The notes beneath the pieces are model-generated. The model made no database searches and was not told the origin of the DNA. It saw only the letters and a list, made by a program, of their open reading frames with translations. Source: Pelomyxa schiedti (taxonomy: Eukaryota > Protista > Evosea). From it: a stretch of DNA of 64,000 nucleotides. The position numbers and the translations under genes are program-made. Shown here piece after piece: positions 1 through 64,000 of this stretch. The stretch spans positions 1-64,000 of the forward strand of contig JAHLWZ010000847.1 in the NCBI GenBank assembly GCA_020536535.1, written 5' to 3'. Within the stretch, counting starts at the first letter, position 1, and the number at the start of each line of letters is the position of its first letter.

Positions 1-237
1 AACTTGAAGACCTACAAGGTATCACATCACAACAAACAACACACATGCGGTTGGTTGATTCTGACCCGCCAAACACAACAAACAACAGAGAACATGGCAG
101 ACCTAGAACACAGATTCGGAAGCTCTCACGGAGTAGAAGATTCATCCACCGTGATAGGCAATATTTTCCGCACCAAGATGGTTCTTCAGGCCGCAAGACA
201 ACACGAACAAGTACAAGACGACCTCTTTGGGCTGTGA
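1..237 (+). CDS. 3' end of an unidentified spliced gene, truncated by the window start
   Basis: A GT..AG intron at about 19-88 joins LEDLQ to ENMADLEHRFGSSHGVED...DDLFGL*. No recognised family. Confidence 0.45.
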   Translation, partial: NLKTYKVSHHNKQHTCGWLILTRQTQQTTENMADLEHRFGSSHGVEDSSTVIGNIFRTKMVLQAARQHEQVQDDLFGL

Positions 238-1729
238 TGTCAAAATTTTGTATGCCCGTCTTTTCAAAGGACGTGTAAAAATTACAAAAAACAAAGACGG
301 AAAATTTTGTGGTGTTCATTACTAGTGATACGTGATGTAGCAAAACGTGGACATCGAGGGGGATGCTGTTGGCACAGAAACCCACAATTCCAAAAAAGCA
401 TCGAAGTCCGTTGGTCACTCTTATTGGTTTTTGAAGGCACGCACCTGTTTGGTTTGTTGCACGAGACACACAGTCGCGATGTATAGTCAACAAGAACAAC
501 ATCAACAACAGTACGGCACTGCTGCTGCGTCAAGTGTATCGCCCAAGACCACGGCGCCACCGAGGCCAAAGAGGATGTGGTACAGTGCAAGGAGGGCGCT
601 GCAGGATCAAACAAGCAAAGCTACTCTCCAGCTGCGCTCCTTTCAAGTAGGTTATATCTCGTTTTATATCTTCATAGATACTTGTTGATTATGGAGCTTG
701 AAGGTGAATAATGAGTGCGGTGATTGCTTTTTTTTATATGATTGAGGTCTTTTTTTTTTTTTTTTGTGGTAGTGCTGAAACTCATGGGGTGTGGCCGATT
801 TAGGCTCAATTGGCACTGAGGAAGAGCCAGAAGAGAGTCAAGGGCACGTTGAACAACATGTGGATCAAGTGGAGGGAGCCAAATTTGAGTCCCAGTGAGA
901 GGTCAATGCGTGTGGATAACTTGAATAGGTCTCTTTCTGAGCAGGTTTGCCTGACCAGTAGCATTTCGTTCTCCCAGTTTAAACACTGTTTCTACAGATT
1001 GCACGTCTTGAGGCGGAAGTGAAAGGTAGGAAGAACAAGGACAAGATCAAGTACTCATCCGCACAATACCCCAGTAATAACATTCATATACCCTACTACC
1101 ACTTACCAAAAATAAAACCTACTGCAGGTGTTGCAGGCCTAGCTCCGCAAGTGTCATCAACTGCAGGCAATGCCACGATAACAGGCAACGCCGCGGTTCA
1201 AGGCAATTCCCCAGTTCCACAACCTCCAGTGATTGTGCCAAGAACCGGCGAGGCTCTCCAACAACAAGGAGTAGTAAATGCCTGAATGTGAATACCTCCC
1301 TCTTTGTAGCTCATGCCAAATCCCTTCCCTATAACTGAAAAAAAAATCCATTTCTATTTGTTGATACAGGACCTTCCCTATCACAGCATCATTTCCTAGT
1401 TGAGCACAAAGAGTTGCTACCCCACAACACCGATTTTTGCAAACTTCTTCAGGTACTCACCACAATAATACATTAGAAGAGGAAAAATCTCGTGAGTAGT
1501 TACTGTCTGAAGTAACTGCCGACAACGGCGGCAATTCACCATATGAGCTCCTCGTTCTAGCTTAGTTTGTGGTACTGCAGGTCCCAGTTCCCATACAAAA
1601 ATTTGGCGCCAAAATTTTTGGTTTTCAGAAAAAAGGAATAATTGTACAACAATAAAAAAAAAAAGAAAAAGGGTGGAGAAGCGGAGGTCACTGCAGAGCC
1701 ACATGTCATGGTGGCACGTGAGCGGTGAT

Positions 1730-2340
1730 CATGGAGCTGTGGTGCAGTGGGATAGTGTGGTTGCAGCCAGCTTGGGTGGATTTGAGAGCGGCGCATTTGG
1801 GAGGAGCATTTGGGAGCAAAGAGTGGGTGGTTGTGCAGTTTGGGAGCATTTGGGAGCAGAGCAGTTTGGGTGGTGGTGGTGGTGCATGCATCATTTTGGG
1901 GGATAGTGGGGTGGGATACATAATAACATCAGCCATTCTGATAGATAATACAGGCGGGGGAAAATATTATTAATGCCTCGTGCTCAGCACCACCCTCACT
2001 CAGTGAGGGTGAAGAGGTTCCCCTACAAGCCGCCTCCCTGATATGATATCTGTAATGTCAAGTAAGTAGCGTGGTTAATAATTATTAATTAATTGACTCT
2101 GATAGCAGGCATTTAGCGCTATCCTCTCTGTGCAATAGGAGGACTCTTCTGGGGAGTGCAGTGCATTTTGGGAGCGGTGGTGCATTTGGAGAGTGGGTTG
2201 CAGTTCAGGTGCATTTGGGAGCAGCAAGGCGCATTTGGGAGGAGCATTTGGGAGCAAAGAGTGGGTGGTTGTGGTGGCAGCAGCTTCAGCTTGGTGGCAT
2301 TTGGGAGCAAGGCTTGAAGGCTGGTGCGCTGTTTGGGCAT
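1730..2340. repeat. Degenerate GCATTTGGGAGCA-type repeat in two blocks
   Basis: Repeated (G)CATTTGGGAG(CA) units, with an exact 46-bp direct repeat at 1790-1835 and 2228-2273. Confidence 0.8.
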
Positions 2341-2349
2341 TGATAAAAG

Positions 2350-2424
2350 ATTTGGCTGAATAAAATAATCAACAGACCGGAACGCTGTCGTTTTCGTGTC
2401 ATTGCCCAGTCTAGGTGGTCTGGT
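2350..2424 (+). other. Dispersed conserved non-coding element, copy 1 (promoter motif or small hairpin RNA)
   Basis: 2350-2397 matches 21110-21157 at 46/48 nt. CAGACC..GGTCTG inverted ends, followed by a T-run. Confidence 0.6.
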
Positions 2425-2485
2425 TTTTTTTATGCTGCCAATTTGTGCCTGTTTACGAGACAGAAGGCCCTTTTTTTATTGAGTG

Positions 2486-4295
2486 ATGAGTGGCGACGGC
2501 AAGACCACCGTTGTTGACACTCCTGGTCGTGACTACAACGGGGAAGAGGAGTACGTGCGGGCGCGCCCACAATCGCAGATGCTGCGGGACCGCGCTGCGT
2601 CGCTGTTTGGCGACAGCGGGGCTACGCACAGCTCGCGGGCTGCGATGCGCCCGTTCGGGCCCTACATCGCGCACGCGTCGGGGTCTCACGTCGTGGACGT
2701 GGACGGCATCGAGTACGTGGACTACACAATGGGCCATGGGGCACTACTTATGGGACACTCGTATGTGTCTGATTTTTGATTCCTGTTATTGGTTTTTTTT
2801 AAATGGCATTTTGTTTGTCTATTGTCATTTTAATTTAATTCATTACTTAATGTGCGCAAAGGCACCCGTCGTTAGTGAGTGCTGTTCAGACACAGGTTCA
2901 GAAGGGTGTCCACTTTGGAAGTAATCGTATGCAGGACTTTTTTCTTTGGGTGCGAAAGTGCACTTATCATTCTTAATCTCCAGACCCTCTTGAGGTGGAA
3001 TGGGCCGAAGCTATCAAAGCATGTGTTCCACAGGCTGAAAGGGTGGAATTCTTTTCTTGTGGACAAGAAGTACGCTACTAATGCCGTACTTTTATTTACT
3101 AAAGTTTCACATAATTCCAGGCCAACTTGATGGCTCTACGTGTTGCCAGACTCCATACTCACAGAAATAAAGTCCTCCACTTCAAAGAGAACTTCCATGG
3201 ATGGGCTGATCAGCTATCATTGAATCCAAATTTCTGTGCTTCGTGCGGAGATACTACTTGTTTTGTGTCCTACAACCTTGAAGAAGTAGCCGCACAGCTT
3301 GAATCCAAACAGTACCAGTAACATTGAGTTGTGTCAGAGGAAAACCTTGATACAATAGATATTCACTGGTAATGGCTGAAGGGGGAGGTGGTCACATGGG
3401 AGGACAGTATCCAGTTGAACCTTCATTTTTACAAAATGTCCTAACGCTCGCCCATGACAATGGGACTCTATTCTTGTTGGATGAGGTTGTTACTGGTATC
3501 CAACTAAATACTGTTCATACCTCCTTCTAATTGTACTTTGCAGGATTTCGCGACTGCGTTGGCGGATTCTCAGAGATCGCACAAATAAAACCCGATCTTA
3601 CTACCTATGGTAAAATAGTTGGAGGAGGGTAAGCTCACTCTCCTAGCAATCTGCAATCTGATTCAGAAATTAGGCTTCCAGCTGGTGTTCTTTGCGGCAG
3701 TGCTGCCTTGATGAGCTTAATTTCCAAGTGTGGGCACACAGGGACATGGAATGCCAACCCCTTGGTTTGTACCTGTGCCTCCGCACCGTTACATTTAACC
3801 AACTTCTGCCACGCAGGCTGCAGCAGCCGGGATAGCCATGCTCAAGCACGTTATAACAGGTGAGCCACAGCGGCAAGCCAATAACATGGCTTCCGTACTT
3901 AGGGATGCTTGCAATGACATCATGCGGGCCAAAGGACTCTGTGGGTGGGCTTACGGCCGCAGCATTGTGCACATTGCCTTGTCCAACCGTGCATTCCAGA
4001 GGAAACCGGACCAAATACACCCCCCATGGGACGACCCCTCAGCCATAAAGGACGGCGGTTGCTTCCACTCCAAGCTATCGCTTATGTTGAGAACCAAAGG
4101 GGTATGTCACTCCCTTCTAATATACCACTTCTAACTTAGAAAAAAAAGATAACAACACTGGGAGGCCGCATGTTCATTGTATCCTCAGTTCACAGTGTGG
4201 CTGACATCAACCAAACAGCCAGAGCCTTTGGTGAATGTCTGGATGTGTTGCTCACAGAAGGTCTTTTGCATCCTGCGGATAGAAACGGGTGGTGA
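2486..4295 (+). CDS. Class III PLP aminotransferase, glutamate-1-semialdehyde aminomutase (HemL)-like, multi-exon
   Basis: Spliced motifs [62 protein letters not shown] (PLP lysine) and GTWNANP. Stop TGA at 4293-4295. Confidence 0.88.
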
Positions 4296-4394
4296 TTGAA
4301 GTCCTGGCTGCAACAAAAAGATGAAATTTTGCTATTTTTTTCCCCGAATTTTGTGTTTGTGCGGTTGGTGTGGCAGGAACAAGAGCTTGGGGCA

Positions 4395-5635
4395 TCAAAA
4401 ACTGAAGGAGTGAAGTGACAATTTGCGGTCTTTATCACCGTCGTCTGCAAAAGGCTGAGAGAACAGCAGACAACCAGTGGCTGCGTCGTACAGTGAGGAG
4501 CCGGCCAATGATTCGCACACGCCGATTATGCCGTTGCCTGATGAGCACCAGTGGCAGCGCTGGGGGAGTGGGATTTGGCAACAGGGGCGAGAGAGGTCAT
4601 CTGTGCAGTACACGGTGAGTTGAGTGCGGTTGCGGTTGAGAACGGCGAAGCGGGTCTCATCAACTTTATGGGGTGTTGAGCGCCATTCGTGGGGGATCGT
4701 TGTTTCTTGGTCAAGGCTTAACTCTGTGAAGGAGAATGTACCATTGCTTTTGTGAACAGGGGCGAGACTCTCAGCACCCCTCTTCAGAATTCCACTTTGT
4801 AGTTTAAGAATAGCCTTAATTGCCTTGACAGGTAAGCCGGCTCTGAGAGCACCCCCTCGAAATACTGAGTACGTTGCTCCTATGTCTATGTGCATGATAC
4901 ACCGCCTTCCCGGGCCCCCTTCCGTAAGCATTGAGAATTCATCACCTTTGGGGATTGCGGGGTCAATTTCTGTGAACTCGAGCCACTTAGGCTTCCCCAA
5001 GGTCATGTTGGTCTGGCCGGTCTTGTGTTCTCCACAGGGCCACATTGTGAATTCCCCGGAACTGCGGCAGTACAATAAGGCCCACTTGCCATTGCTTGCA
5101 AAGCCATCAAACGGCGCTGCCATGCAATCAGTGCATTCCCCCGTTGCTGTGTCCATTATTTGTACGCCGCCTCTCAATTCTCTTAGTACAGCAGTCTGCG
5201 GGCCGGCGAATCCAACCGTAGTCATTCCTGGTTTAAGTATGCACACTGGCTTGATTTGCAAGATCCCACAAGTGAACGAGCAAGACATTGAAACAGCACG
5301 GCCGCCGCCGCTAATGCCGTTTTCCAAGACCCACGTCACTTTCCTCTCCTGACTCATAATCCAGGGTTTCCCTATACGATCTTGTAGCAGGTGCGAATCG
5401 GCAAGGAGGCGCACGGCGCTGTTGGCACCACATCGATAGTGAAGACCCAACGCAAACGCAACAAACTGCTGACGAGCCTCAAGTGTCCAGTTCACGTACT
5501 GCATCTGAGATCTTGGTCTGCTCTGGTCTTCCACCTCCTTGTTCGTTTGCTCATTAGTGTTGGTTTGTTGGGCGTTGTATTCGTATTTAAGATCTTTACC
5601 TCGTGCCGGGTTATTCCTTTGACACCTGTCGACAT
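4395..5635 (-). CDS. Hypothetical protein, tandem paralogue A (N-terminal ARQQFVAFALGLHxRCG motif, beta-rich C-terminal part)
   Basis: ATG at 5635, one short intron after ...TRHE, then a 379-aa open exon clearly similar to 5879-7131. Confidence 0.8.
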
Positions 5636-5878
5636 GTGCGCTATCAGCTCTCTACCTTTGTGATATTTTTGTTTAAATATTTAAACGCCATTAGTCAAGC
5701 CACATCAACAACTTGATGTGCCACCGTCTCCAAGTTTCTCCACTGGGCGCACCCAGTGCATTTCGTTTGATTTTGATGATAGTTCTCGTTTTTTGTTTGT
5801 GTGGCGGGTTTTTGACTGAAACGTCCAATAGGGACAAAAGAAAGCACACAAAAGAAAAGGACCATGGATTCATTGTCA

Positions 5879-7131
5879 TTAGCAATTTGCCGAGCCGAAC
5901 GAGTAAAGTGACGTCCTGAGGTTTTCCTTCTGTTCCACACTACCAAATCCAAGTGTCATTAGGACGGCAGTGGACAAACTTGACTCGTATAGAAGGTATC
6001 CTGCTAATGGGTCACACATACTGATGAATCCATTGCCTGATGAGCACCAGTTGGAACCTCGAGAGAGTGGGATTCTGTAACAGGGGCGAGAGAGGTCATT
6101 TGTGCAGTACACTGACAGCAGTGTGCGGTCCCGGCTGGTAACTGCGAAGTGGGTCTCGTCAACTTTCTGTGGAGCAGAGTTCCATTCATGTGGGAGCAGT
6201 TTGTCTCCACCATGTAGTTCTGTGAAGGAGAATGCACCATTGCTTTTGTGAACAGGAATGAGGTATGCAGCACCCCTCTTCAGAATTCCCCTTTGTAGTT
6301 TGAGTTCGGTAGTTATCCCCTTGACTCGTAAAGGGGAACCTTTGGGAGTGTTACCACCGTTCATGAATTCCGCGTATGCTTTCCCCAAGTCCATGTACCA
6401 GAGACCCTGCACTCCTGGGTTTATTTCCCCAAACATAGAGACTTCATCACCCTCGGGTATAGCGGGGTTAATATCAGTGAACTCCAGCCACTTCATCTTG
6501 GGATAGGCCATGAGGCAAGACCCAGCCATCTGCTTTCCGCACGGCCACACCATCATTGTTGTGAATCCCCCAGAGCCGCAGTAGTGCAAGATAGCCCACT
6601 TCCCATTGCTTGCGAATGCATCAAAGGCCACCGGTGGGCAACCAACGCATTCACAAGTGACAGTGTCCCTTATGGTCAGCACACCATTCTGGGTTTTGAA
6701 TACAACGGTACGTGGCCCAGCAAATCCAATGACAGTCGTTCCAGGTTCCAAAACGCACACAACTGCAGTGCCCAGGTTCCCATAAGTGTGTGACCACGAC
6801 AAAGAAAGCGCCGCGCCGCCGCCGTGTACGCCGCTCTCCACAAACACAATCACCTTCCGGTCCTCACCCATAATCCAGCGTTTGCCGATGTCTTCCCGAA
6901 GCACGTGCGAGTCGTACGAGACGAGATGGCGCACGGCGCTGTTGGCACCACATCGAGAGTGAAGACCCAAAGCAAACGCAACAAATTGCTGACGAGCCTC
7001 AAGTGTCCACCTCGGGAATCTGCTATGTTCCTCCCCCTGTTTACTTGGTTTTAATAAAATAAAAAGGCAGGCAATGAACAAAGAACCTCGTGCATTGTAG
7101 CTTTCCCATCCCTTCCGGTGTCACTTTCCAT
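5879..7131 (-). CDS. Hypothetical protein, tandem paralogue B
   Basis: MESDTGRDGKATMHE, an intron at the same position as in paralogue A, then a long exon sharing WTLEARQQFVAFALGLH, FASNGKWA, KWLEFT, PVHKSNG and YCTxDLSRPC. Confidence 0.8.
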
Positions 7132-7954
7132 TCGAGCTGCTAAACTAGTCGTAGTGTCAGTGGTTTTTGGTTTCTTTTGTATTAGTAAGCAATCGAAGGC
7201 GCCTTTAAATTTGCTAGAGAAGATCTGAATACTTTCCCGGACGACCTGCATCTTTGGCGGGAATTAATTTAACTTAAAGGACAGCCGTATGAAGTTTATG
7301 GATCGAGAGCATCATTTGTGAGTATAATTATAGTATAATTATATGCCTAGACCTAGAATAAGATTTATACAGAAACTTCGGATGCAGAATGAGGTTGAAA
7401 TTCCATTCTGCCTGGCGGGAAAGTTAATACATTGGCGGTTTGGAATAGTTGCGCACCTTAACCATCTTTGGATACTGGGAATCACTTCCGCCATGAATAC
7501 AAAGTGAGCATGCCCACAACTACAGAGATTGACCTTCCGTGGGCAATCAAAGTGCCAGTAAACAAAGAAGGATACAAGGTTGCTAGGAGTCACACAAGAG
7601 GATTTGGTATGTCCGGCATGCAGCACCAAACTAATGAGGAATAAATACGTGTGCACAATGTAAGTGTGTTCTGACTCACTAAGTTTCTGCCCCCATCCAG
7701 TCACTGGTATAGTCTGCTGTATCAATGGCATGACACGCTCGAGGTGAGTGTTAGATTATCTATATAATCAATTCCCACCAAGCCACAGATGGTAGGAATA
7801 GACTATTTTGGTAAACTAACACGTAGTAGTAAGGGCATGTGCAGATGCAGCCACAACAGTATTTAATAGTAACTATTAGTTTAAGATAAGAACACATTTC
7901 ATAAACAACACCATTGATGAAGTTGACAGACTCTTCCATGCAGAGCATTCTGAC

Positions 7955-8130
7955 GCAACACCATACAGGTCACAGAGTAACGGGCAGATTGAGAGATTCA
8001 ATTGAACACTTGTGGATATGCTAAGGGTGCATGCAGACCAACACAAACACGAGTGGGATGTATACTTGCAGCCAGTACTGCAGGCATATCATTCCAGCAT
8101 CAACCAAAGAACTGGTTATACACCCATGAT
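7955..8130 (+). mobile_element. Degraded LTR-retrotransposon (Ty3/Gypsy-like) integrase core fragment
   Basis: TPYRSQSNGQIERFN*TLVDML...EWDVYLQPVLQAYHSSINQRTGYTP matches the end of the rve integrase core. It has an in-frame stop, and no RT or LTR was seen. Confidence 0.75.
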
Positions 8131-8660
8131 TAGCTCAGAGGTTAGGAGCCAGTATCAAGTTAGGACCCTTGAAGTGGAAGGAGAGTTATACCCAGAGGGC
8201 ACCTTTGATGCACATACCATGCAAGAGGAAACTAAAAAAAAGTCAAAACCACATGAAGAACGTCTACCAAGGAACCGAGTGCACCATGCAAGAAGTGTCA
8301 GACAAGAGCGAAAGACCTCAAAACGGAAAAAAGCACGCGACCGGCAATAAACCATTCAAAGGGGCCGACAACCGCGATTTCGTGTTTGGCGATTTCGTTG
8401 GAAACAAGTTTGTGACAGAAGAGACCCATTCCATAAAAGTTAATGAAGCTCCAAGAGGGAGAACCCCTCGGGGAGACTCTCTGCATGCATAATAGCACTG
8501 CTCAACTCTTTTCCTAATGTGCGCCATACTCTGCAGCCTCCAGGGAGTGGATTCTGTAACAGGAGAGCATGTGTGCATATGGTGGGTGCACCTCAGTGGT
8601 AGTAGTAACATCTTAAATGAAAACCAGAAATAGAAACTAATTAACACATGTTATTTTTAC

Positions 8661-10857
8661 TCACAGTCTATTGGTGTAATCCGGTTGCTCCGCTGCTTTG
8701 TACTCCTCCACAAGTTGACACACAACTTCTCTATTGTGAAGGTTAGTGGGTTAAAAGTGGGAGAGGAAAGGTCACCTTGAGTTTTCAAAGTCCTCTAAAC
8801 TGTTTTCAAAGAGGGGTTCTTTCTTGAATGTTCCCAAGAAGGCTTCCCTTTGCCATAACCTATCGAACTGTCTCAAGCAACGCGTGAAGAGCCAAGATAT
8901 AGAGGTGTGATTGGCCATCATAAGTCCGCTGACTCTGTGGGGTGACTTCACGTAAGGCGATTTCCTTGAAAGGGCAACCTGGGAAAAAATGTGTTATGTA
9001 CTGGTTTTGGATTATTTAAGGTACAAACCTGTATGCTTGCTGGACCCCAAGGGATGAAGTTAGCAAGTTTTCTCTCCCGTATTCTTTGCAAGCTGTAGTG
9101 CACCTTTTAGTCCTAAATTTAGGTACATAAAATGTATTTGGATGGTTTACTTGGGTGGGATCGACATCACCTTGGATGATGTTCAAAAGTGAAATGTAAC
9201 ATCCATTTTTGTGTGTTGGACAAGACACGGTGAAGTTTTTTGGTTGAAGTAGCCTTCTCATGACAGATAGAACAGTGGTTTTCCTCACTGCAGAAGCCTT
9301 ATTTATGGTTGGCGTTACTTGAGGGTGGGAAGAAGCAAACTTTGGCTTCAAGTGACCATGGGGTGTAACTTGTCATTAAAAAGTGGCACCTTAAACCGTT
9401 GGGGGAAATAAGGATGGTGAGTGCTGTTAATACCGTGGAGTAGGTATCAGTGAGGCAAATAGCCCAACCATATCGTTGTTCATATATCCTGGGTATCTGA
9501 GAGTTGTTGTTGAAGCCGCCATTACAGTGGAAACCTGCCATGAAATTTAGACCAACAAAAAGCGGGGTGAGGGCTTACAAGAGCGTTGATGTTTTCAAAT
9601 GATCCACGGCTGGAGCAAAAAGTTTGCTCTGTAGCAAGTCTTGACAATGCAATGTTGTCTAGAACAACCTACATTCTAATTAGATGGTAAACGATGAACT
9701 TTGTCATGTGCATACCACACAATCTGCATTTAGGCAAAGTCTCTTCAGAGTAAGAATGGCATTGTATGGCTGTACAACAATATCACTCACACCAACAACT
9801 TGTTGAGATGATTCATCCTCCTAATAGGTGCAAGTGTTCAAAAGAATGAGCACAAGGGTCTGAAGGATTGTGGTGGTGTTTTGTGTCACAAGCAACTCAT
9901 TTTCAAGATCGTTTGGTTTTTTTTGTTTTTTTTGTTGGATGTTAAATGTAGGAAATATTGAGACCTGGTTTGGAAAAACGGAGTAAGTTTGTATCACTTT
10001 CTTTGGGTATTGATCGTTCAACTCTTCAAGTAAGTATGAACCAATGCCAGATCCTGTACCACCACTTATACTGTGGCACAGTACAAATCCCTATTTAATA
10101 AATAGTTAAACACAAGGAGGTAAGAAAGTCCAACGCACTTCTAAACTTTCACTGTTGTCAGCCTCTCGGTCAATCACATCAAACCTAGAAATCCATAATA
10201 AGTCTGAAACAGTAGTTTCTAGGAGAGAAAAGCCAAAAAAAAAAAAAAAAAGACAGAAAAAGTGTTAAAGGTGAGAGGGGGTTTTGGAGTGTACAATTCA
10301 TCATGGAACTTTTTGCCCTGGCTGTAGCCCCTTGCCCAGTTGTTGCCAGCGCCGCTCACGTCCGGTACTTTAATGTTCTCGTGGTTGTACAGCCTCCCAA
10401 AGGGGCCGTTCCTTATCGAGTTGATCACGCCCGGCTCCAAGTCGATCAAAATGGCCCGCGGGATGTAGTGCTCGTCGTCCGACTGGTAGAAAAACACGTC
10501 CTTCCTGTCCGCGCCCCCTCCCATCATTCCCATTCCCATTCCCATTCCCATTCCCATCCCCATCCCACCACTTCCTCCGCCGCCGCCGCCGCCGCTGCTG
10601 CTGCTCGCGCTCGTGGTGGTTGTGGTGCTGCTACTGGTACAACAGGAGCCCGGGGGGGCACGGGGGTCGGGCTGTGGATCGGCGGATGAGGACGAGGGCG
10701 AGGACGAGGCGGGGGCGGTAGAGGAGGAGGAGTCGGGCAGGGTGAGGAGCTCCCCGGTGGGGCTGATGCCGTGCTCGAGGCACAGCTGCTTCCAGAACTC
10801 GAGGCCGATCTGGTTCCCGCACTGCCCCGCTTGTATGGTTATCACCTCCCGCGGCAT
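8661..10857 (-). CDS. TUBG1: Gamma-tubulin, multi-exon, with a low-complexity insertion
   Basis: [33 protein letters not shown]; [29 protein letters not shown]; [10 protein letters not shown]; [18 protein letters not shown]; [11 protein letters not shown]; ends [15 protein letters not shown]. Confidence 0.96.
10520..10567 (-). repeat. (ATGGGA)n coding microsatellite giving poly-MG inside gamma-tubulin
   Basis: (cccatt)n is visible directly on the + strand. Confidence 0.85.
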
Positions 10858-11804
10858 TTCGCCTTTAGATTTATTTTTCCATCGTCGCCCACAAGACAGT
10901 ACAATTTGTTTCTACTGTGGGAGGGCAACCTTGCCATGTGGTGCTCGCAGAGGGGTGGGTCCTGTGATCATACGGCGCCAGTGCCAAGCCCACTTCCATG
11001 GTAAGAAAAAAAAGAACAAGCTTTAGAATTTGAATCGAAGCGTTGATTCAAGTTCAGCAGAGGGTGACACCGCACAGGCTCTTCTCGTCACCATCACATG
11101 AAAATGTTCGAATTGTATCTTGAAAAAAAAATTTTATTATGACAACCACTGGGGCACTGTGAGCAGGAGAGTGCATTCATTGATAGCGTGTGTTGATGAT
11201 GTTGTTGTTGTTCCTTGAGGTGTGAGTGACTCCATTGGACTTCATTGCCTGGCTCTGTTCTCTGTTTGTCAAAAGCATGTTCCTTGAGGTGTGGTAAGCG
11301 GTGCAAACAGTGAAACCCACCAGAGGGAGGATTACCTTCGCACATGAAGTCTATTCTTCTTCAATCATCTTCTTTGCTACCTACTTACATTCCGCAAAAT
11401 TGTCTCACTAAAAAATGTTAATGGGTGGTTTTTCTTGCGGAAGTGAAAGACCTTTTTTAGCCTTTGTATATTCCAAGGTTCCACCGGCACACGTGGAGAC
11501 CCCCCTTCATGACAATGACAATGACATCACAGCCGCTATGGGATATGGTTACTTAACCCAAAATAGATAGAAAATTTCAACCTCTTATTAGTCTACTACA
11601 TGCACCGCACCCACAGAGAACTCAATTATGTGAAGAATGGGGATAAAACATGTAATAAACGCGTAGATATCGGATGAAAATCAGCTACTTGGTAATAAAA
11701 GGGTGTGCTATTATTTTGTTTAGTAGTGAGATTGAGGGGATTTGATACTGCTTTGTTTCGAGTGATGATGGCTCGACTCCACTCCACAGTGACTGTGAGA
11801 GAAA

Positions 11805-12003
11805 CCCAAGAGAGACCCCTTTGAGTTCTAGCACTGGGGATATCTGATGGATGGGTGCATCCGCAGGCGAAAAGGGGGAGAGCCCAACACATCCGTGCCG
11901 CCGCTGCAGATCGAGCACACGACACGAAAGGTGGATGTGATGAGCCCAAGGGGGAGCCCGCAGCATGCACCGCCATCAGCCCACGCTATGGGGGTCCTCA
12001 AGG
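11805..12003 (-). ncRNA. Candidate structured ncRNA, rod-like, about 200 nt, copy 1 (may extend upstream to 12154 via an intron)
   Basis: Nested helices over the whole length, with G-U pairs that work only on the minus strand. Confidence 0.6.
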
Positions 12004-12193
12004 ACGAGAAGGGGGAAATGAAATCTATTTCGATGATGAGAACAAACTTGGGAATGAAATGCCCCAATAGTATTCGAGCTCCGCGAGAGGTCAGGAATTT
12101 GTATCTCACGGAACAGTTAGTAAACACTGTATGAAGGGATTGGATATACTGCCGAAGCGCAATCGATTCCACAGTGTGAGTGTGAGAGAGAAA

Positions 12194-12393
12194 CCCAAGA
12201 GAGACCCCTTTGAGTTCTAGCACTGGGGATATCTGATGGATGGGTGCATCCTGCAGGCGAAAAGGGGGAGAGCCCAACACATCAGTGCCGCCGCTGCAGA
12301 TCGAGCACACGACACGAAAGGTGGATGTGATGAGCCCAAGGGGAGCCCGCAGCATGCACCGCCATCAGCCCACGCTATGGGGGTCCTCAAGGG
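12194..12393 (-). ncRNA. Candidate structured ncRNA, copy 2
   Basis: Same fold as copy 1. It differs by one substitution and about three 1-nt indels. Confidence 0.58.
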
Positions 12394-13795
12394 AAAAAGC
12401 ACCTATTGGGAAAAAATGAATATGTTTAAAACGGGAATGAAATGCCCCAATAGTATTCGAGCTTCGCGAAAGGTCGGAAATTTGTATCTCATGGAACAGT
12501 TAGTAAAACTGTATGAAGGAATTTGGATATACTGCCGCCAATATAGAGATATATATTGTGGCAAGTCCTCATTCCGAGACGAGTGCCCAAGATCTGCGTA
12601 AATTATCGTAGGTAGTCCCATATAGCCCGTTGCTGCATTGCGGGGAAGAGAGTGTACGCGGCGGACAGCCCAGTCCTCGCCACCACCCTCAAAGACGACC
12701 ACTGCCCTTGCTCCCCAAAGCAAAGTGACTGAGTAGTCTCCAAGTCAGTGCCAGTGCCAGTACCACTGCGGGAGTGAGTGCATGCATTGCATTGCCGGGG
12801 AGTTTGGGTTTTTTGGCGGTGGACAGAACTGTCCCACCGCCCTCCCCCGAGTCTCTGCTTCCTTCCGCGAGGTGTTCACGTGCGACATTGTAACTTCGAA
12901 GGACCTGGAAAATAGTTACGCAGCACGAAGGTTGGTGTGATTTCGACGAGGAGTTTGTGTTTGCGTTACGGGTTGGGTTTGCATTGGGTTTGTGTTGCGT
13001 ACCGGGTTGTTTGCGACGCATGTCAGCCGGGGCGATTAATTTGTAAAAAAATGAAAGAAGTGGATCTGCCCTTTAAAAGCATTATTACAATTATAATTTT
13101 GGAAAGCAATTGCGCAATTGTTAAGACTTTGAGATCTCAATGAAGTGTTTCCTATTTATCTATTTTAGCGTAAGATGTCACATTGAAAAAAAAACGGCAT
13201 GTTGTCTTCCACGGGATTGGTTGGGGTGTTGTGTTGTTTGCCACAATCCGTTTTTATACAATCATACTGTCGGTGTCTGCGATGTATTGCGTTGTGTGCA
13301 ACTTGCAACACTGACTGAAGATCCGATCTTGTGGTCGTGGCCGGCGTATGTGCGGATAATCCAAAATTCTCGCCGAACGGAACGGAACAGGACGTGCGAC
13401 CAACAAACTTGTGCTTTTCTCGTGTGTCATCGAATCGTGTTGTGTGCACTACAAGAGGTGGAGGAGGATAATATTATCACGGTGGCTATTGGGTGGGACT
13501 GGGCAATCATTACGTAACGACTGTGCGGTTTGTTCCGTTGCACTCCTCAAAGAGGGACCAACAATCTGGTCTTCGTCGAAATCAAGTTCTCTTGATGCTG
13601 GGGTGTTTAGTTGATGTGTACCCATCGCTGGTATCCTGGGGTGCCCCCAATTTTTGGCTTCGAAGGGGCATTTCCAGGGGTACATCATAAGTATGACGGT
13701 GATCACAAGCTGTTCCGCGACTGCTCACACACTTTTCCAGCAACTGTCGGTCTTCAAGAAACGACCACGAAATCGTTCCATTCTTCGAATTATTG

Positions 13796-15644
13796 ATGGC
13801 GTTCAAAAGTGCAGCGCTTGTGGCTCTTTTTGTTGGCTGCCTTGTCATAGGGAAGACTGAGGGGTATTGGTGTGCTGAAAACTCGTGGGCAGTTTCCGCC
13901 GTGACAGCGTTGGCTGCCACTAAGACAACCGTTTTCTCTGGGCTCACTTACGAGTCGGAATTCGACGACGCTTTCGAACTGCTGTGGAAGCACCTGAAGG
14001 CTTTCTCCAATGGTATTAAAACTTTGTTTGCTTGTTGTTTGTTTTCCCTTCGGACAACAAAAGGATAAAGGCTCCTTGGCAGTTGCACTCACGCCTTTTT
14101 TTTTTTTTTTTTTTTGTCTAGGGTATTCTGGAGTGATATATGTTGGGCAGGAGACGGGAGAATGGTACGGCATTGCTGATTGTTACACTCAATCAACCCT
14201 CCTTGGGTTTCAAGGCTAGTATGGCCCTATTTCGTATCATCTTCTCAATTTCCTCACCTCTTTTCAAGTGGATGCGACTTGATTTCCGATTCGTACAGCT
14301 ATGTTGCCTTTGCTGTGAACGAGGCTGTCTTTGGCGACTCTCATGTCCACTTCTTCGAAACGGATGATGGATCCTACCTGTGGGAAGAGGGTGAATCGAC
14401 CACAGACTATGACCCAACCTCTCGCCCATGGTTTGGACCCAATGTCTCCCTTCTTTGCAGGGTTTTACACCACAAAGGTGGATTACTGGCTGGACTGACT
14501 CGTACGACGATGCTTTATCCAACCAGACATGCAAAACTTATGCTCTTGACATTCCCGGTGGCAAAGTACATCTAATAATAGGCAAATGAAATCTAAGTTC
14601 TGCCACAGGTTGCAGCTGATGCTGTCTCAATAGAGCAATGCCCTGTTGACAATGATTTCGCAGACTGTGACTATAAAATGTTGTGCTCAAAATTAATTTT
14701 CTTTTTTAATGGAATAACAGGGATGAGGATCAACCTGATGAATGTGATCCCTTGTGGTGTTTCGCAGGTAATGATGCGCCAGCAGCGTACTATACTGCTG
14801 TAAATTTGGGTGTACCCTCAGTGGATGAAATTTCTACCGAGGAGGAACTTCACACTCTTGTTTCACTACTGCGTTCTGCACTTGTTATTAACGCTGGTGG
14901 CCCAGTGTCTTCCATGTAATAACTCCCTGAGTGCTACTTTTTATTGATACTATTACCCAGTTACACAGCATTCACTACAAATCAAGATTATGTTGCTGTT
15001 TGCACCTGCGAATCTTGGATCTTTGGGGATACTGATAAATGTGACGACACAAATTGGATACTCAAACTCAGAGTTTTTATCCTGCCACTATTTCTACCCC
15101 CTCTTAGTTTCTTCTCCAGAGTGAAAACCTATTGGATGATGAGAAGGTTCACTTATTCCCAGTGGATGATTCCGGCGATTTTGACCTTACAGATGAGATG
15201 GAAGTGAGGAACCCTTTTTTTTCACCCCTTCAAACTCGGCTTAACCTCTTGCATTTTTCTTCCTGGCTCTTTTTTGGTAGAGCTATGCCTACACCTATGA
15301 TCCGACTATTCGGCCTTGGTACTTGCAGGCCACTGCCCGTCATGGTAACTGTTATTTTCGAATGTGTACCTACACACTCACTGTACTTCAGAGGAGGGAT
15401 GGGCACCAATTTACACCTACGCAAGCTATGATGTCCAAGGACTCACCTTTACTGGCAACTATGATTCCTCAGGTTTGGGGATGAATTCACACTACACCTC
15501 CCACAAAAACAACCTGAATTCCTAACCAAACCCACACCAGATGTTGTCATAGCAGTTGATTCGTTCTCCATCTGTTCCGGTGTCAGTCTCTCAGTCACTG
15601 GCCTCCTTCTTCTCGCCGCAGTTCTCTGCGTTCTTTTCCTTTAA
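13796..15644 (+). CDS. Secreted or surface-anchored protein with two Cache-type ligand-binding motifs and a hydrophobic C-terminus (GPI-signal-like)
   Basis: Signal peptide MAFKSAALVALFVGCLVIG; YDPTSRPWF..GWTDSY..VAAD and YDPTIRPWY..GWAPIY..VIAVD; ends LLLLAAVLCVLFL*. Confidence 0.7.
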
Positions 15645-15754
15645 CTGATCCAACACACAGTACCATACCCATTTTTCTTCCTTTCGTCTTTCATTTCGCT
15701 GTAAAGTTGAACGAAACGGGAAAAACCAAACAAAAAAAAAAAAAAAACCGAAAG

Positions 15755-17226
15755 ATGCAGGGGTTGGGAAGGAGGCGCGCGCATGCGTTTTACGACGGAA
15801 GAATGAGGCGGGACTTCCAGCGGTACCCCAACGTAGAGGACTCGGCCCGCGGGGTCAAGTCGGTGCGCGAGCGGCTGCGCGACCTGCTGGCGCAGGCCAA
15901 CATCGCGCCCAACGGGGGCTGGGCGCTGGACATCGCCCTGCGGCCCGTCGGGGTGGCCCACGACCCGGTGGGGCAGGGGGCCGTGTCCGTCGACCCCTCG
16001 CTGCCCCTGCTGCGGACCCTGGCCCTGCTGGGGTGCTGCCCCGCGGGCGCCGCGAGGCGCAGCCCCGGCAGGGGCGTGGTGACCCCGGACGTCCTCGTGG
16101 TAGTCGCCGAGTACTTGCTGTGCTGCTGCGAGGACTTCGAGCCGTACCACGGGATTTCTCCCTTTCTGAAAAAGGTACTGGAGCCTGTGCCCATTACTTA
16201 TGAGTGTCATTCCTCTTAGTGTGTGGGTGTAATGGCTGACACGTAATTATATCTGGTATACAGCTGGGGGTTCCAGTCTGCCACTACTGCAAAGAAAGCA
16301 TGGAGGGACACTTGCTGTCACGAAACCGTGAGAGAGCCATCTACATTCTCCGCACACAGTGGCGGACCCTGAGCGACCCGCTGCCGCTCTCCTGGGAACA
16401 CATGATCCTCCTCGCCACCACACAGGACGACGAGGAGCACTGCTTCCAGGCCCTGCAGGACTCCGTGCACGTGGCATCCACCAAGCCCCCGAAGCAGTGG
16501 TGGAAGGCCGCGGCCGGCCACTTCGCCAACCTCCAGGGCACCCCGCACAACCACTGGGGCGACGAGCGCGACCACCGCACCCTCGTGACCTGGGCCCTGT
16601 ACCACGCCTCGGCCACCGGCAAGCTCGCGGCGCTCGCGGGGCTCATCAGGGGCCTGGCCACAATCGACGAGGTGGAGCCGCGCGTGTGGGCGACGGCCGC
16701 GGGGGGCCTGCTGGAGCTCAACTCGGCCGAGGCGTGGCGCTCGCTGCTGCGGGTGCGCCCCGGCCTGCTCACGGCCGGGCGGGCCCCGCTGCTCCTGTGC
16801 GCCGCGGCCGCCGCGCCCCCGGGGGTGCTGCGGGTCCTGCTGCAGGCGGCGCCGACGCCCCCGCGGCTGCTGCTCACGGACCTGAGCTACTTTGGGGCTG
16901 GGCCCAGCCGCAGGGGCGGGGCAATGCACGTGCTGTGCTGCGGCGGGCAGCAGAGACTGATCAAGAAGTGCAGGATCCTGGCGGAGGCGGGCCTCGACCC
17001 GCACGCACTGACGGACCGGGGCGAGAACCTGCTGCACTGCCTCTTGCAGAACCTCACGGCCAGGCACCCAGACCCCGCGGGTGTGCGGGAGTTCGCCGAG
17101 TGGCTCATTTCCACTCACGGCCTGGATATGCGGGCTCCAGACGCCTCGGGCCGGCCTGCTTGGAGGGTCGAACAGCCCGACTTTCCAGAGGAGCACCGTG
17201 CTTGGGTTCAGACTTTCCAGTCTTGA
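15755..17226 (+). CDS. GC-rich hypothetical protein with C-terminal ankyrin-like repeats
   Basis: Two long GC-rich exons containing GGAMHVLCC..LAEAGLDPHALTDRGENLLHCLL..WLISTHGLDMRAPDASGRPAW. Confidence 0.65.
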
Positions 17227-17339
17227 CCATGTAATAATGTGTGTTTGAAAAAGACCAAAACAGGAATAGCAAAGAAAGCAAGTTGGATAGAAGCAACCGG
17301 AGTTTTGTTTTAAGTATCGAGGAAATTTATTTGGTTTGT

Positions 17340-18473
17340 TTAGGCAAAGAGGTCGAAAGCGCCACCAAGGTCCTGGGAGGACAGAGTGAGAACATATTAC
17401 AAATACCGGAGAAAACAGAGGGACGCGTACCACTTCTTCCTCGGCCGGTTTTTCGGGTTCCGCTGGCGTTTCGGGCTCAGGCTCCGGTTCATCGACTTTG
17501 GTGGGTTTGCCTTTCTTTGGCTCGACGGGTGTGCTTACGGCGACTGGTGCTGCTGTGGCGGCTGTCTTCATTCGCTCGGCGGCAGGGAAGTTGTATGCGG
17601 TCGAGAGTGTGAGGCTGATCAAGTTCTGGAAACCGGTGTTGAGTACGTGGGGTACGGCGGTGACGGTGGGATATCGTAGTGCCAAGCTGACTGCTGCCAT
17701 CGCCTGAATGCCTTTTCTGAGTTTATTGACAATGAATTCCGCGTCGTTCATCATGTCGATCATGTCGTGGTCGAAGACGAATCCTCCCTCGTAGACTGCC
17801 TTGATAAGAAGTCCGTATGAGAATGGTCGGATGTTGAGCTTGGCGAGAAGTGCGGCTTCACTGGGCCCGACTTTGTCTCCCTTCTTCAAAAGGGTGACAT
17901 CGCTGATGATTTCGACCTGTCCCTTGTTGATCTTGGATGCGATGTTCAGTGCTTGCAAGAAGCTGGTCTGGGTTGGCTCAAGTCCCGTATTACCAGCTGG
18001 AATAACGACCTCATTGGGGGCAAGGCTGCCGGCCTTGGCGGGGGCATCGACCTTGATCGACTGGAGCTTATCCCTGAGCTTTTTGGTGTTAGTTGGTCAC
18101 GACGTCGTTCAGTAAGTACTAAACCGTACCTGGACAAGATCGCCGTTGGTGAACACGAACCCAATCTCGCCCTTGATGTGAGACAGAAGGGGCTCAAGTT
18201 CGGGGGTCTTTTTGACGTGATCGCGAACGATCTTGCGAATGAGTGTGTTCTTTCCCATAAGAATAACTCCCTCGTTGCGGATGGACTGGCGGATCTTTTG
18301 CATCTGAGCGCTGCCCACATTTGCTGAGGTCACGAGCATAATGCGGGGGTACTTATCAAGGAGATCGCCGAGGATCTAAACAACAAGTTCCAAACGGTAC
18401 TCCTTGAGAAGGGAAAGCTTACCTCGATGTAGGCGGCCTTCTTCTTCTTCTTGTCTACAACCTTGACTGGCAT
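17340..18473 (-). CDS. RPLP0: 60S acidic ribosomal protein P0 (uL10), three introns
   Basis: NVGSAQMQKIRQSIR, ILMGKNTLIRK, GFVFTNGDL, PAGNTGLEPTQTSFLQALNIASKINKGQVEI, KVGPSEAALLAKLNIRPFSYGL; ends EEEVDLGGAFDLFA*. Confidence 0.96.
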
Positions 18474-19054
18474 TGCTTATGTTTATAATGCTGACTGTGG
18501 ATAGCCGAGCGGTGTTGGATTACTAGTAGTAACGAAAATGACAACGCGCAGTGCGCTTGTACCCTAGAGGGGGAAAAAAAACAAATCAAAAACTGCGCAA
18601 GAAAAAAAAAATAGTCGGCGCGGGGCAGTTGGTCCAGAAACTACAGCGAAACCACGAGGCGACGGTGTGGGGTTTGTTTGCGATTGTGTTGGCGATGTGA
18701 CGTGGATTGCGTCGGGTCGTTTCCGAACCTTACGATGCGTAGCAGGCAGTAAAACTCAAAAAAGCACGAAAGGGAAAAAAAAAACCACCAGATCGGGTGT
18801 TTTCTGACCCCGGGCCTGAAAATCCAACTGCGTTTGGGCGTCAATTAGTTCAGCAATTGTCTCACAGATTAGCTTTTTGGAATGTATCAGCCCCAGCCCC
18901 TCAGAGAGCCGTCGTCCGCGAGGATGGTTAATAGAAACGCATTGCCCCCAGTCAAACCGGTTCCTCATTTTGCAGATAATTCGATTCTTTTCGAAACGTC
19001 ATCTTGTTCGGCTTATCCACAACTTCAAGTAAAGATCTTTTTAATCATCAATCG

Positions 19055-21090
19055 ATGCGGCGGGTACTTGTGCTCTCGATCTTGGCAATTGGCTTGGTAT
19101 CTTGCCAGTGGTTTAGGTGACCCCTCTTTTGGTCTTTGCATGCTCTTTTTTTCCCCCTTAAAGCCAACAGTTGTCCCGGTGTCGAAGTTCGAAACCCGTT
19201 GTTGAAGCTGTTCCTTGCTGCAGGAGCTTCGAAAGTGGTTACCGCTCTCTTTTGTTTTTTTTGTTCTCTTTGTTTTGTTTTTTTAACGTTTACTCTTTGC
19301 TACAGTGGGACATTATGTGTTTGAATGTAACAGCTCCACTGGATTACGCAAATCCGAGCGCTGGCGAGATTGCTTTGTTCGTCACCAAGCTCACAAACAA
19401 CAGTCAACCCAAATTCGTTAACCAATTGTGGATGATTTCTGGTGGCCCCGGGGAACCTGGTGAGGCACTTCTCAATTCAATGCTAAACTGGGACTTGATG
19501 GATACTCTGGATGGCACCTTTGAGCTTATTTTCCCTGACCACAGAGGCACTGGGTTTTTTATTTCCCTTTCTCTGGTTACACCTTTCTTACTCGTGCAGA
19601 TATTCCACACCACTTTATTGCCCAAATCCGGATCTGATGCATGCAGCAGAGTGCACTCAATACCTGAATGAGGTAATGGGAGCTAGTCTGCAACAATTCA
19701 CCATAAGCAATGCTGCACATGACATCAACTTCTTGATGAAACTAAATGCTTTCTCTGGCGTACAGCAGCACCTCTATGGAATTTCTTATGGTGTGGAATA
19801 ACTGGTCTTACAACACTCACTTTTTTTCGTGCAGGGACTCTGTTGCTGCAACGTTACCTTCAGATCTTTAACAGTAGTGAAGACAGACCCCTAAGTGTAA
19901 CACTGGATGGAATTGTCTCGCCTATTCACACAGAACTCATCACCTATGACCTTCAGTCCAACAATGTTGGGCGAGTACTGATGGCCAGGTGTGATTCAGA
20001 TACTTTCTGCAGTTCCGCGTTTGATGGAACCTGTGCATATCAGCTAATGCAAGAGATATTCGATGCACTGTCTGCAGGAGAAGCTACCTGTTTGGATAAA
20101 CTCGATCAACCTCTTCCTCCACCTTATTCTGAAAACCAACGTGCAGTATGCTGGAACTACCGACCCCACACCATGTAACTGTGCATAGGGTCTCGAAATG
20201 CTATTTAGCCTTCTTCTAGAGAATGACGTCGCTCGCGTGTTTGTACCTGTCATAGTTTTTAGACTGAATCGCTGCAACGAGGATGATATCGCAGCCTTGA
20301 ATTATCTGATGAAGTCCAGTAAGGTTTTTCTCCGTTCAAACTTTGCCTCATGATGAATCAGCAAGTGCTCACTTGACTGCACGTGATACACCACTAATCC
20401 CAGCTGACAACCTTCTATTGTGTATCAACATCGTGGCAAGTGAAATGCTCTCGTTTGGTACTCCAGCTGATGTAAAAACTCTCACCGAACAAAGTATGAG
20501 CTTCTACTTTGCCACTTTTGCCCCAGAGCAGGTGAACCTCTAATATTGTTTGGTTATTTAACCAAACAAAAGATGAGAATTTGGTACGAGTATTGGACTA
20601 GGTACCCTCTTGACGAGTACGCACAAAAATTGCCTAATGTGGGTCAGTACGAAATATTTGCTGCCTAAAAACCAGGTCTAGGTTGATGGCTTACCTCTCC
20701 TCATGCTAAACGGCAATCTTGACCCAGCAACACCGCTGTTCTGGTCAACAGATTTGTGGATGCACTATTACTCTTCTTCCCCAAAAGCAAAGGTACCTCC
20801 CTGAGCCAGAGGACGTTTTCTAATTGATTTCACCCCCACCAACAACCAACCAGTTCGTGCTGCTCGATATGGCATGTCACGGGTCTCTGGTGTACTCACC
20901 AGTAACAAACAGTGCCACCCCATGCGGGATGCAGGTTCTATCCAGCTGGTTACTTGGAGGATACAAAACAAGCACAGTCGACGATACTTGTCTCTCTTAC
21001 CTAGCACCCATTGACTGGGAAGGAACAAACGCCAACACAATGGACGAGAGCATGTCATTATTTGGTACAACAGACATGTGGCAGTTCTAA
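19055..21090 (+). CDS. Secreted alpha/beta hydrolase (TAP-like, peptidase S33-like), multi-exon
   Basis: Signal peptide MRRVLVLSILAIG; APLDYANP, SGGPGEPG, PDHRGTG, LYGISYGT nucleophile elbow, LDG, LNGNLDPATP and a late His. Confidence 0.82.
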
Positions 21091-21109
21091 AACAGTTGGA
21101 ATGAAAACC

Positions 21110-21185
21110 ATTTGGCTGAATAAAATAATCAACAGACCGGTACGCTGTCATTTTCGTTATCGTAGCTCAGGATCGGCGGTCTGGT
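21110..21185 (+). other. Dispersed conserved non-coding element, copy 2
   Basis: 46/48 nt identical to 2350-2397. CAGACCG..CGGTCTG stem. Contains AATAAA about 30 nt after the hydrolase stop. Confidence 0.6.
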
Positions 21186-21380
21186 GTTTGTTGTATTCCG
21201 CCAGTACTTTAGAATCTTTCTTTTTCCACAAACCCTTCCTCCCCTCTGCCCAGAATTCACCACCCCAGTGAGTGACTCTGCCTGATGTTCTCACTGGAAA
21301 CAAACTTTTCTTTTGGAACGGTCAGATTGGTGGTACCGACTTTTTACGTAGTTGGGGGCGTGCGGTTGGACAACCAAATA

Positions 21381-24300
21381 ATGCAACCTCACCGTACACA
21401 CACAGGCCAGCAGCACCACAAACGGTGCCGCCACGCAGAACAGCACGCGCCCGCTTCGCGTCTTGGCAGCGAGGACCCCACTACACAGCACTACCACAAC
21501 CAACAAACGCCATTCATTGCAGCGTCGCCATCTGCCGCGGCGACCGGCCTCGGCAGTACCACCAGCACTGCCGCCGCCGCCACCACCACCTCCTCCTCTA
21601 GTGCATCTGCTGCCGCAGCGGCAGCGAGAGCGCCGGCATGCACACCGCCAGACTCCCCGCACCGCGGCGGGCACCAGCACGACCAGCGGCACCTCGACCT
21701 GCACTTCCACCGCCGCCATCACCACCACGACCACAGGCACCGCAGCGGCGGCGGCGGTAGCCACCTCGTTGGTTGCGGCTGGCACCACCACAGCCACCAC
21801 CCCGGCGCGCCGCCCCGTCCTGGTGGCGGTCTCCACCTCTCGGTCCACCAGCAGCAGTTATTGCGCGACGGCGCGGCAACAACCACTACGACTAATACCA
21901 CCACGAGCAGCATAGGCAACAGTAGCAGTGGAATTAGACGTAGTGGCGATGGAGGAGGCGGCGGCGGTGGTGGTGCCGGCGGTGGCCACGTGCACGTGCA
22001 CAGGGGCGCGGGAAGGGATTGTTATGTGCATAGAAGTGGGCACCCTGGCGGCGGAGGGGGCGGAAGCAAAAGTGACTCAACTGCGAGTGCTGCTTCCTGC
22101 AGCAGAATTGCGAAGTGTGGCTGTCCTAATTGCACTAGTAATGGCAATCGAAATAGCGACGATGGAAGCAGCCAGCCTTATGAACGTGGATTACCCGTCC
22201 TCATTGAGAGTAACGGTTCGTTGTTGCAACAGGAGCAGCGGCAGCAACAACAATGGAAACTTGCACAATCCAAACAAGTGGAGGAGAATAAACGGCACTG
22301 TCACCATCACAGGCACTATAGAGTGTATCACCGCAATTGCCATAAGAATCTGCTTCCTCTGGTAGGGAACCATCATGCCAGTGGCAATTTGCATATTGAA
22401 GAGGGTAGGTACAATCATATGCGTCTAACGCCTAAAACTGAACAGTAATTAATAAGCCTGTAAGTACAGTAAGGCACAAACTCATTACCCCTTCGCAGCG
22501 GCTTTGCCAACAAATCCCACTAATGAGAGTGACGTTAATCCCAGCAGAGGGGTCATTTCTCTCCTGGCACCTAGTAGAACGGTGGAGCCCAATCTGGGAT
22601 CGGCTGCAGCGAACCCCCAGCCACTGCCTGTAACAATAGGTTTACACCTAATCCGGCACAATGACTCTAACGGTTTCACTCATCAGAACCTTCTGACTTC
22701 CTACAAAAAGGGATTGAAATTTTTCCTTTCTTTACCAAAGAGCAGTTTCTTGAGGTATTCTATTTTTTATTTAGTCTATCAGTAGTCATATGTTCTCTTA
22801 GATGTACACTAAACACGGCAATAACTTTGATGTTTGCCTCAATAAAATTTTGGATGAAGTCCCTGTACTGAACGACAGAACTAGCCCTACAACTGAAGCC
22901 CAGAATACTCCCTCTTCGGCAGCTTCTACTCTTGACCATGGTGCAATTTCCAATGCCCAAGTCACAAAGCCTGACCTAGATGCGTGCTATGAAGAATTCT
23001 CTCACCAGGATACTGAAAACCTCAATACGGAGACACCAATTGTAGATGAACGTCCAGAGTCTGAGATGGAAAGAGGAGAGGGGGCAACAATTGGTGGTGA
23101 AGATGACACACTCTTCAATGAGGCTGTGGTGACTGACGTCAAAATGACACTGCCAAACAGTCCTCAAGAACAACTTCCCAGTCAACAGGAAGCTTCAACT
23201 TTGTCAAGTGACACACAAGCACCCTCCACTACCTGCCTCCCACAATCTACAGCGACAGAAAAACTTCCATTGGATACTATTTCTTATCAACTTCAGGTCC
23301 CAAATGGGCTCCCATTGCCAGCACCATCTCCAATGTTCTCCCAGCCTCATGTTCCAATTTCTTTTCCAACTCCTTCGCCTTTGCCGCCTCCTTCACAGTT
23401 AACTCCAGGTCAATACAGACCATTTTACACTTCTGCCCCATTTATAGTATCACCTCACTTTCCCCCACAGCATTTATCTCCGTACACATCGTCAGTCATT
23501 CCAAATCCTTTCTTGATGCCCTCGCCACAGGTAATTCACCCAACGGGACCGTTGCTCCCACACCCACATTTGCAGCCAGTCTCCCAACCTCCCCTGTGTA
23601 CCAACCAGTCATTCTTCTCTCCACAACAACCCAGTGTTATTTCTCCACAATCTTCCAGCTTGCCCATGCCCACATGGTATCCTCCACCATCAAACCCAAT
23701 AACGGTAAGCACCACAATTAGCCCTGTAGAGAAACGACCACAATTTAAACTTCCAGTCATCTGTGCTGCCACAGGTGAGCAGTCAGTCAACCCGACTCCG
23801 TCTGCAACAGCTGAAGCAAGCTCTGTACTTCACTCCAAACCTAGTGTCAGATCGGTATTACAGGAACGAAGTGTCATCCAAGAACTACTAACTGAAAAGC
23901 AAGCACTTGAAGTTCAGATCCTAAAAAACAGAAAACAAATTGAGATATACGAGGTGAGTGTCCTTCACACGTCACCAACCAACCACATGCAGTATAGGCA
24001 AAGAGAACAACAAGAAGCACTGGACCAAGCAAATAAAAATCTTTCCTCATTAGGGGAGGTTGTGGATATGCAGCCCCAGATAGAGGAGCTTTCTGCAATT
24101 GCCGACGAATTGGAGAAAACACTCGCAATGCAAGTCTCTTTTTGCTGTGGTGTTTCTCCAACAATCACAACACAGATCAAAGCAAGAAAGAGCACCCTTA
24201 ATAGATGCATTAAGACAGTTGTCTGAAAGTATCGTCAAGGTTTCTCTGTACTCTTTTTCCCTTACCAATTGAGTTGTATTTATTCCCACAAGACAACAGT

Positions 24301-24820
24301 ACAGCACTCCTCTTTGCTGCAGGAGGCAAATACATTAGAGAATACCTTGAAATCCTTCCAAGAAAGCCAAGCCCAACTTACCCAACAACTCCAACACAAG
24401 CAAACAGAACAAGAAACGATACTACACAATCTTGTCGACACTTCCCGTGACATGGAATCAATACAGCAGCGCATCACAGACATTCTCCACCAGTCACATG
24501 AAATTTGTACCAAAAAATCCACAGTGGAATTAGCACTCAGCTCACTAAGTGGAGCGGTCAGGTTTGTCTCCCTGCCTTTTCCCTTCTTTTGTATTCACTT
24601 TTTTTTAGTGATGTGGTTGGCATAGCGACTAATGGGCTAGTTTCTTCCTGTTATACTTTGCTTGAGAGGTTTCTAGTAAGATATCTTTTAGATTCTTGGC
24701 TAATAGAATCAAAGAGTAAAGGACCGACAACTGGAAAGTCCCCACCAAATTCCAGTTTTTTTGAGAGAGGAAGTCATAAAAGCGTTGGCACCATTCCAAC
24801 ACACAGACGACAATTTGTAA
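21381..24820 (+). CDS. Large low-complexity protein: His/Gly-rich N-terminus, CUE-like motif, Pro-rich middle, C-terminal coiled coil
   Basis: Chain of + strand exons. Spliced IEIFPFFTKEQFLEMYTKHGNNFDVCLNKILDE has CUE-like FP...IL spacing. Heptad-rich 23870-24560. The ends and the single-gene status are uncertain. Confidence 0.55.
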
Positions 24821-24879
24821 AAGTAGGGAAAGTAACGTTGTTTAGTTACATAACTGTTTTATATTCAAAATTACAAAGT

Positions 24880-27048
24880 TTATTGCTTGTGTTGTAGTGC
24901 CTCAATGATTTCTCGTTTTGTCTCTTCCAGCTTCTCTTGCATGAGCTTGAGAATTTCACTCTGAACAAACCATGTCAATTATTTGGTGGTTTGGTGGTTG
25001 AAGGGAATGCTTTTTTCCGTACTTTAAATGCCTCCAAATCGGCCCTGGTCATTCCCCGAGGAGGATCAGAAAGAGCAGACGAAATGGCAGACTTCAAACT
25101 GTTTGAAACAAGCGAAGCACAAGTGGAAGAAGGAGGGGCCGCCGAACTCGATGTATTCAATGAGGAGGGAAACATGGACTGAGAGAGTGCAAATCAAATC
25201 AGGTTAGGGGAATAGAAAGGCCTCTCCCTCATTTATTGGAAATACATACACGTCTTCGCTTTTTTAAATCATCCATGTATGCAGGAGAATCCAGTTTTCT
25301 GGCCCTGTATCAAGTCAAAAAAGATGTTAAAGCTGTGTGGAAGTTGTACTCAGTGGCTGGGCTCATTTCGAGATGTGCTAACAATAAGTTTAAGAATGGA
25401 TAATAGAGAAAAGGGCATACATGTATCGGCTGGTGCAGGTTCCAGCATCATTTGCTTTGCTAGAACTGTCTTCTCAAATTCAGTATCACCTGAGCAGGGA
25501 AAGTAAGAGAAGACTACAGTAGCAGGGAAAGGAAGATGAGACCAATTTTACGGAGAGTATAAACTGCCGAGTCAATTTTCGAGGAAAACCTGGCAGCTTC
25601 ATCGGAGAGACTGTCAAAATTTAGACCGTAAATTCCTTGCCCATCAGACCACTGGTGAAAGCTGATAGATGCCCGAATGTAAACTAGATCTTTAAACACC
25701 GGAGAGTTGATTACCACCTAATTAACTAAGTGAATTATCCTGATAAAGACACTCTGGTACCTTTCCTGTCTTGCCAGACACTGCAACGATTCGATAAATA
25801 GGATTCTTCTCTGTGGGTGTAATCATAAGCTGAACACGTGAAAGGGGGTCCACCAGCCACCAGACAGTGCCAACCATATCATAAAAGTATACTGCCGCCC
25901 GTACAATACTGTCTTCAATAGTGGTTTCCATCAATGGAGCCACAGTTGGCAGTGTATTAACCGGAGTTGAGTGACGTGGTGAAGTGCTGACAGTAGATGG
26001 AGAAGTTGCTTGGAGAGTAGCTGTTGACAGAGAAATGGTTGGAGGAAGAGTTGGAGCGGGGAAAGAAAAGAATGATGCTTGTAGGGGGAAAAAAGTTAGT
26101 GCACAAGTCATACTATTAATTAACGGTTGTTGATAGTGTTGTAATCAGTGTTATATAGTAAGATTCAGTAAGATTCCATGAGATACACACCACTGCGCGG
26201 AGTTTGGGGTCCAAGTGTGGGGGAAATTGGGTTCAGCTGTGGTTGTGTGGGTAATTGGAGAACCAACTTGGGTTGGTCTAATTTCGTCGGGTCGTTCGTC
26301 GTAGTGGCGGCAGCAGCAGCAGTATCCCCTAATTGCAGGCCGACGCCCACACCGGCCGGCGGCAAAAGGTCCGGCACTCTGGAATCTGGCGGGATCGGCA
26401 GCGGCGGCGGCTCCACCACAATCCCCAGCTCCACGCCAGGCTCCAGCGGCAGATTCGCGGCCACAGCCGAGTTGGAGGCGGCGGGGAACGGAGGGGTGGT
26501 GGGAGGCGGGGGGACGGGCGACTCGACGGCCGGGGGAGGGACCACCGGCGGGTCGCCCTCGTCGGCGGCGGCCGGGCAGCAGGGGTCCGCGGCCTCGCTG
26601 GCCGTGCCCGTGCCCGTGGTGGTGGTGGTGCTGGTGCTGGTGGTGGTGGCGGCACTGTCTACGGCGGCGGCGCTCGCGGCCGAGTCGTCGGTGCTGTGGT
26701 GGCGGTGGCGGTGCGGGGAGCGGGAGGGAGGGGGCGACGAAGGGGGGAGGACCAGGGGCTGGCTGCTGGCGCTGCTGAGGAGGTCCGAGGAGACCGAGGG
26801 GGGAGGGGGCAGGGACGGCGGCTCGATGTCAAAGTGCAGGGGCGAGGCAACTGGGGGCGGCGGGGGGTCTGGCTCGGGGTCTGCGTGCCTGTGTGTGGGT
26901 GTTGGGTGTTACCCGTGTCCAATTGCAGTGTGTCCGTGCCTCGAAAAAGTGGCGTGTGTGCTTGTGACAGTGAACTATGGGACGAGCGTGCAGGATTTGG
27001 GAGTATTATATAGGAGAATGGGATACTGTACTGTTGCTGTGCCGACAT
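24880..27048 (-). CDS. Ena/VASP-like protein (EVH1/WH1 domain and C-terminal tetramerisation helix); 5' end uncertain
   Basis: EVH1 motifs RAAVYFYD..W, SRVQL, YRIVA, VINS, FHQWSD..IYGLNF..EAARF; C-terminus EILKLMQEKLEETKREIIEAL*. Confidence 0.72.
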
Positions 27049-27302
27049 TTCGTGTTGAAAAGCTACACTCCACTCGGGGCTTCTTGGTCGCTGTTCAAGG
27101 AAAAAACAATTGGCACGAATGTTTCAATCTGATGATAGGCCAGAAGTCTTGGACCCGGACCCTGAGAGTGGTAGTGTTGTACACTCAGGCGTTATCTGCC
27201 TCTGAGAGCCTAGAAAGTTTCAGTGTCAAAACAGTGAACTTTTCATCATAATCATCATTATCACACCTTTCGCTCGTACAGACAAAATTTACCCTTTCCT
27301 AA

Positions 27303-28700
<1,398 letters not shown>

Positions 28701-29232
28701 ACGAGAGCTACATTTCCCAGAAATCCGTTCTGTTCAACTTCTCTGCACGTTTTTTCAGGTGAAGTTTTAATAACGGCCTTTAATTTAAATCAAGCACAAC
28801 GACACAAAAAAGCTTTCTTTTTCGTTCCTTTATTTGCCACAACCTCGTGGCAATTAAAGGATCACTTTTTTTTTGAAAAAAAGGGGGAACTTTCGCAAGA
28901 CTGCACTCAGCCCCTTTTTTTAGCAGACAAAAAATCCCGTAACAATAAAAATTAAAAAATACGTCTCGGCAACGACAAGGCAAGCAAAACCGCCTCTTTC
29001 ACGGCTACGACCCTCGAAAACAACTACATTCGAGATCCACACTGGGATCTCCGTTTTTTGCGTTGTTGAACGCACTCTTTAACACTCCTACGAACAAAAG
29101 TGACACACAAAGCAAACAACAAAACACAAACAAGTAACAAGTCCCAACTCTGCACGAACGAAAACAACACCCTGCACGTTAAAATGCGAAAACGCAAAAT
29201 ACGCTCACACACATAACAAAGATCTGTGAAAA

Positions 29233-30831
29233 ATGGGGGACACTACACCACTGCCAGAAGGGTGGACGGCACAAGTTGACCCAAAAACAAACCACACGTA
29301 TTATATAAGCGTCGTCACGGGCAAGTCACAGTGGGAACGCCCCGTGCAACCCGCGGCCGCTCAGGCCTGCTACCCACCATGGGAGCCAAAATTGGACCCA
29401 ACTACCAGCCGCACATACTTTTACAACACAAAGACTGGCGAGTCTCTGTGGGAGCTTCCCCCACAGCCAGCCACAGACTCCGCACAGAAAGCCGCCGCGA
29501 CTCCGGTTGCTGCCGCTGCAGCTTCCTCGTCAACTCAAGGCCAGGCCACTTCAACTCCCACAGCATCACCCGCAGCAGTAACTCCAAGTGCGACGCCGGC
29601 AGCGGCTGCCAGTGCAACAGCCACTGCTACACAGGCATCGACTACCCCGTCACCCACTGCAACCAAGGGAACCACCGAGGCACCTTTGCCTCCTGGGTGG
29701 GAGGAGCGTTTTGATAATGCTACTAATCACAAGTACTATGTGAATGTGGAAAAAAATATCACGCAATGGGAACGGCCTGCGGTACCGCTACTTCTTAATG
29801 CTCCACCTCCGTTTCTAACTCTATTCTTCAGGCTACAACACAAACTCCAGCTGCTAACCAAGCATCCCCAGCTGCCACTGCAGGGGCCACTCCTGCAGGG
29901 TGAGTCTCTACTCCTCAACTTGTCATTTGGAACTGAAAGTCCTCGTAGAACTGCAGAGTCTTCCTCTGATGAGGAAGAGGATCCCCCGTTGGTCATTTTC
30001 CGTCCAGAACTTGTTCCTAAAAAGGGAGCTCCCAAAAAGAAAGACAAAAAGTATTTCAACCGCAGAAATGTTCTTGTCATAGTAACATACATTCAGTGCG
30101 GAACCTGAAGATACTACTTCAGCCACAATTCACAAACTTGTTGTCATAGGTGCCGGTGCTGTTGGAAAATCTGCTCTAGTGGTGAGGTTCATTAAAGGCG
30201 ACTTTATTGCGGAGTATGATCCAACCATTGAAGACTCCTACAGACGACAGTTCTCTGTAGATGACAGGCAATGCCACCTTGATATTCTTGACACTGCAGG
30301 TTGCTTTCTCGGGCACCCCACTTTTGCGCGAAGTTAATTAGCTCTTCACAGGACAGGAGGAGTATAGTGCTCTGCGTGATAATTATATGAGGACCGGACA
30401 AGGTTTCCTTGTCGTTTTTGCTGTTAACTCCAGGTTATTGGTTATTCTTGTTTCTCTGGTATTTAGCCTCCATTAACATTGTATGTAGAGGTAGTTTTGC
30501 AGAAATACCTGGTTTTGTGAAGCACATTCATGAAGTTAAGGATCTTGATGAAGTTCCTCTCGTCGTTGTAGGCAGTAAGTGCGATCTCCGCGCTGATGTA
30601 CCTCAGCGAGTTATCAACGACTTCTGCACAAAGAACCAAGCTCCGTTCATTCCTTGTTCAGCCAAGTCAAGTATGTGGTTTTTTTCTTCCCCTCTTTTTC
30701 ACCTTTCACTCACCCTTCACTAAGACACAAACGTTGAGACTGTATTCTCTGAGGTCGTTAAGGAGTGCCGCCGGATTTGCCCGACAAAGGCGAACCCAAA
30801 CGATTCTCACAAAAAGTGTCTTATCCTGTAA
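29233..30831 (+). CDS. Ras-family GTPase fused to three N-terminal WW domains, C-terminal CaaX (CLIL)
   Basis: WW: LPEGW..YY..SQWERP, PPWE..YFYN..SLWELP, LPPGWE..YY..TQWERP. Ras: [32 protein letters not shown]. Confidence 0.9.
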
Positions 30832-31079
30832 TAATCTATCTAAATCCTTGAAAAAGGAACAAAACAACAGGTTTTGTTTTGTTTGCTTTGTTTTGAGAAT
30901 ATACAATCGCTTTCATCAGGTGATGGCCATCACCCTTCCCTGAAGTTGCTGTTTGGTCGCCTTCCAGAAAGGTGGATTGAAAACAAGTTGGTTTTGCCAC
31001 TGCGATTTGTCAAACAGCTGTCCGCGTTAAAAAGGATGAAACGAAGTAAAAACTGGAAAAAAAGAACGAAACCACCAAA

Positions 31080-32302
31080 ATGAGACAAGGCTTTGGGGGG
31101 GAAGAAGGCAAGAGAGTTGCCAATCACTGTTTTCAACACCCACCGAACAAGAAAAGAGTACTGATTATTTTATCTGTGCTCCTGTCCGTGGTACGACACA
31201 AAAAATACCCATTCTAGTGATTACCTCACCGGATTCTAGACTTGCCTTACCCACGGTTCTGACGTTGATGCATCACCAGAGTCTGGCCCTCAATATGGTG
31301 TGACTCTGAGTGGATATATCGGGAGCACCGGTGAAAATGACTTCACCGGCATCCAAGCGGTGATCAACCCACCATACTGGATCACGTCAGTGAATCCGAT
31401 TCCGCTTTCCGTGCCAAGCGACACCCTGGATGCTGCCCTTTTAGTGACATCGATCACGAAAATGGTCGACACGTATTCCCAGATGACGGGAACCATCACT
31501 ATCTACCCAGCGAGTAACTGCCAAACCTCAGGCTACTATGTGCTGGAGTTTTTTGTTGGCTGTGTGTTGGAAGACGACCCAACCTGCGATGAGAGTTACT
31601 CTTCCTTCAATGTGTCTCTCCCCATTTATATACCGAGCTGTGACTCTGTGGACCAGAGCGGCGTCAGTATCAGAACTTATGACGAAAAGGGGAACTTTGA
31701 TGTGCGCCTTCAACCAGGGCAGAGTGTGTTTTCCTTTGAGATACTACTCTTTTTTTTTGATTTCACCAACAGCCATCATCATCGATGAAAAGATCACCAC
31801 TGACTTGGGTACTCCTCAATATGACTGTAATTGCACAACAGAGCTATTCTTGTATGACTGGTCAGGAAATCTCCTTGGTCATCACAACGTCGAATCAGAG
31901 GCCGAACTCTTTCATCCAACCTCCCTTCTTGTATCCCCACTCGAGAACAAACTCAGGTCTGTGTCATTTCAGCATATCTGGCATTGCATCTAAAATTGAT
32001 ACAGAGTTTTCCTTGACCCAATCATATTCAACTACACAAAGGGGGAGGTTGTTAAAATACATACCACTTGTGACACCAACTGGGTAACGGGCCGGGCTCA
32101 GTCTGTTTCAGGTGATTCAACAGTCACAGCAGGGGTTGCAGAGGAAGACGGTGCTGATGACAATGAGGGCACTGACGGGTGGATAATTGGACTTTCCGTT
32201 GGACTGACGTTGGCAGCTGCTGCAGCACTGGGTGCAGTCGGGTTCTTTGTTTACAAAAAGTGGAGAAGAACCAATCCTACACATGTACAACTGTTGAACT
32301 AG
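31080..32302 (+). CDS. Type I single-pass membrane protein of unknown function
   Basis: Signal-like VLIILSVLLSVTCLTHG, Cys-containing ectodomain, TM WIIGLSVGLTLAAAAALGAVGFFVY followed by KKWRR and a short tail. Confidence 0.7.
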
Positions 32303-32464
32303 TCCAAGAATCCTGTGGATTGCTGTAACCCAAGACAAAATATACTTATAGCTTTATTTAATTTTCAGTGAGGCTCTTTGGGTAACAGTCCTTGGAGAAA
32401 AAAAAACCATGTGGAAACATTGGAAAAAAAAGTCCAGCAAAAGGTGGTGCTGGGTTTTTTTGTT

Positions 32465-34501
32465 TTATTCTGTTGGCACTTTCCTGGAATTGTCCAGGTC
32501 TGATCTGTTGTACTTTTCACGAACAAAAATAAGTGCAAATAGACAAAGAATGATGCTGGCTGTAACTAATGTATTTATGTAGCTGTAGGCAATATATGGT
32601 TCTACAAAGAGTACCACCTGTAAATGGGTGGATGGTAAGACGGGTTTTGTTTTGTGTCTGTATTGTAAAGGACCGCACCACACAAATTATGTTCATTACT
32701 AGAGTTAGGAATACTGCAGAAACCTCCTCAGGAGTTGGAAAAGTAGTTTCTGTGTAAACGTAAGTTACAAAAACCAATGGAAAACGTTAGAAACCTGCAC
32801 CCAGCTCGTAAAACAAAGGATTAGTACTTCCGAGACAAAGTCCGACTACAGAGATATTATTGAAGAAACTGAGAGTAGAAACAAACCAAGCGCTATAGCA
32901 ACGTAAACTGTATATATATTGCTTGGAATAAGTGGCTCATCAGAAAATACACTTGGCAAGCTGAGGGTAAACCACGTAAGAGCAAGTGTGCTCAAACCCA
33001 AAAGGATGAATAATAGCAGCTTGAATCTGCGAGCAAAGAACTTATCACCGAGGAATCCAACTAAAAGACCGCCAGTCATCGAAGCAACAGTGGCGCAGAA
33101 GCCAATCCACCCACATGTTGTCTGGGAGTAGCCAACCGGAGAGAGGATGATGGCAAATGACCCACTCCATGAATTGAACATTCCTAATATTAATTAGGTG
33201 CTAACTCACTGTTGGATCCCTAAGAGAATCGGAAAATACCTACTTGCCACCCTCCTATTGAGGCTATCAAAATAAATGCGGGCTTTTTTATTATAGATGG
33301 AATTTCTCGCAAAAAATCCATTGGAGAGGGACCTGGAGAACTGTTATCGCTTTACAAAGGAAGGGGTATGTACCCATGGATTTTCCTACTAGAAGAGCAC
33401 TTGAAGGGGTAGGAGGAAGTGGCGGACGTGCTGGAAAGTAGGAGGCAACCCAGATAAAAACGAGTAAAGCAATGATTGCCTCAATTATTAGCAAAACTGG
33501 GAGTGATGTTGCCTCAACGACATAGGGACCAATTAAAAAGCCTTCTTTCTGTTAGTATGAATAAAAAAAGCTACATGCTGGATACCAAGAGCGGAGCCTC
33601 CAGAGTTGCACAAAAAAGCTATGGCAGTGGCTGTTGTGCGTTGGTTTTGGGGAAACCACTAGTATTTCTCAGACGGAAAAAAGATGGGAGAGTGCAAGAA
33701 TACCGTGGCACTGAATTTCGATGGGCTGGCCAGAACAAGTGGCCCAACGGCACCATTGATTGCCTTCAGGGAAAATATCTTCATTAAAGTAGCACTTAAA
33801 GGTATTGCAGCTTACTTGCCCAACCATAATTATCCAGATCGAATACCACGAGTCAGGTGAAAACAATGATAAGCAGCGCCCTACCAAGTATTAAAATTGA
33901 GTGGTTGCAATGAATCAATACCAGATGCTGCCACTGCCACAAGTGCTGCTCCCAAAATAGTATTGAGTTGTAGTGCTTTCTAAAATATGTGGGGGAAAGA
34001 AAAAATCAGAGAGTGGAGCAGAGTAAAACCTAATAACCTGAAACCTTTGTGTTAAGAATCAAGCCAGCAACAAATACAAACTGTAAAAAGGTGAGGTGGG
34101 TGGCATTAAAGGCTGCAGAAATATAATGCCAACCGGAATATACATAATGCAACCACAAGCCAGCCACATGTTAATAACGGCATCAGTAGTGTGATAGTAA
34201 TTCTTAGCAGTGTCTGGGAAGAAAGCACCATTCAAGTAGGTAAATTAGCAACACTCTCACGGAACCTCACTCATTTACATATATTATTTCAGTAAGGAAA
34301 AAAACTTAAAGTAAGAGACTGGGTTTATGGAGAAGAATTACCAGCCACAGGACTGAAAGTAATCCACACCAAAGACTGGGTTGCAGAGAGGCAACAAAAC
34401 ACACCCAACAAGTACCACCGCCTAGGATACACCATGTACTCGCTCCCACGCCCCCCGGCTCGCACCAACGGCTGCTCCTCGTCCACGTACCGGGTGGCCA
34501 T
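32465..34501 (-). CDS. MFS transporter, SLC49 (FLVCR/DIRC2)-like
   Basis: YMVYPRRWYLLGVFC, YFPARPPLPPTPSSA, PLFYELGA..TFPTPEEVSA, FVREKYNRSDLD; many TM exons. Confidence 0.85.
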
Positions 34502-34746
34502 GTACTCTGTGCACTTGATTTGTTTGAATAAAGTGTTTTCTTGTAGACATTTTCTTGTCTGTTGAACGGGCGCCGGGGAGTGCCGTAACTTACGGAATTG
34601 TTAATTGTTTGGGACAGTGATCCTAGATCTGAGATGTGGCCTGCGGGAGGCCGAGTTGGTAAAGAACAATAAGCTTCAAAAAGGGAAAATTGTTGTTTAT
34701 TTTTCTTGGTGGGTGTATGATATTGACGGGGTAGATAAGTGGGTGC

Positions 34747-36484
34747 TTAGAACGCCTTGTGCTCAAGAAGCATGTTGTTCTCTGGGCAGAGGCCAACGCA
34801 AGCCCTGAGGATGTTGACAATGCACTCTCTTTGCTTGGAAAGGGCATTGATGACTGGAGTGCCATGGGGTACAACTGGGGCCTTGAGGAGGTAGGAGAGA
34901 ACAGAGAGCACAGAGTCGAAGCGGTGGAATTCGGTGTCAACTCCCTCGCGTTTGTATGTGATACGGGTCATAAGTTCGGCAAGAACAACCAAGTCAAGCA
35001 TCACAGGGCCAGCAAGAAGAGAGTCCTCACAAGTGTTGTGGAGAACGATGCTACAACAAGTTAGTTATCGGAAACAACAATAGATTCACCGTACGTGTTG
35101 TGTCCACCCAAGAAAATCTGTGAAGTGTACTCATCAAGTGCCCTCTTGGAATCGCCGACGTAAGGAACATACTTGATAACAACGACGTGGTCTGGGTGCT
35201 CTCCAGGGGAATAGAGAAGCTGATTGGCAGCAACCATGTCATCAACGACGTTGCTCTTGCTGATTTCCTTGCTTCGGAATTGCTGGGGGGCAGACAAGTT
35301 GCGGCCATCATTGTTTCCAAGATGATTATAAGAAACAATGGAGCTGAGCTTAAGTCCGGCATTGACGAGGAACTCGGTAAGTACTGACTTCATCTTTGTT
35401 TGTCCGGTCTTGAAGTCATCTCCAGCAACAAAGGTATGGTGTTGGTGAGCAAGCTCGATAACACCAGGGACCAAAGTGTTTTGTGGGCTACCGTTGATGT
35501 AAGTAACATCCTCAAGTATGGCAGCAGTAGCAAAGATGGTTGATGGGGAAATTTCTGCCTCTCCTCTCCTGCGGCAATCGTTAGATTTTTGGTAAAAAGG
35601 GAAAAGAGATACTTGATAGAAGCCAATAGGTTTTCAGCAGTGTCATTAAGGCCAGGTCTGAGGGCACTGAACCTCTCTGTTGTTGCAGTCCACAAAATAA
35701 CAACTTTCTCAAGATGGTTCACTTCCTTGAAGTTTCGGATGTCGCGCCTGACTTGTTCAAGGTTCTCTTGCTTGGTGCCCTTCATCACGTTGTCAGCACG
35801 ATCAGCTTGGTTGGCTGCAATGAAGTCGGGATAGTAGATGCTGGGCATGGGCCGCATGTCTTGCATCAAGGGCCACAACTTGCGCTGAAGATCGATGTCA
35901 ACAACTTGGGCTCTCTTGAGGGCGCTGGCCATATCCATGCCAGAAATATCCCAGCCACCAATTACAAGATCACTTGGAGAAATCATTGGTAGTACAGTGT
36001 TGAAAGGAACGTGAACTTCATTGCCGTCGTCAGTGTTTCCCAAACGAATAGTGGAGCACTGGGTAAGAGAGCCAAAGTAGTTAGCAGTTTGGGTGCCGGT
36101 CTTGGTATCCCAGGTAAGATGGTGTCGATTGGCCAGAACTCCTGATGTAAGTGTGGTACCATTATTTCCTCCCCATCCAACAAGCAAGAGTCTGTAAAAA
36201 AAAAGTAATTAAAACACTGCTAAAACAGGGGGAAAATGTAGAAGAGAGGGGAAAAAAACATACCCAACACGAGGGACGGTCCTGACGGTCTTGAAAGTGT
36301 AAACCTTGGACTCGGGCTTGACGACCAAGTTTCCTGAGGCGTCCTTCAAAACGCGCGTGCTCTCGTACGAGTACCGAGACGTAATTTCGGTAGGTGTGTA
36401 CTGCACGTTAGGGGAGTCAACAGTGAAAGAGGTAGTGCCGGTAGCAGCGGAAGCGGTTGCTGTTGCGGTAGATGTTGTTGCCAT
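34747..36484 (-). CDS. INO1: Myo-inositol-1-phosphate synthase
   Basis: [90 protein letters not shown]. Confidence 0.97.
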
Positions 36485-37350
36485 AGTAGTAGTTTAAATC
36501 GGTAGTGTAGATCTACGGTAGCTACAAGTCGTGGTATTGGTTGCCTGTTTCAAAAACTGCACAATGAAAAAAATAAAGAAAATGGCAGGAGAGCCGGGGA
36601 AACATGTTAGTATGTGGAAGTACGTGATGCTGGTTTTAAAAAAACGAAAACGAAAACGAAAACACGAAATTTGGGTAAGACCACGTAAAATAACAAAAAC
36701 GAAAAACAGACCTCTGGTCATACAACGTGGGGTCGAAGTCTTGGCTTGCTTTTTTACCAACACTAGGTGTTGATTGGTGCACGGGGAGGAATGACTTTTT
36801 AATAGTGAATCACTAATTGTGATTACCCTTCGTATAAAAGGGCTCCCAAGCTGCGTGTCACACGTCATAAAGTTTCATTTTCTTCCCCAACGAAAAAAAT
36901 CCCGATTGGCCAAATGTTTTTCCAGGGCCGAGAACCCGGCGATCTCTGTACCCAGTCCTCGTTTCTCGCCCGCGACGAGGGGTACGATTCGAATTCGATC
37001 ATGCGCGATCGTGGGCATGGGCTGCGGAAGAAAGATCAACCCAGAAGCCTTTTCCGCAGACCTCAGAACATTCCTTCCGTTTTTTATTTTGTTCCTCGGC
37101 CTTCCAAAAAAAGAAATACAGGTTGGGCTGGGCACTCTTTGGACTTAGAGTTCTTGGTTGTGGAGTACACCCCAATCTCCAGAATCACTCTGTGCACCAG
37201 TGCCAAACTGTCCTTGAGTCCTTTCTCCCTTCATAATTTGCGCATCTGTTGGCATTAGATCACCGAGAAACAATAAATTTCTGATTGCGAAAGGTTTAAA
37301 AGACTTTACGTTAACAAAGGGAAAAAAAAACAACCCAACAGATCCCGATA

Positions 37351-38892
37351 ATGTTTACTGCTCCTGCAGCGCGCACGTTGTGCGGCAGTACGTCTTTTTT
37401 AACCCCATTCTAACGTGGATCTACGCTCCAGAGACGTGGAAGCGGTATTATTTGACGAAACCAGCGGCGCGGCAAGATCCAGCGGAACCGTTGGGGACTC
37501 CATTTCGAGTTTAGCGTGGTACGGCGAGGACTACGGCGCAGGTTTGTTTTCCTCCTTTTTTTCTGTGAGATCCGCGCAGATACTGTTGTTGGTGTTTGAC
37601 TTGTATCTTTGCAGCATCATGGTTATTGTCTGCATCGTGGGATGGTGCTGGCAGATTGTGGGAGGTGCAGCACGACACTTGTCAACCACTACTTCGCCAT
37701 GTTCTTCTTCCTTCAGTACTGAAACCCTGCCGCTATTTTAACTCTATTGACTTACTTTACAGAACCCTAAATCTCCCCCTTTATTAACTTGTGCTTGGGG
37801 TTCAGAGAACAGGGCTTTTACAGGTGGTGCTGATGGAGTTGCTAAGTGCTGGTCGATACAGGTTTCCTACATACATGAATGAAGAAAGTCTCTAAACTGA
37901 CTTTTCTTTCAGACAGGGCAAGCCGTGCAAGTTGCTGCCCACGAGCAACCTATTAGATCACTGAGGTGGTGCGAAAGTAGTGGTTCTGAGGGCTTACTGA
38001 TGACTGCTTCCTTGGTAGTCTTTGAGCTTTTAAACTAATTTAACACTGAAGATAACATAACGTCACAGGATCAGACATTAAAGTTCTGGGATCTAAGAAT
38101 GCCGTCAAATGAACCAGCCAATACTCTTTCTCTCCCAAACAGGCCGACTGCAGCAAGTGTATGCAAGCGTGTCCTGGCGGTCTCTGTTTTCTCCAGACCT
38201 GCCTCTGGTACTCCATCTTTGAACCTTCAAACACTTAACATAACTTTCCAGTTTTAATATACGACTTGAACAACCTCTCAACACCCTATGTAAAACGCGA
38301 AACTCCCCATAACCACCCCATCACCTCCATTTCACTGTTCCCGGATGCGACTGGATTCATTGGTGGGAGTATCGAAGGCCGCTGTGCTGTGCATCATGTT
38401 GCGGAAAGTGACAAATCCAAGAACTTTGTATTCAAGTGCCACAGATCAACAACACATGTACCCAAACTTATCCATTCAGTGCCGTAACCTGGACCTAGAT
38501 CTTCCCTGTCAATGATATCACCTTCCATAAAAGGTTAGGTACATTTGCCACCTGTGGATCTGATGGCTCCTTTGTGTTTTGGGATAAGGATTCTAGGATG
38601 AGGCTCAAACAGTCGGAGCAATCCCCTGCACCACTTACAGCATGCCAGCTCAATCAGACTGGAAATATATCCTTTTCCCTTTCCTCTTATGTTTTGTACT
38701 GTCCTTAACAGCAGTTCACCTCTTAGCCTACGCCATTGGTTATGACTGGGCTTCAGGCCCCACTGCTCTCGAGAGCCACAAAACCAAGGTTTTCATGCAC
38801 CCCATGTACCTTGTACCCTAACCAACTTTACACAGGTCTTCATCCATAAAACAAAACCAGAAGAAATCAACCCGAAACCAAAGAAGTTCTGA
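37351..38892 (+). CDS. RAE1: mRNA export factor Rae1/Gle2 (WD40), multi-exon
   Basis: DSISSLAW, SASWDG, GSIEGRCAV, NFVFKCHR, FPVNDITFH..GTFATCGSDGSFVFWDKDSRMRLK, AYAIGYDWASG. Confidence 0.88.
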
Positions 38893-38903
38893 ACAAAAAA
38901 CAT

Positions 38904-41900
38904 TTATTCTGAATTTGACAAAATTTTCTCCAACTCCTGTGCCACAACACTGAAATCTGGGTTTTTTTTTTTTTGTGTTTTTGCAGTGTAAGTGGTGACA
39001 AATAGGAAGAAAAAGAAGAACCTGGCCTTTGCTCAGGGTCCTGTGCCCAGCACGAGGAAATCAAAGTAGACAGTTCCTCAGGAAAGTCAGAGGGGAATTC
39101 TTTGCGCTTGGGAAGAATCAGAAAGTAGAAATTACAAGGGGAATGAGAAACCTTTCCGGAGGTGACGAATTCTATAATTTCTGTGATGGAATAAGGAGTG
39201 CATTTATTGGGAATGTGAAAAAAGAGAAGAGGAAGCATACTCCAGGTTGACGGGAATGAGGAGGGGGGGTACGGGTCAGGATCAACGAGAAGGCAGTAGG
39301 CTAAAAGTGCAAAACTGTGTTTTCAATTTGTGAGTAGAGAGCAAATTTCTAGCCTAAGAGGAGAAACCTGTACACATCAGAGGGCTTACTGTAAGACGCG
39401 TTGTTGAGTACTTCTGGGGCCATGAATGTGGGTGTCCCAACAGCAGCAGTCATGTTGGCACTTACAGTTTTTGAAGCAGACTTTGCCACATCACGGGTGG
39501 TACCAAAATCCGTGATTTTGCCACAAACATCGGAGTCCGGGTCTAAGGATGAGAGTAAGATATTGTCAGGCTTGAGGTCCCTGTGTATGATGCCACTCTA
39601 CAGATCATGGTTAAGTCTGCGGGAATGGAAGGGTAAAGTACTTGGTGCAAGAAGTTCATTCCTCTGGCACAATCGACAAGAATTTTTACTTTTTGCTTTC
39701 CATACAATTTTTTATGTTTCATGACATGCCCTAAACTACCAAGGGTCATGAATTCCTGCAGAATTTTAGTAATGGAAAGAAGGTAGATGAACAACTGTCA
39801 CTATGGAAAGCTGTTTCTTGAAATGTACAGCACCAATGAATTTAACTATCTGGATTGGTTTAGATTAATGGAGAAACTCGACTCGACAACCTGTGGGCAA
39901 TGGAGGCTCTCCATTGTTCGCACCTAGAGAGGGGTTTTGTTGAAGTACAATAGCTTTTAGAATGCTAACCTCACTGCAAAATTCATTGTAAACTTCCATG
40001 GAAATATCAGCACTTTTTAGAACCTGTGCCTGAGGTTTGTGCGGCAATGAAAACATCTTTAAAAAACCTTGACAGCTACATCCTGGCCACGCCATGTGCC
40101 TCTATATACAGTTCCAAACGACCCTGCCACCGTCAATGGATGAACTAAGAAAGAAGGAGAACCTTCGCCAACAGGTGGTTTCTGGAGGGTAATCTCCTCT
40201 GGATCTAAATGCGTCGACATTTTTGTCTCGACAACAAGAGGAATTTCGGTGTGCTGTATATCAATACGGCTATCAAAATTGGTTCCTTTCATTCATTTGA
40301 GAGAATTCCGTTGAGAAAATTCTACTACCACTGGCAGCTGCAAGAACAACAGAGGTGTCAAGCGCGGTTGTGCAGTGTACAACAAACTGGATTTTAATAT
40401 TTACAGTTTCTTTCTAGTTTAGGTGAGTACTTTAAAAATATGAACTACAGTACTTTGCGTAGAGTAGCTGTGCTCGGTTCAATGGCCAGCTTGTATTTAT
40501 AAGACCTGATGGTCAATATATCATAATGTCATATTGTGATTGGGAGGATTACTTTGGCGGGAAGAATTTGTATGTCATTTTTTTCTTCCCTGCATTTACA
40601 AGAGTGAAGGTTTGCGTATAGTCCTTTCCCACTGAGGCTTTGTGCCCGTGGAGTTCGAAGGCGAACTCTGAAATTGAACACTGCCCACAAAAATTAGACG
40701 GGGGCAAAACTCTACAAAACCACATTTAATACGAAGTCAGCTAGCAGGAAATGTCTACAGCAAGTTAGGGGGACGAAGAGTTATGAGTTTCGTACTGAGA
40801 GCCTTCTGTTTCGAATTTTTCAGCAGGAGAATCATCATCGAGGAAGAGAGTGGATAATGCTTGTCCAGAAGGTTTTCTATGTTGTGAAAAAAAGGTTATT
40901 TGATTTTAGACTTTTTATATATACCGCTTTTTCAGGTAAATTGCAGCAAGAATTGCTAAGCCAGCTAAAAGGCCAAAAAGCCCAACAGATATTCCAATAT
41001 ACAAGCCATAATCAATACTATCGATATCTGGTTGGTATCAGTTTTGTCAAGTAAATTTGTTTGCTATACTAAAGTTGAAAGAAAGCTGCTCTGTCAACTC
41101 GGCGCTATTTCCGTTGGTGTCCTTTGTGCAGCCCTCAATTAATGAGACCACACACATCATACTATCTCCCTTATCGTCGAAAATATCAAGGGAGTAGGTC
41201 TTGTTATCCAGATTCCATGGGTGGCAGTTGTTGACAGAACACCCGTCTGAGGTTTCAAAACAAGAGTCTTTTACACCTGTGACCAGTTCATCACATGTAA
41301 AGTTCACTGAAACAGATGGAGAATCTGATTGAGAGGCTCCCCCAGAAAACCAGCAAGTGGGTTTTTTCGTGTCATTGAAGTAAAAAAGGGAATAGGGCTT
41401 GGTATTTCTCACCCCATCCACAACTATCCTAACTGTGAGATTGTACCCCGAGCCTTTTTGCAGGGAGCATGATATGATTGAGTGATTTTGCACCATATTC
41501 ACGGGTTCGCATGCAATGGAATTATCAACTATGACTGTGATGCGGCTAGCAGTTGTCCCAAAGTTTGTACCTAATTTGATGTAACTCTCGAGTTGATGTA
41601 CAGGAAAGTAGCACCTGTTATGGTTGAAACACCACCATCATTTCCAACAGTAGTCATATCTTGAATTTCAGGGGCTGGAAGGTGTAAAATTGGGGTATTT
41701 TGTATTGTAATTCTACCTGCATATGAAAACGTATTCAACGAAGCTGTAAGAGTGTTCTGGGATCTTGGTACATATACGTAGAGGATTGGAGACCCTGTGC
41801 CCTCAGGGGCATGGCATTGGATTTGAGTGTGGTCAACTGTGACTCGGGCACCCTGGCATTCAGAGTTTCCAATCTTTACTGCTACATCGGTACAACTCGG

Positions 41901-44900
41901 ACCGAAATTTGTTCCAGATATGTTAATGAGCATCCCTGTTGTTGATGGTTGATTTGCCCAGGATACCGTAGGAGCTGTTTGTGGAAAATTTTTTAATTCT
42001 AAGTCCATGGAGAATTCATGGAGAAACCTTGGTAAGTGAAAACATTGCTGCTACCTCTAGTAGGTGTTCCAGAGCAAGGAACTTCAACGGATACGTGAAG
42101 AGAAGGGCCAGCACCAACTGGTGCAATGCACTCAATGCGTGTATGATTTATCACCAACGCATTTGTGCAATTGCGTGCTATGGAGCATACATCTATTACT
42201 GTCACACAGGCATCAGTACCAGTGGGACCAAAATTGGAGCCAGAGAGTGTTACAACTGTGCCACCAGATGTTGGGGGAGAAGGATAAACTGAATGAATCT
42301 CTGGGTCTTTTTTTAAATAAAGCTGAGATGTAATTTAGGCAAAGATTTCGCTATACCTTTGTACCAAAAAACTTCTGCACTACCGGAAAGCCTGTGGTCT
42401 GAGTCATTATTATATACAGTTACAGTCACAGATTGGGAGGCACCAACACCCTCGGGAACAATGCACTGGATCTGAGTGTGGTTTTTGATAACTGTTGCAT
42501 TCCGGCAGCTTTTCCCCCCAATTAAGACATCAACAGGAGTTCCCGCCTCACCAAAATTTGAACCAACTATATTCGTGACTATGTTGCCAGTGGTTGGAGT
42601 TGACTGGCCGTAAGAAACCTGTGGTGCTGAAGACAAGTTATTAGTTGCACTCACACGCAAATTATGCATACGGAGATATGAAAAGCTCCATGTATCATTT
42701 TGTGAAAATGTGGCATTCTCAGAAAGTGCAGGGACATGAACAATAAGATCATACCCCTTCCCCACCCCAACTGGTGGATAGCACGTTATACAAGTCTCAG
42801 AAATTACAACGCTACTGCATTCTTGCCCCTTCACCATAACTGAGGCACTTGTACCAAAATTGGTTCCATAAATTTGTGTTGTTGTTGTTCCATCGGTGCT
42901 TGCCATTGTAACAGCAGCTATTTTTGGTGCTTGATGTAATGTTAAACAAGAAATTTCTGTGTGAATGGAAACCTGAATAATGCCAGAAATATGTATTGCT
43001 CATCTGTCCAGAAGAGTTGACCTGAGCTGAATGGAGACCCTCACTATGCCCAACTTTCAGAACGATGCAAGTAGAGTTGTAGATGTAAGAAACTCGAGAA
43101 GTGAAGTTATCCAAAATAACAAACACAGGTCTGGTGCCACCTGGCCCAAAGTTTGATCCCTACACCAGACGTCAAACACTTTCTTGAACTGAGCAGGAAT
43201 ACCCAAATGATGAGCGGAGAGCCTGCTGCTGTTGAGGGTTCATTTGTAAACTCAATTGCAGGACCTTCACAGTGTCAATGCAAGCATTGCGTTATCTCGA
43301 ACTCTCACCTGAATAACTGAAGCCATAGAAACTGGCACATGTCCCATTTGTTTGGGGAACACATACCTCTAATAGAAGTCCTGCACCATACCCGGGTTCA
43401 ACATCACAGGAGATTACAGTATCAGCCACAGTCACAATAGCATTTTTACATAAAACACCGCCAATAGTCACCATGGCAGGTGAATTAGCAGGCCCAAAAT
43501 TGGTGCCACTAATGTACGTTTTACCTCCAGAGGTAGCCACTTTTGAGGAATTAACGATGGTAGGACCTGGAAAAAAGTGAATAAACTTTCAAATGACCAG
43601 TAGCTACCTTCATAGCAGAATACAGGAAAACTTTGAGGGGGGCCAGATAAGTGGACAATTACTGGTAGATGACACCCACAACCAGGAGGTGAAATACAAG
43701 TAACTTCAGTGTGAGCTACAGAAACAAAAGGATCCGTGCAATTCGTGGAGCCAATTTCCACGTACAGGGAAGTGTTAAGAGGTCCAAAATTGGACCCCTG
43801 CAGTTTGGTAAGTCCACCCTCCGTTATAGTTGGAGTTGCACTAAGTACAATGGGTCCTATATAATGATGAGTGCTGTATCGAGTGGAATACATAAAAACC
43901 TGCATAGGAGAAATTGGATGATACTGCCATTTGGGTGTGCGTAGAATTGCATGGAATATACAAAGTTACTTCAATACCGTCACCGTAACCGGCAGGCGGG
44001 CTGCAAGTTATTTTTGTGCCTTCTGTGGACACAAAGGCACTTTCACAAGCGCAGATATCATTCTGGCAAGTTGCGTGGCCATGAGTGCCTGTGCCAGCTA
44101 GAGTAATACAGACACTTGAAGAGATAGGTCCGAAGTTTTCCCCCTGTGTGACCAATGGTGACTTTCCATCAGTGCTCACGCTGCTAAAAGAACGAATAAC
44201 AGGTTCTAGGACAAGGTCACAAAAAAAATAAGAGCGACTCTAAGCTTACTTTGGTAGCTAAAAGTGAACCAATTGCTGACTTGACCATCAATAGAAACTT
44301 GAATGGTCCAGTTACTTCCAACTCCTGGTGGAAACGTGCACATTAACGTGTTGTCACTTGTCCAGTGTGCCATCACCCATGAGTCACCATCAAACGTCGA
44401 AAGTATGGGATAGTGGCCATCAGGTCCAGGTCCAAAATGGATTCCATACTATTGAGTTTAGTGGCAACAAAGTTTATACTATAGTAAGTACCAGTATAAA
44501 TTGACCTCCAGAAGTAGCAACATCATTGATAGCTTTGATCATAGGAGCTAGATTTGATTGTTATTGAGGTGAAAGATTTACCAAAACAACCTGGAAAGGA
44601 GAAGTCACTTGAGAAGACAGGTCTTGATGATCCTCGAGGTACCCACAATGTTATATTCTTATGTGTTCCCACACCGACAGGAGGACTGCAGGTTATTTGC
44701 ATATGTGGTACTACAAGTACTGCAGTTTGGCACTCCTGTCCGTCGATTTCAACATAAATACTGGTTCCTGTTGGCCCAAAATTGGTTCCGTAGATGTTCA
44801 CTTCGTTGGTGCTCTCAGAGTAATTGGAAAAGGTGAGGGCAGGTGCTGGATTTTTTTTTTTTTAAAAAACAAAGACACTTGTTTGCATACCATTATAGGA

Positions 44901-47900
44901 AAAGTCCGAAACAGATGACACAACAGTGTACCCAGGGCAGCCAATTTCCAGCCTAAGAGGATTGTCACATCCAACTCCAGGTGGAACAACAACAAGGGCC
45001 AAACTACTGCTGATGATAGTTGTATTACATGGGAGGTCATCAATGTATGTAAGCCCAACTGTGCCTGATGGACCAAAATTTGTTCCCACAATAGTTGAAT
45101 ATCCACCACTTGTATCAACCGAACTAGAATTCAACAATAGGGGGGCTGAAGACAAGAGTCAGATAAGTTCAAGTCTGGGAGAATGTGACCTGCAAATGAG
45201 AAGTTAGGGAAGTATCCTATCTGAGTCTGAGAGCTATCTATTGGAACAAACAATTCTATCTCAACATCACTTCCTGTGGCAGGTGGGGTATAACAGGTTA
45301 TTTTAGTGTGTGGTATTATGACTGTTGCATTTGTGCACTCAATTTCTGTCTTGAAGCCACAGTCATTACCGAAAACTGACATGAAAATTGCAGTCTGTGT
45401 ATCTTTGGGACCAAAATTGTACCCCAATATAACAGTTAACTCATTCTCCCTGCTCGCGGATGTAATAATTGGAGCTATTTTTCATAAGCATCATGCTCTA
45501 GAAAGGAAAAAAAAAACCTTGGTAGGAAAACAGAAATGGAAGGCTGTGCTGCCCACTAACAGCGATAACGAGAGAGTGATTTCTACCAGAGAGTGCAGGG
45601 AAAAAGCATGATACAGCAGTGCTATTAATGCAGTATGTGATTTGAGGGATGCCATCGACAATACATTGTTCAGGATAAAAAGAACCGACAGCGAAATAGT
45701 GACCCTAATCCTTGTGAATAAATCTATAACCCTCAGGAAATAAGTCTTACAGTGATAACATAGAAGCCACCAGTAGTTGAAATTTGGGGAACATAAGCAA
45801 TCTCAGGTGCTAGGAGGGAATTAGTCTTAATTGGAATTAGGGAGGAGAACCAAAATATGAGAAAACAGGTGAGCTGCCGCATTGTTGTGTGCTTGGTGGA
45901 GCACAAACTTCAACCGTAAGGTTTGCTCCAGCAGAGATATTTGTGTAACAACTGACAGATGTATGATTTACTACAACTGATGCATTTGAGCAATCTGTTC
46001 CATTTATTGTCACAGAAACACGAGAGCCAATGGGCCCAAAGTTGGAGCCTCCAACAGTCACCTTCTTGGGGTTTTCCAGTTCTGTGTCAGACTTGGAATC
46101 AATGTTTGCTGAAAGTACAACTGGCTCTGGTGTTTTGGTTATTTTTGTTTAGAGTATGGTTGGGATGCATACTGTTGTACGAAAAAATAGGATAGATATC
46201 GGATTTAATGCCTGCTACTTGCACCATAACATCAAGCAAAGACCCGTACCCAGGAGGAGATAAGCAAGTAATTTGGATGTGTGATGATTCCAAGTTGGTG
46301 GTTGGGGAGGTGCAGACTCGGTTCTCAATTGTCACAAAAAGTGGTGTTCCTAGAGGTCCAAAGTTGCTTCCATGTATGGTGGTAAAATTACCAGGAGTAT
46401 TTGTTGAGGAGATGTTGAATATAACTGGCTCTAGAAATGTGTCATTGAAAAAAAAAAAAATTGAGAAGGCAGTACTGGAAAAACTGAAGGCTTCGAATAC
46501 CCCAGATTGATTATGAGAACCAAGTGGTAGTATAACTATTACAGTGTTGTTACTGCCAGCCCCAGCGGGGGGGAAACAAGTGATTTGGGTATGTGGTATT
46601 GTAACCGTAGCACTTTTACATTCGCAGTTCACACAAGGTATGTTATCTCCAGTGATTGTCACAAGAAGGTTACTTTCTGTACCAAAGTTGGTGCCATTAA
46701 TAACCACTTTTTCCGATGCATCTGTTTTCACTGAGGATGTACTAGTAATTGATGGCGCTAGATTTCTGTTAGAATGAAAGAGGATCCCGGTAAGGAAAAC
46801 CAGAAAATCTGAATTCCGACATGGCACTAATTTGATCTGCAACATTGACCATTAAAGGCAGGTGCGCACCCACACCAGGGGTGAAGTTGGCCAAAATCTC
46901 TGTGTGGCTCACCCATTGTGAAGGAACCCAGGCAGTATCCACAAGAGTTTTTAAAACGTAACTGCCACCTGGTCCAAAGTTTTGTCCCTGTTTTTCTTGT
47001 TAATTTACCTTCCCAAAAGGATCAAAAAAAAAAAAAAAAACCATTATTATGTGCTGCAGGCTTCCTGCAGTTGGTACAGGATCAGTACCAATAATTACAG
47101 GGGCTGTGATTTTTGAGTGGGGAGTGAAAAATTCAAAAGGGGAAACCTTTGTAGTGAAATATCATTGCCTCTGTTAACTGGTTTCCAACACGGAGTTTGA
47201 CAGGGAGATTTGCACCAACACCGGGAGTAACTTGGCATTGAACTGAAGTGTGAGGCGTCACAAATTGAACGTTGTCACAAGCTTTGCTGTTGACAGAGAG
47301 GAAAATTGACTCAACACTGTCTCCGAAGTTCGTGCCATTGATGGTTATGCCTCCCCCAGTGGTTGAAACATCACTCACTGCCTTTATTGTTGGGGCTTTT
47401 AATAGTTAGACAAATAACTCACAGGGGCCGCCTGACCTGCATAGGAAAAAATGTAAGCCATACCCTGCTGCCAGGTCGATGTGCCATACAGTACTTTGAC
47501 AATAACAAGGAGGGAGGCACCAACACCAGCTTGAGCAGAGCACTTAATTCTGGAATGAGGAATATCTACTTGTGCACTATCACATATGTGACCATCAATA
47601 GTTACTGAAAGTGTAGCCCCTGTGTACCCCATGTTTTCACCATAAATATAAATTTCGCCTCCCTTTGTTGTTGTTGTGCTGGCATTATACAAAATTGGTG
47701 CTGTAAGAGCGTAAGTACTATAACAAAAAAGAAAAACTACAAGGTATAGACATGTTCAGGAATTCAATGGTCTGAGAATGTGTACTCGAGGCAGGAACGG
47801 TCAACTGTAGATAATTGACTGGCTGACTTGGTGTTGCGTAAAGACACTGGATTTCGGTACAGTTCACTGTAACTTGGGGACTATTGCATGACTTGTTTGT

Positions 47901-50900
47901 ATTTGTTGTGACAGTGACTACAGTTCCCTCAGGCCCAAAATTAGTCCCTGTTATCCTTAACTTGACATTCCCGTGCTCATCAGTAAAGGTACCAATAGCC
48001 ACAATTGTGGGTACTGCAATGAATGTAACTTGTAGTATATGGTACCTTTACTTGTACCTGAATATGAGAAGGCATCATCACTCTGCACTGTATAACCCGG
48101 AATGGAAATCCTTACTGGGTATAATCGACCAACTCCAACAGCTGGGACACAGGAGATCACACGGTGTGCAGATGAAACAGAGGAATTTCTGCATGGTGCA
48201 TTCCTTACAGACACATTCACTGGAGTGCCGATGGGGCCAAAGTTTGTACCATACACATGGATTATAGATTCTGTGCAGCAATTGGCTGTACTTACAAGAC
48301 TAATAACAGGTGCTAAACCAAGTTATTACTCAATTTTTATTTCGAAGATAACCTTGGTAAGAGAATCCTTTGTATGTCACAGTTTGGTTTTGCCGAGTTG
48401 CATAGATTCTGAGTTGTAGAGTCAAGTTAACTCCTACTCCTTCTGGAGGTTTGAAGCAAATTCGTGTGTCTGAGGCAGAAGTGGTAGTAGTCCAAGTGGA
48501 GGTGCCAATTTTAACTTCAGAGTGCGTGCCACTAGGCCCCAAATTTGTACCAAAAATGCAAGCTTCTGTTGACTGGTCAGTATTTGCTGAACTCACCGTC
48601 TCAATTTGTGGATCTGCCATATTATGGTTAAAAAGGACACATCTGGGAGAGCACACATTTGTATGAAAAGAGGTACTCCTTTGATTTTTGTCCAGCAACG
48701 TTGACAGAAATTGTGTGATTCAAACCACTACCACTGGGAATGGGGCACTCTACAAAATTTTCGTTGAGCCATGAAGTCTTCACCCAAGAAGAGTTCCCAT
48801 CAATGGAGGCAAGAATAGTTGCGGAGCTGTCAGGTCCAAAGTTAGAACCCTATGCTTGTTCAATCAAGGGTTTTTTATAAGAAGTGGACCTTTATCCTGA
48901 AAGAAGTGCTGCCAGTGGTTGGTACATATTCCATTTGAATAATTTGAGGAGCTATAACATGCACTTTAGCTTTAGTTTGACATATCTATTGTTTGTTAAA
49001 ACCTGCGTAACTGAATACGGAGGCGGAAGCATTTTGACTTCCAAAAACGGGTACATAAACTTCAACAAGTTGGTTTGTTCCTGTTGATACTTGTCACTAT
49101 GACCAGATGAAAAAAAAACTACAAACCAATTCCATCAGGAGTGACACATTTTAGGCTCGTATGAGATAGAACAGTAACATTTACACATTCCCTCCCAGCA
49201 ATGAATGCTGTGACAGAAGTCCCTGGTGGACCAAAATTCATACCAGAAATAGAGGTAAAAGTGTGAGGATCAGAACTTGTTGCGGATAACACAGCGGGAG
49301 CTATTCTTTGTCATCAATTGACCTCCAATGGGGAAGAAATGAAAAAGGATGCACACGGTTATAGGAGAAGATGTAATCACATGTAGTCTGTCCAGTGGAA
49401 GAGCGCGGAATGGTCACACATAACAGCAGCTGTGAACCAGCACCAGGCGGTGCCAAACAGGTAATTTGGTTGTGATTTACAGATTGAGCATTTATGCAAG
49501 TCTTGTTCCCAATAGAAACCGATGCAAGGGTGCCAGGAGGTCCAAAATTAGTGCCACTGATAGTAATTGTAATATTTCCAGTGGTGTTGCACCTTGTTGA
49601 TGTCCCAATTGTTGGCTCTGTAAGAATGATGAAAGGGAAATTTTTTACTAGGGCGTTATCTACCGTCATAGTCTATAACGGAAGTAGCAATCACAGTCCC
49701 TGATGCCAGCTTCACTGTAAGTGTATTGTTTTTGCCTACACCCATGGGCGCACTGCATTGAATTTCTTCTTGGCTGATAACTTCGGCATCAGAGCAGTTG
49801 AGAGCCCCAATGTAAACGGAAACTGATGAATTTTTTGCCCCAAAACCTTTCCCAGTTATGTTGATACGCCCACCACTTGAAGGGGGGCTGGTTGTTTTCA
49901 CAATAATCGGATCTGGCAGAAAGTGAATAAAGCAACAGTTGGTGGCAGGAACACACTATCGTAGGAAAAATAGGTCACAGCACTGTTATTGGTAGAGGGT
50001 AGCACTACAATCACGACTTTGATGTTTTGGCCAACTCCAGGCTTTGGGGTACACGATATTTGTGTATGTTCAACAATTACATGGGCATTTGAACACTCTT
50101 CTCCTCCAATTGTAACATTAATCGGAGTTGAGAAAAACCCAAAATTACGGCCTTGTATGATTGTGTTTGCCTGATAGTTTAAAGGAGATGCTGAGTATGC
50201 TACAGGGCCTATTGCTCATCAGAAAAGAGTTTGATTGATTGAATTATAAAACCAGAAAAGCAGAATTTATCCCATTTAAGGGTTGAACCAGAAATGGAAA
50301 CATTCATAGTCAAGTTAACTCCTATACCCACAGGGAAACATCTAATCTGTGTGTTTGCGACTGTAATTCGGGCATTCCTACAGTCGTTTCCAGCAATAGA
50401 AACTGTGACAGGAGTTCCAATAGCACCGAAATTCTGGCCAGTAATAATAGTTTCCGTACTTCCATCAGTGTCAGCTGAAGTAGTATTCAAGATAGCAGGC
50501 ACTACGTTCTGTAAATCGTGGAACTATTGAGAAGTTTGCGACCTGAAAAGCTAATATGAAATTGGGGACTGGTTAACCCCCCCACAGAAACTGTGATAGT
50601 GTGATTTCCTGAGCCCACCAGTAGGGCTGCCTTCACTGAAGTGTATGACTCCCAGATTGACGGCACTTCCGTCCCATCCAATCGTACAACAAGTGTTGTT
50701 GTAGCAGTGCCGAAATTGTATCCCTACTTTTAGTGGGTAGATGAAAACTTGTCCTGTAATCACACATGAATTGTGCAGTTACTACATCCCTCAGGAAGCA
50801 AGCCATCAATTGAGGAAATATTTGGGCCTAGAACAAATTGTAACATTGGAAATTTAGAGAAGTGTCTGTCTACCTAAATAGGTGAATGTGTTGGAGCAAT

Positions 50901-53268
50901 ATGTGGCAATGCAGACTTCTACAGCTGATCCACCTCCTGGTGGTGCAGAGCATTGCACGAGTGAAGAATTTATCACAGAAGGGTAACCAGCTGAAGCTCC
51001 TCCTATGGTGACCAGGAGCGAACTTGTTTGGCACAAATCTGTTCCTATGAGATAAACCAGTTCTCCTACTGAGTTTGGCTTTGGAATATTACTTGTAATT
51101 GCTGGAGCTATTTTTTATGGTTGGAAAGAGTAAGAATGGAAGAGCGTACAGGTGTATGAAAAAACATTTGCCACGGGACTACTCTGGTCCCCACCTGTAC
51201 GAACTGTCACTTGGACTGGTAAATTTACACCAAGGCCCACTGGGGGATTGCACGTAATCTGATTGTAGTTGTGGACTGAAACATTTGCACAGGGAAATGA
51301 ATTCACAGAAACTTCAATTGATGTGTTGAATTTTCCAAACCACATGCCATTAATTGTAGTGTTACGACTAGAACAAGAATTGGATAGTGTAGCACTCTGG
51401 ATTGTAGGAGCTAGTTGAGGTTAACATTTTTCACAGAAAGGTGCCAGCATACGAGGATAGTTAATATTAGAGCATGCTGTTATATTACTTCCACTGGGAA
51501 TCTCCACACATAAAAGTTGTGACAGACCACAGCCATCAAGTGGAGGTGTGCAAGTAATTGATGTATGAGACTTCGTACATTTAGTACAAGGTGCTCCTGC
51601 TATAGAAACACTCCCTGCTATCGAGCTTGGTCCAAAATTTGCGCCAGTGATGTCTAGCCTTGGTGGATCAGCAATTATCTTGGCTGTTGAAATACTTGGC
51701 GCTTTGCTTTAATGAGTTTGTTTTCCAAAAGGAAAGATAAAAACCTTCATAGTTGAAGATATCTGCATAGCCCCAGTCAGACTGGTTATTACAAGGCCCC
51801 ACACTTACTCGCAACTGGGACCCAGCACCTGGTCGTGGGTAACAGGTTACAGCTTGTTGATCAATTGTCTGGGGTGAATCGCATATAGTGCCATTGATCC
51901 TCACACATAAATTTGTATCTGGTGGACCAAAACCATCACCAGCTATATAAAGCATGGTACCACCTTGTGTTGGAATGGTAGGGGAAACACTTTGTATGGT
52001 TGGGGCAGAAAATCGGTACACTGTTGAGGTGTTACTTGAGACTCCTTTGCATACGATTGACATATTGTATATTACACCTGGACTTCCCTCCTATGGAAAG
52101 TTAATGTAGCACCAAGGGTAAAGGGAATGAACCCCAAGCTGACAGGTCAGCACGTGCTTTCCATCTCCCGTGTTAATACTGCCGCAACTAATGTCTCCAA
52201 CAGACACAGAGTCACAAGGCGGTAGCCAATTCCCACTAATTCTGAGTTGACCTCCACTTGCCTTAGTGGTATTCAAGACAGACAGTATCTCCGGTTCTTC
52301 ATAAATTGGTATGCTATGGAAAAAAGCAAGAACAAACCACAGATTCCTTGATCACACCAACTAGAGTAATTCTGAGCAATAAAGAGGTTGTCCAGTGGCA
52401 CACTGACAAATGTGGTGCTGCCAACCTCAGCCCAAAGTAACCAAATTTCTTCTGAAGTACCTGAGCAGGATGTGGACATGTTCAAGGAAAAGAAGTAATA
52501 TTTATAAGCACTGAAGTAAATAGGAGGAAAAGTAAGAGTTTGGTTTTCCCCCGTGCTGGCACGACAAGGATAAGACACTAATTAAGGAATGAGACCTTTG
52601 TACTTTCACAAAGAAATTCTCACCACTGTCTGGCCCAAGGACATAAGTTCTGTTGTCAGTTACCAGAAGCGCCCGCATGTCAAGGTGGCCTTTCACTTTG
52701 AATTGGAGCGTTTTCAAAGCAGATCCACTTGTGAGCTGCGAGAAGCAAGTAAGCTTTACAGGCATACAGCCGAGGGAAGAAAATACCTTGATTGCCCCAC
52801 GCACTTCATAGCAGTAGAGTGCAGAAGATGTGAGGGGCTGGTCCAGTGGTGTGTGAAAACTGGATTTTTTTTTTTTTTGACACATCAATAAAAAGGAAGA
52901 AAATCCACCGAAAACAAGACAAAAAAAAAAAAAAAAAAAATTGCACACCACCACTCTGACACAGCGCCATCGGCTGGGTTGAAAGTGCACCTTGCGCTGG
53001 TGCAGGCTTGCTCCCGCAGCCCGTACCCATACTGTCCAATGGCCGAGTCGCACGTAAGCGCAGCGGCGCCCCCGGCCAAAACCACAACCATCATCAACAC
53101 CAACACCAACGGCAACGGCAACGACGCCACCACTGACGCTCTCGTGGCCGCCGCCTCCGCCACCAACCGCACCGAGGGCCGCCGCGGCCCACGTGCAGCG
53201 CCGACGAAACCAAAAACGGGCGAGGCGACACCGCCACCTCGCAATTGTGGGTACTTGTGCGCTGCCAT
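38904..53268 (-). CDS. Giant receptor kinase: signal peptide, PA14-like domain, about 35 IPT/TIG repeats, bacterial-Ig-like domain, TM, juxtamembrane Ig-like domain, TKL kinase (Entamoeba TMK-type)
   Basis: Repeated AP.I...T.GG...I.G.NFGP...C....H..I.C..P.G.G exons; TM at about 40935-41005; ETKMSTHLDPEEI..GEGSFGTVYRG..VAVK, HRDLKPDN, DFG, GTPTFMAPE, CWAQDPEQRP. Confidence 0.9.
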
Positions 53269-53550
53269 ACAAAAATTGAGGCTGGGCCTCTGCTGACGAT
53301 ATATTATGTCCCAACGAGTGGTTCGATGGTTTGTTTGTTTGGACTAATTTATTTGGAATTCGGTTGCCCCATCTGAATTGCCAGTTCGTTCCTGCTCTCT
53401 GAAGTTTGGCGCTGAGAGTGGCACTCGCACCATAACCGGAAGTCCGAGTCTTCTGCGCAGAACGTCAGCGACAAAAATAGCCTCGCGTGGCTACAACAGC
53501 AAACCAACGAATTGTTTCGAACAAACAAACAACCAAAATTTGTGGCAACA
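53269..53550. promoter_or_regulatory. Putative bidirectional promoter (282 bp) between the two TIG-array genes
   Basis: Positional only: divergent ATGs at 53268 (-) and 53551 (+). Confidence 0.55.
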
Positions 53551-56500
53551 ATGTACAGTACCGAAACGCGGAGTGGTGGTGGTGTCAGATCTTGCCGTAG
53601 TCGGCCAGATCTTGTTGTCTTATTGCGTGCCGCCATTGTGTGCCTTTGTTGCTGTGCGACGGCGTCACACGCGACGTCATTGGGAGGTCACGGAAAGACC
53701 TTCGCCGAGAGGGGGACATGCACAGAGGGCACCTTTGGCGTTTTTATGCACCAGTGGGACGACGGCAAATACCAGCAGGATTGCCCGCTGGGCGTGGCCA
53801 GTGGGACTTATTGTGACACCGCACCCATCAATTTTACTTTGTCAGACAGTGTGTCACAGTCTGGGTGCATTAAATATTACGGCTACCTCCAGGTGTGGAG
53901 TGCTCCTCTCTTTGTCTGTTGCATTGTCACCCAACACATGTTCCACTTTCTGTAGTTATCATCCGGCCGACCAGAGATCAAACAGCTGAGGCTAGACCTC
54001 TCTACAACAAGTTCTAATGAGGCCACGTTGTATCTTACTACACCTGATGACACTCTCACAGCAGGAGAGAATTATTGTACTCCAACCATAATACAATCGC
54101 ACGACCAACTCTCTAATAGACATGTACAATCATGCCCCTTGCCTCCCTCCTCTTGCTGTTTCCACTAGAACCTTGCCAGCCTATCAATTTGACCCTTACC
54201 ATTTGTACCCCTTTGAAGTCCATGTGATCCAGTGCTCTTCAGATACAGACAGTACTTTTGTGTCACTGCAATGGGCAGGTGAGGATGGTGTCTACCAAGT
54301 TATTCCTGCATCAGAGTTCATCTTTGTGGATTCCTCAGAACCTGTTATATGTGAAGCTGATGTATGTGGTAAGGACACTCTTCCCATCTTACTCTCTTTC
54401 CCACTTTTATCTCTGCTTATTTAGAACCACAATTGACAAGTTTTGAGTCCAATGCTACTACTGCTGGTGATAGTTTGGTTTATATTGAGGGTTCATGGCT
54501 TGATGAATGCACAGATGTCTTTATAGGGGGAGAACCCTGTGAAATTACAAGTGTTTCTTACCTCATCCCAGGCTATATTACATGCAAACCCCCGGTAGTA
54601 ATTTGGACTCCAATTACCTATGTCTCATTTAAAGAAGGAAGGGTCCCTTGGCTTGAGTTATGATTTATGGGTTGTATGCAGAGGTGTCACTAGCAGCGAA
54701 CTCACTGGTTTCACTTATCAATGTTTCTTGCCCACTCTAATATTTTGTACTCTTTTGTTAAAAGTCACTAATGCAATGTAGCACCAACAATTATCTCTGC
54801 GACAGAGGCCTTCACAGATGGGTCAACTCAAACAGTAATAAGTGGTACCAGTTTTGGTCCACAGGGTACTCTTGTTACTGTTACAATTGATGGGGAACCA
54901 TGTACTTCTGCTAGTGTTACAACACCACACACAGTCATTTCTTGCTATCCTCCTCCAGGAGTTGGTGCTGACCACGAAGTACAAGTTAACTTTCTCACTT
55001 CAGGCGAAGTAGCAAAGGAATATGTGTTCTCCTACACGAGTAATTCTCAAACTCTTTGAACGACCCTGAGGCACTCACTCCCCCAAAGGTCCATCTATAT
55101 CTGAAGTTGTTTCCACTATAGAATCTGGAAAGCAAGCCTTAACTGTAACTGGCACAAACTTTGGGAATGAATTATCCTCCATTTCTGTGGGAGTAGATGG
55201 ATATATTTGTCAGAATGTGTCGATCCTTTTTGCTCACAAATCAGTTCTTTGTTTCCCTGACTCACATGCTGTCATTGGAAAAAATCACAAAGCATCAATC
55301 ACTGTTGAATATCAAACCAGCCCAGATTTTTCCTTTGACTTTCCAGGTGAAGTTCAATTTCCAATGTTTTTTTTTATTAACTTGGCATTTTTAAGCCCCT
55401 ACAATTATGTCATGCTCCAATACACCAACGACAGGGGGGGGAATTTCAATATCTGGAAAGTTTTTTGGCGCAGCTGGGGGAGCTGCTACCAGTCCTTGGG
55501 TTTATGATATTGTTGTTCTCGGTGTTGGTGAAATTAACTGTACTATACCACCTGGGGCAGGGCAAAAACTCCCTCTGCAAGTAACAGTTGGAGGACAAGA
55601 TAGCCCAATAGAATATATATACTATTTCCAGGGTATCGCTACTTTGCATGGAGTTCACTCCTGACAAACTCAAGGTCCAAAGGTTGTATCTGCTACACCT
55701 ACATCTACAACGGGAGGCTACACAACAATCGTTGGCACCAATTTTGGACCAAGTGGCACTTCTATATCTGTTACTATCGACAACAAAGAATGCAAGGAAG
55801 TGGTTATGAATCACACTGTAATTCAATGCAAGACTCCAGAAGGAGTCGGAAAAAATTTGACAGTTACTGTCACATCACCAACTGGGGTCAATGCCCAAAC
55901 TGCATATGCACAAGCCTTCTCATATCAAAGTTTTTTCCTTCCAGTTAACTTAAAATTCACTTCATCAGGTCCCTTGATTACCGGAGTTATTACTGGCAAT
56001 TCCTATATCACCCTCATTGTATTACATCCTCTAATCTAACTGCACTCATGGTAATGTTAGGGGCAAAATTTTGCACCAAGTGGTTACACAGGAATTACAT
56101 GCTCCAATGATGATGGAAGCACGTGGACATTTGGGGAAGCTGTAAATACAACCACAATGAAGTGTTACAGCTCTGGAAACAAAGTAATGGTAATGATTGG
56201 AGGACAGAAAAGTAACTCGAAAATCTTCACACAAAGTAAATCTAGTTGTAATCTGTGCACACTGTTATTTACTCCCACCCCAACGACAAAACAAAACAGC
56301 TCCCACAATAGACTTAGTTACTAGTGTTGAGACTGCAGGAGGCACTGTTAACATTATTGGTCAATGCTTTGGGTCAACTTCAGTTACTGTCTACATTGAC
56401 AATAAAAAATGTGAAGTGGCACAAATTATCACCCCTAATTCGCAGATAACTTGCACAGCCCCTGCAGGTGCTGGCAAGAACTTAGATGTTCTTGTAATGT

Positions 56501-59500
56501 TCTCTTCACCACTTGTAAATGTATCTTTCAGGGGATTTTCCTATAACTGTATTGGAACACATCTTCTTTTCACAACTTATTTCCTTAGCCCCACGGATTT
56601 TTTCTACTACTTCTGTGGATACTATTGGAGGTTATGTTTATATTAAAGGAGACAACTTTGGCCCAGCTGGAACAACTGTAAATGTCACGATTGGCAACAA
56701 AATGTGCTCTAATGCAAGTGTTGTTACCGCTCACACAATAATTGGCTGTTTGATGCCTCCCTCTGTTGGGGGCTCCCTTGATGTTGGGGTGAATATTCCT
56801 ATTGTCCCTTCACATTCACAGGAAGCACATGCACCAATCTTCTACTTCAATGGTAATGAGCTTCTTTTTTTGTTTCTCTGATCTCATCTCCAACAGATCC
56901 TGAAATAACGGCAGTTTCCTCCGCAGACACAGATGGACACTCGAGAGTTACTATTTACGGGAAAAATTTTGGTCCTGCAAGTGCCAGTGGTGTGAAGTTT
57001 TCAATTTTTGTGTGTCTGGATAGCAGTACCTGCTCCGAGTGTCTCAATACCTCAGTTGTTGATCACAACCATCTACAGTGTTTTCCTCCTGTAGGAGTAG
57101 GAAAGGAGTATAAATTGCTCTTGAACCTCACAACAGTAAATGGAGGTTGGGTTCAGTCTGCAGAATATGATCTTTTTGATTATAAAGGTATTCTTTCATT
57201 TTAAAGATGTGTACATTTAGGAAAATAGATCCGCTCATTCATAATGTGTCTCACCCAAGCACTACCGGAGGAAACATCACCATATATGGGGAAAACTTTG
57301 GCCCGACTGGCACTCCAATTGCAATTCATATTGGGAGTGTGCAATGTGAAGGAGCACATATTAGCCTATCACACTTTGAAGCTAGTTGCGAAATATCTGA
57401 GGGTATTGGAGGGCCAAAAGAGGTTTATTTTGAGATTCTTCCTACAACCGAACATGCAACTAGTGTTTCTTCGAATTCATTTTTTTACAAGGGTAAGTTG
57501 ACGGATTTTGTTTTGTAAGCTAATCGTTGCCCATTAGCTCCAATTATTCTGTCAGCAAAAACAGCAAGTGGTGGAGGACAAACGGAAATAAGTGGGAGTA
57601 ATTTTGGTCCAACTGATACTCCCATTACAGTAACAATTGGGGGACAAACTTGTTTTTCTCCTATGGTCAAGACTGCCCATTCAAAAATTGAGTGTACTGT
57701 TCCCACTGGTGCCGGAGTTAAGAAGGTTATCACTGTTACAGTCCCTTCAGGCTCAACAACACAGTTCTCAAGTGCCGCTCTATTCAACTACACAGGTCTA
57801 TTCAAGATACAGTTGGTTCCATTAACTTTTTTTTCAGCCCCCAAGATTTCAACAGTGCCACTTGTGCCTACACTTGGGGGACTTATCCATATTCAAGTAT
57901 TGACTCTGTCTTTTTTTTTTTTTGAATTAAAACACGAAGGGGTCCGACCTTGGAGCGCCATTCAACTCCATTTCTGTGTTTATCGACAGTACAAAGTCCT
58001 ATTATGCAGCAATTATCAATAGTAGTACTATTCTAGCCGGGGTTCCTCCTGGTTCAGGGACAAATCATTGGGTTTATGTGTGCATTGAATCAATATGCAC
58101 ATCTGCCGCTCTTCTTAGTTTTCAATGTAATCTCTCCACCTTGTAAGTACTCGATTATCCAAGTTAAGTTTCCCTTTAGCGCCAGTGTTCACATCTTCTA
58201 CTGGCGCCTCGACTGATGGTTCTGCCTTCACCACACTCCATGGATCCAACTTCGGTCCGATTGGCACTGTGGTGAGTGTCTATTTCCCATCGAAGGGTTC
58301 CTACTGCTTGAATGCAACAGTATCTGTGCAGCACACACAAATTAAGTGCCGTCCTCCTCCTGGTGTTGGCTTGGACAATACTATATTAATCACTGTTGGA
58401 AACACTGGAAGTGCATTATCTACAGTTAGCAATGGGTTCTCATATGATCGTAAGCAAAGAATTTTTTTTTTTGGCACCCAACCTTCACTCAGCTCCAGCA
58501 CTGTCATTTGCAACTCCAGCTGATACTGTTGGGGGTATAATTACTATTTGTGGGTCCAACTTTGGTGACCTTGGAACCAATGTGACCGTGATAATTGGCC
58601 TAGCTGAATGTGAAGGAGCCAAAGTTTCACTTGCACATAAGCAAATCCAGTGCTCAGCACCAGCAGGGGTTGGCAAGAACTTGAAGGTTACACTTAATGT
58701 TCCTCAGACTGGTTATTTATCTACTTATTCCAACATCTTTTCTTATAATCGTATGTATTTTTTTCCTATGACTGAAAGTTGACATCGAAAAAGCCCCAGT
58801 TGTTACCTCTGCTTCTGAGGTTAAAAACGGGATGTACAACATCTCAATTTTTGGGAAAAACTTTGGAACTTCCATCAGTGTTGCCGTAATGATATCCGGG
58901 AAACCCTGCACAGTGACAAGTGTCTCTCAAACGGAAATCAAATGCATTGCACCCCCTGGCTCAGGGCCTTGCCGACCAGTGATCGTCACAGTACCTGCTG
59001 GTGTAAATGCCCAGTCCAGTATGGAAGCTTATGTGCTAAATTATACTGGTAGCACCATAGATGTAGTTTTTCACTGATTTGTTATCAAAGGTCCTGGATT
59101 TTCTAATGCCAGCACCACCACAACTGAAGGTGGTCTGACAACTATATATGGACAGAACCTGGGGGCTGTCGGTGACAGTTTGATAGTGAAAATTGACAAT
59201 AAGTTGTGTGCCAATGCCACCGTTACGAAGCTCAACTCAGAAGTTCAATGCGTTGCTCCACAAGGAGCTGGCAAAAACTTGATTGTGCATGCGACACTAG
59301 TTGATGGGACATTCCTCACAGAGGCCCCTGTATTCTCTTATATGCGTATGCATAGATTGCGTTCTTCGTTTCTGTTGGCTGATTTTCTTCAGCACCAACA
59401 GTGTCATCTATCTCGCATTCCGACACAATTGGGGAGGAAATCTCTCTAGTAGGAACGAATTTCGGTCCTGTGGGAACCAACATTAGTGTAATGATTGACC

Positions 59501-62500
59501 ATTTGGGGTGCTCAGAGGCATATATCACAAAGAGTCATCAAGAAATTACTTGTGTGGCCCCCGCTGGTGCAGGTATAGCTTCGGAATTACTTGTAATTTA
59601 CAAACTGACACAAAAAGGTTCAAATATCCCAACAACTGTGTGCATCCCCACTACTAATCCACAGTGTATTCATCTTTCTTTCTCTTACAATGGTTCGTTT
59701 CCCATCGGCTTGTCTTTTCTTTGAAAAAACTACAAAAAAAAAAAGCTCCTTCAATCAGTACTGTCACACCTGTTTCCACTGCTGGCGGGAATGTTACTAT
59801 AACTGTATTCCATCTCTTGATAGATCAGCGTGTTTGTTTATAGTAGTTTAGGGAAACAATTTTGGACCTGGTGGTTCATATCTTGTGGATACTTCAACAG
59901 ATGGAACTACATGGCTTCACTCAGAGCAAATTAGCCACACTATTGTAAAGGCGTTAGTGGCACCTGGCTGTGGTAAAGGCCGGAACATCACAATTCGTGT
60001 TGTGGATCAAACAAGTGTGCCTGCCCATTTCAACTATTCAGGTATGCCATCCCCAACTCTTGTGCCTTTCTGACTCCTAGAAAGCTCCTACAATATTATC
60101 TACTTCCTCTCCAAGCACGAGAGGGGGTATTCTGACACTAACAGGCATAAACTTTGGCATTTCTGGCACTCATGTAATTGTTAATATTGGAAAGCAACCT
60201 TGTTCGACAGCAACGGTTGCAGTTCCCCACACGGAGATAACATGCACAGCACCCTCCGGCACTGGCGTTGTACAAGGAACTCTATTAGTTCCAGATGACC
60301 TGCGTTTCAGTCAGAGTACTTCTTTCCAAATGACATATGCAGGTATTTCAAGATTTGAGTACTCCCTTTCTAATTTTGATAATTTAGTGCCTGAGATCTA
60401 CGTCATGACTCCCACACACACGCAAGGCGGTACAACTGAAATATATGGAGATAACTTTGGCCCTGTTGGAACTCCAGTTTCAGTGGCCATCAATGGAGCA
60501 TCTTGTTTGAATCCTAAAGTCGAAGTGAACCACACCAAGATTACGTGTACTGTGCAGCCTGGGTGTGGTACAACTTTGTCTGTTAAGATAAATGTTTCTT
60601 CCATATATTCTTTTACATCAATATTCTCCTTTGCAGGTTTCTCATTTCCTACCTCCTGTCTTCTCACCTTCCTGTAGGACCTTCAATAATAAATGCCACT
60701 GCAGTTAATACCAGTGGAACAGAGGAAACCCTTATAACAGGCATAAACTTTGGGCCGCAGAATGACTCTGTTTCTGTGTTGATTGGGGGAGTTAACTGTA
60801 CGGAGGCACAAGTTATTAGACCTCATCAGACAGTGTCCTGTTACCCACCACCTGGTGTTGGAGCCAATCTATCAGTTGAATTGTGCGTCCACTGCAACGG
60901 TTTGCAATGTACCTCAGCACCTGTATTTCGTTACAGAGGTAAATCACGGTCCAAACTGTATGCTTACTTGCACTTAGAACCTGTCATAAAATATGTCCCC
61001 CCTGTGCCAACACAGGGGCAATGGATAACAGTGCTGGTTTGTTTTCTTTGGCTTTCTTTTTTCTTTTTATGAGGTTGTGCTAGGGTGATTTCTTTGGCAC
61101 CATAAACAGTATTGTAACATGTGCCACAAACCCCAGTGGACCAACACCAGCACAGTGGCTAAATAATACAGCTCTTAACTGCTCTATTGGTGAAGGACTT
61201 GGGACTGGTCTTGTTGCGGTTTGTATTGCAGGGCAATGCAGTAACTCATTCATTTTCCATTATCAAGGCGAGTACAACCGTAAAGTATTTACTCTAATTA
61301 TCATAAAAGCTCCTACCATTGATAGCATTCCATCTCCCAGTACCAATGACTCACTGCTGACAATTTTTGGAAACAACTTTGGACCCGATAATACAATCCC
61401 ATCAGTTTTCATATGCAAGGATGAATTGTGTACTTTGGCTTGTAAGAATGCAACTGTGTCCGTCAAGCACACCGTCATAACATGTCAGCTTCCTGTCAGT
61501 GTAGGGGCAGGTTATATTGTGAACGTTACCGTTGGTGGGCTTTATGGACTTGGGACCTTTTCGTTTAAAAGTACCTGGCTAATCTATTTTCCTGTCGTTT
61601 TCTAATTAATTTACCCCAGGCCCACTTATTCATAGCGCCACCTCTACCAATACCACTGGCGGTACTACAACCATTTTAGGAGAAAATTTTGGCCCAGAAA
61701 ACACAACAATCATGGTGCTCTTGAACGCAGTTTCTTGTTTACACCCTGTTGTTCATTCACACAATCATATTACCTGTGAAGTACAACCAGGGTATGGTGC
61801 ACTTCTAAACGTTGTGGTTATTGCACCCCTTGGTGAATATCATCAGAATGGGTCTGCTCCAGTTTTTTGCTATAACGGTAATTCCACGATATGAATTCCT
61901 AAGAGCTGATTTTTTTAGCTCCTTCTATTGTTTCCATGACTCCCACCCCCACCAGTGGGGGTATCGCCACCGTTTACGGAAACAATTTTGGACCCTCTGG
62001 GAGTCCCGCCATTGTTACTGTATCAAACTTTTCATGCAGCAACGTAACAGTTATAAATCACACTCAACTGAAGTGCAATGTCCCTCCTGGTTGTGGGGGT
62101 ACTAATACTATGGTTGTGTGCCTCCCTGATACCTCGAACTGTGGCTCGCCATCCCTTTTTCTTTACATAAGTATTGTCTTGTATCTTTTATTTTAAGAAT
62201 CATGTATTTAGGTCCTACAATTGTCAATATGTCTCTCCCCCCAACTAATGGAAGTTGCTCAATCCAAATTACTGTACACCACTTTTCTATATACAATGTT
62301 TACACAATTAGGGATCGAATTTTGGGTTGCCTCTTTGTACTGTTTCTGCCATAGTGGATGGATACAGCCAATCAGCAACCATTTTATCACATACCACGCT
62401 TTCTGTATGTGTTCCTGTTGGAAGTGGCTCAGGACATCTTATTCAAGTAGTTGTTCAGAACCTAGGGAGCAATTTGCTTACTTTTTCATATCATGGTTTA

Positions 62501-64000
62501 CAACTTACTTTCCCCAAACTTACTGAGTGTTATTTCAGTTCCAGAGATAAACCGAATCGAGTCTGTGAAGACAAGTGGTGGCAAGTTGACAATTTTTGGT
62601 ACGAACTTCGGACCTCTTGGGACACCTGTACTTGTTTCTTTGGAGGGGCTGGGAGTGCAGTGCTCACATACACCAAAATGCATTTGTTCCAACGCATCTA
62701 TTTCTATTGCCCACACCGAGATATCTTGTTCTGCACCTCCTGGTGTTGGAGGGGACCACACCATTAATATTACCATCCCCGCAAATAATTATGGATTGAG
62801 CACCAGTAGCAATATTTTTGCGTATTCAAGTTTGTCTCTATGCCTTTACCTTTTTCCTAATCTCTCATAGGCCCTATTGTGACATCAACCTCACCAACAA
62901 GTACTACAGGTGGCATAACTGTGATTGAAGGGGACAACTTTGGCTTGTCCAATACCACTATCGCCGTCTATTTATTTGTACTGGGAAACTACTCCCGGTG
63001 TACTGATCTTTCAGTCTCCATTCCCCATTTGGAACTGCAGTGCAGGATGCCAGAGGGCTATGGAGAAAATTTGCCACTAAAAATTACTATTCTAGAAGGA
63101 TACCCAGGCTCTCAATCTGTGGATGCATCATTTTCCTACCAAGGTTTTTTGCCACCTCTTTCAATTTTTTTCTCATATATTTCCAGCGCCAGTTGTTTTA
63201 AGTTCAACACAAACCAATACAACTGGAGGCATCGTTCAGATAACTGGGGTGAACTTTGGTCCCCTGGCACTGACAGACATCACAGTGACAATTGCTGGAA
63301 CAAAGTGCAAGAATCCAAATGTCTCCGTTGCTCACACACAAGTCACTTGCACGGCCGATAAAGGAGCAGGGGCACAGCAATTGATTGAAGTTACAGTACC
63401 TGCAGGAAGTAATCAACAAGGGAGGGCCTATGTTTTTAGCTATTTCCGTGCGTTTTGCTTTCCACAGTTCGAACTCCCCATGTAATGTTACATAGGTCCC
63501 CAAATTACCTATGTGCCACCAGTACCTACTACAGCCAGCAAGCCTGTCCACCTCATTCAGGTCTCTATTCTCAATCTAGTGTCTCCTTACTAAGCCTGTA
63601 GGGGGTGAACTTTTCTCCTTTTAATAATATTTCTGCACTCGTTGTTATTGAGGGAATTACTACGGTTGCTACATGGGATAGTGCAACTAGTATCTATGCC
63701 TCATTCCCTGAAGGAGTGGGTGCCAATCTTTCACTTACAGTCACTGTGGCCAATCAAACAAGCGACAACTTCCTATGGAATTACCAACGTATGACTTCAT
63801 TTTTTCTCCCTTTTCTCATCCCAGACAGCACCTGTTATTGAGTTTGTTAGTGAAGCCCCTGATGAGAACCAAGTTGGAATAACTATTGGTGGTAGTGCCT
63901 TTGGCAAGCAAGGTGACAACATCTTTGTCTTTCTAGATTCAGTGCCTTCTGTTGCATGCAGTAATGTGGAAGTTACTATCCCTGATGTACTACTGTGGTG
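53551..64000 (+). CDS. Giant surface protein: signal peptide, PA14-like domain, at least 31 IPT/TIG repeats; runs off the window end; paralogue of 38904-53268
   Basis: PA14-like YPFEVHVIQ..VSLQWAGEDGVYQVIPASEFIF, then roughly one TIG repeat per exon with GxNFGP motifs. Confidence 0.88.

Follow-up and report, generated by a model that had tools for sequence, protein, structure and literature searches.

The stretch from 11805 to 12393 of the window (the whole 64,000-nt stretch of Pelomyxa schiedti DNA analysed here, contig JAHLWZ010000847.1, positions 1 to 64,000) contains two similar sequences that fold into long interrupted hairpins when read on the minus strand. The initial annotation had taken them for a tandemly duplicated gene of an unclassified, rod-shaped RNA. 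The locus raises the question of whether these hairpins act as RNA and, if so, as what kind of RNA, or whether their symmetry has some other origin.

Fold and strand preference of the two hairpins

On the minus strand, hairpin a (11814–11996) and hairpin b (12203–12385) each form a core rod of 183 nt that runs from GACCCC to GGGGUC, with a minimum free energy (MFE) of −87.9 kcal/mol (62 bp, 8 of them G-U) and −86.8 kcal/mol (61 bp, 7 G-U), respectively. All the helices that had been read from the sequence by eye recur in the minus-strand MFE fold, as do the bubble of facing C/U-rich strands and the small two-step apex. Hairpin a is divided on this strand into a 5′ island (11973–11996), a 5′ arm (11922–11972), an apex (11897–11921), a 3′ arm (11839–11896) and a 3′ island (11814–11838); the islands of hairpin b lie at 12362–12385 (5′), 12287–12311 (apex) and 12203–12227 (3′), also on the minus strand. 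In the C/U-rich internal bubble of hairpin a, the 5′-side strand (CUCCCCCUU on the RNA; 11948–11956, minus) is unpaired in both the MFE and the consensus folds, and the 3′-side strand lies at 11868–11880 (minus). Covariance model R1, built from the family alignment of 15 sequences described below, scored 231 bits for hairpin a and 233.7 bits for hairpin b.

When RNAfold was applied to both strands of 11800–12010, the minus strand gave a single interrupted rod of −97.2 kcal/mol (z = −4.99), and none of 200 dinucleotide shuffles folded as well, whereas the plus strand reached −78.3 kcal/mol (z = −1.62). The reverse complements of hairpins a and b contained 3 and 2 G-U pairs, and their folding energies were 12–17 kcal/mol worse. 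A scan of the sequence from 10900 to 13650 in sliding 200-nt windows gave z values below −3 on the minus strand only at hairpins a and b (−5.4 at hairpin b). The sole strong folding signal besides the hairpins was on the plus strand at 12650–12849 (z = −4.0 versus −1.9 on the minus strand), and overlaps an upstream block that is conserved between subfamilies A and B of the family.

Two known structural motifs were considered for parts of the rod and rejected. A K-turn at CUGAUGG / CCAUCAG is contradicted by the fold, in which this segment is a plain helix. An ENE-like triple-helix clamp at the pyrimidine bubble was rejected by reasoning only: both strands of the bubble read as a C-run followed by a U-run in the 5′-to-3′ direction, a polarity that does not suit a Y-R-Y triplex on a single purine strand.

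A family of 15 hairpins within a larger non-coding repeat

The assembly derives from amplified single cells of Pelomyxa schiedti and comprises 52.4 Mb in 5337 scaffolds (PMC8887013). Searching all of it (52,367,397 bases, 5337 contigs) by BLAST with the 385-nt unit as query, by an exact 19-mer from the 3′ base with 2 mismatches allowed, and by model R1 returned the same set of 15 hairpins at 10 loci. Rather than a gene in two copies, as first proposed, the locus holds members of a 15-member family that sit inside a larger conserved unit and a 2.43-kb dispersed repeat. Subfamily A has 10 copies (two each on contigs C847, C989, C1067 and C994; one each on C820 and C234), and subfamily B, which is ~74% identical to A, has 5 (one each on C2071, C940 and C632; two on C474). 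Rods are ~183–207 nt long across the family, and those of B, at 201–207 nt, have the same architecture as those of A. The C632 hairpin (L026:7841–8001) has lost its apical half at a locus that abuts an N-run and a G-run (assembly gap), and 13 nt of the 3′ arm are missing from the second C989 copy (L021:6063–6255).

No solitary hairpin was found in the genome: all 15 lie within the conserved unit and have homologous flanks on both sides. Beyond these flanks, the copies adjoin differing, ordinary host genes, namely γ-tubulin in the window and ankyrin and Sel1-repeat genes elsewhere. Contig ends cut 6 of the 10 loci, and every locus is at most 13.5 kb from a contig end. A subtelomeric location was nevertheless rejected, as the three contig ends read (C847, C989 and C474) carried no telomere-like repeats in this fragmented assembly. 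Two scans of metagenome collections gave 0 hits and 28 17-mer hits attributable to chance, of which the model confirmed none, and two scans of viral collections returned chance matches only; this absence of relatives is weak evidence, because few protist genomes are contained in the collections searched.

The tandem duplication that had been noted in the window was borne out. Two units of ~385 nt each (~385–390 nt), consisting of leader, hairpin and tail, occupy 11778–12540 on the minus strand (11778–12162 and 12163–12540) and are linked by direct repeats D1–D6 and D9 at a spacing of 382–390. They are 88% identical over the whole unit, 97–100% in the hairpin parts and 76–93% in the remainder, and one-base indels separate the two copies. 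A TATA-like block (TTGYCACAAYA ... TATATATTGG; 12538–12565, minus) lies ~155 nt 5′ of hairpin b and is found at the same distance in subfamilies A and B; it is a candidate promoter. Further upstream is the 45-nt block shared by A and B at 84% identity (12647–12691, minus). The leader contains a small stem-loop, ACAGUU-UUACY-AACUGU (12496–12512, with a second copy at 12113–12130, minus), which is present in 15 of 15 units and is retained in the consensus fold of the whole unit; that fold contained no further conserved helices between leader and tail. The tail 3′ of the rod is 55–75 nt long and is followed by an intron-like module.

Both units are carried by a 2.43-kb dispersed repeat, the subfamily A element (11105–13535, minus), at whose limits homology to other contigs stops. 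It consists of the two units, ~1 kb of upstream and 0.67 kb of downstream sequence, with an AATAAA at 11133–11138 near its 3′ end. Another copy of the element, at C989:4584–7010, is 83% identical over 2460 nt. The 5′ limit is the same in the three copies that retain it, the 3′ limits vary among copies, and family copies are 84–92% identical with internal deletions and tandem variants. Two forms of the spacer define two unit types, both of which occur in every A element. The diverged spacer was considered as an intron and rejected, since its GT..AG is absent from subfamily B. Hairpins are spaced by 811–877 nt in C1067, C994 and C474 versus 385–390 nt elsewhere, which suggests an older unit of ~0.8 kb followed by unequal crossovers. 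DNA depth over the element was 3–6 times that of its flanks in three DNA runs from one study.

The element is non-coding. Between two A copies, 8 of 55 indels were multiples of 3, substitutions showed no period-3 pattern, and all six frames matched equally when A was compared with B, in agreement with the earlier remark that indels rule out a shared open reading frame. The open frame across the rod also drew a blank in a protein word search, and a protein-coding exon was rejected on these grounds. No tRNA genes or tRNA-like parts were found in the element.

Other features of the element and its surroundings were recorded. Outside the hairpins, conservation within the A element peaks at 11330–11540 on the minus strand (element positions ~2000–2200), a segment that is 95–99% identical between copies and holds two more GT..AG stretches of ~45–52 nt that resemble the introns of this genome. 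In subfamily B and in those A units whose hairpins are widely spaced, the intron-like module is followed by a microsatellite of the GATGTGAC / GACGTGAC type, the length of which varies (L025, about 3720–3800, and equivalents in C632, C2071, C1067 and C994). The element ends ~250 nt upstream of the start codon of the γ-tubulin gene (8690–10857, minus), which has the same orientation. This gene has ~10 short introns, mostly of 43–48 nt with one of ~115 nt, and its exon 1 has a long low-complexity insert of Ser/Thr/Gly and Met-Gly.

Conserved islands, strand bias and the intron-like module

In the alignment of the 15 sequences, three islands of ~25 nt each, at the 5′ base, the apex and the 3′ base, are essentially invariant. 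The base consists of an invariant 6-bp clamp, an asymmetric internal loop of CA opposite GAACUCAAA (2 nt opposite 9 nt) and a 9-bp helix, and the apex of an invariant 11-bp stem with the 8-nt loop CGAUCUGC; the apex is non-palindromic. Majority differences between A and B fall in 1 of 78 island columns versus 57 of 143 arm columns (p = 4e-12). We also counted substitutions private to single copies, the class expected to be uniform if the copies were decaying neutrally. In subfamily A these hit 1 of 76 island and 11 of 107 arm positions (p = 0.016), and in subfamily B 0 of 78 and 9 of 131 (p = 0.028). Within A, variable columns make up 4–7% of the islands, compared with 50% of the leader, 77% of the spacer and 83% of the tail. 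This pattern of purifying selection on the three islands argues for a function.

The arms have changed at 40% of their positions and the rod is still paired in both A and B. The strands of the C/U-rich bubble vary in run length by copy and are longer in B, up to U9. Standard pairs make up 98.7% of the 840 cells of the consensus structure, versus 37–51% when partners are slid by 1–3 columns. Since the majority of pairs are constant, covariation is weak: both partners changed in 3 pairs, two of which lie outside the core, and shuffle controls were mixed. On the minus strand, the pairs that do vary passed through G-U in 11 cases and through A-C in 2, and the mirror analysis of the plus strand gave 7 and 3. 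The consensus energy is −61.4 kcal/mol on the minus strand versus −45.2 kcal/mol on the plus strand, where the reverse complement still yields a consensus of 54 pairs. All 10 A copies fold better on the minus strand by 5–17 kcal/mol, with 5–8 G-U pairs versus 1–3, whereas the B copies fold equally on both strands, so that the strand-specific fold proposed earlier holds for subfamily A and not for B. The accompanying claim, that the G-U pairs reflect selection on RNA, agrees with the 8 and 7 G-U pairs of the window hairpins versus 3 and 2 in their reverse complements; overall, selection on a minus-strand RNA is the preferable reading, short of proof.

A GU...ACUAA...YAG module of 41–45 nt occurs at the same place after 14 of the 15 hairpins. 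The module after hairpin a (11708–11748, minus) reads GUAUCA ... CUACUAAAC ... UAG over 41 nt. The one after hairpin b (12105–12149, minus) reads GUAUAU ... UUUACUAAC ... GAG over 45 nt, is also the start of the next tandem unit, and has a homologous copy at 12488–12532 (minus). From the branch site to the AG, the module varies in sequence and keeps its length. The introns of the neighbouring γ-tubulin gene are mostly 43–48 nt with loose GUNNNN and CUAAY signals. By these comparative criteria the module is a plausible intron. Short words resembling U6 also follow some copies: 11 nt identical to part of the U6 5′ stem-loop after hairpin b (12150–12160), and a ACGAUACAGA-AGAU stretch that is U6-like (ACAGA-like) after B copies such as those of L026 and L011. 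The U6 covariance model gave no match to the downstream module, and the resemblance is probably due to chance.

The RNA sample consisted of one run, a small single-cell library, and was available as assembled contigs. No RNA contig from this run lay on either hairpin, and contigs of two paralogues (one of type A, the other corresponding to the B-type copy on C940) covered the stretch just 3′ of the hairpin. RNA is accordingly seen for the 3′ flank of paralogues and not for the rod itself. Structured RNA that is not polyadenylated is poorly represented in single-cell libraries of this kind, and repeats interrupt contigs, so the gap at the hairpin neither confirms nor excludes the RNA. Both contigs that cross the intron-like module were unspliced, which counts against efficient splicing of the module.

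Known classes and competing explanations

The hairpins matched none of the 4227 families of Rfam 15 at E ≤ 10, either in the window from 10500 to 13800 or at 8 other family loci (52 kb), which upholds the earlier observation that hallmarks of SRP RNA, U1–U6, RNase P and the hammerhead are missing. A weak match to the Class I RNA model (RF01414; E = 5.2) lay elsewhere, in a flank. The genome does contain recognisable small RNA genes. U6 snRNA is present at ~20 loci (on contigs including C720, C819, C496, C596, C694, C852 and C93; L027–L034), and 8 of the 8 loci examined have a ACCCATAA(T) element ~60 nt upstream and a T-run terminator. SRP RNA genes of 257–285 nt are present at 6 loci on other contigs (69–80 bits; 5 of 6 over the 70-bit cut-off), and both loci examined have a like CCCATAAG motif just upstream and a T-run. 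No such upstream element was found near the family in the window, and no run of T4 or longer lies 3′ of the rod; the B rods contain an internal T9. A T9 inside a transcript would stop Pol III. A Pol III small RNA (U6, 7SK, Y or vault-like) was rejected because the upstream element and the T-run of this genome are missing and B has the internal T9.

Further classes were rejected. An SRP RNA or Alu-like origin is contradicted by the location of the SRP genes elsewhere, by the lack of similarity beyond chance words and by the lack of a match to the SRP model. A MITE would require terminal inverted repeats (TIRs) and target-site duplications (TSDs), neither of which was seen at the copies, and the hairpins are never solitary and have homologous flanks in all 15 cases. 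A SINE or LINE-dependent retroposon was rejected for want of an A-tail, a duplication, a tRNA-like part or 7SL similarity. An LTR or solo LTR was rejected because the ends are AGAACAAA.. and ..CAACAGTA and not TG..CA, without duplication, and because the only paired copies are internal tandem ones. As for a self-cleaving ribozyme, viroid-like RNA or retrozyme, no ribozyme model matched and the rod makes up only ~200 of 385 nt.

The family also resembles known systems in part. Like the Y and vault RNAs, the rod has 5′ and 3′ ends that pair in a basal stem which, together with its bulge or loop, is conserved, a variable pyrimidine-rich unpaired middle and several gene copies, and it would presumably bind protein rather than pair with targets. 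Y and vault RNAs are ~85–140 nt long, made by Pol III, and end in a U-run. The Pelomyxa rod, in contrast, is 183–207 nt long, has T4–T9 runs inside and has neither the Pol III upstream element nor the terminal T-run; the Y_RNA and Vault models of Rfam gave no match to the hairpins at E ≤ 10. With SRP RNA (7SL) and Alu-like RNAs it shares the plan of a multicopy rod whose conserved ends and apex are joined by a long interrupted helix, but the 257–285-nt SRP genes at 6 other loci have no similarity to it. The Class I RNAs of Dictyostelium (RF01414) are likewise an Amoebozoa-restricted multicopy non-coding RNA of obscure ancestry with a terminal stem and conserved islands; their model spans 56 positions and has no match to the hairpins, and the rod is more than three times longer. 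MITEs and SINEs are also dispersed short hairpin-forming repeats, but the Pelomyxa hairpin never occurs alone and has no TIR, TSD, A-tail or tRNA-, 7SL- or 5S-like parts.

The reading we tentatively favour, at somewhat short of an even chance, is a lineage-specific multicopy structured non-coding RNA module that is part of a Pol II-type transcript and scaffolds proteins. The RNA would be read from the minus strand of the window within a longer non-coding transcript unit of Pol II type. The ancestral unit of ~0.8 kb may have comprised the TATA-like block, a leader of ~140 nt with its stem-loop, the rod of 183–207 nt, a tail of 55–75 nt and a short intron. A Pol II-like context is suggested because the TATA-like block is conserved in A and B and an intron-like module of usual size follows 14 of 15 hairpins. 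The rod would most likely be a protein scaffold, in which the invariant base (clamp, loop and helix) and the apex are predicted to be sequence-specific protein-binding sites. The arms would act as a structurally conserved spacer between base and apex, changing in sequence while pairing is kept, and pyrimidine or poly(C) binding proteins could plausibly attach to the two C/U-rich single strands that face each other. Against an RNA module count the RNA contigs, none of which lies on the hairpin or is spliced at the module, the weak covariation, the strand symmetry of the B copies, and the dispersal in a 2.43-kb repeat, often at contig ends, as would be expected of a mobile element.

That dispersal is the basis of the principal alternative, which we regard as rather unlikely: the hairpin may be the cis-acting signal of a non-autonomous mobile or self-spreading repeat, recognised as RNA or single-stranded DNA structure by a trans-acting enzyme of replication or transposition. 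Conservation of the islands would in that case arise since only copies that keep them propagate. The ten dispersed loci beside unrelated host genes (γ-tubulin, ankyrin, Sel1-repeat), the identical 5′ limit of the three A elements that retain it, the 84–92% identity of copies with internal deletions and tandem variants, the 6 of 10 loci cut by contig ends and the raised DNA depth all fit such a repeat. The initial annotation had held that many dispersed copies with TSDs would indicate a SINE or MITE; the copies are indeed dispersed, but they have no TSDs or TIRs and no hairpin is solitary. LTRs (TG..CA ends, paired copies), poly(A) tails and tRNA-like parts are missing as well, no transposase or reverse-transcriptase open reading frame lies inside or beside any copy, the 3′ limits are unequal between copies and the copy number is low. 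In addition, copy-private substitutions avoid the islands, unlike in dead insertions, although gene conversion could mimic this. The symmetry could also act at the DNA level, as a cruciform or symmetric protein site in a promoter, origin or recombination signal, with RNA folding incidental. The equal folding of both strands in B, the 54-pair consensus of the reverse complement and the RNA contigs that start immediately 3′ of the hairpin, as though transcription began downstream of it (contig ends being unreliable), would agree with this idea, but we consider it very unlikely: the minus strand is favoured by 5–17 kcal/mol in 10 of 10 A copies (G-U 5–8 vs 1–3), variable pairs on that strand passed via G-U 11 times and via A-C twice, and invariant asymmetric loops (2 nt vs 9 nt) and a non-palindromic apex are needless in a symmetric site.

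Two further explanations were weighed. Cut from a Pol II transcript and loaded onto Argonaute, the rod could be a small-RNA precursor (miRNA-like or hairpin siRNA). In favour of this are the length and imperfect pairing of a hairpin within what is probably a Pol II non-coding transcript, and the presence in the genome of Piwi-domain proteins (at least 4 loci) and RNase III-domain proteins (2 loci). Cleavage would also fit RNA contigs in which the flank is present and the hairpin missing. Its conservation, however, is the opposite of that expected for a miRNA-like precursor, with base and apical loop invariant and arms variable. With up to 2 mismatches allowed, the 3′ island has no further match or complement among the 19-mers of the genome and so no obvious target, and we give this explanation, too, a very small probability. 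Whole-genome amplification of single cells can produce inverted chimeras. An artefact of this kind, or a neutrally decaying duplicate with no function, comes to mind for an assembly from amplified single cells (PMC8887013), but is extremely improbable in view of fifteen diverged copies in two subfamilies with one architecture, islands that are invariant beside sequence diverged by up to 40%, and the presence of the element in three separate DNA runs.

Within the RNA reading, a more specific version, which we rate as quite unlikely, draws on an analogy. The 3′ end of fungal telomerase RNA is set by spliceosome-mediated processing (PMC4299874), and there, too, a conserved 5′ splice site and a strong branch site lie a short distance behind a structured non-coding RNA made by Pol II; the putative intron of the Pelomyxa unit appears to be retained in RNA contigs. 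By this analogy, the family could be a previously undescribed ribonucleoprotein RNA of Archamoebae, whose mini-intron helps rod maturation or the setting of the 3′ end with assistance from the spliceosome, and whose dedicated proteins would be recruited by the invariant modules at base and apex. The likeness is purely one of analogy; the Pelomyxa family has 15 copies versus one, and no Sm site or template was identified in it.

The fold, the family, the pattern of selection and the lack of coding capacity are shown, whereas transcription, the polymerase, protein binding, the role of the intron and hence the function are inferred. In kind, a lineage-restricted multicopy structured non-coding RNA is familiar; what is new is its anatomy, an unusual combination of a long exonic rod, in which three islands are invariant, with two C/U bubbles and an intron-like module after 14 of 15 copies. 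Almost nothing is known of the non-coding RNAs of free-living anaerobic amoebae. The signature of selection together with the lack of an Rfam counterpart makes the family a concrete, testable candidate for a new ribonucleoprotein, and if it should be a mobile element instead, it would lack all of the end signatures that such elements usually have. For annotators, the 10 loci are neither junk hairpins nor amplification artefacts, and model R1 provides a handle for searching the genomes of other Archamoebae.

Follow-up and report, generated by a model that had tools for sequence, protein, structure and literature searches.

Two adjacent genes of Pelomyxa schiedti, here called A and B, probably encode intact giant single-pass receptor kinases, each working autonomously and both drawn from a family that evolves by modules. 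They lie in a 64,000-nucleotide stretch of DNA (contig JAHLWZ010000847.1, positions 1 to 64,000), referred to below as the window, and each combines an N-terminal tip domain, a stalk of ~35 IPT/TIG domains, one membrane helix and a cytoplasmic kinase.

Locus organization

Genes A and B are arranged head-to-head on opposite strands, and their first in-frame ATGs, at 53268 (-) for gene A and at 53551 (+) for gene B, are 282 bp apart. A preliminary description of the window had reported two diverged, colinear paralogues on opposite strands with this same distance between their starts, and the positions of the start codons bear it out. The features of the locus are as follows.

38904..53268, - strand: gene A in full, running from the signal peptide through tip, ~35 TIG domains, juxtamembrane domain, transmembrane (TM) helix and MSP-like domain to the kinase
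52951..53268, - strand: gene A exon 1, which opens with the start codon at 53268 and a long N-region and holds the hydrophobic signal segment and the beginning of the tip
52339..52858, - strand: gene A tip exons 2-4 (52787-52858, 52625-52735 and 52339-52578), remainder of the PA14-like module
41359..52297, - strand: gene A stalk, ~35 IPT/TIG domains, about one domain per exon, median intron 43 nt
40940..41360, - strand: gene A membrane-proximal cysteine-containing domain and single TM helix (~40940-41010), then KKR
38904..40683, - strand: gene A cytoplasmic region, with an MSP/ASH-like Ig domain at ~40333-40683 and, at ~38913-40290, the exons of a TKL-type kinase whose catalytic motifs are intact
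53269..53550, no strand: spacer of 282 bp separating the start codons of A and B, inside a CpG-rich island; candidate bidirectional promoter
53551..54368, + strand: gene B exons 1-3 (53551-53892, 53956-54076 and 54120-54368), signal peptide and PA14-like tip
54426..64000, + strand: gene B IPT/TIG stalk, running off the window and reaching 65334 on the contig
Beyond the window, + strand: remainder of gene B; juxtamembrane domain, then TM helix at ~65.7 kb, MSP-like domain at ~66.0-66.3 kb and kinase at ~66.5-67.8 kb

A single CpG-rich island of ~0.9 kb (~52900-53800) spans the first exons of both genes. The ratio of observed to expected CpG is ~1 in the island, and the gene bodies of A and B are depleted, with values of 0.16-0.49. 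The short spacer and the one island fit a shared promoter that probably drives transcription in both directions, and because such a common promoter is probable, we predict that A and B are likely to be co-expressed. Since both are members of one gene family, their adjacency is not a matter of chance.

Gene structure and coding integrity

At the N-terminus of each protein a hydrophobic signal-type segment, in line with the signal peptide first proposed for both genes, is followed by a cysteine-rich module of ~175 aa spread over 3-4 exons. Searching with our own TIG profile produced 35 hits in A (41359-52015) and 34 in B (54772-65325), and the figure of ~35 per gene, which agrees with the more than 30 repeats originally claimed for each, was reached by merging intron-split domains and adding the weakly scoring first domain after the tip. 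The Pfam IPT/TIG family (PF01833) matched 20 stretches of the B model (E 1e-151) and 13 of the N-terminal model of A (E 7e-112). The stalk repeats of the two genes are colinear and share 33-35% identity.

Both kinase domains matched PF07714 with E values of 1e-58 to 1e-59 (1e-59 for B), and the G-loop, VAxK, HRDLKxxN, DFG and APE motifs are legible in both, the second and third of these reading VAVK and HRDLKPDN in A. The closest solved kinases are CTR1, Roco4, TNNI3K and MLK, all TKL-group enzymes, and judging from sequence A and B appear to carry working kinases of the TKL group with intact catalytic motifs. The preliminary description had counted at least one intact kinase; there are in fact two, the second being that of B, which was found together with its membrane span where the contig continues past the window. 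Gene B ends ~3.8 kb beyond the window, close to the 4 kb of further repeats, TM helix and possible kinase or pseudokinase that had been predicted for the + strand gene.

It is very improbable that A, B or both are decaying duplicates or artefacts of assembly or annotation without function. Such a reading could draw on the GenBank annotation, in which A is split into at least two models, one of them (KAH3746092.1, “zymogen granule membrane glycoprotein”) covering only the N-terminal 2180 aa and starting at an inner ATG at 53094, and in which B begins at an inner Met, hence without its signal peptide, and lacks portions of some repeats; the assembly, moreover, derives from amplified single cells. 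KAH3765385.1 and KAH3746092.1 are both listed in GenBank as Pelomyxa schiedti proteins. Against decay or artefact, however, each gene keeps its frame open across ~70 exons through GT-AG introns of ~43-45 nt, all TIG hits are full length except the intron-split ones, and neither kinase has lost its catalytic motifs. Two DNA runs, which may be the assembly's own source data, contained 96-99% of the words sampled from the junction region, and two single-cell RNA runs contained just 8% and 6% of those sampled from 51000-56500, words that are not assignable to A or B.

Predicted fold of the tips

The tips of A and B share 25% identity and did not match each other at E <= 1 in an exon-level search. 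Pfam PA14 (PF07691) was not matched at E <= 10 when tip exons were searched one by one, nor at E <= 1 when the joined database models of three tips were used, and neither joined nor single tip exons retrieved anything else meaningful from Pfam. A profile of the tips searched against PDB sequences retrieved no PA14 chain and chance matches only, and an ESM Atlas feature search with the tip part of B exon 1 gave no usable match.

AlphaFold modelled the two tips separately, with medium confidence and from three sequences (A, pLDDT 67 and pTM 0.71; B, pLDDT 63). For both models, Foldseek placed PA14 lectin domains first, namely those of MpPA14, the RTX adhesin PA14, Cea1A, Epa and anthrax PA, with probabilities of 0.99-1.00, E values of 2-3e-3 and modest TM scores of 0.35-0.41. 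With VIA-align, a tip model gave modest Z scores of 5.2-7.6 over 107-132 residues. The top-ranking matches there were clostridial anti-sigma-factor domain proteins, which we take to be PA14-type RsgI sensor domains, a beta-galactosidase domain and residues 16-156 of anthrax PA. The Foldseek and VIA-align results agree with each other but fall short of setting a PA14 domain apart from a generic sandwich. At the position of the calcium-binding DcisD motif of PA14, which follows the central strand and was placed in the alignment by the PA14 consensus and not by superposition, B reads DD, A reads DN and C218, a paralogue on another contig, reads NT; among the four tips of the family the DD pair is kept only in B. 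It is thus the predicted fold, not the sequence, that suggests the tips are PA14-like. The distinct PA14-like tips of the preliminary description hold up as to their distinctness and, by the ranking of PA14 domains in the fold search, in part as to their identity, but not at the level of a Pfam PA14 match.

Distribution of the family

At least 16 contigs of P. schiedti carry TIG arrays, a lower bound since 150 of 328 candidates were scored, and only the contig of A and B has them on both strands. All seven of the other TIG loci that were fetched are solitary, and eight further ones were judged from the strand of their Pfam hits alone; A and B are the only head-to-head pair found for the family. 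The nearest tip-bearing paralogues, C218 and C788, have no upstream partner within 3.3 kb and 9.3 kb, respectively, and remnants of a lost partner gene looked for upstream of both were not found.

Two other TIG receptor kinases of P. schiedti, C171 and C790, have the same stalk, MSP-like domain and kinase as A and B, and the cytoplasmic parts of B and C788 lie nearer to those of C171 and C790 than to those of A and C218. Unlike A and B, however, their database models are not matched by the tip profile. The C790 model has no Pfam match in its first 700 aa, the C171 model begins with TIG domains, and upstream of the first TIG domains of either, no reading frame resembling a tip was conspicuous; both loci are solitary.

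Searched against 1.84 billion proteins, the tip profile matched three P. schiedti models only, and word-based database searches found giant TIG-plus-kinase proteins in P. schiedti only. In the data searched, the receptor family has so far been seen in this species alone.

Separate histories of tips and bodies

The tips and bodies of the four tip-bearing paralogues group differently. In the tip and the first two TIG domains A groups with C788 and B with C218, and in the stalk and kinase A groups with C218 and B with C788. For the N-terminal block the topology ((A,C788),(B,C218)) was favoured and the other two were rejected by the AU test with p = 0.0135 and 0.024, a significant though not overwhelming result for four deeply diverged sequences. 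Stalk repeats 6-19, stalk repeats 20-33 and the cytoplasmic part each gave ((A,C218),(B,C788)), with delta lnL values of 74, 77 and 28, respectively, and p <= 0.002 for the alternatives. Pairwise identities, colinear chain scores and exon-level reciprocal matches likewise speak for this mosaic history. By phylogeny, A, B, C218 and C788 are tip/body mosaics that arose via reciprocal exchange in the past, and all four combinations of the two tip types with the two body types are present among them.

The exchange breakpoints lie near the start of the TIG array in both genes, among the first few repeats, at poor resolution: A switches after TIG 1, and B switches somewhere between the tip and repeat 5. 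Branch lengths place all four sister relations at similar depth. One inversion inside the head-to-head pair would explain the swap. At the nucleotide level A and B have no inverted repeats except one 20-nt match, and because they share nothing longer, homologous inversion cannot be ongoing.

Alternative explanations

The preliminary description saw the locus as a recognition system comparable to that of Dictyostelium, in which the tgr genes form pairs that diverge from a common promoter region and are recombination mosaics (PMC12745789). On such a reading, A and B would be a dedicated, co-expressed two-gene system whose tips bind in trans or as a cis heterodimer and which distinguishes self from non-self, prey or endosymbionts. 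The divergent orientation, the 282-bp spacer and the common CpG island are all as this would have it, as are the two different types of tip, and the tgr mosaics resemble the mosaic of tips and bodies in P. schiedti. Like TgrB1 and TgrC1, A and B are amoebozoan single-pass surface proteins with ectodomains of IPT/TIG domains, encoded by divergent genes, and a further TIG protein of P. schiedti has a match to PF24612 (TgrO1-like Ig family), which a whole-protein Pfam scan did not find in A or B. Nevertheless, we consider a recognition pair improbable. The family as a whole is not organized in pairs, pairing being confined to one of at least 16 contigs with TIG arrays, and the closest relatives of the two tips (C788 for A and C218 for B) stand without a neighbour. 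No further head-to-head pair emerged among the loci covered, which largely answers to the random orientation of family members elsewhere that the preliminary description had itself named as speaking against its proposal. With its own kinase and a complete signalling module, neither gene looks like a mere ligand, and the heterodimer or ligand-receptor locus proposed earlier is unsupported. The Tgr proteins, for their part, are much shorter and have neither a kinase nor a PA14-type tip, and whereas pairing defines the functional locus in Dictyostelium, it is the exception in P. schiedti. Pelomyxa is not known to have an aggregative or kin-structured life stage. A and B are best regarded as a single locus of their family that probably shares a promoter, and the pair is not a demonstrated recognition system.

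The mosaic raises another alternative, namely that the locus is a recombination cassette in which the inverted TIG arrays recombine, flip the segment tip-promoter-tip and so swap tips between bodies, at least once and possibly recurrently. The reciprocal exchange of N-terminal modules and stalk-kinase bodies among the four genes is what such a cassette would leave behind, the similar depth of the sister relations is compatible with a two-gene unit that was duplicated once and underwent a single central inversion, and the breakpoints lie where the arrays begin. The breakpoints are poorly resolved, however, A and B today have the 20-nt match as their longest inverted match, and the location of C218 and C788 on other contigs means that the pattern is explained equally well by an ectopic crossover or by a pair of gene conversions; we regard the cassette as unlikely, if somewhat less so than a recognition pair. 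A stronger version, that the head-to-head layout is itself a device for exchanging tips, kept because new tip-body combinations arise and with the mosaic as its footprint, strikes us as doubtful to about the same degree as the recognition pair. If true, it would parallel, in a eukaryote and at the level of receptors, the invertible cassettes by which bacteria swap tips.

Proposed mode of action and comparison with known systems

As autonomous giant receptor kinases, A and B would each have an Ig-like rod of ~35 TIG domains, which from domain size may be ~100 nm or more in length, capped by a lectin-like beta-sandwich of PA14 type. Binding at the tip would be relayed through one membrane helix to the cytoplasmic MSP-like domain and the TKL-group kinase, and the A and B proteins need not bind each other. 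The most likely job of such receptors would be sensing of, or adhesion to, glycans or other surface molecules of particles, prey or microbes well away from the membrane. The head-to-head layout probably goes back to an old inverted duplication, and the family evolves by modules, the tip with the first two TIG domains having one history and the stalk-kinase body another.

MET/RON and the plexins likewise have a ligand-binding head, an IPT/TIG stalk, one TM helix and a cytoplasmic signalling domain, which in MET/RON is a kinase. Their stalks, however, contain 3-4 IPT domains and not ~35, and their head is Sema-PSI, in contrast to the PA14-like head of A and B; Pfam searches of the tips and of the whole proteins gave no match to Sema or PSI. 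The kinase of A and B, of TKL type with HRDLKxxN, falls outside the tyrosine kinases of the animal RTK group, to which that of MET/RON belongs. Fibrocystin (PKHD1) and PKHD1L1 are single-pass membrane giants of ~4000 aa with many IPT/TIG domains and a PA14 domain. In fibrocystin the PA14 domain lies inside the array, whereas the PA14-like module of A and B is at the tip. Fibrocystin also contains G8 and PbH1 regions, and its tail is short and lacks a kinase. Neither G8 nor PbH1 was matched in A or B, for which whole-protein Pfam scans gave TIG and kinase families only. The Flo, Epa and Cea1 adhesins of yeasts and the bacterial RTX adhesin MpIBP resemble A and B in holding a PA14 lectin far out on a long repetitive stalk, but they serve in adhesion alone, having no signalling domain, and are built on stalks that are Ser/Thr-rich or consist of BIg repeats.

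In the databases searched, no organism other than P. schiedti turned up a protein that joins a PA14-type tip to ~35 TIG domains and a TKL kinase. The Pelomyxa genome paper does not describe such a combination and nowhere mentions IPT, and none of its three mentions of “kinase” appears to concern a receptor kinase.

Pelomyxa is a large anaerobic amoeba that feeds by engulfment and harbours several prokaryotic endosymbionts. As species-restricted kinases with a putative lectin-type tip on a very long rod, A, B and their relatives are concrete, testable receptor candidates. After the tgr genes of Dictyostelium, they would be a second amoebozoan case of TIG-based surface genes evolving via module exchange.

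Two giant receptor kinase genes in a head-to-head arrangement

The sequence of the window is eukaryotic and rich in introns, and it contains two giant genes, here called A and B, which are transcribed away from each other and whose products carry an N-terminal cysteine-rich module (the tip) on a long array of IPT/TIG domains (the stalk), with a kinase at the far end:

53268 (first in-frame ATG) down to about 38904, minus strand: gene A, open frame
About 40940-41010, minus strand: membrane helix of A
53551 (ATG) to beyond the window end, plus strand: gene B, open frame

The two ATGs are 282 bp apart, exactly the spacing given in the preliminary description, which had also predicted that B continues for about 4 kb past the window. 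The source contig has 77,297 bases, of which the window is bases 1-64000, and on inspecting the remainder for the 3' part of B we found about 3.8 kb more of the gene, encoding five further TIG domains, a cysteine-containing domain next to the membrane, a clear membrane helix with basic residues after it, a small Ig-like domain and, at the end, a complete kinase, in line with that prediction. Introns are very short: their median length is 43-45 nt, and the B model contains about 66 of them. Two long homopolymer runs lie in the first intron of A (window 52860-52945). A myo-inositol-3-phosphate synthase-like gene (35064-36493, minus strand; translation judged by eye) lies directly downstream of the 3' end of A, and beyond B the contig (69000-69700 and 75400-77000) has low-complexity sequence very rich in GC, followed by a gene whose translation looks B-box/zinc-finger-like and coiled-coil-like.

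The database models of these genes call for some care. GenBank splits A, such that KAH3746092.1, named "zymogen granule membrane glycoprotein", covers the first 2180 aa only and ends after the 23rd TIG hit. The GenBank model of B (3509 aa) starts at an inner methionine and thus has no signal peptide, and it skips parts of several TIG exons, leading to apparent introns of 88-226 nt as opposed to about 44 nt elsewhere. A third P. schiedti model, that of a paralogue on contig C218, has 3801 aa; NCBI lists two of the three under Pelomyxa schiedti, with the names "protein serine/threonine kinase" and the zymogen granule name. Our own splice models were searched exon by exon, and the joined proteins searched were the database models.

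A profile built from the window yielded 35 TIG hits for gene A and 34 for gene B, all full length except for intron-split domains, and Pfam confirms TIG in both single exons and database models. The earlier count of more than 30 repeats per gene is borne out at about 35 each if the first weakly scoring domain after the tip is included. A variant TIG type, with its first 24 profile positions on a short exon of its own and a conserved Trp, recurs at every fourth to seventh domain (A 42959-50723; B 56061-65334), at matching positions in A, B, the C218 paralogue and a further paralogue on contig C788, an arrangement suggestive of an ancient stalk super-repeat.

Between membrane and kinase there are weak matches, under Pfam cut-offs, to an MSP/ASH-type Ig domain. 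For the kinases of A and B, the matches to PF07714 and PF00069 have E values of about 1e-56 to 1e-59; both retain the G-loop, VAVK, HRDLKxxN, DFG and APE motifs, so that the intact kinase described for at least one gene is, by motifs, present in both, and that of B is not a pseudokinase. Since the nearest solved structures are those of CTR1, Roco4, TNNI3K and MLK, we place both kinases in the TKL group. In the C788 kinase (about 5500-6150 of its contig), local tblastn with the C218 protein located exons with the G-loop, HRDLK, DFG and APE and did not find the stretch with the VAxK lysine, which may reflect a small exon that was overlooked or a degenerate kinase.

Predicted fold of the tips

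The tips had been described as PA14-like from sequence, and sequence searches do not bear this out: Pfam PA14 did not match the tips, whether searched exon by exon or joined, and a tip profile searched against PDB found no PA14 chain. The predicted fold, in contrast, supports the description moderately. AlphaFold models, each built on the three-tip alignment (A tip, pLDDT 67 and pTM 0.71; B tip, pLDDT 63), are sandwiches of ten to eleven strands. For both, Foldseek placed PA14 lectin domains on top (Marinomonas MpPA14, an RTX adhesin PA14, Cea1A, Epa adhesins and anthrax protective antigen) with probabilities of 0.99-1.00, but with E values of only 2-3e-3 and TM scores of 0.35-0.41. VIA-align gave Z scores of 5.2-7.6, its top matches being clostridial anti-sigma-factor domain proteins, which we take to be PA14-type RsgI sensor domains, a beta-galactosidase domain and residues 16-156 of protective antigen. 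Judged from these models, the tips probably have a PA14-type fold. At the position that, by alignment, would correspond to the Ca-binding site of PA14 lectins, only B keeps a DD pair, and A has DN.

Distribution of the family and of the paired arrangement

When the C-terminal tip half was made into a profile and searched against 1.84 billion representative proteins, only three real matches came back, namely the C218 paralogue, B and the N-terminal half of A. Exon-level tip searches found only two tip-bearing genes besides A and B, those on C218 (30% identity to the B tip) and C788 (34% to the A tip). No giant combining TIG domains with a kinase was found outside P. schiedti by word-based candidate selection within length windows.

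Head-to-head pairing does not hold up as a habit of the family. In a whole-genome Pfam search with 150 of 328 candidates scored, TIG hits were spread over 16 contigs or more, of which only that of A and B had them on both strands. Each of seven other loci, fetched with 3.3-9.3 kb of upstream sequence, contains one array of 11-34 TIG hits on a single strand with nothing TIG-like on the opposite strand, making all seven solitary. The C218 and C788 genes are solitary, with no remnant of a partner gene upstream, and each has its upstream end toward a contig end. Such scattered, unpaired relatives are largely the result that the preliminary description had listed as counting against its recognition-pair reading.

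Mosaic history of the tip-bearing genes

The four tip-bearing genes do not share one history from end to end. The tips place A beside C788 and B beside C218, whereas the stalks give the opposite grouping. Scored as colinear chains of TIG repeats, A-C218 reaches 1881 and B-C788 reaches 1967, with the remaining four pairs at 1255-1397; the A-C218 / B-C788 pairing also has the top identity in 26 of 33 repeat columns. In four-taxon likelihood tests, ((A,C218),(B,C788)) was favoured by stalk repeats 6-19, stalk repeats 20-33 and the cytoplasmic part, with log-likelihood differences of 74, 77 and 28, respectively, and both alternatives were rejected for all three blocks (AU p 1e-8 to 0.002). The N-terminal block, which joins the C-terminal tip half to TIG domains 1 and 2 (for C788, three in-frame exon stretches picked by coordinates and joined), instead favours ((A,C788),(B,C218)); both other topologies are rejected, that of the stalk at p = 0.0135 and the remaining one at p = 0.024. 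Identities follow the same division: A is 36.8% identical to C788 and 22.4% to C218 in the tip half, and 39-40% identical to C218 and 33-35% to C788 in the stalk. A merely fast-evolving C218 tip does not account for this, because that tip is the best match of the B tip. On these comparisons, the module at the N-terminus (about the first 330 residues) was reciprocally exchanged relative to the body, that is, the stalk and kinase part, with the switch falling somewhere within TIG repeats 2-5.

With two tip types and two body types, every one of the four possible combinations occurs. The tip and stalk trees have terminal branches of similar length, and the exchange is therefore about as old as the duplications. 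A central inversion in a head-to-head pair, arising by recombination between the oppositely oriented TIG arrays, would swap the tips, and the most economical history would be one duplication of a two-gene unit and one such inversion; an ectopic crossover or two gene conversions may also have made the mosaic. No nucleotide-level inverted repeat was found between A and B today, and we therefore see no basis for ongoing flipping. A six-taxon tree of the cytoplasmic part groups B and C788 with two 29-TIG kinases lacking a matched tip (C171 and C790; support 100), apart from A and C218. The bodies that carry PA14-type tips thus belong to two lineages, neither of which has the other as its nearest relative.

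The shared 5' region

In a CpG profile of positions 38000-64000 and of the whole contig in 1-kb bins, the bodies of A and B are strongly depleted (observed/expected CpG 0.16-0.49 per kb; GpC 0.7-1.0). The single CpG-rich stretch, about 0.9 kb at 52.9-53.8 kb (observed/expected about 1.0-1.2), spans exon 1 of A, the spacer and exon 1 of B. Along the contig, short GC-rich islands with CpG near 1 occur at likely gene starts (13, 16-18, 21, 26, 36, 53 and 69 kb), the one at 53 kb being that of A and B and the one at 36-37 kb preceding the inositol-3-phosphate synthase gene. The island between A and B is consistent with one bidirectional promoter, from which the two genes are likely co-expressed. 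The combination of CpG-depleted bodies and CpG-rich starts suggests gene-body cytosine methylation in Pelomyxa.

Comparison with known systems and proposed function

PA14-tipped adhesins of yeasts and bacteria share the design logic of A and B, which add a signalling end. MET/RON and the plexins have in common with them a head on an IPT stalk, but their heads are of the Sema-PSI kind and their IPT domains few. Fibrocystin, which has no kinase, carries a PA14 domain along with many TIG domains. The Dictyostelium genes tgrB1 and tgrC1, to which the preliminary description had likened the pair, resemble A and B in their TIG building block, in being a divergent pair with one promoter, as is probable for A and B, and in mosaic evolution (PMC12745789); they have neither kinases nor PA14 tips, and pairing defines the tgr locus. 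Another P. schiedti TIG protein, of 1552 aa on a 106-kb contig, has a TgrO1-like Ig domain (PF24612), a match that ties the family directly to the Dictyostelium tgr genes; at its N-terminus it also resembles Reelin subrepeat B, with a score slightly short of the Pfam cut-off.

Mutual binding of A and B is conceivable but unsupported; most likely, the two are autonomous receptors. Each would present a lectin-type tip far from the cell, at the end of a rod of some 35 Ig-like domains, and couple it to a TKL kinase. For an amoeba that engulfs particles and houses endosymbionts, the natural guess is that they would sense glycans or surfaces and so serve adhesion, uptake or sorting.
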